From Lingula anatina (Eukaryota > Animalia > Brachiopoda), in NCBI GenBank assembly GCA_051362555.1, contig CM120646.1, forward strand, positions 22,010,001 to 22,074,000: a stretch of DNA of 64,000 nucleotides, in the 5' to 3' direction. The notes under the pieces are model-generated. The model worked only from the letters and a program-made list of their open reading frames with translations. It was not told where the DNA came from and did not search any database. This document shows, piece by piece, positions 1-64,000 of this stretch (the first letter of the stretch is position 1; each line of letters begins with the position of its first letter). The position numbers were made by a program, and so were the translations under genes.

Positions 1-321
1 TGTTACTGTGACTAGACACTGGCATGAGGGTCCTTTGTGGAGCGTGTAACTCTTTTGCAGACAATAATTTGGAAAATATGGAGATCCAAAATATCTCATT
101 TAATGGTTGTCGTATGAAGTAGAAAAGGCAATGTGTTTTTGTTTGCTTCTCTGGCGAATTCCATTAATGAACTGATGTCACAATGACATCAAAGAGATAA
201 TTAAAAGTTATTAGAACACGATTTTAATCCTTATTTTCATTTACCAGTCAGTAAAATAGGAAAAAAACTGATGAAAAATGATTTGGAAAAAATATTCCAT
301 ATTAAATGTCAAGTCTGTATG

Positions 322-810
322 TAAGCTTCTTTCTCTTGTCTTTTGGAAGCATATTAGAAAGTAAATTGAGCAAAAATTTGAAAATTTTGAAAATTGTTGT
401 ACACGATACACAGTCGACATTCATTGTAAAGACACGAGCGTGCGTCGCGGGCACGCCTTTTATACACTAGGCGTGGGGGTGACGCACGTGCGACGCATTC
501 CCGGTGTACTCTCAACTTTGTTCGTTAGTTGTGAGGGCGTGCGCCTTACTCAACACGCAAATGGCTCTTGCTCCTTCATTGCTTGCGACGTGCGTCTTGC
601 ACAACGCGCGTCTCTGTTGCTAACTCCGGGCGAGGGGAGCAAGTTACACTTGCGGCCTTGCTGTTCGCAGGCTATTCGTAGAATCTTTTGGACATGTCCA
701 ACATCCTCCGTACGTGCTTACGGGCTGTCTGCGAACTCGAAATTGCGTAAGAAGGACTTGCGTGGGACGTGAGATTCTGCGCAAAATTTGGACGCAAACA
801 GCCCGTGTTT
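322..810 (+). mobile_element. Dispersed repeat family R1 (non-autonomous TIR element), internal fragment
   Basis: Reverse-complement near-copy at about 15040-15470 and partial copy at 52770-52915. Confidence 0.8.
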
Positions 811-1087
811 TTTGATAATCACCTATAATTCTGACCAATTTGCTGGGGAAACTACATTTACTGTTAGCATGAAAGGGCCTACGTATGACCCCCAGTTACA
901 CCTAACTTATCCCTTATATGCAACGACTACTATGCTGCCAGATAACGTGACGGTAACATACTAGTAGTCTATCCATACTGAACAGTTCAAACAAAATAAA
1001 GCAACGTATGTTTTCGTACCTAGAATAAATATATAAATTTCAACAGTAAAAACTAGTACCCTGTATTATAGCCGTGTTCTTTTCCAG

Positions 1088-1474
1088 CTTCCTTGCCAAG
1101 TTGTGATGACGCCATTAGTGTTAGTCTACCCTCGTCTTACTCTGTACGCACGGGGCAGAGTGCCACACTGCAGTGTACATTTACTCCTCATGCAGTGGAG
1201 TACCAAGTGAAGTGGTCGTGGAATTTAGAGGAGTATGAACTAGTTGTAGCCAACTTAACTGGTACACCTGCAGTACGTCCCAATGGTGTTCTACAGCCAG
1301 CATGGAATGAAAGGTTGTCATTCCAGCCTCCAGCCTCACTTGTCATCAGTGGTGTCACTGCAGCAGATGCTGGGACCTACACATGTGGGGTGAAGATAAC
1401 ATTAACATACCCATCAACATGTTCAATAGCTAACAGTCGGTATTTTACATCAGATACAACCCTCTCTATTACAG
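1088..1474 (+). CDS. Gene A V-set Ig exon, copy 1
   Basis: tttccag|...ACAG|gtaaat, 387 nt, phase 1-1; ATLQCTF..VKWSW..RLSF..ASLVISGVTAADAGTYTC V-set signature. Confidence 0.9.
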
Positions 1475-1486
1475 GTAAATCCGGCA

Positions 1487-1572
<86 letters not shown>

Positions 1573-4500
1573 CTGTCAAGTAAGTACAGCATGTAAATAG
1601 ACAATTTGTTATTCTACTGTGAATGAAAAAATAAAAAATACATGTATTTATAATAAGCAGGCTGAGTATGTAATTTATTAGTAACACGGCACAAGAAATG
1701 TCAGGATATTATTTTCTCATCTGCTTCAGATGAATTCTTATCACAATCCCATTTAGGATTCAACAGCTTTATGTTCTACATTTTACCTCTTGTCTTCAAA
1801 CATACAAAACTGATGAATATGTATAAAATGCAGGTCAAGTTCAAAAATCGGCCTGATCCGACTATTTTTCAGTATATTTTATCCGCTGTTATAAAAATAA
1901 AATATAAACCACTTTTACCTTTTGTCTTCAAACATACAGAAGTGATGAATATTCATAAAACGCAGGTCATGAACAAAAGTCAGCATGATCAGACAATATT
2001 TTCATAAGTTATGCTGTTTTATTTTCTTTTTTCAGAATATTTTATCCACTGTTATAATAATAAAATAAAAATTGTCTGGTTATGTCATTCCAGCTTCCTT
2101 GCCAAGTTGTGATGATGCCATTAATGTTAGTCTACCCTCGTCTTACCCTGTACGCACTGGACACAGCGTCACACTGCAGTGTACATTTACTCCTCATGCA
2201 GTGGAGTACCAAGTGAAGTGGTCGTGGAATTTAGAGGAGTATGAACTAGTTGTAGCCAACTTAACTGGTACACCTGCAGTACGTCCCAATGGTGTTCTAC
2301 AGCCAGCATGGAATGAAAGGTTGTCATTCCAGTCTCCAGCCTCACTTGTCATCAGTGGTGTCACTGCAGCAGATGTTGGGACCTACACATGTGGGGTGAA
2401 GATAACATTAACATACCCATCAACATGTTCAATAGCTAACAGTCGGTATTTCACATCAGATACAACCCTCTCTATTACAGGTAAATCCGGCAGTTGTAGA
2501 TGTTGCAGATTCTTGTAAAATATTTAAAATAGATTTTTTCTATTGCTGTCAAGATACATGTAAGTAGAGCATGTAAACAGACCGTATGTTATTCTACTGA
2601 GAATAAAAAAATTATAATAAATAGATTATGTAATATAACTGAGTATGTTAATAACGTGGCACAAAAATGTTGTCAGAATATTATTTTCTCATCTGCTTCA
2701 GATGAATTCTTGTCATAATCCCATTTAAAGTTCAACAGCTTTATGTTTTAGTTCCAGTTGAAGGTGTTTCTGTAACCCGTTCACGTGCCACAGGACATGG
2801 TGTAACCAAGGGAGACACTGCATATCTCAGTTGTACGTCAACATCAGGATCAACACCCATAACATATACATGGCTCCTGAAGAATACACCATTACAGCAG
2901 ACTGGCAGTGAGTTGACAATCAGCAATATACAACCAAACCAAGCAGGACCATACAGATGTAATGCCACCAACACCATATCATGGCAACAGTCCGGAACAT
3001 TCACATTTAATGTGTTGTGTAAGTGTCTCTGAACAAAAATTGCCAACTTCGACTAATGGGTAACTGTTACAATGATGATTTATTTCAGTGAATTTAAACA
3101 ATAAGTAGCCTTACAGAAAGAAGGGGATCGAATAATTAAATCTACAGTTATTATACAGAGCAGGCCCATGAACGTGTAAAGCAATTAATATATACAGAGA
3201 TTGCATGAAATAATTATGCATTTTAAACTGTAAAAAAAGGTAATGAATTGAAACATAAATGGATATATATATTTTATCTCAATGCCCTGACAACTGGCAG
3301 AACCTTTCCATACTGACAGGTTACAGTACAAATCAGCACTACCAGCTGTCCACTCGTAATACAATTGTTAAAAGAGAACTGGTATATAAAGTGGTATATT
3401 TTCTTCAGATGCCCCTGACAACTGGCAGAACCTACCTACACTGACAGGTTACAACTCAGCAGTAGACAAACTGGTCACTGGGGAGACATCAGTGACCTTG
3501 GCCTGTAGTGCACCTGATGGGAATCCCTTAGCGTCCTTAAGCTGGACATCAGGGTGTCCAAGTGGTACAAGGAGTGACCATTCCACCTCAAACATGTCAG
3601 AGATCAGACTGCAGTTTACCGTACAAACCATTCACCATCAAACCACGTGTGGTTGTCGTGCTACACATGCACAGGGCACACCTACATCTAGGGAGATACA
3701 AGTCACTTTTCTTGTTATACGTACGTAATAGTTTGTTTAGAATCCTTGTTAAGTGACTTTTCTTGTTACATGTGAGTAATTGTTTGTATTCAGTGAATTT
3801 TATCATGAGATAAAATGAATGAAACGTATATGTTATTGCCTTGAAGATATTTAGCTTTCCGTCTTTTTAATTAAACTCAATTCTCAGTTGTAAGTTCATG
3901 TATATGTACCGGTAATTGTCAATGTTCGATATTAGTATGCTAGAAACATTTTGTGATTGGTATATTTATCAAATCTTTCATTTTTCCATCTAAACATCCA
4001 GACCCTCCGAGCAGTGTGGGTATCACACCAAGTCCTCCATTACCGTGGTTGGCGACAGGACAGAACCCAACCACCAATGCCCAGCTGACATGTTCAGCTA
4101 CTGGTGGATATCCAACACCAACGTTATCATGGCAACGTAACTCTGTGTCTGTACCAGGGTCAACAACGTACACTTTCCAATCTGTAAACATCAGTGAAAA
4201 CCAAATGGAATACAAGTGCCTGGCTTCAAATGAATACACTACCACAAAGGGAGTTACTGTTCAGAAGGCGCTACGCCCTGAGGTTCAGTGTAAGTATGTA
4301 CAGTGCATGGTGTCGAGTTTGCCTGGTGTTTGTTGGCATATCAGGGTGTGGATTGCCATAGTGAAGTATGTAAAGATACTGTAATTAATCTGATTGAAAA
4401 TAAAGTTGGAAGCAGCTATTTCTACTTTTCTTACCAATTTTGTTTTTATTTCATACATTAATATTTTCAAACATTATAATTGTTTTCTCATTTATGCATA

Positions 4501-7287
4501 TGAATTGGTATTATATAATTGTTTTCATACTCTACATTTCCATAGACCACCCTATAGTTCAGGTAAGCGTCTCCCCCAGCAGTACCAGGAAGGTCAACGA
4601 GTCTGTCACTTTAATATGTACAGCACACGGCAATCCAACTGTCACTTCCTATAGATGGCAGAAAGGTAGCTGGACAACAGGACAAGCCAACCATACTATA
4701 CAACAACTGACCAAGGATGATACAGGACAGTATACCTGTACAGTAACAGCCAACTCAGCCAGACATGGGGATCTTATCTCTACTAGGGATATTACTCTTA
4801 CTGTACAATGTAAGTACCTAGTTGGCAGCGCGAGCGAGTTATTTCCAAAGTTGTAATTAATTCTCGACTGCGCTCGGAGGAGATCTCATACCTTGACGCA
4901 TGCGCAGTAGGAAGTTAGAAAGTAAATGGCGGTCGCAGTTGCTTTAAAAATGAGTCTGTCGATTTTGTGACGACTCAACTGATGAACCCCACAGCTTAGA
5001 GATACTTCTGCGCATGCGTCAAGGTGTCAGAGTCTCCTCCAAGCGCAGCCGAGAATTAATTACACGGCTGTTTCACAATCAGGGTGAACAATTAAATGTG
5101 GTTAATGTTACAAGTGTCTGATAAATTAACAATTTATGATTGGAGATTGCTGATAGACTAATATCAAAGACACTGTTCATAGGAGCAAAATAAAAAAAGA
5201 ATTATAATAATCGGATTACAATTTACAAAAATATAGCCAATTATGTGTTCAAAAAGTAACTATTTTTAGCTGTTACGGTGGGTCGTTTGCAATTAAGGTC
5301 ATAAAGATGATGCATTAGCTCTTTATGTCAATGATTTATGGTGAATATGATATTGGTATATAATTCTCACAACATCTGTCTTCTCTTCTAGCAGATTCAT
5401 CCAAAGATATGTTCTGAAAAAAAAATTGAACCATTTTGCAGAAACGGGCTTTGATACACATTTCACTTATTTTTGTTAATGCAATGAAAAACATATTTGA
5501 TTAAGCCAAATATTACTTTGAAGTCACCTACGTGATAATAAGATGAATTAACCATGTTATGACTTAAACATAATAAAGGAGTTGTGCATATGTAACCATT
5601 ATTATTAATGCTATGGTATTTATAATCATGAGCCCCTTGGTGTCTCCTACTTTTTGTAGTGTCCGTACCCCCCCTATCTGTTTTATTTAGGAATTACAGC
5701 ATATTCTGTCTGATTTTATTATTTTATAATGTCTACACTGTCATTTATTTTGCAGGAAGAAAATAGCACATAACCCCTTATTACGAAAAGATATGCAAGA
5801 ATTTGGTGCCAAATGTAGTGTCCGTACTCCCACTGTAGTGTCCGTACCCCCAAGTTATACATTAACCATTGGATAACTGACTACTTATCATTGATGATAA
5901 AACATCAAAATATGGTGCAAAATATTGTTTTAGACCATATAAAATACATTCATGTCTTGTGATGTTTAGAAAAAACATTGCATATAAATATATATTCGAT
6001 AAAGTGATACTGATTAATTAGAGTCAGGCAAGAGATTTTGCAAAGAAATAATATCAGTAAAGATGCTACTCTTTGCATTCAAAATGAACAATATTGGTTT
6101 GATTATATTGCCAAATATAGCTAATTGCAAAATAATAAACTGTATATGGATTAATATTCTATGGATTAATGCATATGATATATTTTGAGGCGGTACGAAC
6201 ACTTCAATACATGCATAATTAACAGTACATTTATTATACTCTCAGTGAATGAAGTATCAAATATGGATGACAATAAACAAAAAGCCAAATAGGAAAAAAA
6301 GGGATCCTGATAATTTCACTTTCAGCAAAAAATAATTTGAAAAAAAAAAAAAAAAACGTCAAAGAGCTAATATCCGTAAAGATAATCTTGCCGAAGCACG
6401 TAAGGAAGAGGTTATACGTTGAATGCACGTAACATAGAAGAGAAGCAAAAAAATCAAGAATCCTCCTAGGCTGGCCCAGCAAGAAAGACTAAAGTAAAGA
6501 GTAGAAATTAGGGCATACTGACAGAGAGTTAAGGAGAAGCAGAAACCCAACAATCCAGAAAACGGTAGAACAAGAGGTGCAAATTAACGAGAGATGAAAA
6601 AGAAGAAAAAACTCCAAAAGCAGGAATCAAAACAGAAAAAAAAGAAATGAATAAATAAAAAAGGTCAAGCAACAGAAAGAAAAGTTAAAATTAAAGTCTG
6701 GTGAATGAAAGTCAAACTGAATGACACACAACCAAGCTCCAGCATCCACTGAAAAACGTGCTATGGTGTTTCTCTAAAAAACTCTTTGATTAATACATGT
6801 ACTTGTATCCTTATGGTTAAAGTACTGCTGTTATATCTTTAGTTTGATATTTTTTTAGAATTTTGACAAAAACAACTGGTAAACAATATGATATTTCAGT
6901 TACAAAAGCATCAGTTACTTGAATGTGTAGTGTCCGTACCCCCAGATCATAGTCTAAGGGGCGTTCTGTTAATTTGAGCGTAGCACAAAAAGTAATTAAT
7001 ATTGTGCTCTAAAAATTGTAGATATCATAGTTAAGATATTATTCTTTTTATCTGTTACAAAATTAAACAAATGCATCAGAGTTCATTTTTCTCTCAATGT
7101 GACCCCTATTTTGTACCCCTGATTGTGAAACAGCCGTACAGCTTTGGAAGTAACTGGCTCGCGCTGCCAGTAATTACGCCGTGGTGTATTCAGGGCGCAG
7201 ACCGTGATCACAAGATACCGCCAATAATTTTTAGATTTTTAGAAAATAGAGTTTTCATGTGAACGAACCCTAAAACATTCATTATTA

Positions 7288-7348
<61 letters not shown>

Positions 7349-10300
7349 TATACTGACAAAACTGAAATTTGTAACTCATTAGATATTTTCTCTTGGTATG
7401 CCTATGACATGCTTTGGATGTTAACTAAAACAAGCTGTCTTTTGGTATTTATTTTTTTCATAACATCCTCTCAGATTATCTTATACTAGAAGAGAGCACA
7501 GATGCCTGCAAAGACAGCTCAAATCTCATTTTGTGTCTGTACATACTGTATATACATCACCTGTATCTTATTTTCCAAATGTTATGGCGTTTTATCTCTT
7601 TTTCAGCATATATGCAATACGGATAGCATATTTCGAGGAAAACCATTAAGCCAATTGTCTTTAAACTTAAAGAAGTGACCGATATTATTGGAAAAAGGTC
7701 AAGTTCAAAAACCAGCTTGATCGAACCATCTTGCCATAAGCTGTGCTGTTTCCCCTACTTTCAGCATTCAGGTATAGGGAAGACCGGGGCTAGTTGGCCC
7801 AGTTAGACACTTTTGGCCTTGTAGAGCCAACTAGGAATGTGTTAGAGTAACATAACCGTTTTCAAAGTAAGCCCCATGAAATAAACTACATATGCAACGT
7901 CATTATTTTTCAAATTTAATGCCAGATGGCTCACAATTTGACAAAAAACGCAACTGATTTATTGAGGTTTCCGTCCGTCACGTTGTATGTGTTGTAAGAA
8001 TCAAAATATCTATCAACAAAATTTTTCTTTTAATTGAGAATAAATTATAAAGCAGGTTTTTGAATGAAAACGAATAATAAATTTTCGTTTTAAAAGAAAC
8101 TAACAAATTCAGTTTTAAACTGGTAATTATTTGTTTCAACGATGGTCTGTAGCTCTTTTGCGCACAAAGGATTGTGGTCAATATGGGGGTCCAACTTACC
8201 CCGAGCCAAGGGGGGCAACTAGACCCAGGTCCACATCTTTTAAATTTAAGGATTGTAGCCGTTAATTGTGCAAGAATGGACTACGTTAATACAATTTTGT
8301 AACATTTCAAACAATTAGCTTTAGTCTGATGCCATATAGGGCCTACGTATACTTTGTTCGATCAAAAGCCTATGAAAATAGATTTTTAAATCTCTTAAAC
8401 AAAATTACTTTTAGGTGCAAAAATCGTTTATTTGGACTCACCGCTTAAGTAAATTTTTTTAACGTCCGACACTTCCTTAGCATTGTAGGCTACGGTCACT
8501 TTACAAGAGTATGTGGCCATTTTTTTTTTACCTCGAAGTTACTTTTTCATAAATTGCCCGGGGGGGGGGGGGGGAGCAACTTACCCCCGGGGTCCAACTA
8601 GCCCCGGTCTCCCCTATATGCAGCAAAACAGATAACACGATATAATAATATATCTTCAACCACCACAAAAATGGGAAATGGTGCATGTGTGTTCTTGTTT
8701 CTTCCACTCCCTTTGAATATTTACAACGTAAGTTACATCATTATTGTTATTACATTTTTTTAAATAATTTCAGATAGGCCAACTGTCACTGTCACAGTTA
8801 AGGGTAATCCGGTGACAGTGACCGAGGGGGATGACGTCACGTTACAATGTACTGCACGTGGCAACCCTCCTGTATATACGGATTATAAGTGGACGCACAT
8901 TGCGTTTAGTAGTTTAGAGTCTCAAGTAGTGTCTACTAGGAGAGAGTTGGTGTTGTCACGTGTCACATATCTAGACAACGGTGAATACGTTTGTGGTGTT
9001 AGAAACAGCGTAGGACAAGGGTTGGGGAAGAAGAGGCTGGACGCATTGTGTAAGTATAGACATTATAATAGGATATGATATCGGAGAACCAAATATGAAT
9101 GGAGTAGGCCTATATGGTAGTAAAAATGCGATGTGAACAGAATCTGAGAGTAAAAATGGATTAAATATAAATGCATTTTCAACAAAATGTTAAAAAGTAA
9201 GATATCAGTGATTATTTGATAAAACTTATTTCAGATTCACCAAAGATCGCAGTGGGATCACGTATAGTTGCTGCATCTATCGGCGAACCAGCCACATTGT
9301 CTATCTCAGTTATGGCAAACCCAGCCAATGTTTCGTTTACCTGGAAGAAAAGTGACGGTGATAAGAAATTGCCAGTTGTCTCCAGTATTGTCCTTACTGA
9401 TCCAAGTTCATTGAAAAGTAAACTGTTTATTCCCAGTGTACAAGGAAGTGATTACGGACAGTATGTGTGCACAGTGTCACACACAGTGGGTAGCCGGGAA
9501 TTTACTTTTGAGATAAGACCGAAAGGTACAAGAAAATTCTTTGACAGTGTCAGTCATATCTTGCGTGATGTTTAGAATCCGTAAAACGATACAAATATAA
9601 ATAATGACATATGGATTTTCTTTATTTCATTTATTGGCATTAGAGAATCTAACCATAAAAAGTTCGTTTTTAATCCGCATGTACATTTTCACACACTGTG
9701 TCCGATATCCATGTCACTTTACCTTTTAATCAATGCCAGGACCCCCAGAAAGACCCACAGATTTCAGGATCTTAAGCTGGACATCGGTTTCCGTCACATT
9801 AACCTGGATGTCCGGATTTAACGGAGGCAGTAATCAATCATTTCACATCCAGTACAAGGAGACGTCTAGAACTCGGTGGCAAAGGAATGGCGAACTCGTC
9901 TTCCCTGATCCTGGTTACATGAAGATATCCAAGGCAAAAGTACCCGATCTCAACCCAGCCACGTCGTATGATTTTCGTTTGGTTGCTATCAACAATCACC
10001 CGTCCACCAATAGCAGTGGCTTTACTGGCGCTTTTACACAGAAAACAAAAGGTATTTTTTGTTGTTTAAACGTGCATGTCCAAAAACAAGAATGAAGCTT
10101 TGGATAATTTCAGAAGGATGGCCTAATTTCGCTATGAACCACATATTAAACTTTCACGTGATTTATGGTTCATTCCTCACATCTATAAAACTATGAGCCA
10201 GTTAAAAGTGAGCGTTTTCTGCTAGATATTGAAGTATACATGCAAATATACTCAGTTTATGATTAAGCAATGCGTCGTTCATTCTATTAAATAATGACTA

Positions 10301-12002
10301 CTTTTTTTTCAGCCAGACCCAATGTCCTAGACGATAAGTTATCCGTCTCCATCATGTCCACTGTGGCTACTGTTGATTGGACAATATCAAGTGGAATCGA
10401 GGACATCACCAGCTACGTGGTTAAATACTGTGAGAGAGGCACCATGATTTGTAACAGGCAGAGATTGACAAACAGTACAGCTACCTCCGCCATTATAACC
10501 CTAGATGAAGGATTCCAGGACTACACGTTCTCACTGCTGGTTTATGAAGAAGATGATCTGGTTAAGGTTATAGATCAACCCACATCGGGTGAGAAAGGTG
10601 TCAAAATATCAACTTACCAATCCAAACTATTCACCCTATACACTAAAGTGCACATACTAGTTAGTTTTATAATAAGGGCAATGGAATTAATCTTTGCATC
10701 TTCTTCAAGAAAATATGCATATGTTATAAATGCATTGTTCAGAAGCGTTTTTCCGAAATCTGTGTGTAATAAATGTCGATTTTCTGACAACACGTTAAAC
10801 CATAACCCTTTGTGTAATTTCATGTTGAATAACCCGTGATCTATGAATCTGTAGGCCGATACATTATCCACAATACAATGTTAATATCTAATTACCGTTA
10901 TTTACCGAAATAATTGTATCGTTTATACAGATCTAATCGAAAATCAAGTAGGCATGATAGCTGGCATCATCGTTGCTGTACTCGTGCTGCTTATATTGGC
11001 AATTATAACCACGGTGGTAGCGCGTCATGCTCAGAAGAAGAAAAGGGGAAGAGGTAGGACTGTTTTTTTATAATTGTTCAGTGGTAAATTGTCTTACACA
11101 TTTTAGTTTTAATAAATTAATGTGACACATAGTATTACACATGTTAGTGTAAATAACATGCATTGCACAATGTGGCGTCTCAGTTCAGAATAAGAATTAA
11201 AAAAAAAAAAAAGAGTTTATATCAGAATTAACAGAAAAGTCCATCACCCAAAGTATAACTTGATGCACCTGAATAATTCCTAATATTTAGATGTCCCTGA
11301 CCGAGAGACATCAGCGACAGGTGGGATAACTGAGATGAATGACCTAAACTCACAACAACAAGTGGTGAGTAGAATTTATCTGCGTTTCATTGTTTGAAAA
11401 CAAGGTTGTGTTGGGCGTTTTTCGTTGTAAGGCAGTATTGTTATGATTATTGTCAGTGTTATGTTTCAGTTATGGTTGGCATATCATTATAGAATTGACA
11501 ATTGTATGTGTTTTATTTAATTCTTCTGAGGGTTTAATTATTTCTCCGGTGTTCCATTTTATTCTATTGTAATTTAGAACTTGCCCAAAATATATGTATG
11601 TAATGGTTTGTCCATGTGTGAAATACACAATACGGCTGTATATAATAAGTCACGTACTCACCAGCTGCGAATTACTTTAACCCTTTGGCAATGATACTTG
11701 AATATCCATATCCCAGATTTAGCATGGAATTAGCTATTCCATGGACACGTTATCGCTTTTTTAGTAGTTTTACTTAATTTGCAAACAGATGGAGAAGTAT
11801 AATTCTATTTTTTCTTTTAACGGTTTTTCTTGCCTATTTACCCTTTAATATCTTTAATCTCGTAAACATACCTGTTTTCTTATGTTCTATTTTGTTTCAG
11901 AAATCGACCGCTAATGAAAATAACGTGTATGATGTTCTTGACCAACAAGGTCTTGAAGCAGCAATCTACACTGACCTGCAACCCCATAATGAAATACGAT
12001 AA
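1088..12002 (+). CDS. Gene A: kinase-less Ig-superfamily type I membrane receptor (2 V-set + 6 Ig + 2 FN3 + TM + short tyrosine-motif tail); 5'-partial
   Basis: AG/GT-bounded, frame-compatible exons: 1088-1474 (V), 2094-2480 (V), 2758-3018, 3409-3720, 4002-4289, 4546-4809, 8774-9049, 9235-9525 (Ig, with C..W..YxC-type motifs), 9740-10051 and 10313-10588 (FN3, e.g. PPERP..LTWMSGFNGG..F.IQY..LNPATSYDFRL), 10931-11053 (TM: VGMIAGIIVAVLVLLILAIITTVVA then RHAQKKKRGR), 11291-11364, 11901-12002 (KSTANENNVYDVLDQQGLEAAIYTDLQPHNEIR-TAA). No signal-peptide exon found in the window. Confidence 0.85.
1491..1570. repeat. (TA)n microsatellite
   Basis: Pure TA run; others at about 7293-7348, 18456-18496, 18525-18595 and 61399-61464. 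Confidence 0.95.
1780..2060 (+). repeat. Old dispersed repeat with about 140-bp subunits; related copies at about 7600-7775 and 39030-39300
   Basis: Shared CAGGTCAAGTTCAAAAA..GATC.GAC..TTTTCAG.ATAT motifs. Confidence 0.6.
2094..2480 (+). CDS. Gene A V-set Ig exon, copy 2 (tandem duplicate)
   Basis: Same 387-nt length and splice sites as 1088-1474; six amino-acid differences; the downstream intron is duplicated too. Confidence 0.9.
4820..7172. mobile_element. Fold-back MITE split by a nested 2.1-kb element
   Basis: Left arm TGGCAGCGCGAGCGAGTTATTTCCAAAGTTGTAATTAATTCTCG...TTGACGCATGCGCAG; the complementary right arm is broken at 5064 and resumes at 7137 (..GCTTTGGAAGTAACTGGCTCGCGCTGCCA). Confidence 0.85.
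5065..7136. mobile_element. Non-autonomous DNA transposon, about 2.07 kb, 4-bp TSD
   Basis: TIRs CGGCTGTTTCACAATCAGGG / CCCTGATTGTGAAACAGCCG flanked by TACA on both sides; internal TGTAGTGTCCGTAC repeats at about 5655, 5815, 5834 and 6926; no transposase ORF. Confidence 0.85.
7777..8614. mobile_element. Non-autonomous TIR element with TA(TA) target duplication (Tc1/mariner-pogo-like)
   Basis: tata-GGGAAGACCGGGGCTAGTTGG ... CCAACTAGCCCCGGTCTCCCC-tata. Confidence 0.85.
11901..12002 (+). CDS. Gene A terminal coding exon with tandem YxxL motifs
   Basis: tttgtttcag acceptor, phase 0 matching the donor at 11364; translates ...VYDVLDQQGLEAAIYTDLQ... with TAA at 12000-12002. Confidence 0.75.
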   Translation, partial: KSTANENNVYDVLDQQGLEAAIYTDLQPHNEIR

Positions 12003-13708
12003 GTCACCGAGGATTTCATACTGAATGTAACAATATACATACGATATATAGTGATAATTCTTCAAATGTGCGAACATAGCCAGTTTTCTTCTGTTTCACT
12101 TCCCCCAGACATAACCATAAACTTAAACGATATGTACAATTAAATATGTTATTCATACACCCTAAATGAAGTAAGAATTGGGATTTACATAAAGTTTTAA
12201 ATATTGGTGGAACTAGTGGACAGCACACCCCGGCGAGTAGTATATGTAGGCATTTTGTGTACACGTGAGGGTTACACCCGCTATTGATATCAATAAGTGT
12301 ATTTAAGTCGTATTAGAGAAGAGTGAGTGGATTAGAACTTTCCATGGGGAAAACCACAGGAAGTGTGCACTACAGTCGCGTTCGTTCTTTCTTTTGCATA
12401 TATAGCGATTAATAATTTTGTATCTACAAATATATCAACTGTGTATTAAAGAACATCTGATGTTTGAAACGCAACCCATGCTTTTATAAGGCGTACACAA
12501 TCACTCGAGCAGCTGTGTCTTACAGGTACGTGGATTGATTACCCCGTGTTTTCTATGATGAGATATGTGGCAAACTGTACGAAATGAACGGAAGGAAACC
12601 AATATGAAATAAGCATCAGTCCAATACGACGATGAATAATGTTTATGATTTGGCGTACAACAAATAATATTAGAAGCAAATTGGGTGAATCAAATCACAT
12701 GTGATATGATCTAATGGTAATCATTAGCGGAATTAACTATGCCGACTGAAATAAATTTTCACATAATGAGTAGTATAAAAAATATCTTCATTCGAAATTG
12801 CGCTTCGTAAGTCATTCCATTGAGGGTGGCTAAATAGTTGCATTTGACAGGGACCACCGCATGCTTATGTAATGTCTTTGAATGAGCAATGAAGTGAAGT
12901 TGCCGGAAAGAAGCGCAATCTCGATCAAAATGTTTATGTATTACAAAATACTAGTTACTCTCCAATATGTCCAGAAGTTTAACAATGTGCATTAACATAA
13001 ATAATAATATTGTGAAGTCCATGTGTCAAGGCGACCGATCATTGTGTTAGTTGTCACAGACTACAACGACCACAACTAACACAGCGCAGTATATCCCATC
13101 AGTCTCACTGCCTGGTACATATTCGCTCTTTTATTTTACTCGGCACGATTTACAATTCAGGTTAAGACAACAATGGCTTCCTACAGTTCATGGTCCTTAA
13201 AAAAGAAATTCATACAATTTTATTTTTGGACATTTCAGCATGTGAAATGTACCTCTATATTGGTTTTGGGTGTACAACGACCACAACTAACACAGCAGAG
13301 TATATCCTATCCGGTACTAATTGGCACTTTTATTTTACTCGGCACATTTAAAGTTAAGGCAAACAGTGTCCTGCTACAGTTTATGGTCGTACAGTCGTAT
13401 TCCTTCTTAACAGGTTTTTGCCGTTTATGCATCAACTATTTAATAATATTCGTCAGTATAAATAGTATGATGTAATGAGTCTGTAAAACCTGGAGTTTTC
13501 GCGAGTGTTATTGAAATAGAAAATCCAGGAAGTGTGCCGTAAGTATCACACCAAGTCCACCGTTGCCGTGGTTGGCCACAGGAGAGAAGTGAAGAAATAT
13601 GTGTGCCGTTTAGACAATCAAAGCAAGGGTCTCGTCTCTCTCTATTGGTTTGATGGACGAGCCAAAAATGGATTGGGAATAAAATCACTTGACATTCATT
13701 GGTGTGCT

Positions 13709-14246
13709 TCATGGAGTACCTGTCAAACGGAGATCTACTGACATATTTACGGAACGATCGCTCACAAAACAAAACACTTAACGGTAACGTAGATGGCGAT
13801 AGTTTGTCTTTGACATCACATGAACGCACGCTTTTTCGAAGACAATATCTTCAGATTCCCCACAGAGATCTCAGGCCTACCCAACTACCAGATGCGGCAC
13901 GGAAGGATCCAGATTTCACCGTGGATCGGATCACGCTACCGGTTTTCAAGGTGTGTAGCAGTACGCGCTTCGAAGTATCAGACGCGGCACCCTCGCATCA
14001 TCGCTATCATATCGAGTACCAGGCAAGAAGGTGACGCGTCTGAAACTTCGAAGCGCGCACTGATACACACCTTGAAAACCAGTCAGTTCTCCGGTGAATT
14101 CTGGAACCTACTGTGCCGCATCTGGTAGTTGTGTAGGCCTGGATCTCGCTGCCAGGAATATTTTGGTGGTTGAAGACAAGATGTGCAAGATTTTGGACTT
14201 GGGCTTTGCTAAGGACGTGATTGAAAGCCACCAGCATAAAAGAAGG
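13709..14246 (+). pseudogene. Tyrosine kinase relic (fragments of two kinase exons paralogous to gene B), interrupted by a MITE
   Basis: MEYLSNGDLLTYLRNDRSQNKTLNGNVDGDSLSLTS matches gene B MEYLSKGDLQTFLRNDRSINKTIYGNLHGNSLSLTS; caatatcttcag|IPHRDL [insert] [32 protein letters not shown] matches exon 29159-29281. DFG is changed to DLG, most of the intervening intron is deleted, and other kinase exons were not found. Confidence 0.9.
13872..14141. mobile_element. Fold-back MITE inserted in the HRDL codons of the kinase relic
   Basis: Ends CAGGCCTACCCAACTACCAGATGCGGCAC / GTGCCGCATCTGGTAGTTGTGTAGGCCTG; internal arms are also inverted repeats; GATCT is duplicated on both sides. Confidence 0.9.
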
Positions 14247-14329
14247 TTACATGAACTAAGGAATTTGATACTTTAAAAGTATTTTAAATATTTAAAACTT
14301 TCTGTTCATAAAACGTCATATTCTATGAT

Positions 14330-15808
14330 AGGCCACGGTCACAACCTGAAGTACGAGTTTGAGGAGAGTAGGTCCCCTGCGAATTTGGGTGCAGCGAAGG
14401 TCGTTCGTGGATGTCGCAAAGGTACAGGAAATGTTGGAAAGACTTCGTCAGAACGGCGCGAGAAAGGCGGCAGTCTGCCTTGCTAGTCGCAAGGGCCATG
14501 TAAGATTTCCTTTCAAGCAGGGACGCTAAGTGCAATTGCCGTGGAAATCGTACACACATTGAGTTTGCCTTGCTCCCTTCGTACTTGGTACATGTACATA
14601 CTCACCACATATGATGAGAAGGAAGGCACGACGAAACTAATTCAAACTTACGACATTTTTGTGTCACACTTGACTCCCACGCTTGCGATGCATCCTCCCC
14701 TTGTTTCTTCTTTCTCCTCTCTTCTTTTCTGATCTCTAAGCTTCTTTCTCTTGTGTTTTGGAGGCTTATTGAAAACTAATTAAGCAAAATTTGAACTTTT
14801 GGACATTGGCTGAATGTTATTCGTCGCACAATCGGTGTTCACTGGCGATGTGGGGGTGACTAAAGCCTCGGTCACCACCGGCTGTACTGGCTCTTACACT
14901 GTAAAAACAGTGTTTAGCACATTTCTAAGCGCCTGTTTTGTCTCATTTTTTCGACGCGTTTAGCTCCTAAGCACGTTAAGGTCCTTAACATGTTATACGC
15001 TTTGACGCGTTTGACGCCTTTTAAATGTACAGGGTACTTATGCAATTTCGAGTTCGCAGACAGCCCGTAAGCACGAACGGAGGATGTTGGACAAATCCAA
15101 AAGATTCTACGAATAGCCTGCGAACAGCGAGGTCGCAAGCGTAACTTGCTCCCCTCGCAGAGAGTTAGCAAGAGAGACGCGCGTTGTGCAAGACGCACGC
15201 CGCAAGCAACGAAGGAGCAAGAGCCCTTTGCGTGTTGAGTAAGGCGCACGCCCTCACAACTAACGAACAAAGTCGAGATCACACCGGGAATGCGTCGCAC
15301 GTGCGTCACCCGCACGCCTGGTGTATAAAAGACGTGCTCACGACGCACGCTCGTGTCTTTACAATGAATCTGAATCGACGGTGTAATGTGTACAACAATT
15401 TTCAAAATTTTAAATTTTTTGCTCAATTTTGTTTCTATTATGCCTCCAAAAGGCAAGAGAAAGTAGCTTACATAGTAGAAAAAAGGTAGGAGGAAGAAGA
15501 AAGAAGAGGAGAACAGGAAGCAAAACTGACGTACGCAGTCAGCACGTGACCACAAACGTGTGAGATTGCATTCCCTTCGTAAGTGGTGAGTGTGTGCCAC
15601 GTACACAGGAAGCAAGACAAACTCAAGAAATGAGTACAATTTCCACGGCCATCGATCCTTGCAATTAGCGTCTCTGCTTGAAAGGACATCTCATGTGGCC
15701 CTTGCGACTCGCAAGGCAGACTTTCCTCTACATCTACGACCTCCACGGCCTCCGCAACACTCAAAAATCGCAGGGGGCGTACGATCCTGAAATTGTGACC
15801 GAGGCTTA
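14330..15808. mobile_element. Two adjacent, oppositely oriented R1 fragments (about 14330-14800 plus; about 14862-15808 minus)
   Basis: Terminal motif A(A/G)GCC(T/A)CGGTCACA at 14330 and 14863 and inverted at about 15795-15808; bodies match 322-810 and 52737-53349. Confidence 0.75.
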
Positions 15809-16623
15809 ATATGTGAGGCACTTCATAAGTTGTGAGGATGTGCACCGGACTCAATATGCAAGGGGCACTTGTTCCTTCATTGCTTGAGCCGTGAGTCTTA
15901 CCTGGCGATTTTTTTCCCATGGTACCCAAACTTTGATCAAGTACAAAAATAGCAAGCATTATAGAAATTGCAGGTATCTCTTTTTCATAAGAAAAAAAAT
16001 CTGAAAATAAAATGTAAAATACTAAGATATAAAAAGGCACCAGTCTTCCTAAGGATTATCTATGTTGGCATGGCATGTCTTGGACAGTTACTCGGAAACC
16101 ACTAGCTTGCCGTCTAAAGAAGAGTGAAGCATACCAAGAGAGGCAATGTGAGAGTGGGACAACACCTTGCAAACTCGGGGGCAGTCTTCTACTTAATGGT
16201 TAAAGTAAGCCTAAATCCATTCTCCAAGCAGTTGAAAGCCTGGTGTAAGAGGGACTTTGCAGGTTGGAAAATTAAAGACACAACAAAGGAAATAAATGTT
16301 AGTATGGTCCAACAAGTTTGAAAAAATGAAACTAGACTAATTTCATACATTATATTACATGGCAAGTCTAATATCATAAGCGGAAAACTTCTGATAAATA
16401 TCTAGCGAGTTGACCACATGGTACAATAAGCAGTAAAATTTATAATTTATTTTCCAAGGGGCCTTGATTACCATCACGGAAAACACACCTTAAATGCTCA
16501 CAAATATAATAATCGACAATATATATCGGGTTCTTGGAAATATGTTTTAATTAAATCCCATTCCACAATCCTCTGCCTCTATGCTTCGAAACCCATGCCA
16601 AATAATATCATGTGCTGATCTAA

Positions 16624-16907
16624 CCCGCACGAAAACGCAGTAGATACTCCAGCGCAGTAGACTACTGCAATCATACTGCAAACATGCTTCAAATCTGCTT
16701 CGATTTGGGAGCTAATTAGCATACTTGAAACATGCTTCTATCATGCTGCTAATCTACTGCATTAATGCTCCTCTCTGTACAAACCTATGTACTTTTTGGA
16801 GTAGAATTGCAGTAGGCTATGCTGCATTTTTACTGCGAATATGCTCCAGACCACTACTGCGTTAATGCTTCTTTGCTATTTCGATACTACTGCATTTTCG
16901 TGCTGGG
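16624..16907 (+). mobile_element. MITE family R3 copy
   Basis: About 285 bp, TIR CCCGCACGAAAA; four copies in the window. Confidence 0.88.
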
Positions 16908-17274
16908 AAGTGCTATTTTTATACCACGGTTTAAGAATGCGTCAGTATTTATCAGTGAGGTCAGGTCAATATACGCAATAACAGCCAGGATGAGGAAGTA
17001 GGTGACATCATTTCTAAAGCTCAAATAGTTAACAATGGGAGGTATGGGAAATTTGCAAATGATACAACAGTAGTGCATTTGTCATTGGCAAGCATATTCT
17101 TGGCCAGGACAACAAACCAGTAAGACTTACTTTCTACCCCATGTCATGTTTTAAACAGGTGAGGTTTGTACATAGATTAGAAAAAAACTCGATTAAAACG
17201 TAGTAGTATTATTATTAAACGGTATATAAATTAACAAATGCACTCGCACCTGTACTTGCTCAGTAAACATTATG

Positions 17275-17520
17275 CTCGCGTACTGCTCCGTGGAGGAAGA
17301 TTTGGAGTATATAAGAAATAAGCAATGTTCGCGTACTGCTCCACGGAGGTAGATTTGCTCGCGTACTGCTTCGTGGAGGTAGATTTGGTGTATACAAGAA
17401 AAAAAAGCAATGCTCGCGTACTGCTCCACGGAGGTAGTTTTGGAGTATATAAGAAAATGTTCTACAGCAACAGTACTCCACGGAGGTAGTTTTGCGGTAT
17501 ATTAGAAAAAGGGAATGCTT
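17275..17520. repeat. Minisatellite
   Basis: CTCGCGTACTGCTCCACGGAGGTAG repeated about five times. Confidence 0.8.
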
Positions 17521-18075
17521 GTGCATTTCTCATAAAGGGAAGTTTTGAGGTATATAAAAAGGAACATGCAAAGGAAACGTTTCCTACAGGCAGTATATAG
17601 TAAATTCAACACACACTATTATATTAATAATCAGCAGATACCGGTAGCTTCATTTTATTCATACGGTCTACACATCAAGAAAAAGACGGATAGAAATGTG
17701 TTTTGTCGTTTAATTATTAATTACAAAATGTCCATACAAAATTTCAGTGTTTTCTCAAAAATCCGTTTTCTTCTGACAAATATTGAATCTGCTTGTCCTC
17801 ACGTGTGATCTGGTTTGGGGTCCTAAAAAACAAATAAGACAAGATAAATACAAATTACGCTGGAGATGAGAAATTCCAGTTGGACTGGTTTACGTTGCAG
17901 TATACTATTGTGTTAAACCAAGCCTTAGTAATGTATATGCGTTATGTAACAGGTTTATAAGAATCTGTCGAGGCGGATTTTGTAATGAATTTAGAGGAAT
18001 TTATTTCATTGAAATGTGGATCCAAGATTACTGTGTATCGAGGAGAAATAAATAATCAACTGTCAGTCCCTGGAG

Positions 18076-18156
18076 TATAAAAGCAAACGTTTGGTATCTC
18101 AGGATCAGAGTCCATCAGTGAAGATGACTTTCTATTATGCTTTCTGTTTTGAGCAG
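18076..18156 (+). promoter_or_regulatory. Candidate TATA box and first exon of gene B
   Basis: TATAAAA at 18076, Inr-like TCAG about 30-40 nt downstream, strong donor GAGCAG|gtaagg at 18156. The ATG at 18124 would splice in frame to the exon starting at 18771. Confidence 0.4.
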
Positions 18157-18451
18157 GTAAGGTTTTTGTCCATTAGTATCAACTTGAATCTTAAAAACGT
18201 AGTACTCCAGTTTACATCAACATTATACCGATGTTATCTGCAGACTTACAAATACAATCACAGCGGTATTTGTTGACATAAATATGAAGATATGATGTTT
18301 ACATTCGACTGGCTATCGATCATATTTTTATTGCGAAGCCTTAATAGTATGTATGTACACATTTATAAAGCAGACAGCATATATTCCCTTTAGTCTGATA
18401 TCAGCACATAATTCGCGATGATCAAACCGCTTTCATAACTTTCAATAATAC

Positions 18452-18499
<48 letters not shown>

Positions 18500-18521
18500 C
18501 GTAATGTTATGCAGTGGTACC

Positions 18522-18598
<77 letters not shown>

Positions 18599-18776
18599 CG
18601 TTATGTTATGCAGTGGTTTAAATTTTCAGTACGATGTAATTTGTTAAATATTATGATATGACATTCCCTTTTTATCATTATGGTATATATGTAGGACCAA
18701 CCTTACTTCTATAGAAAACGGTAGTATATTGTTTACAGTATTGGTGACCACCACCATCTTTTTGTTGCAGAATAAC

Positions 18777-30358
<11,582 letters not shown>

Positions 30359-30876
30359 ATACAGACATGTCCACTTAGCGACAACGAACAGAGGAAATAG
30401 TTTTATCATTACATTAAACTTGCATTTGTTTTTGTCATCACTGTAGCAGAATACATGGCAAAATGCTGAGAAATAGTTTTTGCTTTTCATATCGAGTATT
30501 GCACTTTATATTTAAAACAGTCTTACAATTGCCATGTCCCAAAGGTTAGAACTGCTAGATCTGCAAAGACTTTGAGCCCTTGTGTCCCAGAAGTTTTAAT
30601 GTACAAACCATTTTTAAGAAACTGATTAATATAATTTTTTAATAATATAATTCTTATAAGTTATTCGATTGTTTTAAAGACACTGATTGATTTAATATTT
30701 CATTGTTAATTAAGTTCCCTTATGGTACTGAACTATTAAAAAAAGCAGTTCAGATTTAACATTTTAATCAGTGAATATTCCTTGTGTGCTTAATGTGATA
30801 ATGTGCTTACACTAGCTGTTTTAATCACTCTTTAAAACTTACATGCAAAATCCAACTTTTAGTTGCAAGAATAAGC

Positions 30877-30918
<42 letters not shown>

Positions 30919-31530
30919 TAATAATACACATCTGCTCCAGTACACACTGAGATGTTACAGCATGCTATTGCATTACAGAGCTCTTGAAAGTTTTTTATAT
31001 CTTCACTTCGTGTTTTCAAACTGATTGCTTATTAAAAATACCAGAGTAATTGAAGATGGAATATATTTTTATTGATTTGCTCTTTTCATTACAACATACC
31101 ATTATAATTGCACAGGCACCACTGACAAGGGCTTGCTTTTAAAAACCAGACCATGGTGACTTATGTAGCACATCTTATCGTTTAACATTCCCATACCTAG
31201 ATCGATCTATCACGATTGATCCATCTCCGAGAGGTTTCTCGAGATACTGCATTCAGCTTAAGTGGCTCTGATGTCCGGCTTGTCTACTGAAGCTGTTAGA
31301 GGACACTAAACTAACTGCTAGAGAGAGTAAGACGCTGCATATTCGCATAAGCGAATGATAATAATTTTTAATGATTAATGATAATTTAAGATAATGATAA
31401 TATTCATCAACTTCATAAACCACGTCACACGTGTGTCTCACGTACGTGAGAATTAAATCTACACAGATGAAACAACGCGAATTAAGACGCTGCTCTCTAA
31501 GCAAGCAAAACAATCATTTCTAAAAAGGGT

Positions 31531-32110
31531 GATAGTCCCTATAGTGTGTAAGTGTTATATGTGCACTAAACCCAGTTCATCAGTATTCGTAAACGTTGAA
31601 GTAGGGCAGCTTTATCTTTGACGTAAATGTGTGATACGGTGTTGTGCTTGAGCTAGATTCTACACGTATGTAAGTGGTGAGTAAAATACTTGGTCATGTC
31701 TAAATATTTCCACTTCTGAGTAAAGCCTGGGTCACACTGCAATTGCAACCTTTTAGCAACCTCCGCTGAAAGGTTTTAAAGTGGTCACGCGAGGTTGCTA
31801 ACAGGTTGCCAGCGATCATTGACACATGAAAGCCAATATTTGTGCACCGGCTACCCGTGCGACTGAAAAATAAAAGAAGAAAAATATCGATATCCAAAAG
31901 CTTGCTTATCGTTCTATTCTTGGTTGCCAGTATGTCTCTATAACCCGACTATAACCAGCCGCATGCAACTTCATGATTGATTGACAGTATTTAGTCGCTT
32001 GGTCGCTTATAAGTTCCCTACCAGTCGCAAGCAGTTGGCAGCAGGTAGCTAGAAAGTTGCAGTGGTAAGTGCATGGTCGATTGACGTTGTTTTAAGTCGT
32101 CTGGTTGCTA
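31531..32110 (+). repeat. Dispersed duplication shared with 52036-52486 (flank plus left part of an AAGCCTGGGTCACACTGC-type TIR element)
   Basis: Colinear similarity from GTGCACTAAACCCAGTT through GGTCGATTGACG. Confidence 0.8.
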
Positions 32111-32145
32111 ATAAGTCTGAAACCGACCACAAACATTAAATAACG

Positions 32146-32420
32146 CCTGCAAGAAAACGCAGTAGATACTCCAGCGCAGTAGACAATCATACTGCAAACA
32201 TGCTTCAAATCTGCTTCGATTGGGGAGCTAATTAGCATATTTGAAACATGCTTCTATCATGCTGCTAATCTACTGCATTAATGCTCCTCTCTGTACAAAC
32301 CTATGTACTTTTTGGAGTAGAATTGCAGTAGGCCATGCTGCATTTCTACTGCAAATATGCTCCACACCACTACTGCGTTAATGCTTTTTTGATACTTCGA
32401 TACTACTGCATTTTCATACG
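32146..32420 (+). mobile_element. MITE family R3 copy
   Basis: Same body (GCAGTAGATACTCCAGCGCAGTAGAC...), degenerate ends. Confidence 0.85.
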
Positions 32421-34714
32421 TACGAGTTGCTGGAAGGTTATTATTATTGTCATTATTATTTTTATTATTTTTTATTTTTAGAATTTTATTTGCAGATTCA
32501 TGGTCCACCACCCAGTTTGTTTGTTTTTTGTTTTTTATTAATTTTTATTAATTATATGATTTATTAGATAAGTTCATTTATTTATTGTATATTATATCGA
32601 ATGTTATTACACTTTCTGACACAGAGAGATGTGACATTCTGGCACGATGCCTATCAATGAAGGAAAAAAGCAAATTTTGTTGAGATCTTATTTATTTTGC
32701 ACAGTGACTATTGATATTTGTGTCTGAGAATATAGAAATAGTAGTTGTTTGTATTTTTTTTGTCAATATAAAAGGCTTTTGAGGTGACTTGTGGTTACTG
32801 TTATATTATTTTAGAGACTGTGTTAAGCAAGAATTTGGGACACAGGGAATGGTGACTTTTTATGTGTCAATATGACTAGTGCTTTTGCACCTGTTTTTAG
32901 TTACAAAATGGGGCCAACTTTCTGACCGCACTTTTCCATAAACAACAAAAATAATTAATTCAGAGAAATAATATGAAAACTTGTTCAGAATTTATTTCAA
33001 AGTGAGAAGACAATTAACTCGTTTTCTTTCTTTTGATTGGTGTCAGTCCTGCCCAACTACCAGGCGCGGGATCCCCCAACATTTCACATTATAGTATCAG
33101 ATTTCAATTCTGTACTGATTCTATCCTTCTTCAGTCCAAATTAGTGTTAAAAAGTCAACCAGGTCAGTAGGCAGGGGAGAATTGAAGGGGGGGTGAGAGA
33201 AAGACTTCCTTTTGGCTGGAAAAGGCTTACTCTTTATCAAAATATGATCTGGTTTATACGTCACTGTTTGGTTAACTAAAAGAGTAAATTATTTTTGAAA
33301 AAAAGAACTCCCTTTGAAATTGTTGTCATCAGAGGCCCCCAGCTGGCCATAGCAAGGAGGACGTGTACACATATCATACATTGCGCTGTATTCAGCTCAG
33401 TTACCAAGAACAGCTGATAAATGATACACTGATAAATTGTTGTACCTATGACGGATAATGGGGATATATTAGTTAATATAGCCACGTCATAGTGATTCAT
33501 TGCAGAGTTTTGGGACAGACCAGGTAGACATGTGATTTTTGTTTGTAGTATACGAAAAATATCAGGGAAATATTTGTGAAATACTTTTTGGATAGGTTTT
33601 GCATTAGTATTTAGAAAGACTTTCCCCAAGTATAATTTTTTAAAATTAAAATTTACATTGTAATTACTTTAATTGCTTAGCATGCATCCACGTTTTAATT
33701 CATTCATATTTCTTAAAAAAATAAATGAAATAATGCAGTCCAGTAGCCAATTGATCCATATTTCATGGTTCAGTTTATACGAGTGCTAGCAACTGATATA
33801 TCAGGTTTTGTAATGTACCTGTACATTTGAGAATTTAGGTATCTTTTCTTGAACAGCTACAGAATGACGAAAATGGAGAATTGGCTATGCAGTACACTAT
33901 GAACTAGTCTTATACGTAGATGTAAGCAGAGTAATCTGCCTCAGGACTGTTGTTCAGAAACCTGGAAGAACAAATATGAGAACTGGATGGAGGGGTGATT
34001 GGGGGGGGGGGGGGGGAGGGGGGCGGATCAGCCAAAAAGGCCATTAAAACTGAACTGGGCAAATCACAGCACAGAAATACGTTAACAACTAAGAGAGAAA
34101 AAAGTCTCAGTATAATTCTTAACCATGCACTTAATGTAAGCAAAGTGAGTTCAACACCAGCCACTTTTCAAGACTATGGTCAAACTATAAAAAACATCAA
34201 CAACAACCAAAAAAAATATATAACAGAATATGATACATCAGGTGACAATATATATAATAAACATCAATATTATTCGTCATACAATAATGTAGTAATAGTA
34301 AAACTAATTTAAAAATGTTTTTATGGAAGTGTTTTGGTTCATATCCTCAGTGCCGCCTTTGTTCTTTGTTAGTCATATTGAACTGCTTAAAATTTCAACA
34401 CGAAAAGAGGTGACACCATACAGACATAAACTTGGGTTGTGACATGCACATCTTGATTAATCTCCCAGATCGACCCGAGTGTTTACATTTTGGGAAGGAT
34501 TAAGTTACCCCTTCACCTTTTTAACCTTCCTGGTTCAATACAAACACTTGGCTGCAGATGAAAATCCAGGTCAAGGTCCACTTGTAAGTAATGGGGCCAT
34601 GGAACAGATAATCAGTGATTGTATTCTATCAACCATGTCACTGGGAACTGGACAATACAATTCAGGCCCTGCATGTGTATTTCTGTGATAGTGTTGACGA
34701 ATGTCCGCATTGTT

Positions 34715-35210
34715 GCTATCCAAACACTGATAAGGTTGCAATGGTACAAAGTTAAATTTTCTGCACTTAGAAGAGAACGCTGCTGATAGATTAGTGACAC
34801 TGTCTGCCAAAAGTTGTCTCGGTTTGAACATTTGCCCTCAGGCAGGTGACTTAATCTTTTTTCAATTTGATGGATTATATGCACTTTCCTACTTCAGATT
34901 GCAGAAAGGTCACCAAAATATTCTACAGTGAAGTTTGTTATGTGGTTGTATTTCGGTTTATAAACTTGTAAAATCATCAGTTGCCATCTAAACACTGATA
35001 AGATTGCAATAACACATAGTTGCATTTTCTGCACTTAGAAGAGAACGCTGCTGATAGATTAGTGCTACTGTCTGCCAATAGGTGTCTCCCCTAATTTGGT
35101 GTTTGGAAATCTGCCCATAGCTAGGTGTCTTAATCTATATTCAGTTCTATGGACGATATCTTTATGGGTTATATTTCATATTGCAGACAGGTCACCAAAG
35201 TATTCTACAG
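34715..35210. repeat. Tandem duplication, period about 268 bp
   Basis: TTTTCTGCACTTAGAAGAGAACGCTGCTGATAGATTAGTG occurs twice with colinear flanks. Confidence 0.8.
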
Positions 35211-36913
35211 GTAATTTGCAAAACCTTTATCAGGCACTGTGAAAAATATACTTGAAGTTGTGTACACAAATGCGTTGCTGTATTAAAATATTTCATTACT
35301 CATTCGTTACTGATTATGAAAACTGCAAGCCAGCGTGCCACGAAAAGGAAAATATCTGCATGATAACAGAAAAGCAAGATTTATCACTTTCTATCACCAG
35401 AGTTTTAGAGAAATATAATTTGCGAATATATCTTCAAGTCCATTTTTCATTTTTCTGTTTACTTCAATTAGACCTAAGCATTGCGGATTTCTGTTTATAT
35501 TAGTAGAGATGGTCGTAATTAAATGCTAGTCAAAGAACTGAATAGGGCGAAAAATGGCCTCAAGTAAGAATGGTAAATGGATACGGGCTGTTATCAACAG
35601 TTTGAAAACTAGTCTTACGGGTAGATAGTGACAGTTCAGTTTAATAGGTGAGCATGCTGGCTCTCTCCCTGTGTCTTTTTGTGACGTCACCCGATCACGT
35701 GACCTAGATATGTCGCTTCATGTTTGAATATTGAAGTGGGGTGTTTTTTAAACGCACTTTTTTCTACTTATTGATTGTTCATATAGTATATTTAAGGTGG
35801 TTACCGATTTTAATATATCTCTGTTGTAGAGATTGAGTGCAGATTCCCTAAAATTAAAAAAATTACAAAGTTTACTCTGTCTGAAACCTTTTAACTTTGT
35901 TCGTTATATATTCATGTGATGTTTTCTTAATTCCATTTATCTTCATATTTTCATTTTCTGAATATTGTTCAATTCTGTTGGCACGAGAGCTTCTACGAAG
36001 AGAGTCCTGCAATCATGTATTATTTTTTGTGGCCCTTTACCTCTTTGTCTCCTTGTGACCTGCTTTCCTCAAACTGTAGACCTCAATTCCCGCCAGCATT
36101 TCGTGTATCATGTTTTATGTCTTCTTGTTCAGTAAGTATCTGCACACAATTTTCGATTTTGATCACTTTTGCTCGACAACTCGTTTAAAATGTTCATTTA
36201 TGTCTTTGCGATGGAGAACTGTATTTTTTCCACTTTCTCCAAGACCTTTTGATATGGCAGTCATGATTATTGTACCATCAGCGTAGGCTCCACTGCCACG
36301 TCACCGCTTGTGCCTCTCCTTGTACTCGGTAGACTACAAGTGCCTGTGTACCCATCTCTTGTATTTAGGTCTAGGTGTTGCATCCACAGCAATGCACCCT
36401 TGTCCAAATTTCGGAAGATTAAAATGCTAAATATCTTTCAAACCGAAGGAATTATGGGAAAGGTTACTCTATAAGTTTGTATGACCAAAGGTCATATGTG
36501 GGGATTTCAAATGTGTCCTTGGATTTGACCTTTGATCATTTACGTTATGAATAATGATGTGACGTTGAATTGGACCTCTGACCTACTTCTCACCGTGAAA
36601 CTTGCTTTGCGGAAATTGCATTTCTTATATCTCCAAAACTAGCAGAGATATACCAGTAGTTACTATTGAACTTGGGCAGGAGGTCGAAGACTGACAATGT
36701 TAATTTGACCTTGCACTTATCCTTCGACCTTTTTTTTTTTGGTTACGTCTTGTATATTTTACTACCATTTCTTTGCTGTGTTTACGAAAACTTTCAAATA
36801 TTCTTTAATTTAAACATGAAGTTTTTATTATATATACTTTCATTGATATTATTTTCTTTATTATTGTTCAGGTTATATTATTGGAGCCGCCACACAGGTA
36901 AAAACTGAAGAAA

Positions 36914-38852
36914 ATGCGTTGTATTGTTCTTACTTTTATGTGTAGCATAACACTAATTGGTAAGTTATTCATTCATTTTATTTTAACTGCAGGGCATATT
37001 ATATAGAGTATGTGTTAGATGAATCTGTGATTGCGTTCTTTTATAAAGAAGTAGTTCCTAGTAAAATGGGAATAAAAGTTAAGTGTCGTGTTCTCTCTGT
37101 TTTATATTAAAAAAAAAACACAAAAGCAACTAGGATGAGATATTATGTTCATTGTAGTATTTTGTGTATATGTGTAGGCTGCTGACACAGTGAAGGTGTG
37201 ATTTGTGGTAAAAAAGATACTTTGATAAAAATTACCAGACATATTGGGCCAAGTAATGAATTTGATGTTACAGAGGGGCCAGTATATATGGAATGGGGCC
37301 ATCAATTCTGCAAAGCTTATAGTGAAAGAAATGACAGTTTTGTTTTGCCTGATGGCCGGTCGTCATAAATTTAACCTGCCTGAATTTGACTCCAACCTGT
37401 CCATTAAAACCATTTTGTCTATACATACCTGTCAGTTAACTTTGTAAATGTGTAAATTGATAGGTGTAATAAAGCATGCATTAACTACCAAGATGTCTTT
37501 AACTAAATGGGCACAGATTATGCACCCTAATTGGATTTATTCTCATGAAAGGTTCATTTTGCATAACTGTGAACTACTGAAATTCCATCTTTCACAGAAG
37601 TGTGCTTTAACATTGTTTCAATCATACTGTATATATTGGCATGGCTCTAGATGTGGGTCCTAGATGTGTTAGGAGGCTATCTTTCTTGTAAAATAATTTT
37701 TATTTTAATTTCCTATACTTTTGCAATAAAATCCGAATTTATATATATTTTCCGAGGGTCCATTACAAGCTGATGTCCTGTTTGTGTTTCAGGCTGCCAA
37801 ACATGGCTTGATGTGAACACACCTAAGATGACCCCTGTTGCAAATAAAGGAGATACTGGGACTCTGGAATGTGTTGTAAATACAAGCGGAACAGGTGCTA
37901 TTACAGTGATGTGGAACAAAAATCTTGGTGGAAGTGAAAAAACTTTGTATTCAATAGCCAAATGTGGTAATATACTTTATGGTTCTCCGAGTACAGAATA
38001 CGTTGGAAGAGTCAACCACACGGATACATCCCTTATAATTTTGAATGCAACCTCAGAGGATTCTGGAACTTATATCTGTAATGTTACTGTGTCTGGTATT
38101 GGAAATAAGAGTAGCTCGACTTATTTTCCAGTTAAAGGTAAGGACCAATAAACAGTGTTGGTGCCTTTCAGTAAAGTATGTATTCATAGAAAAGTTTCAA
38201 TGAAGTATGAATTAAAAAGTGAAAAGAGAAACTGAAAAACACCTTCAGTAGATATGACATCATGAAGCGTGGGTCTGACTTGGTCATGCTTACAGACGCG
38301 GATGCTATACTTGCAAATATATAGCCAAGCAGCTGTATGTCCAGACTATAGATTGAATACTTAACCTTTTAAAAATGCAAAAACAATTTTTGCTACAGGC
38401 ATCGTTTTCCTGAACCTAAATTCTTCAGGTTGTCAGTGTGATGAAAGGTGATTTTTTGTAAAAAGTGCATGTTATTATTTTGTATATTTGTTAAGTTAAT
38501 TGTATCACTTTCAGAAATATTCCCTGCATTAATGAACATATCTGTACCTGAGGGGAGATATCAACAAGGGCAAGTCATTTCTATCCTAGTGCAGTCAGGT
38601 TTTTGTCGTCCATATACAAACCACAGCTGTGAAATCCAAAGAACCAATGGGCAGCGCGAGGCACTAGTTTTGCAGAACCAAAGTCACTTTGATCAGTCTG
38701 GACGAAATCCTGACAACACACTTGATCCACTCTTCGGAAATACAGTTAGCTTCCTTCATTACACGGTGACAGAAAATGATGATGAGGCCATAATCACTTG
38801 TCAAACACAGGGTGATTGCATTGGTGAATCAATGGTTAGGCTTAATGTTTGA
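36914..38852 (+). CDS. Gene C: predicted secreted two-Ig-domain protein (SP + V-set + Ig-like, no TM)
   Basis: Exons 36914-36959 (MRCIVLTFMCSITLI|gtaagt), 37793-38137 (TLEC..VMWNK..GRV..TSLIILNATSEDSGTYIC), 38515-38852 (Ig-like, DDEAIITC, ends VRLNV-TGA). Confidence 0.75.
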
Positions 38853-39509
38853 AGTATAAATGTTTTACCGTCCGCCTGTTCCTCTATTAGATGCCCCCCA
38901 CCCCTACCCCCACCCCCACCCCCACAAAACTGATGTCTCTACACATAGCCGTCACCTTCGTCTGTTGTCAACGTGTACTTTAGTGATAACACGATAAGTG
39001 AAAGTACATTTTTGTAAACTTTTGCCTTCAAACTTACAGGTCGAGTTCAAAAATCAGCATAAATGGGCCATTTTTCTTTTTACTTTTTTTCAGCATACAG
39101 GGTATGTGCAACAGTGATAACGCATTTCAGGGAAAACCGATGGGCCTATTGTCTTGGAACTCACAGGATTGATCAATCTTACTGAAAGACATGTCTCGTT
39201 CGAAATTAGGTTGATCAGATCATTTTCTCAAAAGTTGTACTATTTTTTTTTTTTTTTTTTTTTTTTTTTGCTTTTTCAGAACATTTTACCCACTATTATA
39301 TAAATAGCATGAAATACGTGACATAATTTGCTTTGAAACTTGTATGACTGATTTATAGGACCAATATACAAATCAGGTATGGAAAATAATTTATTACTCA
39401 CAATAAAATAATTTATGTAGGATGAGATTACCAGTGCTAGCCAAGGTTCCCAGAGAGCTTGGCTCTTACCCTGTATAAAACAAGCTCCAGATGTTTCTTC
39501 CCTAATTTA

Positions 39510-39700
39510 AAACAGGATGTCTTCAGGCCAGGATACCGCACAGTGGACCACATTTTCATTTAAAAACCTTTAGTTAATAGATATGTAAACCAAAACAAAC
39601 GCCTCTACACATGTTTCGATGACTTAAAAAGCTTTTGACACCATTTAGTACAAAGGTCTAATGTACAAACTACTGAAACTACCGTACTAGGATTAAGAAT
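39510..39700 (+). mobile_element. Decayed LINE reverse-transcriptase fragment
   Basis: Translates with stops and frameshifts as FRPGYRTVDHIFI..NQNKRLYTCFDDL.KAFDTI..GLMYKLLK. Confidence 0.7.
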
Positions 39701-42700
39701 CTGTACATTTACCCTGTGGACCATTTGAAGATTACACTGCGATTAATGCGGTGGAAAATACAATAGAGAGAGTGTATAATGATAGGGTCGCTAAACGATT
39801 GTTGACGGCATATAGTAACTAGCCTAATCCCCTGGTCGCCTGGGTAGCCACGCCCCCTTAGAGTACTTATGTAAACAAACGGTCTCCCGTAGCGAACTAT
39901 CCTTTTGTTCAACAGCTTCGCGCGTGCAGCTGATTATGTATGTAGTGACACTATAGCTAACTGCATATAAATTTGTGCTATCTGTTATTTGATTCATTCT
40001 GCTGTGTCGGATGTTGTGGATCAGCCCACTGGTTCGTTGATGTTTTTCTGAAGATTGGTGGTGCAGATTTTGAGTGCTAAATTATTTACCCTCCTTCTAA
40101 CAAGAGAAAGGGGAAGGGAGATCAAAAGAGAGAGTGTCAAATGAAACGGGTAATGAGTAATACATTACATTAAATAAAGGGACTCGCGGTGGAAGAAACG
40201 ATAGACTGTTTTGCATCAAGGTATGCCATTATAACCCGACATGGCCCATAACATGATCCATAACATGACTCACTGTTGTATGCCTTATATTTGTGCCGAC
40301 TTATATTTTACTCTCGTTCATTTCGTGAAAATATTTCCTTGAATAAAGTTTTGCCTGTATAAATTAACTTTGTGACATGAAGTAATTAATAAAACGCGCC
40401 TGTTGAAAAGGGGGCTTTTCGTAACTAATAAAGGTTCACTATTCAGAAAAATATCGTCGCCGTTCGTCGCCGCTACCTTCAGGAAAGCGTACCCTCCGCG
40501 TGGATCACCGGCATTTTTGATTATCTGACAAATTAGGGCAATTTACGTTTTAGCTAATAATTCTGAATTTACTAATATTTTGGACTAAATTCGATGTCAG
40601 ATTCATAGCAATGACGGAGAGCCGACAGAGTAACTGTTTAATTTTCTAAACTAATCAAACTAGAACGCGTGGCGATAAAATGTGTCGCTAGATCTTGTAA
40701 ACACTCAGCGAAAAGCACCTAGTGACTATATTCAATGTGCCGTCACTTAATTGCTTTCTCGATTTCATTAATTGACGATAGTAATTGCAGATAACAAGGA
40801 AGAGGAAATGCTGAAGACAAAACAACGTCGGGTCTTTGTGTGACTTTCTCCCTAAACACTTTTTATGTTGCTGTCAAAGAAAAAGGAGTCTAGATAGCGA
40901 TTATTTAAACCACTGCTGCTGCTTTTGCAGGTAGACTTCCTCGTTTATCATTTAAATGCTCCCCTCCCCCAGCAGACCCAACTTGATGCATGTACGTCTT
41001 GGTAGCTATAGTACAGATCTTGGTTCAAGTAATGAAAGGTTTAAGCACAAAACGATAATTTGAGCCTATTTTTTCATTCTAGACAAAATTAAGTATCTAT
41101 GATGTGTGACAATAGGGACTTTACAAAGCTTAATTTGTCTTTAAATATATATTCCAGTAGCATAGGCGAGCGACGTAATTGTAACCTCAACTTGAGGTAT
41201 CCTCGATGAAAGCGGAGTACAAAAATTAACTTTTTTTAAATATCGATTACAACATGCTGTACAATGATATTGAGACTAAAGGGTTTAATGGATTTCTTTG
41301 CCTTAAAAGCAATTCATTTCAAAATTAAAAGAAACAGTTTTTTCGGGGAGCGCGGGTAGACAGTTTACGTCAGGTGATTCGTTAAAGTCGAGGAGTGTTT
41401 CACTATCAAATGTGTAAATCATATATGTCATAAAACAAATATAAGAAAGTTTTTTTGTTACGATCTGCAACATTTGTTCATTTATATAGCAGGGCGAAGT
41501 TAAAGCCAGAGGTAAATAGAACCTAATACCGTAATCCCTCTTCGTCCATTTATTTAAATCGTATCAAAACGTTTGATACACAATGTTCATTAAATTCATA
41601 ATTTTGGCGATTTATTAAAACCATATTGGTACATAAAAGTTTAAGTTTAGCATAAGTTAAGCAACAACCAGTATGAAGAACAACACCCTTTTTAAATGAG
41701 GCAAGACACCCACTTCACACTGATTATAACCTTGAGAAAGACATGCAACTTAAGGCAAAGGAGTTATGCAAAGTTCTTTCAACTCGTGTGTGAATACAAC
41801 ACATTCTTTGTCACTTTTACAAGACAATGGAGGCGAGCAAGTAGAGTCATTACAATATACAATAAAAAGGACATTAGTATAGAAAGCTTACTTCGGGTCA
41901 GCCCTTTGCTTGTTCGAATGAAAGAGATAGATATCGCGCCGCGACTCCCTTTATTAAACCTTCGTGTGTTTGTGTAAAAGTGTGAAAGACAGGCAACGGT
42001 CTTTAGTCGCTGTTGATATTGTTCGCGATTAATATTGAAGTATAACTCCTTCGCCTGCATGTAAACGTGTTACTTTTCCTCATGTTCTCTATATTTCTTT
42101 TAGGTGGTTGAGACAATGGGATGAGATCGATAAAAGTAAAGGTTAATCTAAACAATTAGATGTGATTATTGAGAAATGACTTAAGTGATGTGCATGTACC
42201 TACTAGTAGTATGTTTAAATTCTTGAATTTCTAATTTGTTAAATCTTTCATACACGGCCTCATATATGTATTACTCTCAGGTCTTCGATATTATTGTGTT
42301 ACACGGGACTCCTGGAAACCTGAAGCACAGGTCTACGGAGTCTTGTTATCCTTCATGCAGTTTTATGGCTGGGATGAACAGTGCGAAGTAGAAACAGGCT
42401 TTACTTAGCTTAACTTGATGCACGACAGTTTAAACAAAACCAGTCTGCAAGGCTTGCTTTGATTTGGCGTTAACCTTACACTGGTTTTAAAAGAACAAAT
42501 ATAAATATGTTCGATGGATTAAATGCCGGCTTCGTTATATTTTAACTAAATGCGTTCATTTGCACAGTTACACAGATAATATTTTTAAGTTGTCTGTCGT
42601 TCAGCACGCATTATAGGCGAGTAGCTAAATAGTGACGGTGATCAATCCAAGCTCAATCTTGGCAAGTATCGTTTACAAAATAGATCATGTTGAATAAACT

Positions 42701-43899
42701 TAATTACGCTTTAATAAATAATCAACACATGGTTCGGTTATTGTCACTTGAAAGCTTTCGATCAAAGACGTTCAATGAAATCACAAATCATTTGACGATT
42801 AAAAAATGGACATGTTCAAGGGGCAGTTTTTGTTTCAGCTAAAGGGACTTCAGGTTCAGGTAGAGGGTTCAGTTACGTGTTTCATCGGATGATAGCATCA
42901 CGCCCTAGGTCTAAGCGAGTTGAATAGAAGCTTTTTATCCAAACATCCTATTCCTAACTACTGAGTTAGGACAAAGGTCTAGTAACATGCACTGTGCAAT
43001 TACTATTAATGGATCAGATGCATACTTGATTGTTTTTCCTCTGGTGTCGCACGTATGCATCCTTTTTTGAGTGATCTAAAACAAGTCGCGAGTGTACCAT
43101 GTTTCTCACTGTAGCAAAATATGTTCGACATGGTGTTTCTGAACGGCAGCCGGAGACACAGTAATTGTATAGGCATGCTTTAAGCTTGTTCGAGAGATAA
43201 TAACAGTCGGGTTTAACAATAGATAGCGAGCTATGGTAAGACCCCCTCCTCTTTAACTGATGATTTACACTTTTAGTTGACCGTACTTTCGTATATTGTA
43301 TGATCATACAGCCAGACTTCCCCCTGTTGCACGTTGTAGTTGGATTGTCATTGCGCCTATGTCAATGCACCTCATTTAATTTCAATATTATAATATAAGC
43401 ATAATATAAGTAATATGTTATTTCCTTATTCCTCTTTCATTACCATTCATGTTTTATAAATATTTGAACGCTTGAATGCAGATATTTCAAATTAAAACGT
43501 AAGTACATAAATAAATTATACATTTATAAATTAATGCAATAGGAATTTTTTGAGACAGATTGATGCTGACGCTCATGCATTTCAACCAAACAAACAATAA
43601 TTAGTTCAATTTTTGACTGCGGAAATTTCATATAGGATGAAATAACTTATAACAAATTTAACTAGCAGTTTGTTAGCAACACTAAAAACCAGCTGCGCGT
43701 GCCAAACTAGTGAACAAAAGGACAGTTCGCTTCACGTGGCACGCCTTAGCATGGATTAAGCCTCTTCAAGCTATAATCCTATCGCCGCAACAAACAATAG
43801 GGACCTTCTGAAAATAGAAAATTGGACTAAAGCGATGGCGACATTTAGATAGAATTGTAGAATTCAACATTGACCTGATACATCTGACCTAGAAAAAGA

Positions 43900-44430
43900 A
43901 AATAACCTAAAAGGTGAAGGTCTCTTCTGGGAAGATTTGAGCAAGGAAAACTACAATAAACTGCGCACTTATAAAATACTAAAAAAACTCTTACGATCTT
44001 GAAACAATGCTTAAAAATTAGTGCCTCAAGCTCAGACAAAAAAATTCATTGCCAAAATGAGAATTAGTGACCATGAACTGGCGATAGAGAAAAACAGGCA
44101 CATGGAAATCCCTCTGGAAGAAAGAACGGCACACATTGTAAAACAGAATTCGAAGACGAGAAGTATTTCTTCCTCACTAGCAGCAAGTACCAAACAGAGC
44201 GACAAAGGATGCTCAATTCCCTCTCAAATACTGAGAGACAAAATTATGAATTAGCAGGCAGTGATCAGAAACTATTTATCCTCCTCAACCCTCAAGATCA
44301 TAAATCCCTTATGGCAATATCACATTATATTCAGTTAGCAGCACAATGGATAAGCACCCATCGTTTTATCTAATTATTACGAATGATCCTGCTTAATAAG
44401 GGCTCAAAGGTTTAATAAATTGTAATTGAA
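43900..44430 (+). mobile_element. Decayed LINE 3' end (ORF2 C-terminus and 3' UTR)
   Basis: KFIAKMRISDHELAIEKNRH..PLEER matches the minus-strand LINE C-terminus (EFIAKFRLSSHNLAVETGRY); ends GGGCTCAAAGGTTTAATAAATTGTAATTGAA. Confidence 0.75.
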
Positions 44431-44629
44431 TAATGTCAAGTGAGATCACAGTTACTGATGCTTTAATGGACATTTTATCCTTCATTTATATTTTTGATGT
44501 AAACATAATATAATAGTGTTAAAAGTAGCTTAGACATCGAGCAATGTTAAATTTTAACACTTAAGAGCTGAATAAATTATTATTATTATTATTATTATTG
44601 TTATTTGTTTTTCACACCTTTCAGCATAC

Positions 44630-44660
<31 letters not shown>

Positions 44661-44689
44661 CATAGTAATTACTTCCAAGCGCCACTTCA

Positions 44690-45847
44690 GTTTCAATTTA
44701 TTAAACCTTTAAGCCCTACGGCTCATCAGAATATAAAACAGTGACAATATAAAGTTATATCTAATCAACTACCATGACTACAATAACTACTACTGATACA
44801 AACAATAATAATAATAATAATAACAATAATAATAATTCATCAGATTGACATTAATCTTAGTTCCGATGCACATTTCAGGTATTTTCCCAAACTGTTTAAT
44901 TGTGATACATTGTTAAGTGATAGTAATTTAATTAATTTAAAGACACTTGGCTTTGTATAATAAAATTTCTTAATATATTTCTGCCTAAACGTATTGTAGT
45001 GAGGGCATTTAAGAATAAAATGAAATTCATCCTCTATATCGTTTAAATTACATAACTTACAGATGCTTAATTTCCTATTTGTGTCTGTGTATCGGCCAGT
45101 CTCTACAGCTAGATTATGTGATGAAAGCCTAAATTTTGCGATAAATTCCTTACTTTTCTGTGAAATTGGCTTATTCAAGTAAAATTGCACTGTGAAATTA
45201 TCGACAAGGTGTTGATACAGAAGCCCTTTAGTGGCTGTGAATATTTCTCCTGTCAGTACTTGTCTAAAATGATCCTTCAATCTTTGTTCTATCAAAGACA
45301 GTATACAAACATCCGACATGTTTTCAGAAAAAAAGTGAATGACAGACCAATTAATTCAAGGTCATTCTGTATACAATTTATCCACTCAAAATTATTGTAA
45401 AGGATATCTTTATAGCAGTTTTTTGAAGAGCGGATTTTCAGCCAATATTTAAAAATCTTAGTTTTCTACTTAAAATACATGTAAGTGGATATCGTCCGGT
45501 TTCATAATATACTAAGTTATTACTAGTGCTTCTTTTAACACCCAGCATTCTTTTCAAAAAATCAGTATGTACCTTTCTTATATCCTTTGCCTTATTAAAT
45601 CCCCATATTTCTGATGCATAATTTAAAATACTACCAACGTACTTATCAAATACTGCACACATTCTGCTAATAGCAAATAATGCTTTTTTACCCTGTTCTG
45701 CTATAGGTTTTTGGGTTTGACAAAACTTTCCATTAAAATTAAAAAGTAATCCGAGATAACTAAATTGATTCACCCTTTCTAAGACAACACCGTTATATTT
45801 CCATTTCTCTTCATCCCTTAACTTACCCCCATTTCTAAAGACCATTG

Positions 45848-45881
<34 letters not shown>

Positions 45882-48800
45882 ATTGACCGTTAAATTCCAC
45901 TTTTGTGAGTATAATATCCACCCTGAGCTTCAGAGATAACTTGACACTAACCTCTTCACAACAGCCTATCTTCATCGTGTCAAGTTACCTCTGACCACAT
46001 TCGATTGCCCCCGCCGCCCGCCAATCAAATTTTAAGCCCGCACTCAATGACTCATTGAACGATCTAGCCAATGAACGCGAACGAGTCAAAGCGCGCTTTG
46101 TTCAAATCCGGACCAATCAAAGATAAGGCTGAATATCAGGGACTTGCCGTAACCTGTGGGCAGCACGCAAAATACATCATCCCTCAGTAGATAATGATGA
46201 AGGGCCTCAAACTGCTCTGGTTTCAATTCCGATATACTCATATTTTGCAAAGAATCAAGAGATAACTTAACACATTAATTTACGTAGTCACTCGTAGGAG
46301 ACGCCATGCTTTCTTTGTGTACGGTTATGCACTCGGAACTACTCGGATGTCTCCGCACTCGACAATAACTTTGTTGTTAGTATGGAGCTTGCGGAATCAG
46401 CCGAGGATTACCGATTGACGGTCAACCAATCAGCGTTTTCACCAAACTTTGGTGAAAATTTTTGAAACTTGGATTCGATTGGCTTATATAAACTAGGTCA
46501 AACTATTTTCGTCAGAGGTAACTTGACACGATGAAGATAGGCTATAGTGAAGAGGTTAGTGTCAAGTTATCTCTGAAGCTCAGGGTGATAATATCAGAGT
46601 ATCCAAAATATTTTGTAGTCCTTGAGGAGTTTCCGAAAGAAGTACCGTATCATCTGCGTACATAAGTAAAAAAAGGTCCGTATTTCAATACTTTCACAGT
46701 TTTCCGATAAGCAAAAAGTTTCAAAATCATTAACATATAAAGAATAAAGTAGCTGGGACATAACCTCTCCTTGTAATAGACCGGTGTGTATTTGGAAGTA
46801 TTCAGATAGCTGACCTTTAAACTTAACACAAGCCTTTACATTGCTGTAAAGACTTTCTATAATTTTGAGCAATTTACCCTGGACACCGAGTTTATTTAAT
46901 TTCTTCCATAAACTTGAAACTTCCACAGAATCGAAAGCGGATTTATAATCCACAAACGCACAATATAATCTCTTCTTACTCCTTAAAGTACGATTTATCA
47001 CGTGCTGTAGCACAAAGATAGCAGCTACAGTACTATGTCCCGCTTTAAATCCAAATTGTGAGTCGGTTGTAACACTGTTAACCTTATCCCAAGCTTCTAA
47101 CCTTTTATTAAGTATGGAAGTAAACAGCTTGCCTAAACAACTAGTTATCGTAATTCCCCTATAATTACAAGGATCATCAACATTTCCCTTTTTATGTAAA
47201 GGTATAATACAACCCTTACACCAATTCTCTGGAAAGTGCCCCGAATCTAGTACAGAATTAAACAAAGTTTTTAACGCCGGTAGTAAAACATTTTTACAGT
47301 GTATAAAAATTTCGTTTATCATACAGTCCTCGGCACAGCTCTTGTTAGCTTTTAATTTTTTAATTGCGCCTATGATCTCACCGTCACTCACGGGACTATC
47401 TAATTCATTGAACAAGCTGTCTCAGTGTATAAGCCTACATTGGGGTCTACTTCGCGTATGTCACCATCTATTCCACCAGTCGTCGCGTTCTTATAATAAT
47501 CATAGAGTGTATCGATAGTAAGCTCCGAATTAACGTTTACACTCTTTTTGCGTGAGAACTGCTTATAAAAAACACGCGGATTGTGCTTTCTGGTATATTC
47601 TAACATATCACCTTCAAAGCGACTATATTTTCTTTTTAGCTGTTTGCAAATATTCTTACAACTTGATTTTTTGTCTAAGGATTTTATGCTTATCTGGTGT
47701 TTTTTTCCATTTTGAACTCATGTAGAGCGGTCTTATAGTCTTTAAGCTTTTCTTTACAATTTTCATCAAACCATGGTTTATCCAATTTTCTACTGGCAGT
47801 CTGTAAATATTTCTTCTCATACTGCTTTTTGGAGGTATGATTATCTACCTTGTTTACTTTGCAAAAATGCAACACAGTATCTCTTAACATGCTACTAAAT
47901 TCGTCTACCCGATTGTTTAGTTCTGCGGGGTCACTTATCTGAGCATCCACTGTATTACACAAACTGTCTATTCGATTCGCTAATGCATCATTTATCGACT
48001 TGGCGTTATTTTCTATCCATCTTACCGAAACACTAGTTCTAAGTTCCATGCCTGTCTTACGTTCATCATAATCTAAAAGAGCATTTTGTTTTAAAGGCCC
48101 ACAAAGCAGGACAAACGTGACTGGTGCATGATCTGAATGTGCCTGATGAAAACTTCACAATATTAGTGAATTTTAGTTTAGCCTAAGTGTCTGAAAAATG
48201 AAATAGTAGTGAAATTTAGATTCAGCTAGCAAATAGTCTATTGTGCTTAGCCCGTTTGAGTTACAACAGGTAAAACTCCCGGTTACGTCATCTCTATACC
48301 TGCCATTGACTATACTTATACCCACTGTCTTACAGAAGGAGTGTAATTTACGCCCAAATAGGTTAACCACATTGTCTGCATTTTTCCTCTCACATAACAT
48401 GTTATCCATCTTATAAGTCATTACCGGCATTAAAGTGTCCCGGTTCGTTTTATCTAAACAGTCGTTATTTATAAAATCATCAACATTGCTAGTCCGTGCA
48501 TTCAGGTCACCCGTTATAAACACATCTCCCTCCGTAATATATTTGCTATAAGACTCTTCTAAAGCTTGAAATATATCAACATCATTCGTTTTATAAAATA
48601 TACTATTTTCTGGTGGAAAGTAACATACTCCTATAAAGATTGGTATCGATGGTATAAATGTATTGCGTATGGGATCTATTCTTATCCATATAATACTATC
48701 ATAAATATCACTTACTATATGTACATATTTTCTAATTTTAGTTTTACAGAGGCTGGTTATTCCACCACCACGTAGATTCTTCCTTCGATACGAATGGCAA

Positions 48801-49054
48801 TCGTATCCCGCCAATACACTTGGCATATCATTGCTCAACCAACATTCGGTTAGAAAAATCATATCATACCCATTTATAATTTCTAAAAAATCAATATCAA
48901 GTATCTTGCGACTAAACCATTTTCCAACATTCCAGGAAATGAAACTTAGCTCCGAAACTTCACCTTTTTTTACCGAAGCTGAGCATTTATCTATGGTGGG
49001 CGAGGTTTCTACCTCCTCGCGTTCGACATCTGTGTTACACTCATTGTAGTCCAA
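44690..49054 (-). mobile_element. Non-LTR retrotransposon (L2/CR1-group LINE), near-complete ORF2 (APE endonuclease + RT) broken by frameshifts and an insertion
   Basis: APE motifs ISWNV, DMIFLTECW, GDLNAR, IDY (48173-49054); RT motifs NYRGITITSCLGKLF, QFGF, FVDYKSAFDSV, GLLQGEVMSQLLY, and YADD codons near 46650-46661; FSYLG; C-terminal CKLC..EDEFHFILKC; 3' end with AATAAA and simple repeats. Confidence 0.92.
45919..46587. mobile_element. 669-bp non-autonomous DNA transposon with about 76-bp TIRs and 8-bp TSD (hAT- or P-like), inserted in the LINE RT
   Basis: ATAATATC-CACCCTGAGCTTCAGAGATAACTTGACAC ... GTGTCAAGTTATCTCTGAAGCTCAGGGTG-ATAATATC. Confidence 0.93.
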
Positions 49055-50119
49055 AACTTGGCCGAAGGGCTGCCTGTCCTAGCGATTCATGGTTAATGGT
49101 GGTGAACTAGCAAGATTCCGGTATTGCCAGCTCGATCTTGATTTCATATATAACCGGCTCTAGTGACCAGCGGCCATGTTACACTTCCATCAATCAAATA
49201 GAACTGCTCCGCAGTGAATCTGAGATTGAATGTCATCAGACCAAAATGAAACGTAAAACAGATCTAATTCTGCTTTATTTAATTTTATTTGCTGTATTTA
49301 AGATGTAAAGTGAAAAAATAAATAAAATTCTTCGAACATAAAAGATATATCCAATGTTTTTGTATTTTTGGCTTATCAAAGAACATTTAGTCCTGAGATG
49401 TACACGTGCGCAATACACGTGCTTGCCATGTGCCAAATTTGACAGCTACACTGTATGCCCGATACCACTATAAGGGCTGCGCAATGGCTACACCAAAATT
49501 AGTTTTTAAAGCAGAATGTTGCTTCTATTGTGGCACTGACCTTCGACTGCAAGATATTTTCAATTCAAACTTCGTCAGGCACTTTGCTTCTTGTCTCGTC
49601 TGCACGAGATAACTTCAGCGCGAGACGGGAAAGGCAGCTCCAGGCGGCCAAACCTGTGACGTACGAGACTTATGACTTCCAAATATGGATCCAGGCGGAC
49701 ACAGCTGTGACGTGTGACTTCCAAATATGGAAGCGCCCCAGGCAAAATTTTGAAGAAGAACGCCCTCAGATTAATATTGATGCTGTTCGTCAGAGCTAGT
49801 AAAAGCGACTCCATCACAAGGTATATATTTAACAAGCTAGCTTTTACGTTGCTCTGACACTCAGGGTAATTCATGATGGCAGTGCACAAAACAGTTTTTT
49901 TTTTCAATCTTGATGCAATATTATGTATGATTTAACGATTAAGTGGAAAATCATCAAATTTAAATTATCTGCTTGCTTCATGCCCATGTGAGTTCCAAGT
50001 CCCACACTGAAAACACCATTACATGTATGTGAAAAATGACCATTTCTCAAAAACAGCATTACTTCCATCAAAAGAATCGAATCAGGCTATATTTCATCCT
50101 TTGAATCTTTCAATAAGAT

Positions 50120-51580
50120 TGAAAAACGAACCTGGCAACCAGAAACTAGTGTCGTTTTTCAAAAACGATTCTGAGAAGCCAAAATCGTTTTTGCGGAGAG
50201 AAACAGAGGTGGGCAGAGGGAGAGGCAACCAGCGGTTAGCGTGTACCGCGATTAGGTAACCCTCACTGCGAAAGCCGGGTAGGGTTTTACGGTCTCTACT
50301 CGATGTGCGCTGAGACCGAGACGGTCGCCGATTATTGCCTACGGGATACGGGCAACTCTCATCGCAGAAGCTTGACAGGGTGTTTACAATGTTACGGTCT
50401 TTCCTCGCCGCGCTGGGAGGCCGAGTTGACCGCCGCTACCAGTCACAGGCAGCCTGCAAGGGTGAGGTTGAAGAGGGGAAAGGGGCCCCCGGGGCCTCCC
50501 TTCGTAGTTTGAAGTATAATTTTTAATTTTATTGAATTTTGCAAAAACGATTCTGATGCCCAGAGACCAGGGTCGTTTTTTGACAACCAGAAACTAGTGT
50601 CGTTTTTCAAAAACGATTCTGAGAAGCCAGAATCGTTTTTGCGGAGAGAAACAGGGGTGGGCAGAGGGAGAGACAACCAGCGGTTAGCGTGTACCGCGAT
50701 TAGGTAACCCTCACCGCAAAAGCCGGGCAGGGTTTTACGGTCTCTCCTCGACCAGCGCTGAGGCCGAGACGGTCGCCGATTATTGCCTACGGGGTACGGG
50801 CAACTCTCATCGCAGAAGCTTGACAGGGTGTTTTACGATGTAACGGTTTTTCCTCGACGCGCTGGGAGGTCGATTTGACCACCTCTACCAGTTTCAGGCA
50901 GCCTGCGCAGCGGAAGCAAGGAATGGGGTTAAAGAGGACCTGGGGATGGGGGTGGGGGGATAAGGGTGAGGGTGAAGAGGGGGGAAGGGGCCACCGGGGC
51001 CTCCCTTCGTAGTTTGAAGTATAATATAATATAACGCCTGTCTCGCTCGTGTGGCCGCTGATCCGCACAGGCAGCTTTCACCGCGTAGGTATTCAGGGAG
51101 TTACGCTTTTTTTCTCGGCGTGCGGTGAGGACTAGATGACCGGCCGCCTTCACAGGCCGCCTTCACAGCGTAAGCCGTGAACGGTGGGCGGATGAGAGGA
51201 AAAAGGGGGAAGGGCCCTCAGGCTCACCCTTTGTAGTTAGAGGTATAGTTTTTAATTTTATTGAATAATAATGATAAAAACGATTCTGGCAATCGGAAAT
51301 CAGTGTCGGTTTTTTTTTTTTTTTTTTTTTTTTTAAACGATTCTGAGAAGCCAGAATCGTTTTTGCTGAGAGAAACAGGGGTGGACGTAGGGAGAGGCAA
51401 CTGGCAATGCATTCGTGTCTACCGCGACCAGGTAACCCTCTCCGCGTATCCGGGCAGGCTGTTACGCTCTCTCGAGACGTCCGCTGATCGATGTCTAGCT
51501 GCGGTGCACAGATCATCGATAGACATCGATCGGCGGACGTCTCGAGAGAGAGTAACAGAAAGACAGAAAGACAGAAAGCA
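50120..51580. repeat. GC-rich complex tandem repeat (about 450-bp unit, about 2.5-3 copies) ending in a 39-bp-arm palindrome
   Basis: CAACCAGAAACTAGTGTCG at 50136 and 50584; AAAACGATTCTGAGAAGCCAGAATCGTTTT hairpin three times; inverted arms at 51459-51497 and 51520-51558. Confidence 0.85.
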
Positions 51581-52035
51581 GTCAATAAAATGGCCTAAAA
51601 CGTCTGTAACACTGGCCGGACAGACCTTTTGGCATAATATCTTTCGTCCTTCCTTCACTATAACACTGAGCCACACAACAGTGGTCAATTTCCTGCTTAA
51701 GTAGAGACAGCTACTCCAGTATGCGTCTCCCGCCATGTTGCATTAATTTGACACATGCAGTGTAAAATATCAGCGAAGCATTGATTGGCTTAAAAACCGG
51801 AGGCTGGGGGAAATAAACCAATCGTTTACTTTGACTTAAATACCTTTCGTTTTGAACTTGTAGGCAGTCATGTGACGCGAGAGTCCCGTGAAACTTGTGA
51901 AGTTTCGTGTTTCCGATCGAACAGTACGATCAGTCGGAAGTCGGGGAAAAAATAAAAAATTCTTTGGTTTAAATATTTTTTTCTCTTTTGGCCATTTTGA
52001 GCTTGAGAAATATGTTATTAAAAAAAAAACTACCT

Positions 52036-52486
52036 AATAGTCCTTATCGTGTACCAAGTGTTTTATGTGCACTAAACCCAGTTTATGTGTAGCATTCAGT
52101 ATTCGGGAACGAGGAAGTAGGTCAGCTTTATCTTTGACATAACGTGCGATACGGTGTTGTGCTTGAGCTAGATGCCACACGTATGTAAGTGGTAAGTTAA
52201 ATACTTGGTCATGTCTGAATATTTTCACTCCTGAGTAAAGCGTGGGTCACACTGCGCTTCCAACCTTTTGGCAAATTTTTGGCAACCTCAGTGGCAAGGA
52301 AGTTACCATAGGTTTTAAAGTGGTCACCTTAGGTTGCTAAAAGGTCGCCAGCGATCGTTGACACATGAAGGCCAATATTTGTGCACCGACTACCAGTGCG
52401 ACTGAAAAAAAAAAAGAAAAAAAAATCGGTATCCCAGAGTTTCAACATCGTGGTCGATTGACGGTCTTTAGTCGCTGGTGGCCTAT
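52036..52486 (+). repeat. Second copy of the 31531-32110 segment; the element's probable right end is at about 53500-53638 after nested insertions
   Basis: Colinear with 31531-32110; GCAGCGTGACTGAGCCTT at about 53620-53637 is the inverted terminus. Confidence 0.7.
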
Positions 52487-52736
52487 AGCCTATTTTTTAT
52501 GTTCAGACACAGATGTGTCTGTACATATATCCGTCACCTGCTTCTGTCGCCGTCACCGTTGCCGTTGTCGCACACTTTCCGTTATAACATGATAAGTGAA
52601 AAACCGTTTTACATTTTGTCCTTTAACTTACGGAACTTAACTAGGTTTAAAAAATATTCACATTTATAATTACTGTGATTCGAATTCAGTGCTAGTTACA
52701 ATATATATATATACGAGGTTGATATTAACGTTGGTA

Positions 52737-53349
52737 AACCCTCGGTCACAACCGGTCGTACGGGCTCTTACGGCCCGTTTGCGTCCAAATTTTGTGCAGA
52801 ATCTCACGTGCCGCGCAAGTCCTTCTTGCGAAACTTGGAGTTTGCAGACAGCACGTAAGCACATACGGAGGATGTTGGACATGTCCAAAAGATTCTACTA
52901 ATAATCTGCGAACAGCGATTCAACTTCAAATATGCCCCCAAAAGGCAAGGGAAAGAAGCTAAGAGAGCAGAAAAGAAGGAAGAAGGAAAAAGAAAGAAGG
53001 GTAGAACAGGAGGCAAAACTGACGTACAGGGTCTGTACGTCATTACAAGCGTGTGAGGAAGTGTGAAGCAAAAGGAAATTACTTTCGCTGTGCCTAGCAT
53101 TCTCTTCACAAATGATGAGTGCGTGCCACGTACGCAGGTAGCAAGACAAACTCAATAAATAAGTACATCGCACCTTGCAATTAGCGTCCCTGCTTCTCAC
53201 GTGGATCCTGCGACTCGCAAGGCAGACTTGTGCCTTTCCTTTGCAAGTTTTTCTCTACCTCTATGAACTCTACGGACTCCACTGCACCCAAATTTCGCAG
53301 GGGCCGTACGATCCTAAAATTCGTGCGTCCGGTTGTGACCAAGGCTTTA
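52737..53349 (-). mobile_element. R1 internally deleted copy with both TIRs (Harbinger-like, tentative)
   Basis: taAACCCTCGGTCACAACCGG ... CCGGTTGTGACCAAGGCTTta; body homologous to the other R1 copies. Confidence 0.75.
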
Positions 53350-54086
53350 GGTTTGTTTTCTTACAATTGCAAAATGAGCAAAATACGTAATAAAACAACC
53401 TGACGTCCAAGTATTACAACAGCCAACACGTCCCCTTCTCTTTGTGAAGTTGTTTTTTGATGTTTTTTTTTTTTTACTAGAACGTTTTTCCTGTCCTCTG
53501 AGAGGGGTATGGTTGCCATACTGCAACCTTGTTACAACCGGTGTGCGATCAAATATGCCAAAGCTCGCAAAATGTCACATGCGACCACCCAATTCTGTGG
53601 TTGCCAACACGCTGCAAAAGCAGCGTGACTGAGCCTTAACAGCATTTTCAGCACTATGCGTTAAGCCCCCTTTACACTGGACGGCGTCCGAGGTATCTGT
53701 ATGTATGTATGCCCCCCTTTGATAGTAAAAAGAAAATAATAATAATATTTTACGTGCTGACAACTGACCGATCATTGAGTAGCCACTCTGCCTCCAAACT
53801 AATGTTTTTGCTTCGACTACAGCGATGCCAGTTTCACCTACATATATCACACAAAGGGCACAGAAAGGATGCCGTCCAGTGTGTAGGTTTTTTTGATACA
53901 TGGGCTGATTAGTCGTCCCCTTCGACAACTTTCCTCTCTCAGTGCGATACATGCATATGCACTAGAAAGAGACATGACAGGGGATAAACTGCATTTCTCC
54001 AAGGAGACACTATCTGTATGCTCGAATTCCAAATATATTTCAATATTATTAATGCGACTCTAATAAACGATTGTATACATATTTAA

Positions 54087-57000
54087 CCCCATAAAGCCCG
54101 TCACCGCATATGTGCGGTTCAATTATCGCTTACCCCAAACGCCCAGAACCGCATATGTGCGTATCTGGGAAAGACCGGCTTCTGTACTCTTTTGTATCGT
54201 GAGTCATGAAATGATATATAGTTTAACATCCGGGTATGTTTCTTGTCTCTCATTGCCACCATTTTTAAAGGCGATAGAAATATATATGAGCGAGAAAACG
54301 GCGATTTTCAAGACGTAGTTGGAGAAAGTAAAATCAAGATGGCGGCTCCTCGCTACGGTAGGGATCTGCGAAGGGATACTGTTATTGAAATGATTAAAAA
54401 CCCGGACTTTTATGAGAAGTTTTTGTGTGACATTGACATAGTCAGTGACGATGATATTCATTTATTTATGATATAAAGGACGATAGAAATATATATGAGC
54501 GAGAAATCGGCGATTTTCTAGACTTAGCTGGAGAAAGTAAAATCAAAATGGCGACTTCTCACTACGGAAGGGGCCTGCGAATGGATACTTGTATTGAAAT
54601 GATTGAAAACTACGACACTGATAAGGTGTTTTTGAGTGACAGTGATATAGACAGTGACGATGATATTCCTTTATTTATGATATAAGTTTTATAGATGTTT
54701 TTTGTCATAGATGGTGTTAAAATTTGACTTCTATTCAGCCCTGGCCACGAAGTTCAGGTGAGCTGAAAAGCTGGCTCATGTTTACCTGATAGCAAAACGA
54801 GCATAACTTGGAATTTAATGGAGGTAACTTGCTGAAATTTCCTGGATTGAAAGTTACTTTAATCAAGGAGTTATAACAGAAGGAGATTACACGCAAGCCT
54901 TTCTATTGTCCGATGTCTGTTACGGTGGGCGGAGCTAGCTACGGGGGGCCTCCGGTCTCAAGGTTTCGTCTGCGTCGCTCTCCTCAGCTTGGAGATAAAT
55001 TTCATATGCGTTATTTCGCGTTAGAATTCGAGATCAGTAATGTCAAAGCGCCGCTGTATGCTGACGATTTTTTTCACAGGTAATTATTTGGACGATGTGC
55101 TGGAAGGGAACGATATCATAGAAAGCGATTATAAGGTGGTGACTGAGGATGGTCGCCATGAGCTTTTTTTAGTCGGTGATAGATGGCTTTTTTATGGCAC
55201 AACCCGGTGAAAAATCACCAAGGAGAAGTCAAAAGAAAACGTCCCAACTGTGGTTTGTGAAAATGACGTTCAAGTGAACGTCTGTCCTCACTGCCAAAGG
55301 ACATAATATTAATACATTAACGTTTGGACCCTCCTGCCCTTGGGTCCCATAAACATATACATTGTGACAGTGCCTACGCTTTGTGTCTGGTTTTAAATTT
55401 CTTTAAGTATTTTTTCTCTCACTCGGTATAATTTTAATATTATAATGCATATTATAATGCATCTATACTCTGTTAAAATCTCTTAAGAGATTTTAACAAA
55501 AAACCCAACTTTTTAGAAAAAAACCAGGGACTAACTTTGAATGTAAAAATGGATTCATTAACTATTGGTAAGCATGGGAAAATTGTTGTTTACTCCAGGA
55601 AAATTCATTTTTTGGCCGAAACGAAGAGTTATTATTGCTTTAAGAATAATTTTTATTCATTCAGAAATATATTTATGTACAAAATATATCAGAAATTTTA
55701 GTATTCACTGAGCTCTTTAAAGTGAAACAAATAAAGATGAGTATATTGAATTTCAAACTATTATTTACTATATTAACTTAAAATATCTTTTAAGTCAACT
55801 CTATACTCAAGCACTCTATACTCATGAAAGTAGCATCTGTGAGTAAAACCATTTTATTATATCAATAGAAGAACAAAAACAAAAATTTTACACATAAGCA
55901 GTAATAAATGAAGTCATAAGAATGATTAAGTTGCTACAGTTTTCCAGTTTTATGCAGTCTATGATGGCATTTTTTTCAACCGTGCAAATAGAAATAATTA
56001 TATTCTTTTTTATCTGACTTGCTGATACCAGTCTGTGCCAGATACTATTCCACTTACAGGCCAGCAAGGTCTGAGAATCTAATGGGCCGAATGAAAAAAA
56101 AAATCCTAGAAGATAAAGTGGTTAATTCTTACAAATAGGATGAAAAACATGGGATTTTCAAAAGGTTATTATAGATCAAGACAACACTTAGTAAGAACAT
56201 TTATAAAATGTAACAGCTGAAAAAATTAACTGGTAAGTAAGCAGTAAGTGACTGCTTTAAAGAAATTTCACTGAAACAGAAATTTCACTGGCAATCAACA
56301 ATTTATATATAGGTTTTGAATTTTTTTCCATGTAACAGTAACATAAAATTTATGTCCACTTTTGCAATGTATAGAGTCAGTTAGGTGACTGAAAATAATT
56401 TAAAATGTCATAAAGGAGCACTATTAATTTAATGCAATCTCTGTTGGCCAGTCTTATCCAGTTTCTTCTCCAAAAAGGACAACTCAAGTGAGAATTTCTT
56501 CAGGGCCTTTTCTTCTGCCTTGCTAATGCCATGCCACTCAGAAAAGAGAGAAACCTGTAGGTTAGAAAAAAAAACATAATAATAGCATTATGAACTACTA
56601 GTATCCATGTAGACATTATGGAATTATGCAGTGAAGTTCAATGCGTCTTGTTATGACTTGACTGAAATAATGTTCACCACATAAATGAACAATTTACAAC
56701 TAAATTCATATAGAACATCAAGATTCATGATCACAAGCTAATAACCCCAAGAAATTGAAAGAAATTGTACTTATTACAAGAAATTATTTAAATCTGCCCT
56801 GGTCCCTACTCTTCTGACAGGACAAAAAGGGGATTTCAGAGAGGCTGGTTGCTAAAAGGAAAATGCCCAAGGTTGTTGTATTTTGAAAAAAAAATTAAAT
56901 AGGGTACTGTTGTTAGTGAATGTTTAATGCATCTTAGGCATTATGACAAAAGTAACTTACCCCAGACACACTGACCTCCTTTTTTCATTGACATATTTTA

Positions 57001-59092
57001 ATTTTTTCCAGCCTGACCATAATTCATATATTCAATGCAGCCTTCTCCCATATCTATAATAGAAAAAAAAAACTTGAGTAGTGTTAAGATATGCATGTCA
57101 AATTCATTATCAATTTTGAGAGAATTTCTGTTTCAACACTACAAGATGAAATATTTAATTTCAAGTAATGAATAAACCTTAATAGAGTTCTATTCTTTTG
57201 TAACCACCAAGGCAAAGCTTCTTTCTTAAAATGAACTGAAACATCCAAGCTTGCCACCTAACATGCCAAAGTAGTGAAGTATAATTTAAGTAGAGAAGCA
57301 AGTACCCCTTAATTATAGAGGTGTCTTACACAATAAAGTGTGTCTTACACACCTCGACTCAAAGAGAGATGTGTAGTGAGATAACAGGTAAAGTAATTGG
57401 TGGAGCCTAGGTGAACTTAAAACCTTAAGACTTTAAATTAAGAAGCACCAGGATTCATGTGTGTTCTTTTTTCAAAGGTTTAATATGAATTAAAACATAT
57501 ATATGTAAAAAGAAGACTAAATAAGTTAAAAATAACTATACCAAAGACACTGTGAAGTCTAACTTCCTGTTAGACCGCCATGATGGAAAATGCTGGGTGG
57601 AGGCAAAATTTTCCAGTCAAAAAAACTGAGCACTTTACTTTAACAACAAAGTTACCACTCCAAAGCCACCCACCATGGTGAGAAGAAAAATGATGACCAA
57701 CTGTCATGATAAGTCTTTTTAGATTTAGACATGAAAAAGGTAAAGGCCAAAATGGTACATTTACCCATAACACTAGAGTAAAAAATTGGTATTCTGAACA
57801 AATCGGGTTATTTTTTTCAAGAAATATTGGAGCAGTATCCATGCAATATATACCACGCCACGACCAAGATGTTCAAGAATCTAAACACTCCAAATTTTTT
57901 TATAATCTTGCATTTGAAAAGTACAAAAAGCGGTAAGGCTTTTGGCCATAACAAGCGTAACACTTTTTGATCGGAACTCATGAAAATTGTCAATTGTCGT
58001 ATCCAAGCTAGACCACATGTAAAATCGCAAAAAAAAAACAATACTGCTCAAGCAAGTGTGTTGCACACATAACAGTTAGTTAAATTTTATGACTGTCATG
58101 TGACACAAGTTTCAAAAAGTAGGAGGAAAATGTCTTTTGGAGTAATTTTTTTTTCGAAATATTAACAAGATGGCGGCTTAAGCATCTGCTTGTTATTCGG
58201 CTACTGAAAGTGCACCTAAGTTTTATTCTTTGCTATTCCCACAAATTACTTAACAATTGCAACTGTATAAAGACCAAACTTTCTTCATCTGATACTATAT
58301 TTATAGGCACTTGTTATGAGTGGGAAATATTTTTCGTGCAATATTTATTCTCCACACACCACCTCGCGAGATCAACGTGAAGCTGGACACTTACACAGTG
58401 AGACCCTACGACATAAAAGTTGCAATTTATCTTCATATTTCGTGTAGTTATGCATTTAAAAGCACTTACCTGTTTTTTGAAAACCTTGTCCAACGTAATA
58501 TCATATAAATTCTGTATTTCTCTCATTTTTTAGAAACTTGGGACTCCGTTTCTGTTTCTGTCCTCAAAAATCAACAGACGAAGGCACAGATACTAACAAA
58601 CGAGATTTAAACGAGAGTAGCAATTAAGCGTAACAGAGATAGGCATCCATTGTTCTCTGGGTTCTATTCATTCCGACCAATGAGAGACCGTAATACGGGC
58701 TCCGCCCCCACGCGTGTAATCTCCTTCTGTTATAACTCCTTGCTTTAATTGACATCATCTCTGTGAATTTTCAGGCAAATGTTTGGAGAAATAAAAAAAA
58801 TTAATGTGCATAAGATAAATCAACTTTGTTTTATTTCACCCATTACCAAATGAAAATGTACTTTTTAACCGGCCATAACTTTTGGTACTGCATGTTGAAT
58901 TTAAATATAATTCTATTTTCATTTAGCTTGAAATATTGGCTTTTTAAAAATGTATACTTTGTATGGGTAATAAGAGCAAACTAACAAATTATGGCCAATT
59001 TACTGAGGTGACCCGGCTTTTCAAGGCTAGCTCACAGAATTAATTGGGCGCAGCAGAACTTTATGGGTCAGCATTAACTGGGTTCTATGGGG
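54087..59092. mobile_element. piggyBac-like non-autonomous element (5.0 kb including nested insert)
   Basis: TTAA-CCCCATAAAGCCC ... GGGTTCTATGGGG-TTAA; tandem 210-bp duplication at about 54265-54685 encoding an acidic peptide (..SDSDIDSDDD) resembling a transposase N-terminus. Confidence 0.75.
54864..58742. mobile_element. 3.9-kb P-element-like non-autonomous transposon nested in the piggyBac-like element
   Basis: Perfect 31-bp TIR CAAGGAGTTATAACAGAAGGAGATTACACGC and 7-bp TSD CTTTAAT; no intact transposase ORF seen. Confidence 0.88.
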
Positions 59093-59313
59093 TTAAGCAA
59101 AATAGGTCTTGCAGAAACAACTAGGAAGTAAATGCATGATTGTGCAAGTGGAAATGGTGTACGAATCTTTGACGAAAACACAATAACTGTGATCCTTAAA
59201 GATCTACACTTATAAGTGATTAAAATAATAAATTTTATCAGTGTTTTCAAAACCATCAAATGCATGCTATGTATATTTTCAGAATTATTGCACACTGTGA
59301 ACGTGTTGATGTA

Positions 59314-61397
59314 ATGGGAGCCAGAAGCGAGTCAAAGCAAACCTTGATATTTATATGGATATATTCACTTATAAATTTCACAGTCATTGGGATAACAAAA
59401 GGTACGTTACTATGTACATTGTGTGGTGCTTTGGCCGAAAAATAATGCCACCAGCACACATTTTCATGTACGAAAACATACCTTTAACTCTGCTATGAAC
59501 TTGATATCGTACATAATCTAAATAAATATGATATATTTAGTAATTTATCTGGCGTCTATTGAAAAGTAGATCAATCGAGCTTCTGCACATTATCAAATTA
59601 GTTTCGATCCCCTTTCTAAATAATAGCTAATACACCAACCTATATCAGGTAATAGGTATATAGGCTAATTTTCGTGATATAATCTTGTAAAGGGATGAAG
59701 TTACGACCCATACCAATTGCTATCTCAGCCCAAAATAGAAAGGTGTAAAATTGTCGATTAAATTTAAGCTTTGAGTTGCCTATGCTTATACATTGCAACG
59801 AAAAAAAATATAAACGCTGATATTTTATATTTTCAAGGCTTTTTTATTGTTTTAAATCTGTACAAAGATACATTTTCAGTATCTGGATGGTAATAAAGGG
59901 TTACAATAGCCTTAATATCAACCATGATTGGAATAAAGACCAACCGCACGAAAACGCAGTAGATACTCAAGCGCAGTAGACTACTGCAATCTTACTGAAA
60001 ACATGCTTCAAATCTGCTTCGATTTGGGAGCTAATTAGCATATTTGAAACATGCTTCTGTCATGCTGCTAATCTACTGCAATAAAGCTCCTCTCTGTAAA
60101 AACCTATGTACTTTTTAGAGTAGAATTGCAGTAGGCTATACTGCATTTCTACTGCAAATATGCTCCACACCACTACTGCGTTAATGCTTCTTTGCTACTT
60201 TGATACTACTCCGTTTTCGTGCGGGTTAATTAAGTTTTCGGCTTTTTCAGGGGCTTAAAAATGCAAAACAATATTTGGCTTTCACTTGTCTTTTATATAT
60301 AAATAGGTGCATCCTGTAACTGGTTAGTTTCAACGTCTTCCACATTGGATGGTGTTCTAGGAGGATCTGTTGTTCTACCATGTTTATTTACTATAAGTAA
60401 CGGGGCTGCTCCTGTCTACACTGTCACATGGATGACCTCCAGTAACACCCTGGTACAGACATATTTCAATGGTGTACTCCAACCACCAAGCACCAACACA
60501 TGGGGAGGCAGAGCCAGCCTCACTGACCAGGCATCTCTGAGGCTGAACTCTATAACACAGCAGGACGGTGGACAGTACACTTGTAAGATCCGTTTGGTGA
60601 TTGTAACAGGTTGCACAGTAGATGCAAACGACTTCGAGAGACGGGCTCATACCAGGATTGCCGTGACAGGTAGGAAGTGTATTATGTAGACTCTCACTTC
60701 TCTGGTTTGCACCTGTATAGTAGACGCAGTGGCGGATTTAGAGGGGGGTTCAGGGGGATTCTGACCCCCCTTTTCGATTTCTGAAAAATATATCAAACCA
60801 ACGGTCCTCTCTAAAAAATAAGAATTTTGACTAGCTGAATCATACTTGTTAACAGTGCCAAATGGCACCGTTCGTCCTCTAAAATACCAAAATAATTCGG
60901 GGCCTTTCAGTGGGCCCCGAGCCCCACGCGAAGGAGGGGGGAGGTCTGCTTCGCATCCGTAGATCCCCCCTTCAAATAATAATTGGTCCGTCCCTGAGAG
61001 GGGACAGGTAGTGTTGGTAGATTGCTTTAAGTCATTTTCTGTGCGCCTAGGATAAGGGTACATTATATATCTAACTCGAGTATCCCACATCAGAAATACC
61101 ACGCCAAACTATGTTTTGCAATATTCTTCCCCAACATTAACTTAGAGCAAGAATCACGGCTAAATATCAGCACTACATTTCAGGACCAGATTTACACTAT
61201 AATATAAATCATTTACAATAGAAATAAAAGTGTATGAAATTACCATAGCTAGCTTTATGTGCGATGGCTAGAAGTTAACCAGAACTTGTTTCATTTCTGT
61301 CCTACTCTATTCAGTTCTGATGTGGTCCGTTAGTAATACAAAGTGCCAAACCTGGAAATTACATCTCCATTTTTGGGCCTTTTTATGGACCGAATTG

Positions 61398-61466
<69 letters not shown>

Positions 61467-63780
61467 GGCCTCAGAAGAGAAATAATTCAAGTGATTAATG
61501 TTTGTTTCAAGAACATTTTATTCTAAACTCTAATCTCTAGACCATTGAAAACGTAGTAGATGAAGTCGTATTGGAATTGACTACAAACAGTTTAATACAA
61601 AAAGTATGCAAAATGCACATTTAATTCCCATCAATAGCCAACCAACTACAACTGGAATGTTAAAGTTTCTTTTAAATATCAATCGTATGCTGTCCCCATT
61701 TTCTTTGAAACAGGTAATTTCATTAACTTCATTTTAGTAAAACCATCTAATATGACAATTAGAGGTCTAAGCGGACTTGTTCCTGAGGGGATGCCAACTA
61801 GTGTCCAGTGTACCATAGGACGAATACTATTACCAACTCCATATGACGTCTACTTCAAACAAGGAGATGCTACGGAGTACAAATTGTCAGGTTTATCAAC
61901 CTCCAGTAATTCTGATGGTACCATATCTGTCACAGCGTCTACATCTGTCCAGCTTGATAAGTCAGATAATCGGAAGCCATTCCAGTGTATTGTGAGGAAC
62001 AGAGGAAATGGGACTGCCCTAGGATCTACTAATGTTACTATGCAGGTGGCATGTACGTAACGGGTACAGTTTTAGCTGCCATATTAGCAATTAAGTAAAT
62101 TACCGGATGCTGTTCGATGGATAGATTCTCATTTCTCAACACGTGGTATTTTAAACCGTGGTCTTTTAAACAGAAGTACATACATTTTGCACTGGCATCG
62201 ACACTTATAAGCTCTCGCACTGAAAAGGTCCACAACTATATACATATACTTATCATGCTTAACTCTATTTTTTCCAGATCCACCAACATCAGCATTATTA
62301 TCCCTGGTTGAAAAAAGTACATCTGACCCCATCCAAGCAGGTGACCAAGTTGTATTCCAATGTACAACACTAGATGGTAACCCAGCTCCAATCCTCCAGA
62401 TATATAGAGGAAGTACTGCAGTATCCAATACAGGATCCTCACCACTGAAGTACCCTAGAATCATACTGGGCAGTGATAACCTGGCTACATTCACATGTAA
62501 AGCCACTACCACGGGACTATCTGGAGAAATAACATCTAATGTACTCAACTTGGCTGACATACACTGTGAGTTTATATACGTATCATGCATGAATTCTAGT
62601 ACATATATTTTCCGAAAGCAGAGCATCAAAATGATCCACTATTGTCAAAGTTGGAAATGGGTAATTGAAATGTTACTTTTCATTTTGTTTCGATTTTTTT
62701 ATAATTGATCATGCATTTTTTTTATCTTTTTGACATATTTTATTCGATATCTTCATTTAACATATGTCTGATGGGATAACTATGTTTCAGATGTGTGCCT
62801 ACAATTACAGGTACTTTAATACTATCTATTTACTGTGTCCAGAACATCAGTTTACCCGTGTTATTGCAGTTTTTTCATGGTCCCGTAGGGTGAATCCTCC
62901 TCACTTCCGTCACATGTTCAGATGCTGCAAATATGGTGACAGCGGATAAATATAGATGAACAACTGTTAGTTTGTTTCTTCCGTTTTTTTAGAATGATTT
63001 TCAGCACGGGCGATTTAATGACTGCTATTCCCTTTTCTCAAAATAATTTCAGATAGACCAACAGTCACGGTAACACTTAAGGGTAATCCGGTGACAGTGG
63101 CCGAGGCGGATGACGTCACATTACAATGTGATGCACGTGGCAACCCTCCTGTGTATACGGAATATAGGTGGACGCATATTACATTCAAGAGTCCCGAGTC
63201 TCAATTAGTGTCAACTGGGAGAGAGTTGGTGCTGTCACGTGTTACATATTTAGACAACGGTGAATACGTTTGTGGTGTTAGAAACAGCGTTGGACAAGGC
63301 TTGGGGAGGAAGAGGCTAAACGTACTGTGTAAGTAGATAGTTAGCATATAATATTGCATAACTACATATAAATGGAATATGGTATCCTTTAGTGTTGAAG
63401 ATAATATCTTTTACCAAATCACTGTGAACATACTTTAAAATGTAGGGCATCCTTTTAATGTATTATTAATAAAATAAAACCCATTTCAGATTCACCAAAG
63501 ATCGCAGTGGAATCACGCATAGGTTCTGCATCTATCGGCGAACCAGCCACATTGTCTATCTCAGTTACCGCTAACCCAGCCAATGTTTCATTTTCCTGGA
63601 AGAAGAGAGTTGGCGATGGCAGGGAGCCTGTTGTTGCCGGTGTTGTCCTTACTGATCCAAGTTCATTGAAAAGTAAACTGTTTATTCCTAGTGTACAAGG
63701 AAGTGATTACGGACAGTATGTGTGCACAGTGTCACACACAGTGGGTAGCCGGGAATTTACTTTTGAGATAAGACCGAAAG
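59314..63780 (+). CDS. Gene D: Ig-superfamily receptor paralogue, 3'-partial (SP, V-set + 4 Ig; continues past window)
   Basis: Exons 59314-59401 (SP), 60307-60669 (V: VVLPC..VTW..GRASL..ASLRLNSITQQDGGQYTC), 61738-62052, 62278-62565, 63053-63328, 63490-63780. The last two exons and the following intron are near-copies of gene A 8774-9739. Confidence 0.88.
59944..60225 (+). mobile_element. MITE family R3 copy (gene D SP-V intron)
   Basis: CCGCACGAAAACG ... CGTTTTCGTGCGGG. Confidence 0.88.
60727..60996. mobile_element. Probable hAT-like MITE in a gene D intron
   Basis: CAGTGGCGGATTT ... TTGGTCCGTCCCTG imperfect inverted ends; no TSD recognised. Confidence 0.5.
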
Positions 63781-64000
63781 GTACAAGAAAATAATTATTT
63801 GACAGTGTCAGTCATATCTTGTGTGATGTTTAGAATCCGTAAAACGATACAAATATAAATAATGTCATGTGGATTTTCCTAAATTCATTTATTGGTATTA
63901 GAGAATCTAACCAAAACATGTTCGTTTTTAATCCGCATGAACATTTTCACACACTGTGTCCGACATCTATGTCACTGTACCCCCCTTTTAATCAATGTCA

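What the first reader, a model, noticed from the sequence alone, without database searches (positions are those of the whole stretch)
1088..9739. Gene A is a chimera: gene B-like 5' half fused to gene D-like 3' half
Seen: A exons 2758-4809 have the same lengths (261, 312, 288, 264 nt) as B exons 20044-23035 and near-identical sequence (the 264-nt exon differs at 2 residues), including intron sequence. A's next two exons (276, 291 nt) are highly diverged from B's equivalents but match D 63053-63780 in length and sequence, and the following intron 9526-9739 matches 63781-64000. Inference: recombination between paralogues placed B's ligand-binding tip on a D-type stalk and tail, coupling one specificity to a different signalling output.
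Basis: seen in the sequence. Interest (0 to 1): 0.85.

Follow-up and report, generated by a model that had tools for sequence, protein, structure and literature searches.

The report
Recurrent kinase-less chimeric receptors in brachiopod
In a lamp-shell (brachiopod) gene cluster, the outer domains of a receptor tyrosine kinase gene sit in frame on the kinase-less stalk and tail of another subfamily, and the same stalk is also found behind two unrelated receptor heads, which likely gives these kinases kinase-less twins that would act as decoys or co-receptors.

Summary
The mosaic is real. Gene A's Ig exons I1-I4 match gene B (333 of 371 residues); its next two match gene D (85-87%; B 30-41%). 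The domain trees conflict strongly. B is an intact receptor tyrosine kinase. A is a 1119-codon open frame that ends in a 68-residue, two-tyrosine tail with no kinase. Homologues are named Lingula anatina. They show that the swap has happened at least twice: P0002 carries A's stalk and tail behind an Ig domain of a second kinase subfamily (87 of 92 residues), joined at the same intron. Three RNA reads join such an exon to the A-type stalk. The pattern is therefore a reusable kinase-less cassette put behind different kinase heads, with A the likely recombinant. Not shown: any read across A's own 4809-8774 junction (a 4-kb, repeat-filled intron), a shared ligand (the V tips are only 75% identical, and A has two), and D's tail (outside the window). 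The tail looks like the family's juxtamembrane cut before the kinase, not a foreign signalling module. It is a new variant of paired or exon-shuffled Ig receptors.

The parts
1088..1474 (+). Gene A V-set exon 1 (A's signal-peptide exon was not found in the window)
   Evidence: Pfam V-set E 9e-11; 97/127 aa to B V
2094..2480 (+). Gene A V-set exon 2, a recent tandem copy of exon 1
   Evidence: 122/128 aa to V1, dS 0.054
2758..4809 (+). Gene A B-type Ig exons I1-I4 (2758-3018, 3409-3720, 4002-4289, 4546-4809)
   Evidence: 333/371 aa to B; dN/dS 0.23
4810..8773 (+). Junction intron, almost wholly repeat-derived; breakpoint lies between 4815 and about 8745
   Evidence: contig depth about 900 to 150,000 per bin here against about 80-230 in head bins 2414-4483 in run X2
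4816..7265 (.). Nested transposon-like repeat starting 6 nt after the I4 donor; inverted repeats 4823-4855 / 7137-7169
   Evidence: no target-site duplication recognised
7773..8618 (.). Second transposon-like repeat with terminal inverted repeats
   Evidence: 7773-7800 vs 8618-8591, 93%
8774..9525 (+). Gene A X-type (D/P0002-like) Ig exons I5 (8774-9049) and I6 (9235-9525)
   Evidence: 85-89% to D and P0002, 28-41% to B- and E-type; splice 9049>9235 in 6 reads of relatives
9526..9739 (+). Intron shared with D (63781-64000)
   Evidence: 89.5% over 220 columns
9740..10597 (+). Gene A two FN3 exons (9740-10051, 10313-10597)
   Evidence: Pfam fn3; 89% and 83% to P0002, 41% and 36% to B
10931..12002 (+). 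Gene A transmembrane exon (10931-11053), tail exons 11291-11364 and 11901-12002; 68-aa tail with YDVL-x9-YTDL, stop 12000-12002, no kinase
   Evidence: tail splice in 13 reads of relatives and 3' UTR cover to about 12700
13539..14242 (+). Deleted relic of a B-type kinase gene: I3 piece 13539-13588, kinase pieces 13709-13823, 13836-13872 and 14142-14242, split by a MITE-like insert 13873-14141
   Evidence: 86-92% nt to B
18777..30358 (+). Gene B: intact receptor tyrosine kinase, signal peptide, V + 6 Ig + 2 FN3 + TM + kinase, 1294 aa
   Evidence: 19 exons, one terminal stop; GxGx[14 protein letters not shown] and DFG present
60307..63780 (+). Gene D: own V exon (60307 or 60328-60669), two unrelated Ig-like exons (to 62052; 62278-62565), then X-type I5 (63053-63328) and I6 (63490-63780); runs off the window
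   Evidence: D head 17-39% to A/B head exons

Best explanation
Gene A carries the head (two V and four Ig exons) of the receptor tyrosine kinase gene B in frame on a kinase-less stalk-and-tail cassette of another subfamily, likely joined by recombination in the I4/I5 intron, and it likely makes a kinase-less twin of B that would compete for B-type ligands or be phosphorylated beside B. Shown: the mosaic, the intact frame, B's kinase, A's lack of one, the same stalk behind three different heads (A, D, P0002), and RNA joining a second-subfamily (E-type) I4 exon to this stalk. Inferred: that A is the recombinant, made by tandem duplication plus unequal exchange or deletion. All exons are phase 1, so any such join stays in frame. 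Head and stalk left B and D at about the same depth (dS 0.21 and 0.25). Also inferred: that A itself is spliced across 4809-8774. Untested: ligand sharing, and whether the two tail tyrosines dampen or relay signal. The tail is best read as the family's juxtamembrane segment ending before the kinase, so A would work as a decoy or as a trans-phosphorylated docking partner. An immune or recognition role is assumed by analogy only.
For: The identity switch is sharp and the trees conflict. I4 groups {A,B,P0001} against {P0002,P0003-5,P0161}; the stalk groups {A,D,P0002}, {B,P0001} and {P0003-5,P0161}. AU p values are 1e-101, 1e-56 and 5e-78 for the three congruent alternatives tested. P0002 has I4 87/92 to P0161 but I5 26/86 to P0161 and 77/91 to A. 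P0161 runs into a kinase N-lobe (58 aa, 59% to B's kinase). In run X17, 3 reads carry an upstream exon ending SVTLTVQ joined in frame, with 9 extra nt, to the I5 start. That is the ending of P0002's I4; the read letters match A's I4 end at 14/23 nt and B's at 15/23. A is open over 1119 codons with GT-AG at all 12 introns. dN/dS is 0.23 (0.14-0.36) for head A/B and 0.33 (0.20-0.58) for stalk A/D. If dead since the split, 5.3 stops would be expected in I1-I4 and 6.7 in I5-TM; none are seen. The Y-x12-Y spacing is shared by A, P0002, P0093 and the juxtamembrane of kinase P0161, and the preceding exon has the same phase in A and B.
Against: No read joins 4809 to 8774: none among 15 joints shown (60 hidden), and no B-type I4 among 9 loose ends shown (5 hidden). 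None of 150 RNA reads laid on 8620-13170 is 99% or more like A. In X11, every read covering the 32 listed I1-I4 sites differs from A, and 20 of those 32 letters are B's. In DNA run X2, 7 of the 8 listed pieces match the window without a difference, all between 7403 and 13568. Yet at 17 of 31 covered head sites in the table no contig carries A's letter (contigs drop variants). The junction is repeat-filled, and no B/D homology marks a crossover site. Only one I4-like protein was found (P0001), and it has B's stalk (weak search). P0002 and P0161 are truncated models, so P0002 shares only one demonstrated domain with the E-type kinase. The nesting of A inside (B,P0001) is not significant (p 0.10). 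The V tips differ at a quarter of residues. The ITAM spacing is met in A but not in P0002, whose first motif is YEVP. A's signal-peptide exon is not in the window. Loss of function in the last 0.01 substitutions per site is not excluded (0.5 stops expected per half).
Confidence: 0.55

Rival explanations
1. A is a real but functionless by-product of birth-and-death turnover. A recent transposon-associated deletion put the 5' half of a B copy next to the 3' half of an X-type gene, and the two are not spliced together.
For: B-like sequence ends exactly where a repeat begins (4815/4816). A decayed B-type relic lies 1.5 kb downstream and gene C looks broken, so debris is common here. No A junction read was seen. 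Purifying selection could date from the parent genes.
Against: All 13 exons are intact and in phase. The same kind of join recurs in P0002 and is transcribed. A's V exon was duplicated with both copies intact.
Confidence: 0.22
2. The join is an assembly error or haplotype switch inside the 4-kb repeat-filled intron.
For: The intron is high-copy repeat. X2 shows exact 3' pieces but often lacks A's head letters. No read or contig spans the intron.
Against: The window has no N in 64 kb and resolves a 97% identical V-exon tandem. The join lands at the same intron as an independent, RNA-supported chimera. A's head is a distinct copy (dS 0.21 from B), not a collapsed B.
Confidence: 0.08
3. The polarity or mechanism differs. 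Either A's pairing is old and B and D are the derived genes, or an X-type gene had its head overwritten by repeated gene conversion from B, as in vertebrate paired receptors.
For: Three genes alone cannot orient the event. The rooted test of A inside (B,P0001) gave p 0.10. D lacks an I4-like exon, so it may be rearranged too.
Against: B- and E-type kinases are colinear over I3-F2, with their I5+I6 grouped at 98/97 support. Making A ancestral needs more events. No head exon lacks synonymous change (dS 0.11-0.28), so recent conversion is not seen.
Confidence: 0.15

Closest known systems
Vertebrate paired receptors (Siglec-11/16, CEACAM1/3, Xenopus Ceacams; PMC3533184 and PMC5112662 passages read, PMC5701461 listing and abstract start only)
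   Same: Clustered IgSF genes with similar outer domains and different cytoplasmic outputs, made or kept alike by recombination.
   Different: Here the contrast is kinase against no kinase, not ITIM against ITAM. A five-to-six-exon block moved, not just the V exon. No recent conversion tract is seen. V identity (75-76%) is below the 80-93% reported for Xenopus pairs.
Hydractinia Alr family (10.1101/2022.03.04.482883, passages read)
   Same: Invertebrate cluster of V + Ig + FN3-like single-pass proteins, with domain-level mosaics attributed to exon shuffling and ITAM-like tails.
   Different: The passages read describe no kinase-bearing member. There is no evidence here of homology or of an allorecognition role.
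Botryllus Fester family and FcoR (PMC12582321, passages read)
   Same: Intergenic recombination mixes ectodomains and intracellular regions within tandem clusters.
   Different: The term 'tyrosine kinase' had 0 hits in its main text. There the signalling tail sits on a separate co-receptor gene.
Geodia cydonium RTK and sponge adhesion molecules SAML/SAMS (PMC11926128, passages read)
   Same: An invertebrate Ig receptor tyrosine kinase with a structurally matching non-kinase Ig receptor. Both are weak PDB hits for A's V exon (E 4e-6 and 3e-5).
   Different: Two Ig domains only. The close ectodomain identity and an ITIM on SAML are recalled, not seen in a call. No reusable cassette across subfamilies was described in the passages read.
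Kinase-less or kinase-dead RTK partners (truncated TrkB, ErbB3; recalled, no call)
   Same: Possible mode of action: shared ligand, no catalysis, decoy or trans-phosphorylated tail.
   Different: Those arise by splicing or catalytic decay of one gene. Here a separate gene is built from another subfamily's stalk.

Membership tests
Immunoglobulin superfamily type I receptor (genes A, B) | V/I/C2 Ig domains, FN3, one transmembrane segment | tested here: met
   All 9 A exons scanned hit Pfam Ig or fn3 families at E under 0.01, some below the curated cut-off; TM read from translation
Receptor tyrosine kinase (gene B) | Intact kinase domain after the TM segment | tested here: met
   1294-aa frame with GxGx[17 protein letters not shown]
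Receptor tyrosine kinase (gene A) | Kinase domain in the reading frame | tested here: not met
   Stop at 12000-12002; only broken kinase pieces at 13709-14242; relatives' reads run into 3' UTR
Chimeric (recombinant) gene | Incongruent ancestry of 5' and 3' parts with a sharp switch | tested here: met
Chimeric (recombinant) gene | Both parts in one transcript | tested here: inconclusive
   Not seen for A (low depth, rows hidden); seen in 3 reads for the E-type/X-type join
Paired receptors | Highly similar ligand-binding ectodomain | tested here: inconclusive
   I1-I4 90% but V 75-76%; the binding domain is unknown
Paired receptors | One inhibitory (ITIM) and one activating member | tested here: inconclusive
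   A meets the ITAM pattern Yxx[I/L]x6-9Yxx[L/I] taken (17 of 20000 shuffles) and has no ITIM; P0002 meets neither; B has a kinase. Opposition is not shown
Paired receptors | Similarity kept up by recent gene conversion | tested here: not met
   dS 0.11-0.28 in all A/B head exon pairs
Paired receptors | Shared ligand and opposite cellular effect | not testable with these tools
   needs binding and signalling assays
Paired receptors | Co-expression in the same (immune) cells | not testable with these tools
   bulk runs with coded labels only
Invertebrate allorecognition IgSF (Alr, Fester) | Sequence homology and linkage to a fusion/rejection phenotype | not tested
   no comparison run; analogy in gene dynamics only

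The most novel reading that the evidence does not exclude
This brachiopod keeps one reusable kinase-less stalk-and-tail cassette that is grafted, again and again at the same phase-1 intron, onto the heads of different receptor tyrosine kinase subfamilies. Selection keeps the products as matched decoy or adaptor twins: a paired-receptor system built on kinase against no kinase, in a lophotrochozoan.
Probability: 0.35. Interest if true: 0.75.

Novelty: new variant of a known kind. Interest (0 to 1): 0.55.

Why it matters
Exon-shuffled Ig receptor clusters are known in vertebrates, Hydractinia and Botryllus, and one chimera in such a cluster would be ordinary. What lifts this case is recurrence: two kinase subfamilies about 45% alike at I4 have each been fitted with the same kinase-less cassette at the same intron. 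If functional, it is a simple rule for making matched on/off receptor pairs from tyrosine kinases, in a phylum with almost no described cell-surface recognition system. It gives directly testable pairs (A/B, P0002/P0161). Six of my searches aimed at this combination. No listed title or abstract start described the family; 20 of 76 hits were listed. The library lacks most subscription journals, and a recalled survey of Lingula immune genes could not be checked.

Tried and rejected
No whole genome was held, so flanks, D's tail and other copies could not be read. No RNA holder was listed for the stretch; this is not evidence either way. The first read lay mixed DNA and RNA and was swamped by repeats, hiding low-count RNA joints. 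The second used the repeat-free 3' half, with depth mostly 1-5. The idea that A is a B copy with an X block inserted in its middle, leaving B's kinase behind it, was weakened: the downstream relic also holds its own I3 piece, so it is more likely a separate decayed B copy. Ongoing gene conversion was rejected on dS. Positive selection on the V tip was not shown (dN/dS 0.56-0.63, intervals reaching about 1). The idea that X-type I5 is really an I4 homologue was not supported (similar scores to both classes). The 50%-cluster search was mostly long Ig/FN3 repeat proteins. Of the 155 proteins held besides P0001-P0005, 5 had a domain match of 42% or more. Of 10 proteins looked up, 5 were named Lingula, of which P0042 and P0093 were new. 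Earlier-findings look-ups returned nothing. No structure or complex prediction was run, as it would not bear on the junction.
Full report
Setting. The window (37% GC, no N) holds a same-strand cluster of immunoglobulin-superfamily genes among many repeats. The closest proteins are labelled Lingula anatina, a brachiopod, at 85-92% to the query exons. They are therefore paralogues or distant alleles, not the window's own products. No whole genome was available.

Observation. It checks out. A's exons I1-I4 have B's lengths and 81, 90, 89 and 98% amino-acid identity. I5 and I6 are 30% and 41% to B but 85% and 87% to D, and the following intron is 89.5% to D's. Alignment to B ends at 4815 and alignment to D begins at 8745. 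The likeness is not near-identity: dS is 0.21 for the head against B and 0.25 for I5-I6 against D. The V exons, the presumed tip, are 75-76% to B's V, and A has two of them.

Gene anatomy. B is a complete receptor tyrosine kinase of 1294 aa (signal peptide, V, six Ig, two FN3, TM, kinase with all core motifs). A reads through 13 exons and 1119 codons with canonical splice sites: V, V, six Ig, two FN3, TM and a 68-residue tail ending at 12000-12002. Its signal-peptide exon was not found in the window. D has an unrelated three-domain head followed directly by A-like I5 and I6, and leaves the window. The A junction intron is 3964 nt and nearly all repeat; one element starts 6 nt after the I4 donor. 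A deleted B-type relic, with an I3 piece and kinase pieces at 86-92% nt to B, lies at 13539-14242.

Which gene is the chimera. Database paralogues fall into three stalk types: B-type (B, P0001), E-type (P0003, P0004, P0005, P0161) and X-type (A, D, P0002). At I4 there are two close groups, {A, B, P0001} and {P0002, P0003-5, P0161}. AU tests reject all three congruent alternatives tested (p 1e-101, 1e-56, 5e-78). B's head-stalk pairing recurs in the kinase P0001. A's head is nearer B (333/371) than P0001 (314/370), which makes A the likely recombinant, though the four-taxon rooted test was not significant (p 0.10).

A second chimera. P0002 has an E-type I4 (87/92 to P0161, 40/87 to A) followed by an X-type stalk, TM and tail (I5 77/91 to A, 26/86 to P0161; FN3 89% and 83% to A). 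P0161 continues into the start of a kinase domain, so the E-type is likely a second kinase subfamily. The switch is at the same intron as in A. Both models are truncated, so this rests on one shared domain. RNA gives independent support. In run X17, 3 reads carry an exon ending SVTLTVQ, P0002's I4 ending, joined in frame (9 extra nt) to the X-type I5 start. Their letters match A's I4 end at only 14 of 23 nt.

Expression. Reads from relatives (150 laid in four runs, none 99% or more like A) confirm the X-type exon model: joint 9049-9235 in 6 reads, FN3-FN3 in 3, the tail splice in 13, and 3' UTR cover to about 12700, without a kinase. A's own 4809-8774 splice was not seen; depth was low and rows were hidden in both lays. 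In X11 the head reads all differ from A at the 32 listed I1-I4 sites, and 20 of those letters are B's. In DNA run X2, exact pieces cover parts of 7403-13568, but A's letter is missing at 17 of 31 covered head sites. That may be contig collapse among paralogues, structural polymorphism, or a mis-join.

Selection. dN/dS is 0.23 (0.14-0.36) for the head and 0.33 (0.20-0.58) for I5-I6. Had the halves been dead since they split from B and D, about 5 and 7 stops would be expected; there are none. This shows the parts stayed functional for most of that time. It does not show they were joined, and very recent death is not excluded.

The tail. A's YDVL-x9-YTDL meets the ITAM pattern used for Hydractinia Alr (17 of 20000 shuffles) and has no ITIM. 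P0002 keeps both tyrosines but fails the pattern. The same Y-x12-Y spacing occurs in the juxtamembrane of kinase P0161 and in P0093. A's last tyrosine aligns with B's juxtamembrane tyrosine, and the exon phase matches. The cassette is therefore best read as an old family member cut just before its kinase. The output difference between A and B is the kinase itself.

Mechanism. Inferred: tandem duplication and unequal exchange or deletion in a phase-1 intron put a B head on the X cassette. The similar dS on both halves fits one event, but the crossover site is buried in repeats. Predicted: A shares some ligands with B through its head and acts as a decoy, or as a partner whose tail is phosphorylated by B or a cytoplasmic kinase. 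Confidence is 0.55 for this reading, 0.22 for unspliced debris, 0.15 for another polarity or conversion, and 0.08 for a mis-join.

Comparison. It works like vertebrate paired receptors (passages) and like the domain-mixing Alr and Fester clusters (passages). The Geodia RTK/SAML pair (passages) is the nearest kinase/non-kinase precedent. It is not filed as a paired receptor: recent conversion was tested and not met, and ligand sharing and opposite signalling are untested. Searches for this family in print found no describing title or abstract start, within a library lacking most subscription papers.

Verdict. A is one of at least two chimeras that place kinase heads on one kinase-less cassette. 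New variant of a known kind; interest 0.55.

Noticed in passing
window 13539-14242: Heavily deleted relic of a B-type kinase gene; the HRDLAARN exon is split by a 269-nt element with terminal inverted repeats.
   Followed up: partly
window 37793-38850: Gene C: a V exon and one Ig-like exon unrelated to A, B or D heads; the second exon lacks the expected GT donor and runs into a stop, and no later exons were found. Likely truncated.
   Followed up: partly
window 3286-3330, 21163-21216, 23145-23186: Short duplicated exon ends inside introns of A and B (start of I2 in both, end of I4 in B), suggesting frequent local slippage at exon borders.
   Followed up: no
window 1082-2750: Recent tandem duplication of about 1 kb giving A two intact V exons (97% nt); could be tandem domains or alternative exons.
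   Followed up: partly
P0001: This B-type kinase model has I1 duplicated and only one FN3, so whole-exon gain and loss also occurs in the family.
   Followed up: no
P0042/P0162, P0093: Further Lingula family members with their own heads and stalks and tyrosine-bearing tails without a kinase.
   Followed up: partly
window 16621-16916, 18977-19271, 32146-32415, 59944-60225: Four copies (91-94%) of one roughly 290-nt repeat; two lie just before the V exons of B and D and could seed unequal exchange.
   Followed up: no
window about 46900-49000, minus strand: Decayed stretch that reads by eye like a non-LTR retrotransposon (endonuclease/reverse transcriptase); not tested.
   Followed up: no

What the first reader, a model, noticed from the sequence alone, without database searches (positions are those of the whole stretch)
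11291..12002. ITAM-like tail apparently made by truncating an RTK at its juxtamembrane tyrosine motifs
Seen: A ends ENNV-YDVL-DQQGLEAAI-YTDL-QPHNEIR-stop (two YxxL, 9-residue spacer, acidic residue upstream). B has SE-YTDL-Q and SP-YTEL-Q just before its kinase, and both genes have a 123-nt TM exon followed by a short phase 1-0 exon containing MND/MDD. Known: the ITAM consensus is YxxL/I-x6-8 (up to about 12)-YxxL/I and binds tandem-SH2 kinases such as Syk or Shark. Inference: a non-catalytic tyrosine-motif receptor may have arisen from an RTK by a stop after the juxtamembrane motifs, a plausible evolutionary route from RTK to ITAM/ITIM receptor.
Basis: partly seen in the sequence, partly recalled or inferred. 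Interest (0 to 1): 0.78.

Follow-up and report, generated by a model that had tools for sequence, protein, structure and literature searches.

The report
Tyrosine tail shared with neighbouring kinase
A brachiopod cell-surface receptor gene is spliced and ends in a two-tyrosine tail whose exon is likely the same ancestral exon that the neighbouring receptor kinase gene uses just before its kinase, so one splice site would separate a kinase receptor from a likely immune-type docking receptor, though which form came first is unresolved.

Summary
Gene A (Ig-FN3-TM; nearest named relatives are from Lingula anatina) ends in YDVL-x9-YTDL and a stop. RNA shows the 11364-11901 junction and a 3' UTR past the stop. 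B's YTDL exon is also spliced in.

The interpretation needs correcting. A is not a recent truncation of B: its 3' half is 25-40% identical to B but its Ig6-FN3b domains are 85-89% identical to a kinase-less paralogue, while its five distal Ig domains are 74-98% B-like. A's last exon aligns without gaps to B's 90-nt juxtamembrane exon, YTDLQ at the same codons. B has GT after codon 30 and splices into the kinase; A has GA and stops three codons later.

The tyrosines are conserved but the ITAM is not: the paralogue has YEVP, and B-type reads have YETP. All 7 nemertean relatives examined lack a kinase, so kinase gain is at least as likely as loss; trees do not decide. Invertebrate ITAM-bearing Ig receptors are known; the exon-level link to an RTK was not found in print. 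The scan noted a look-alike sea urchin cluster on other DNA (unchecked).

The parts
1088..1474 (+). Gene A, duplicate V-set Ig exon (open, AG/GT ends)
   Evidence: 97% identical to 2094-2480 over 300 nt; open, dN/dS 0.39
2094..4809 (+). Gene A 5' half: five Ig exons (2094-2480, 2752-3018, 3409-3720, 4002-4289, 4546-4809), B-type
   Evidence: Pfam Ig hits; 74, 82, 90, 89, 98% identical to B; splicing to the 3' half not tested
8774..10588 (+). Gene A 3' ectodomain: Ig6 8774-9049, Ig7 9235-9525, FN3a 9740-10051, FN3b 10313-10588, C-type
   Evidence: 85-89% identical to P0001, Ig6/Ig7 85-86% to gene C, 31-40% to B; junctions seen in RNA
10931..11053 (+). Gene A transmembrane exon (123 nt)
   Evidence: skipped in one X3 contig (joint listed as 10586->11289, depth 20.8)
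11291..11364 (+). Gene A short cytoplasmic exon, phase 1-0
   Evidence: joints on both sides in the X3 contigs
11901..12002 (+). Gene A last coding exon: YDVL-x9-YTDL, GA at 11991-11992 where B has its GT donor, stop at 12000-12002
12003..12755 (+). Gene A 3' UTR; transcript seen to 12663, AATAAA/ATTAAA-type signal at 12750 (end inferred)
   Evidence: X3 contig record 8
13539..14242 (+). Wreck of a B-type RTK copy: Ig4 scrap 13539-13588, kinase scraps 13709-13823 and 14142-14242, foldback element 13872-14141 inserted in the HRDLAARN exon
   Evidence: 88%, 88% and 86% nucleotide identity to B; inverted arms
18777..30358 (+). Gene B: signal peptide, 7 Ig, 2 FN3, TM, juxtamembrane exons, FGFR/RET-like tyrosine kinase; open throughout
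   Evidence: kinase class from its relative P0024
27341..27430 (+). Gene B 90-nt juxtamembrane exon, positional homologue of A's last exon (CETP or YETP at codons 10-13, YTDLQ at 23-27, GT donor after codon 30)
   Evidence: RNA joints; anchored alignment
27703..27880 (+). Gene B first kinase exon with SPYTEL, which has no counterpart in A by exon position
60307..64000 (+). Gene C, cut by the window end: own V/Ig/Ig exons, then Ig6 and Ig7 of the same type as A's 3' half; tail not visible

Best explanation
Gene A is a spliced, kinase-less Ig/FN3 receptor whose last exon is likely the same ancestral exon as the juxtamembrane tyrosine exon of the neighbouring kinase receptor B, and it likely signals by having its two tyrosines phosphorylated in trans to dock SH2 proteins. 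Shown: B splices from that exon (GT after codon 30) into its kinase; A has GA there and reads three more codons to a stop and a 3' UTR; A's distal Ig exons are B-type and its proximal half is of a second, kinase-less subfamily. Inferred: the conserved unit is Y-E/D-x-P, nine residues, Y-T-D-L, with tyrosines 13 apart. A's ITAM-shaped first half would be a single Pro-to-Leu change from it. Ligand binding through B-like Ig domains would cluster A, and a Src-family kinase or B-type kinase would phosphorylate it, so A and B would act like paired receptors with shared recognition and different outputs. The kinase-less tail is likely the older state, with the kinase spliced on in the B lineage (about 0.5, against 0.4 for kinase loss and 0.1 for no homology).
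For: RNA junction and UTR for A and junctions for B. Anchored ungapped match to B's 90-nt exon: A 7 of 30 identical, p = 3e-4; P0001 9 of 30, p = 2e-5; DNA 37 of 90, p = 0.0015. Its scores (+16, +29) exceed all 65 other acceptor-anchored control peptides of the window (best -13, -2). In X10 and X11 reads codon 10 of B's exon is Tyr (changes at 27369-27370 in 33 of 33 and 29 of 29 reads), the position of A's first tyrosine. P0001 keeps both tyrosines, the spacing and the stop position. Mosaic identities per exon; dN/dS 0.04-0.63 in all 8 exon pairs tested. 7 of 7 nemertean relatives examined have TM plus a tyrosine-bearing tail and no kinase, and 1 of 176 fetched proteins (P0024) carries an HxDLA/R kinase motif.
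Against: Without the YTDLQ block the A-to-B match is not significant (positions 1-22: p = 0.19 for A, 0.013 for P0001), and the shifted register scores 21 vs 18 for A. The register was noticed after seeing the sequences. Both trees leave the backbone unresolved, and Lingula monophyly is neither shown nor rejected (p-AU 0.238). The outgroup search used A's FN3 only and returned mostly multi-FN3 proteins. FN3-bearing RTKs with a similar kinase are widespread. The join of A's 5' and 3' halves and A's signal-peptide exon were not seen. No phosphorylation or binding was tested.
Confidence: 0.6

Rival explanations
1. One reading: an old RTK of this family lost the splice donor after its juxtamembrane tyrosine exon, which gave the kinase-less subfamily (A, P0001, probably C).
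For: GA in place of GT followed by a nearby stop is what donor loss looks like. Kinase copies in this cluster do decay (13539-14242). FN3-TM-kinase receptors with similar kinases occur in cnidarians, arthropods and chordates.
Against: No kinase trace follows the stop: DNA local score 23 vs shuffled 23.1, protein scores at shuffle level in 3 of 3 frames. The relatives found outside Lingula have no kinase. The downstream kinase scraps follow an Ig4 scrap and keep intron sequence, so they are better read as a separate collapsed B-type copy.
Confidence: 0.4
2. A's tail is a working ITAM that recruits Syk or Shark, as in oyster CgIgR.
For: Fits Yxx[I/L]x(6-9)Yxx[L/I] as defined in PMC9546547. Oyster CgIgR with a similar tail is reported to bind Syk (PMC6994640). 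The pattern is rare in shuffles, 0.08%.
Against: Fails the strict x6-8 form and the D/E-x-x-Y form. The closest paralogue has Pro at +3 of the first motif, as does B's exon. Whether alleles of A keep Leu could not be read (181 differences not shown). Syk or Shark in this genome was not checked.
Confidence: 0.35
3. The tails are unrelated. YTDL-type motifs are common in invertebrate receptor tails and arose separately in A and B.
For: Tyrosine motifs fill the tails of most relatives examined (13 of 14 tails have tyrosines; 2 have ITAM-shaped pairs). The TM and short exons are only weakly alike (p = 0.014 and 0.20).
Against: Same exon rank, same phase, same codon positions for E6, Y10, P13 and YTDLQ across A, P0001 and B-type reads, within a colinear Ig6-Ig7-FN3a-FN3b-TM series.
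Confidence: 0.1
4. This copy of A is a dying or non-functional mosaic: two gene fragments side by side, with the RNA coming from sister copies.
For: No signal-peptide exon was found in the window. A 3.96-kb gap separates the halves. No raw read was 99% alike, and a wrecked copy lies just downstream.
Against: All 12 modelled exons are open with intact splice sites. One contig is 99% identical over 11900-12663 and spliced. dN/dS is below 1. P0001 shows another N-terminal Ig type joined at the same place, though that is an automatic model.
Confidence: 0.2

Closest known systems
Oyster CgIgR (five Ig, TM, ITAM; PMC6994640, passages read)
   Same: Lophotrochozoan Ig receptor with no kinase and a two-tyrosine tail; its tail has YTEL and YEKL motifs.
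   Different: CgIgR is reported to bind Syk; A is untested. A has FN3 domains, and its tail exon is shared with an adjacent RTK. No sequence comparison with CgIgR was made.
Hydractinia Alr family (PMC9546547, passages read)
   Same: Clustered Ig + FN3-like + TM genes and pseudogenes with ITAM- or ITIM-bearing tails more divergent than the ectodomains.
   Different: No kinase-bearing member is described in the passages read; A has 7-8 Ig domains; no allorecognition evidence here.
Vertebrate paired receptors, Siglec-5/14 and Siglec-11/16 (PMC13358205, passages read)
   Same: Linked genes with near-identical distal Ig domains and different cytoplasmic signalling, attributed to gene conversion.
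   Different: Here the pair is kinase versus tyrosine tail, not inhibitory versus activating; analogy only, and shared ligand is untested.
Nephrin/SYG-2-like Ig-FN3 receptors (names given to relatives; YDxV motifs from the listing and abstract start of PMC11247170)
   Same: Many Ig domains, then FN3, TM and a phosphotyrosine docking tail without a kinase.
   Different: A has a second Cys-bearing FN3-like domain, a 69-residue tail and no YDxV; it is a lineage expansion, not shown to be a nephrin orthologue.
FGFR/RET-like RTKs; kinase-less RTK offshoots such as FGFRL1 and the Geodia RTK/adhesion-molecule set (both recalled)
   Same: An RTK and a kinase-less receptor sharing an Ig ectodomain.
   Different: The recalled cases were not verified: one search returned one review that names a Geodia Ig adhesion molecule but not an RTK link. 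Here the switch maps to one splice donor.

Membership tests
ITAM receptor | Single-pass membrane protein with a cytoplasmic YxxL/I pair, spacer 6-9 or 6-12 | tested here: met
   YDVL-x9-YTDL; definitions
ITAM receptor | Strict spacer of 6-8 and D/E at -3 of the first tyrosine | tested here: not met
   spacer 9; Glu at -4
ITAM receptor | Both YxxL/I halves conserved among close relatives | tested here: not met
   P0001 has YEVP in the first half; one paralogue tail only; alleles of A not readable
ITAM receptor | Tail is transcribed and terminal | tested here: met
   joint 11364->11901 and UTR to 12663
ITAM receptor | Dual phosphorylation and binding of a tandem-SH2 kinase (Syk/Shark) | not testable with these tools
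   needs phosphopeptide binding; no genome is held to look for Syk; the passages of PMC5978004 read do not name brachiopod Syk
ITIM receptor | [I/L/V/S]-x-Y-x-x-[L/V/I] | tested here: not met
   no match in the A or P0001 tails; B's SEYTDL and SPYTEL do match
Truncated derivative of RTK B | Membrane-proximal ectodomain, TM and tail closest to B | tested here: not met
   25-40% to B; to P0001 85-89% in Ig6-FN3b, 60% TM, 71% short exon, 42% last exon
Truncated derivative of RTK B | Tail exon homologous to B's juxtamembrane exon | tested here: met
   anchored tests and Tyr allele; rests mainly on YTDLQ
Truncated derivative of RTK B | Kinase-bearing state is ancestral | tested here: inconclusive
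   trees unresolved; outgroups found are kinase-less
Paired receptors | Linked genes, near-identical distal ectodomains, different tails | tested here: met
   Ig1-5 74-98% identical at the genomic level; the transcript joining A's halves was not tested
Paired receptors | Same ligand, opposing or distinct outputs | not testable with these tools
   needs ligand and signalling assays

The most novel reading that the evidence does not exclude
A brachiopod receptor cluster caught switching between two signalling classes with one exon: the tyrosine exon is a terminal docking tail in one subfamily and the juxtamembrane segment of an FGFR/RET-like kinase receptor in the other, toggled by a single splice donor. 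Recognition modules are swapped between them like paired immune receptors, and a working Syk-binding ITAM was made in gene A by one Pro-to-Leu change. This would be a traceable route between RTKs and ITAM receptors, possibly running from tail to kinase.
Probability: 0.25. Interest if true: 0.72.

Novelty: new variant of a known kind. Interest (0 to 1): 0.5.

Why it matters
ITAM-type tails are known on invertebrate Ig receptors, but where such tails come from is rarely traceable. Here a kinase receptor and a kinase-less receptor in one cluster share a tyrosine exon codon for codon, the difference maps to one splice donor, and the ITAM shape is one substitution from the paralogue's motif. That makes two questions testable with short peptides and a few more genomes: whether an ITAM can arise by a point change in an older SH2-docking motif, and whether invertebrate RTK diversity grows by splicing kinases onto existing adhesion or immune receptors. 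If the tail does not bind Syk/Shark, this is an ordinary lineage-specific Ig-receptor expansion with an unusually clear exon history.

Tried and rejected
No whole genome is held, so gene C's tail and Syk/Shark could not be searched. The look-up of sequencing runs listed no RNA holder by index. Raw RNA runs of the same species label were laid instead, and two holders marked 'DNA?' (X3, X4) showed spliced joints. My predicted 36-nt B exon (27264-27299) is rejected: no depth and skipped in RNA. An internal donor at 11950 in A's last exon is phase 1 and no joint uses it. Kinase remnant in A's UTR: none. The idea that the 13.7-14.2 kb scraps are A's own kinase was considered; they are B-type, about equally close to B and P0024 (71/68% and 79/76%), and follow an Ig4 scrap, so a separate collapsed copy is preferred but not proven. 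The six-frame motif count was inflated by AT repeats and redone masked. Two trees (20 and 11 rows) did not resolve direction. Atlas searches gave generic Ig/FN3 and RTK clusters only. Literature searches found no paper on this family or on an RTK origin of ITAM tails; the library lacks most subscription papers and no supplements were read, including those of the Lingula genome paper, which may list these genes. The Draper paper PMC2493287 is not held. No fold or complex prediction was run, since binding depends on phosphotyrosine.

Full report
Setting. The window is animal DNA with a tandem cluster of Ig-superfamily receptor genes on the + strand. The closest named proteins are from the brachiopod Lingula anatina: P0001, 89% identical to A's FN3a exon, and P0024, 82% identical to a B kinase exon. 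Exon models built from coordinates give gene A (989 residues as modelled, no signal peptide found, ending at 12002), gene B (an intact RTK, 18777-30358) and gene C (60307 to the window end). One B acceptor (20038) lacks AG, but an in-frame AG lies 6 nt further on. Pfam confirms the Ig, FN3 and kinase pieces; 20 of 22 exon translations had some hit, the two blanks being A's last exon and B's FN3b. P0024's kinase is nearest to FGFR1-3 and RET among solved structures, apart from a top row labelled EGFR.

Observation. All stated features are present. Reads were laid on 8640-14400 from three RNA runs and one contig set. The junction 11364->11901 stands in one X3 contig and in 3 X16 reads, and that contig runs on through the stop to 12663 with 8 other letters and 1 gap. 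No joint leads out of the last exon. Depth on the tail was about 1 or less in raw reads, X13 had none there, only 6-25% of each raw run was read, and no raw read was 99% alike, so these reads are other alleles or paralogues. For B, the TM, 50-nt, 90-nt and first kinase exons are spliced in order; a 36-nt exon I had predicted is skipped. B therefore carries YTDL, ten residues, YTEL across an intron, which itself fits the relaxed x6-12 ITAM pattern, and both halves fit the ITIM pattern. P0024's model lacks the 90-nt exon and has YIDM only.

A is a mosaic, not a cut-down B. Per-exon identity of A to B is 74, 82, 90, 89 and 98% for Ig1-5, then 31, 38, 40, 36 and 25% for Ig6, Ig7, FN3a, FN3b and TM. 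The same 3' exons are 85, 89, 89, 85 and 60% identical to P0001, and Ig6/Ig7 are 85-86% identical to gene C. P0001 is kinase-less, and its first Ig, only 46% identical to A's Ig5 and by eye of the P0004-P0006 type, is joined at the same point. Recognition halves and signalling halves thus appear to be exchanged at the intron between Ig5 and Ig6 (inference). dN/dS is below 1 in 8 of 8 exon pairs (0.04-0.63), highest in the V domain. The splice joining A's two halves was outside the stretch laid and is untested.

The tail exon. A's last exon and B's 90-nt exon both follow the short phase 1-0 exon and start in phase 0. Aligned from their first codon without gaps they share E6 and YTDLQ at 23-27; P0001 shares these too, and has P13 like B. 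Position 10 is Tyr in A and P0001, Cys in the window's B, and Tyr in all X10 and X11 reads covering it (33 of 33, 29 of 29); X3 and X4 show no change there. In those reads the spacing from the preceding exon looks two codons shorter (loose ends), so the anchor at the exon start is not exact in every copy. Shuffle tests give p = 3e-4 (A), 2e-5 (P0001) and 0.0015 (DNA, 37 of 90), and no anchored likeness to the first kinase exon (p = 0.62, 0.41). 65 other acceptor-anchored peptides of the window score at most -13 and -2, against +16 and +29. After codon 30 B has GT and splices to the kinase; A has GA, three more codons and TAA, and P0001's protein ends at the same position. No kinase trace lies in A's UTR.

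Is it an ITAM? It meets the x6-9 and x6-12 definitions given in PMC9546547, PMC6994640 and PMC13358205 (passages read), but not the x6-8 or D/E-x-x-Y forms, and it is not an ITIM. The one paralogue tail in hand has YEVP. With P13 also in B, parsimony makes Y-E-x-P the older first motif and A's Leu (CTT against B's CCT) derived. From established knowledge (recalled): I/V-Y-E/D after acidic residues suits Src-family kinases, and pYxxP suits Crk/Nck/Abl-type SH2 domains. The conserved function is therefore more likely a general two-site SH2 dock, with Syk/Shark binding possible for A only (about 0.35).

Direction. A profile-free search of 1.84 billion representatives with A's FN3a gave 737 hits, 150 listed, mostly multi-FN3 proteins. 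I inspected 19 with few matched stretches and looked up names for 10 proteins. Six Tubulanus and one Lineus (nemertean) proteins have this FN3, a TM and a tyrosine-bearing tail with no kinase; four of them (P0071, P0076, P0078, P0170) also match a profile of the Cys-bearing FN3b. Four Gigantopelta relatives with a TM are also kinase-less. Only P0024 among 176 fetched proteins has the HxDLA/R motif. Trees place B with P0024 and the partial P0004/P0005 models (tails unknown) and A with P0001, but leave the backbone open (p-AU 0.238 for a Lingula clade). FN3-bearing RTKs with similar kinases are widespread, and the search was biased to A's FN3. I put kinase gain at 0.5, loss at 0.4 and non-homology at 0.1.

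Downstream kinase scraps. Two pieces 86-88% identical to B's kinase exons lie 1.7-2.2 kb after A's stop, after a 50-nt Ig4 scrap and split by a foldback element with 57-59-nt inverted arms. They keep an intron acceptor, so they are genomic debris of a B-type copy, not spliced to A.

Mechanism. Shown: splicing, stop, UTR, exon correspondence (statistical) and mosaic identity. Inferred: surface expression of the full mosaic, ligand shared with B, phosphorylation in trans, SH2 docking and an immune role. The closest described systems are oyster CgIgR, the Hydractinia Alr cluster and vertebrate paired receptors. Searches found no description of this family or of this route; the library is partial and supplements were not read. 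An earlier scan note (e1-8152653) describes a sea urchin cluster with tyrosine-motif receptors and kinase loss; I did not check it and it is not support.

Verdict. A real, expressed feature: a new variant of a known kind (invertebrate Ig receptors with tyrosine-motif tails), with a traceable exon link to an RTK. Interest 0.5.

Noticed in passing
window 10588->11291: One X3 contig (depth 20.8) skips the TM exon in frame, which would give a soluble form that still carries the tyrosine tail; a nearby piece of equal depth has 15 other letters in 181, so it may be a paralogue.
   Followed up: no
window 27341-27430 and 27703-27732: RTK B itself has an ITAM-shaped YTDL-x10-YTEL in its juxtamembrane region, both halves also ITIM-shaped; the P0024 model lacks the first half, so it may be a cassette exon or paralogue difference.
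   Followed up: partly
window 13872-14141: A 270-bp foldback element inserted in a kinase exon remnant; related copies are common in RNA reads.
   Followed up: partly
window 14184-14241 and 11000-11026: Loose read ends show further expressed paralogues: at least two other kinase versions and two other TM-exon versions, one reading like P0001.
   Followed up: no
window 37795-38849: A V-set Ig exon followed by a second exon with no Pfam Ig hit that ends in a stop: possibly a small secreted Ig protein or another gene fragment.
   Followed up: no
window 45438-49078 (-): Broken non-LTR retrotransposon-like frames (endonuclease- and reverse-transcriptase-like, judged by eye), with inverted arms at 45919-46010 and 46496-46587.
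   Followed up: no
window 16625-16906, 18985-19271, 32141-32422, 59944-60225: A 280-300-bp repeat in four copies, one in B's first intron and one just before gene C's V exon.
   Followed up: no
window 21040-21343 and 23141-23198: Partial tandem duplicates of B's Ig3 exon start and Ig5 exon end, signs of frequent local duplication.
   Followed up: no
P0009-P0014 (Gigantopelta), P0064-P0089 (Tubulanus): Expansions of Ig-FN3-TM receptors with short tyrosine-motif tails in a snail and a ribbon worm, automatically named nephrin-like or NCAM-like.
   Followed up: partly
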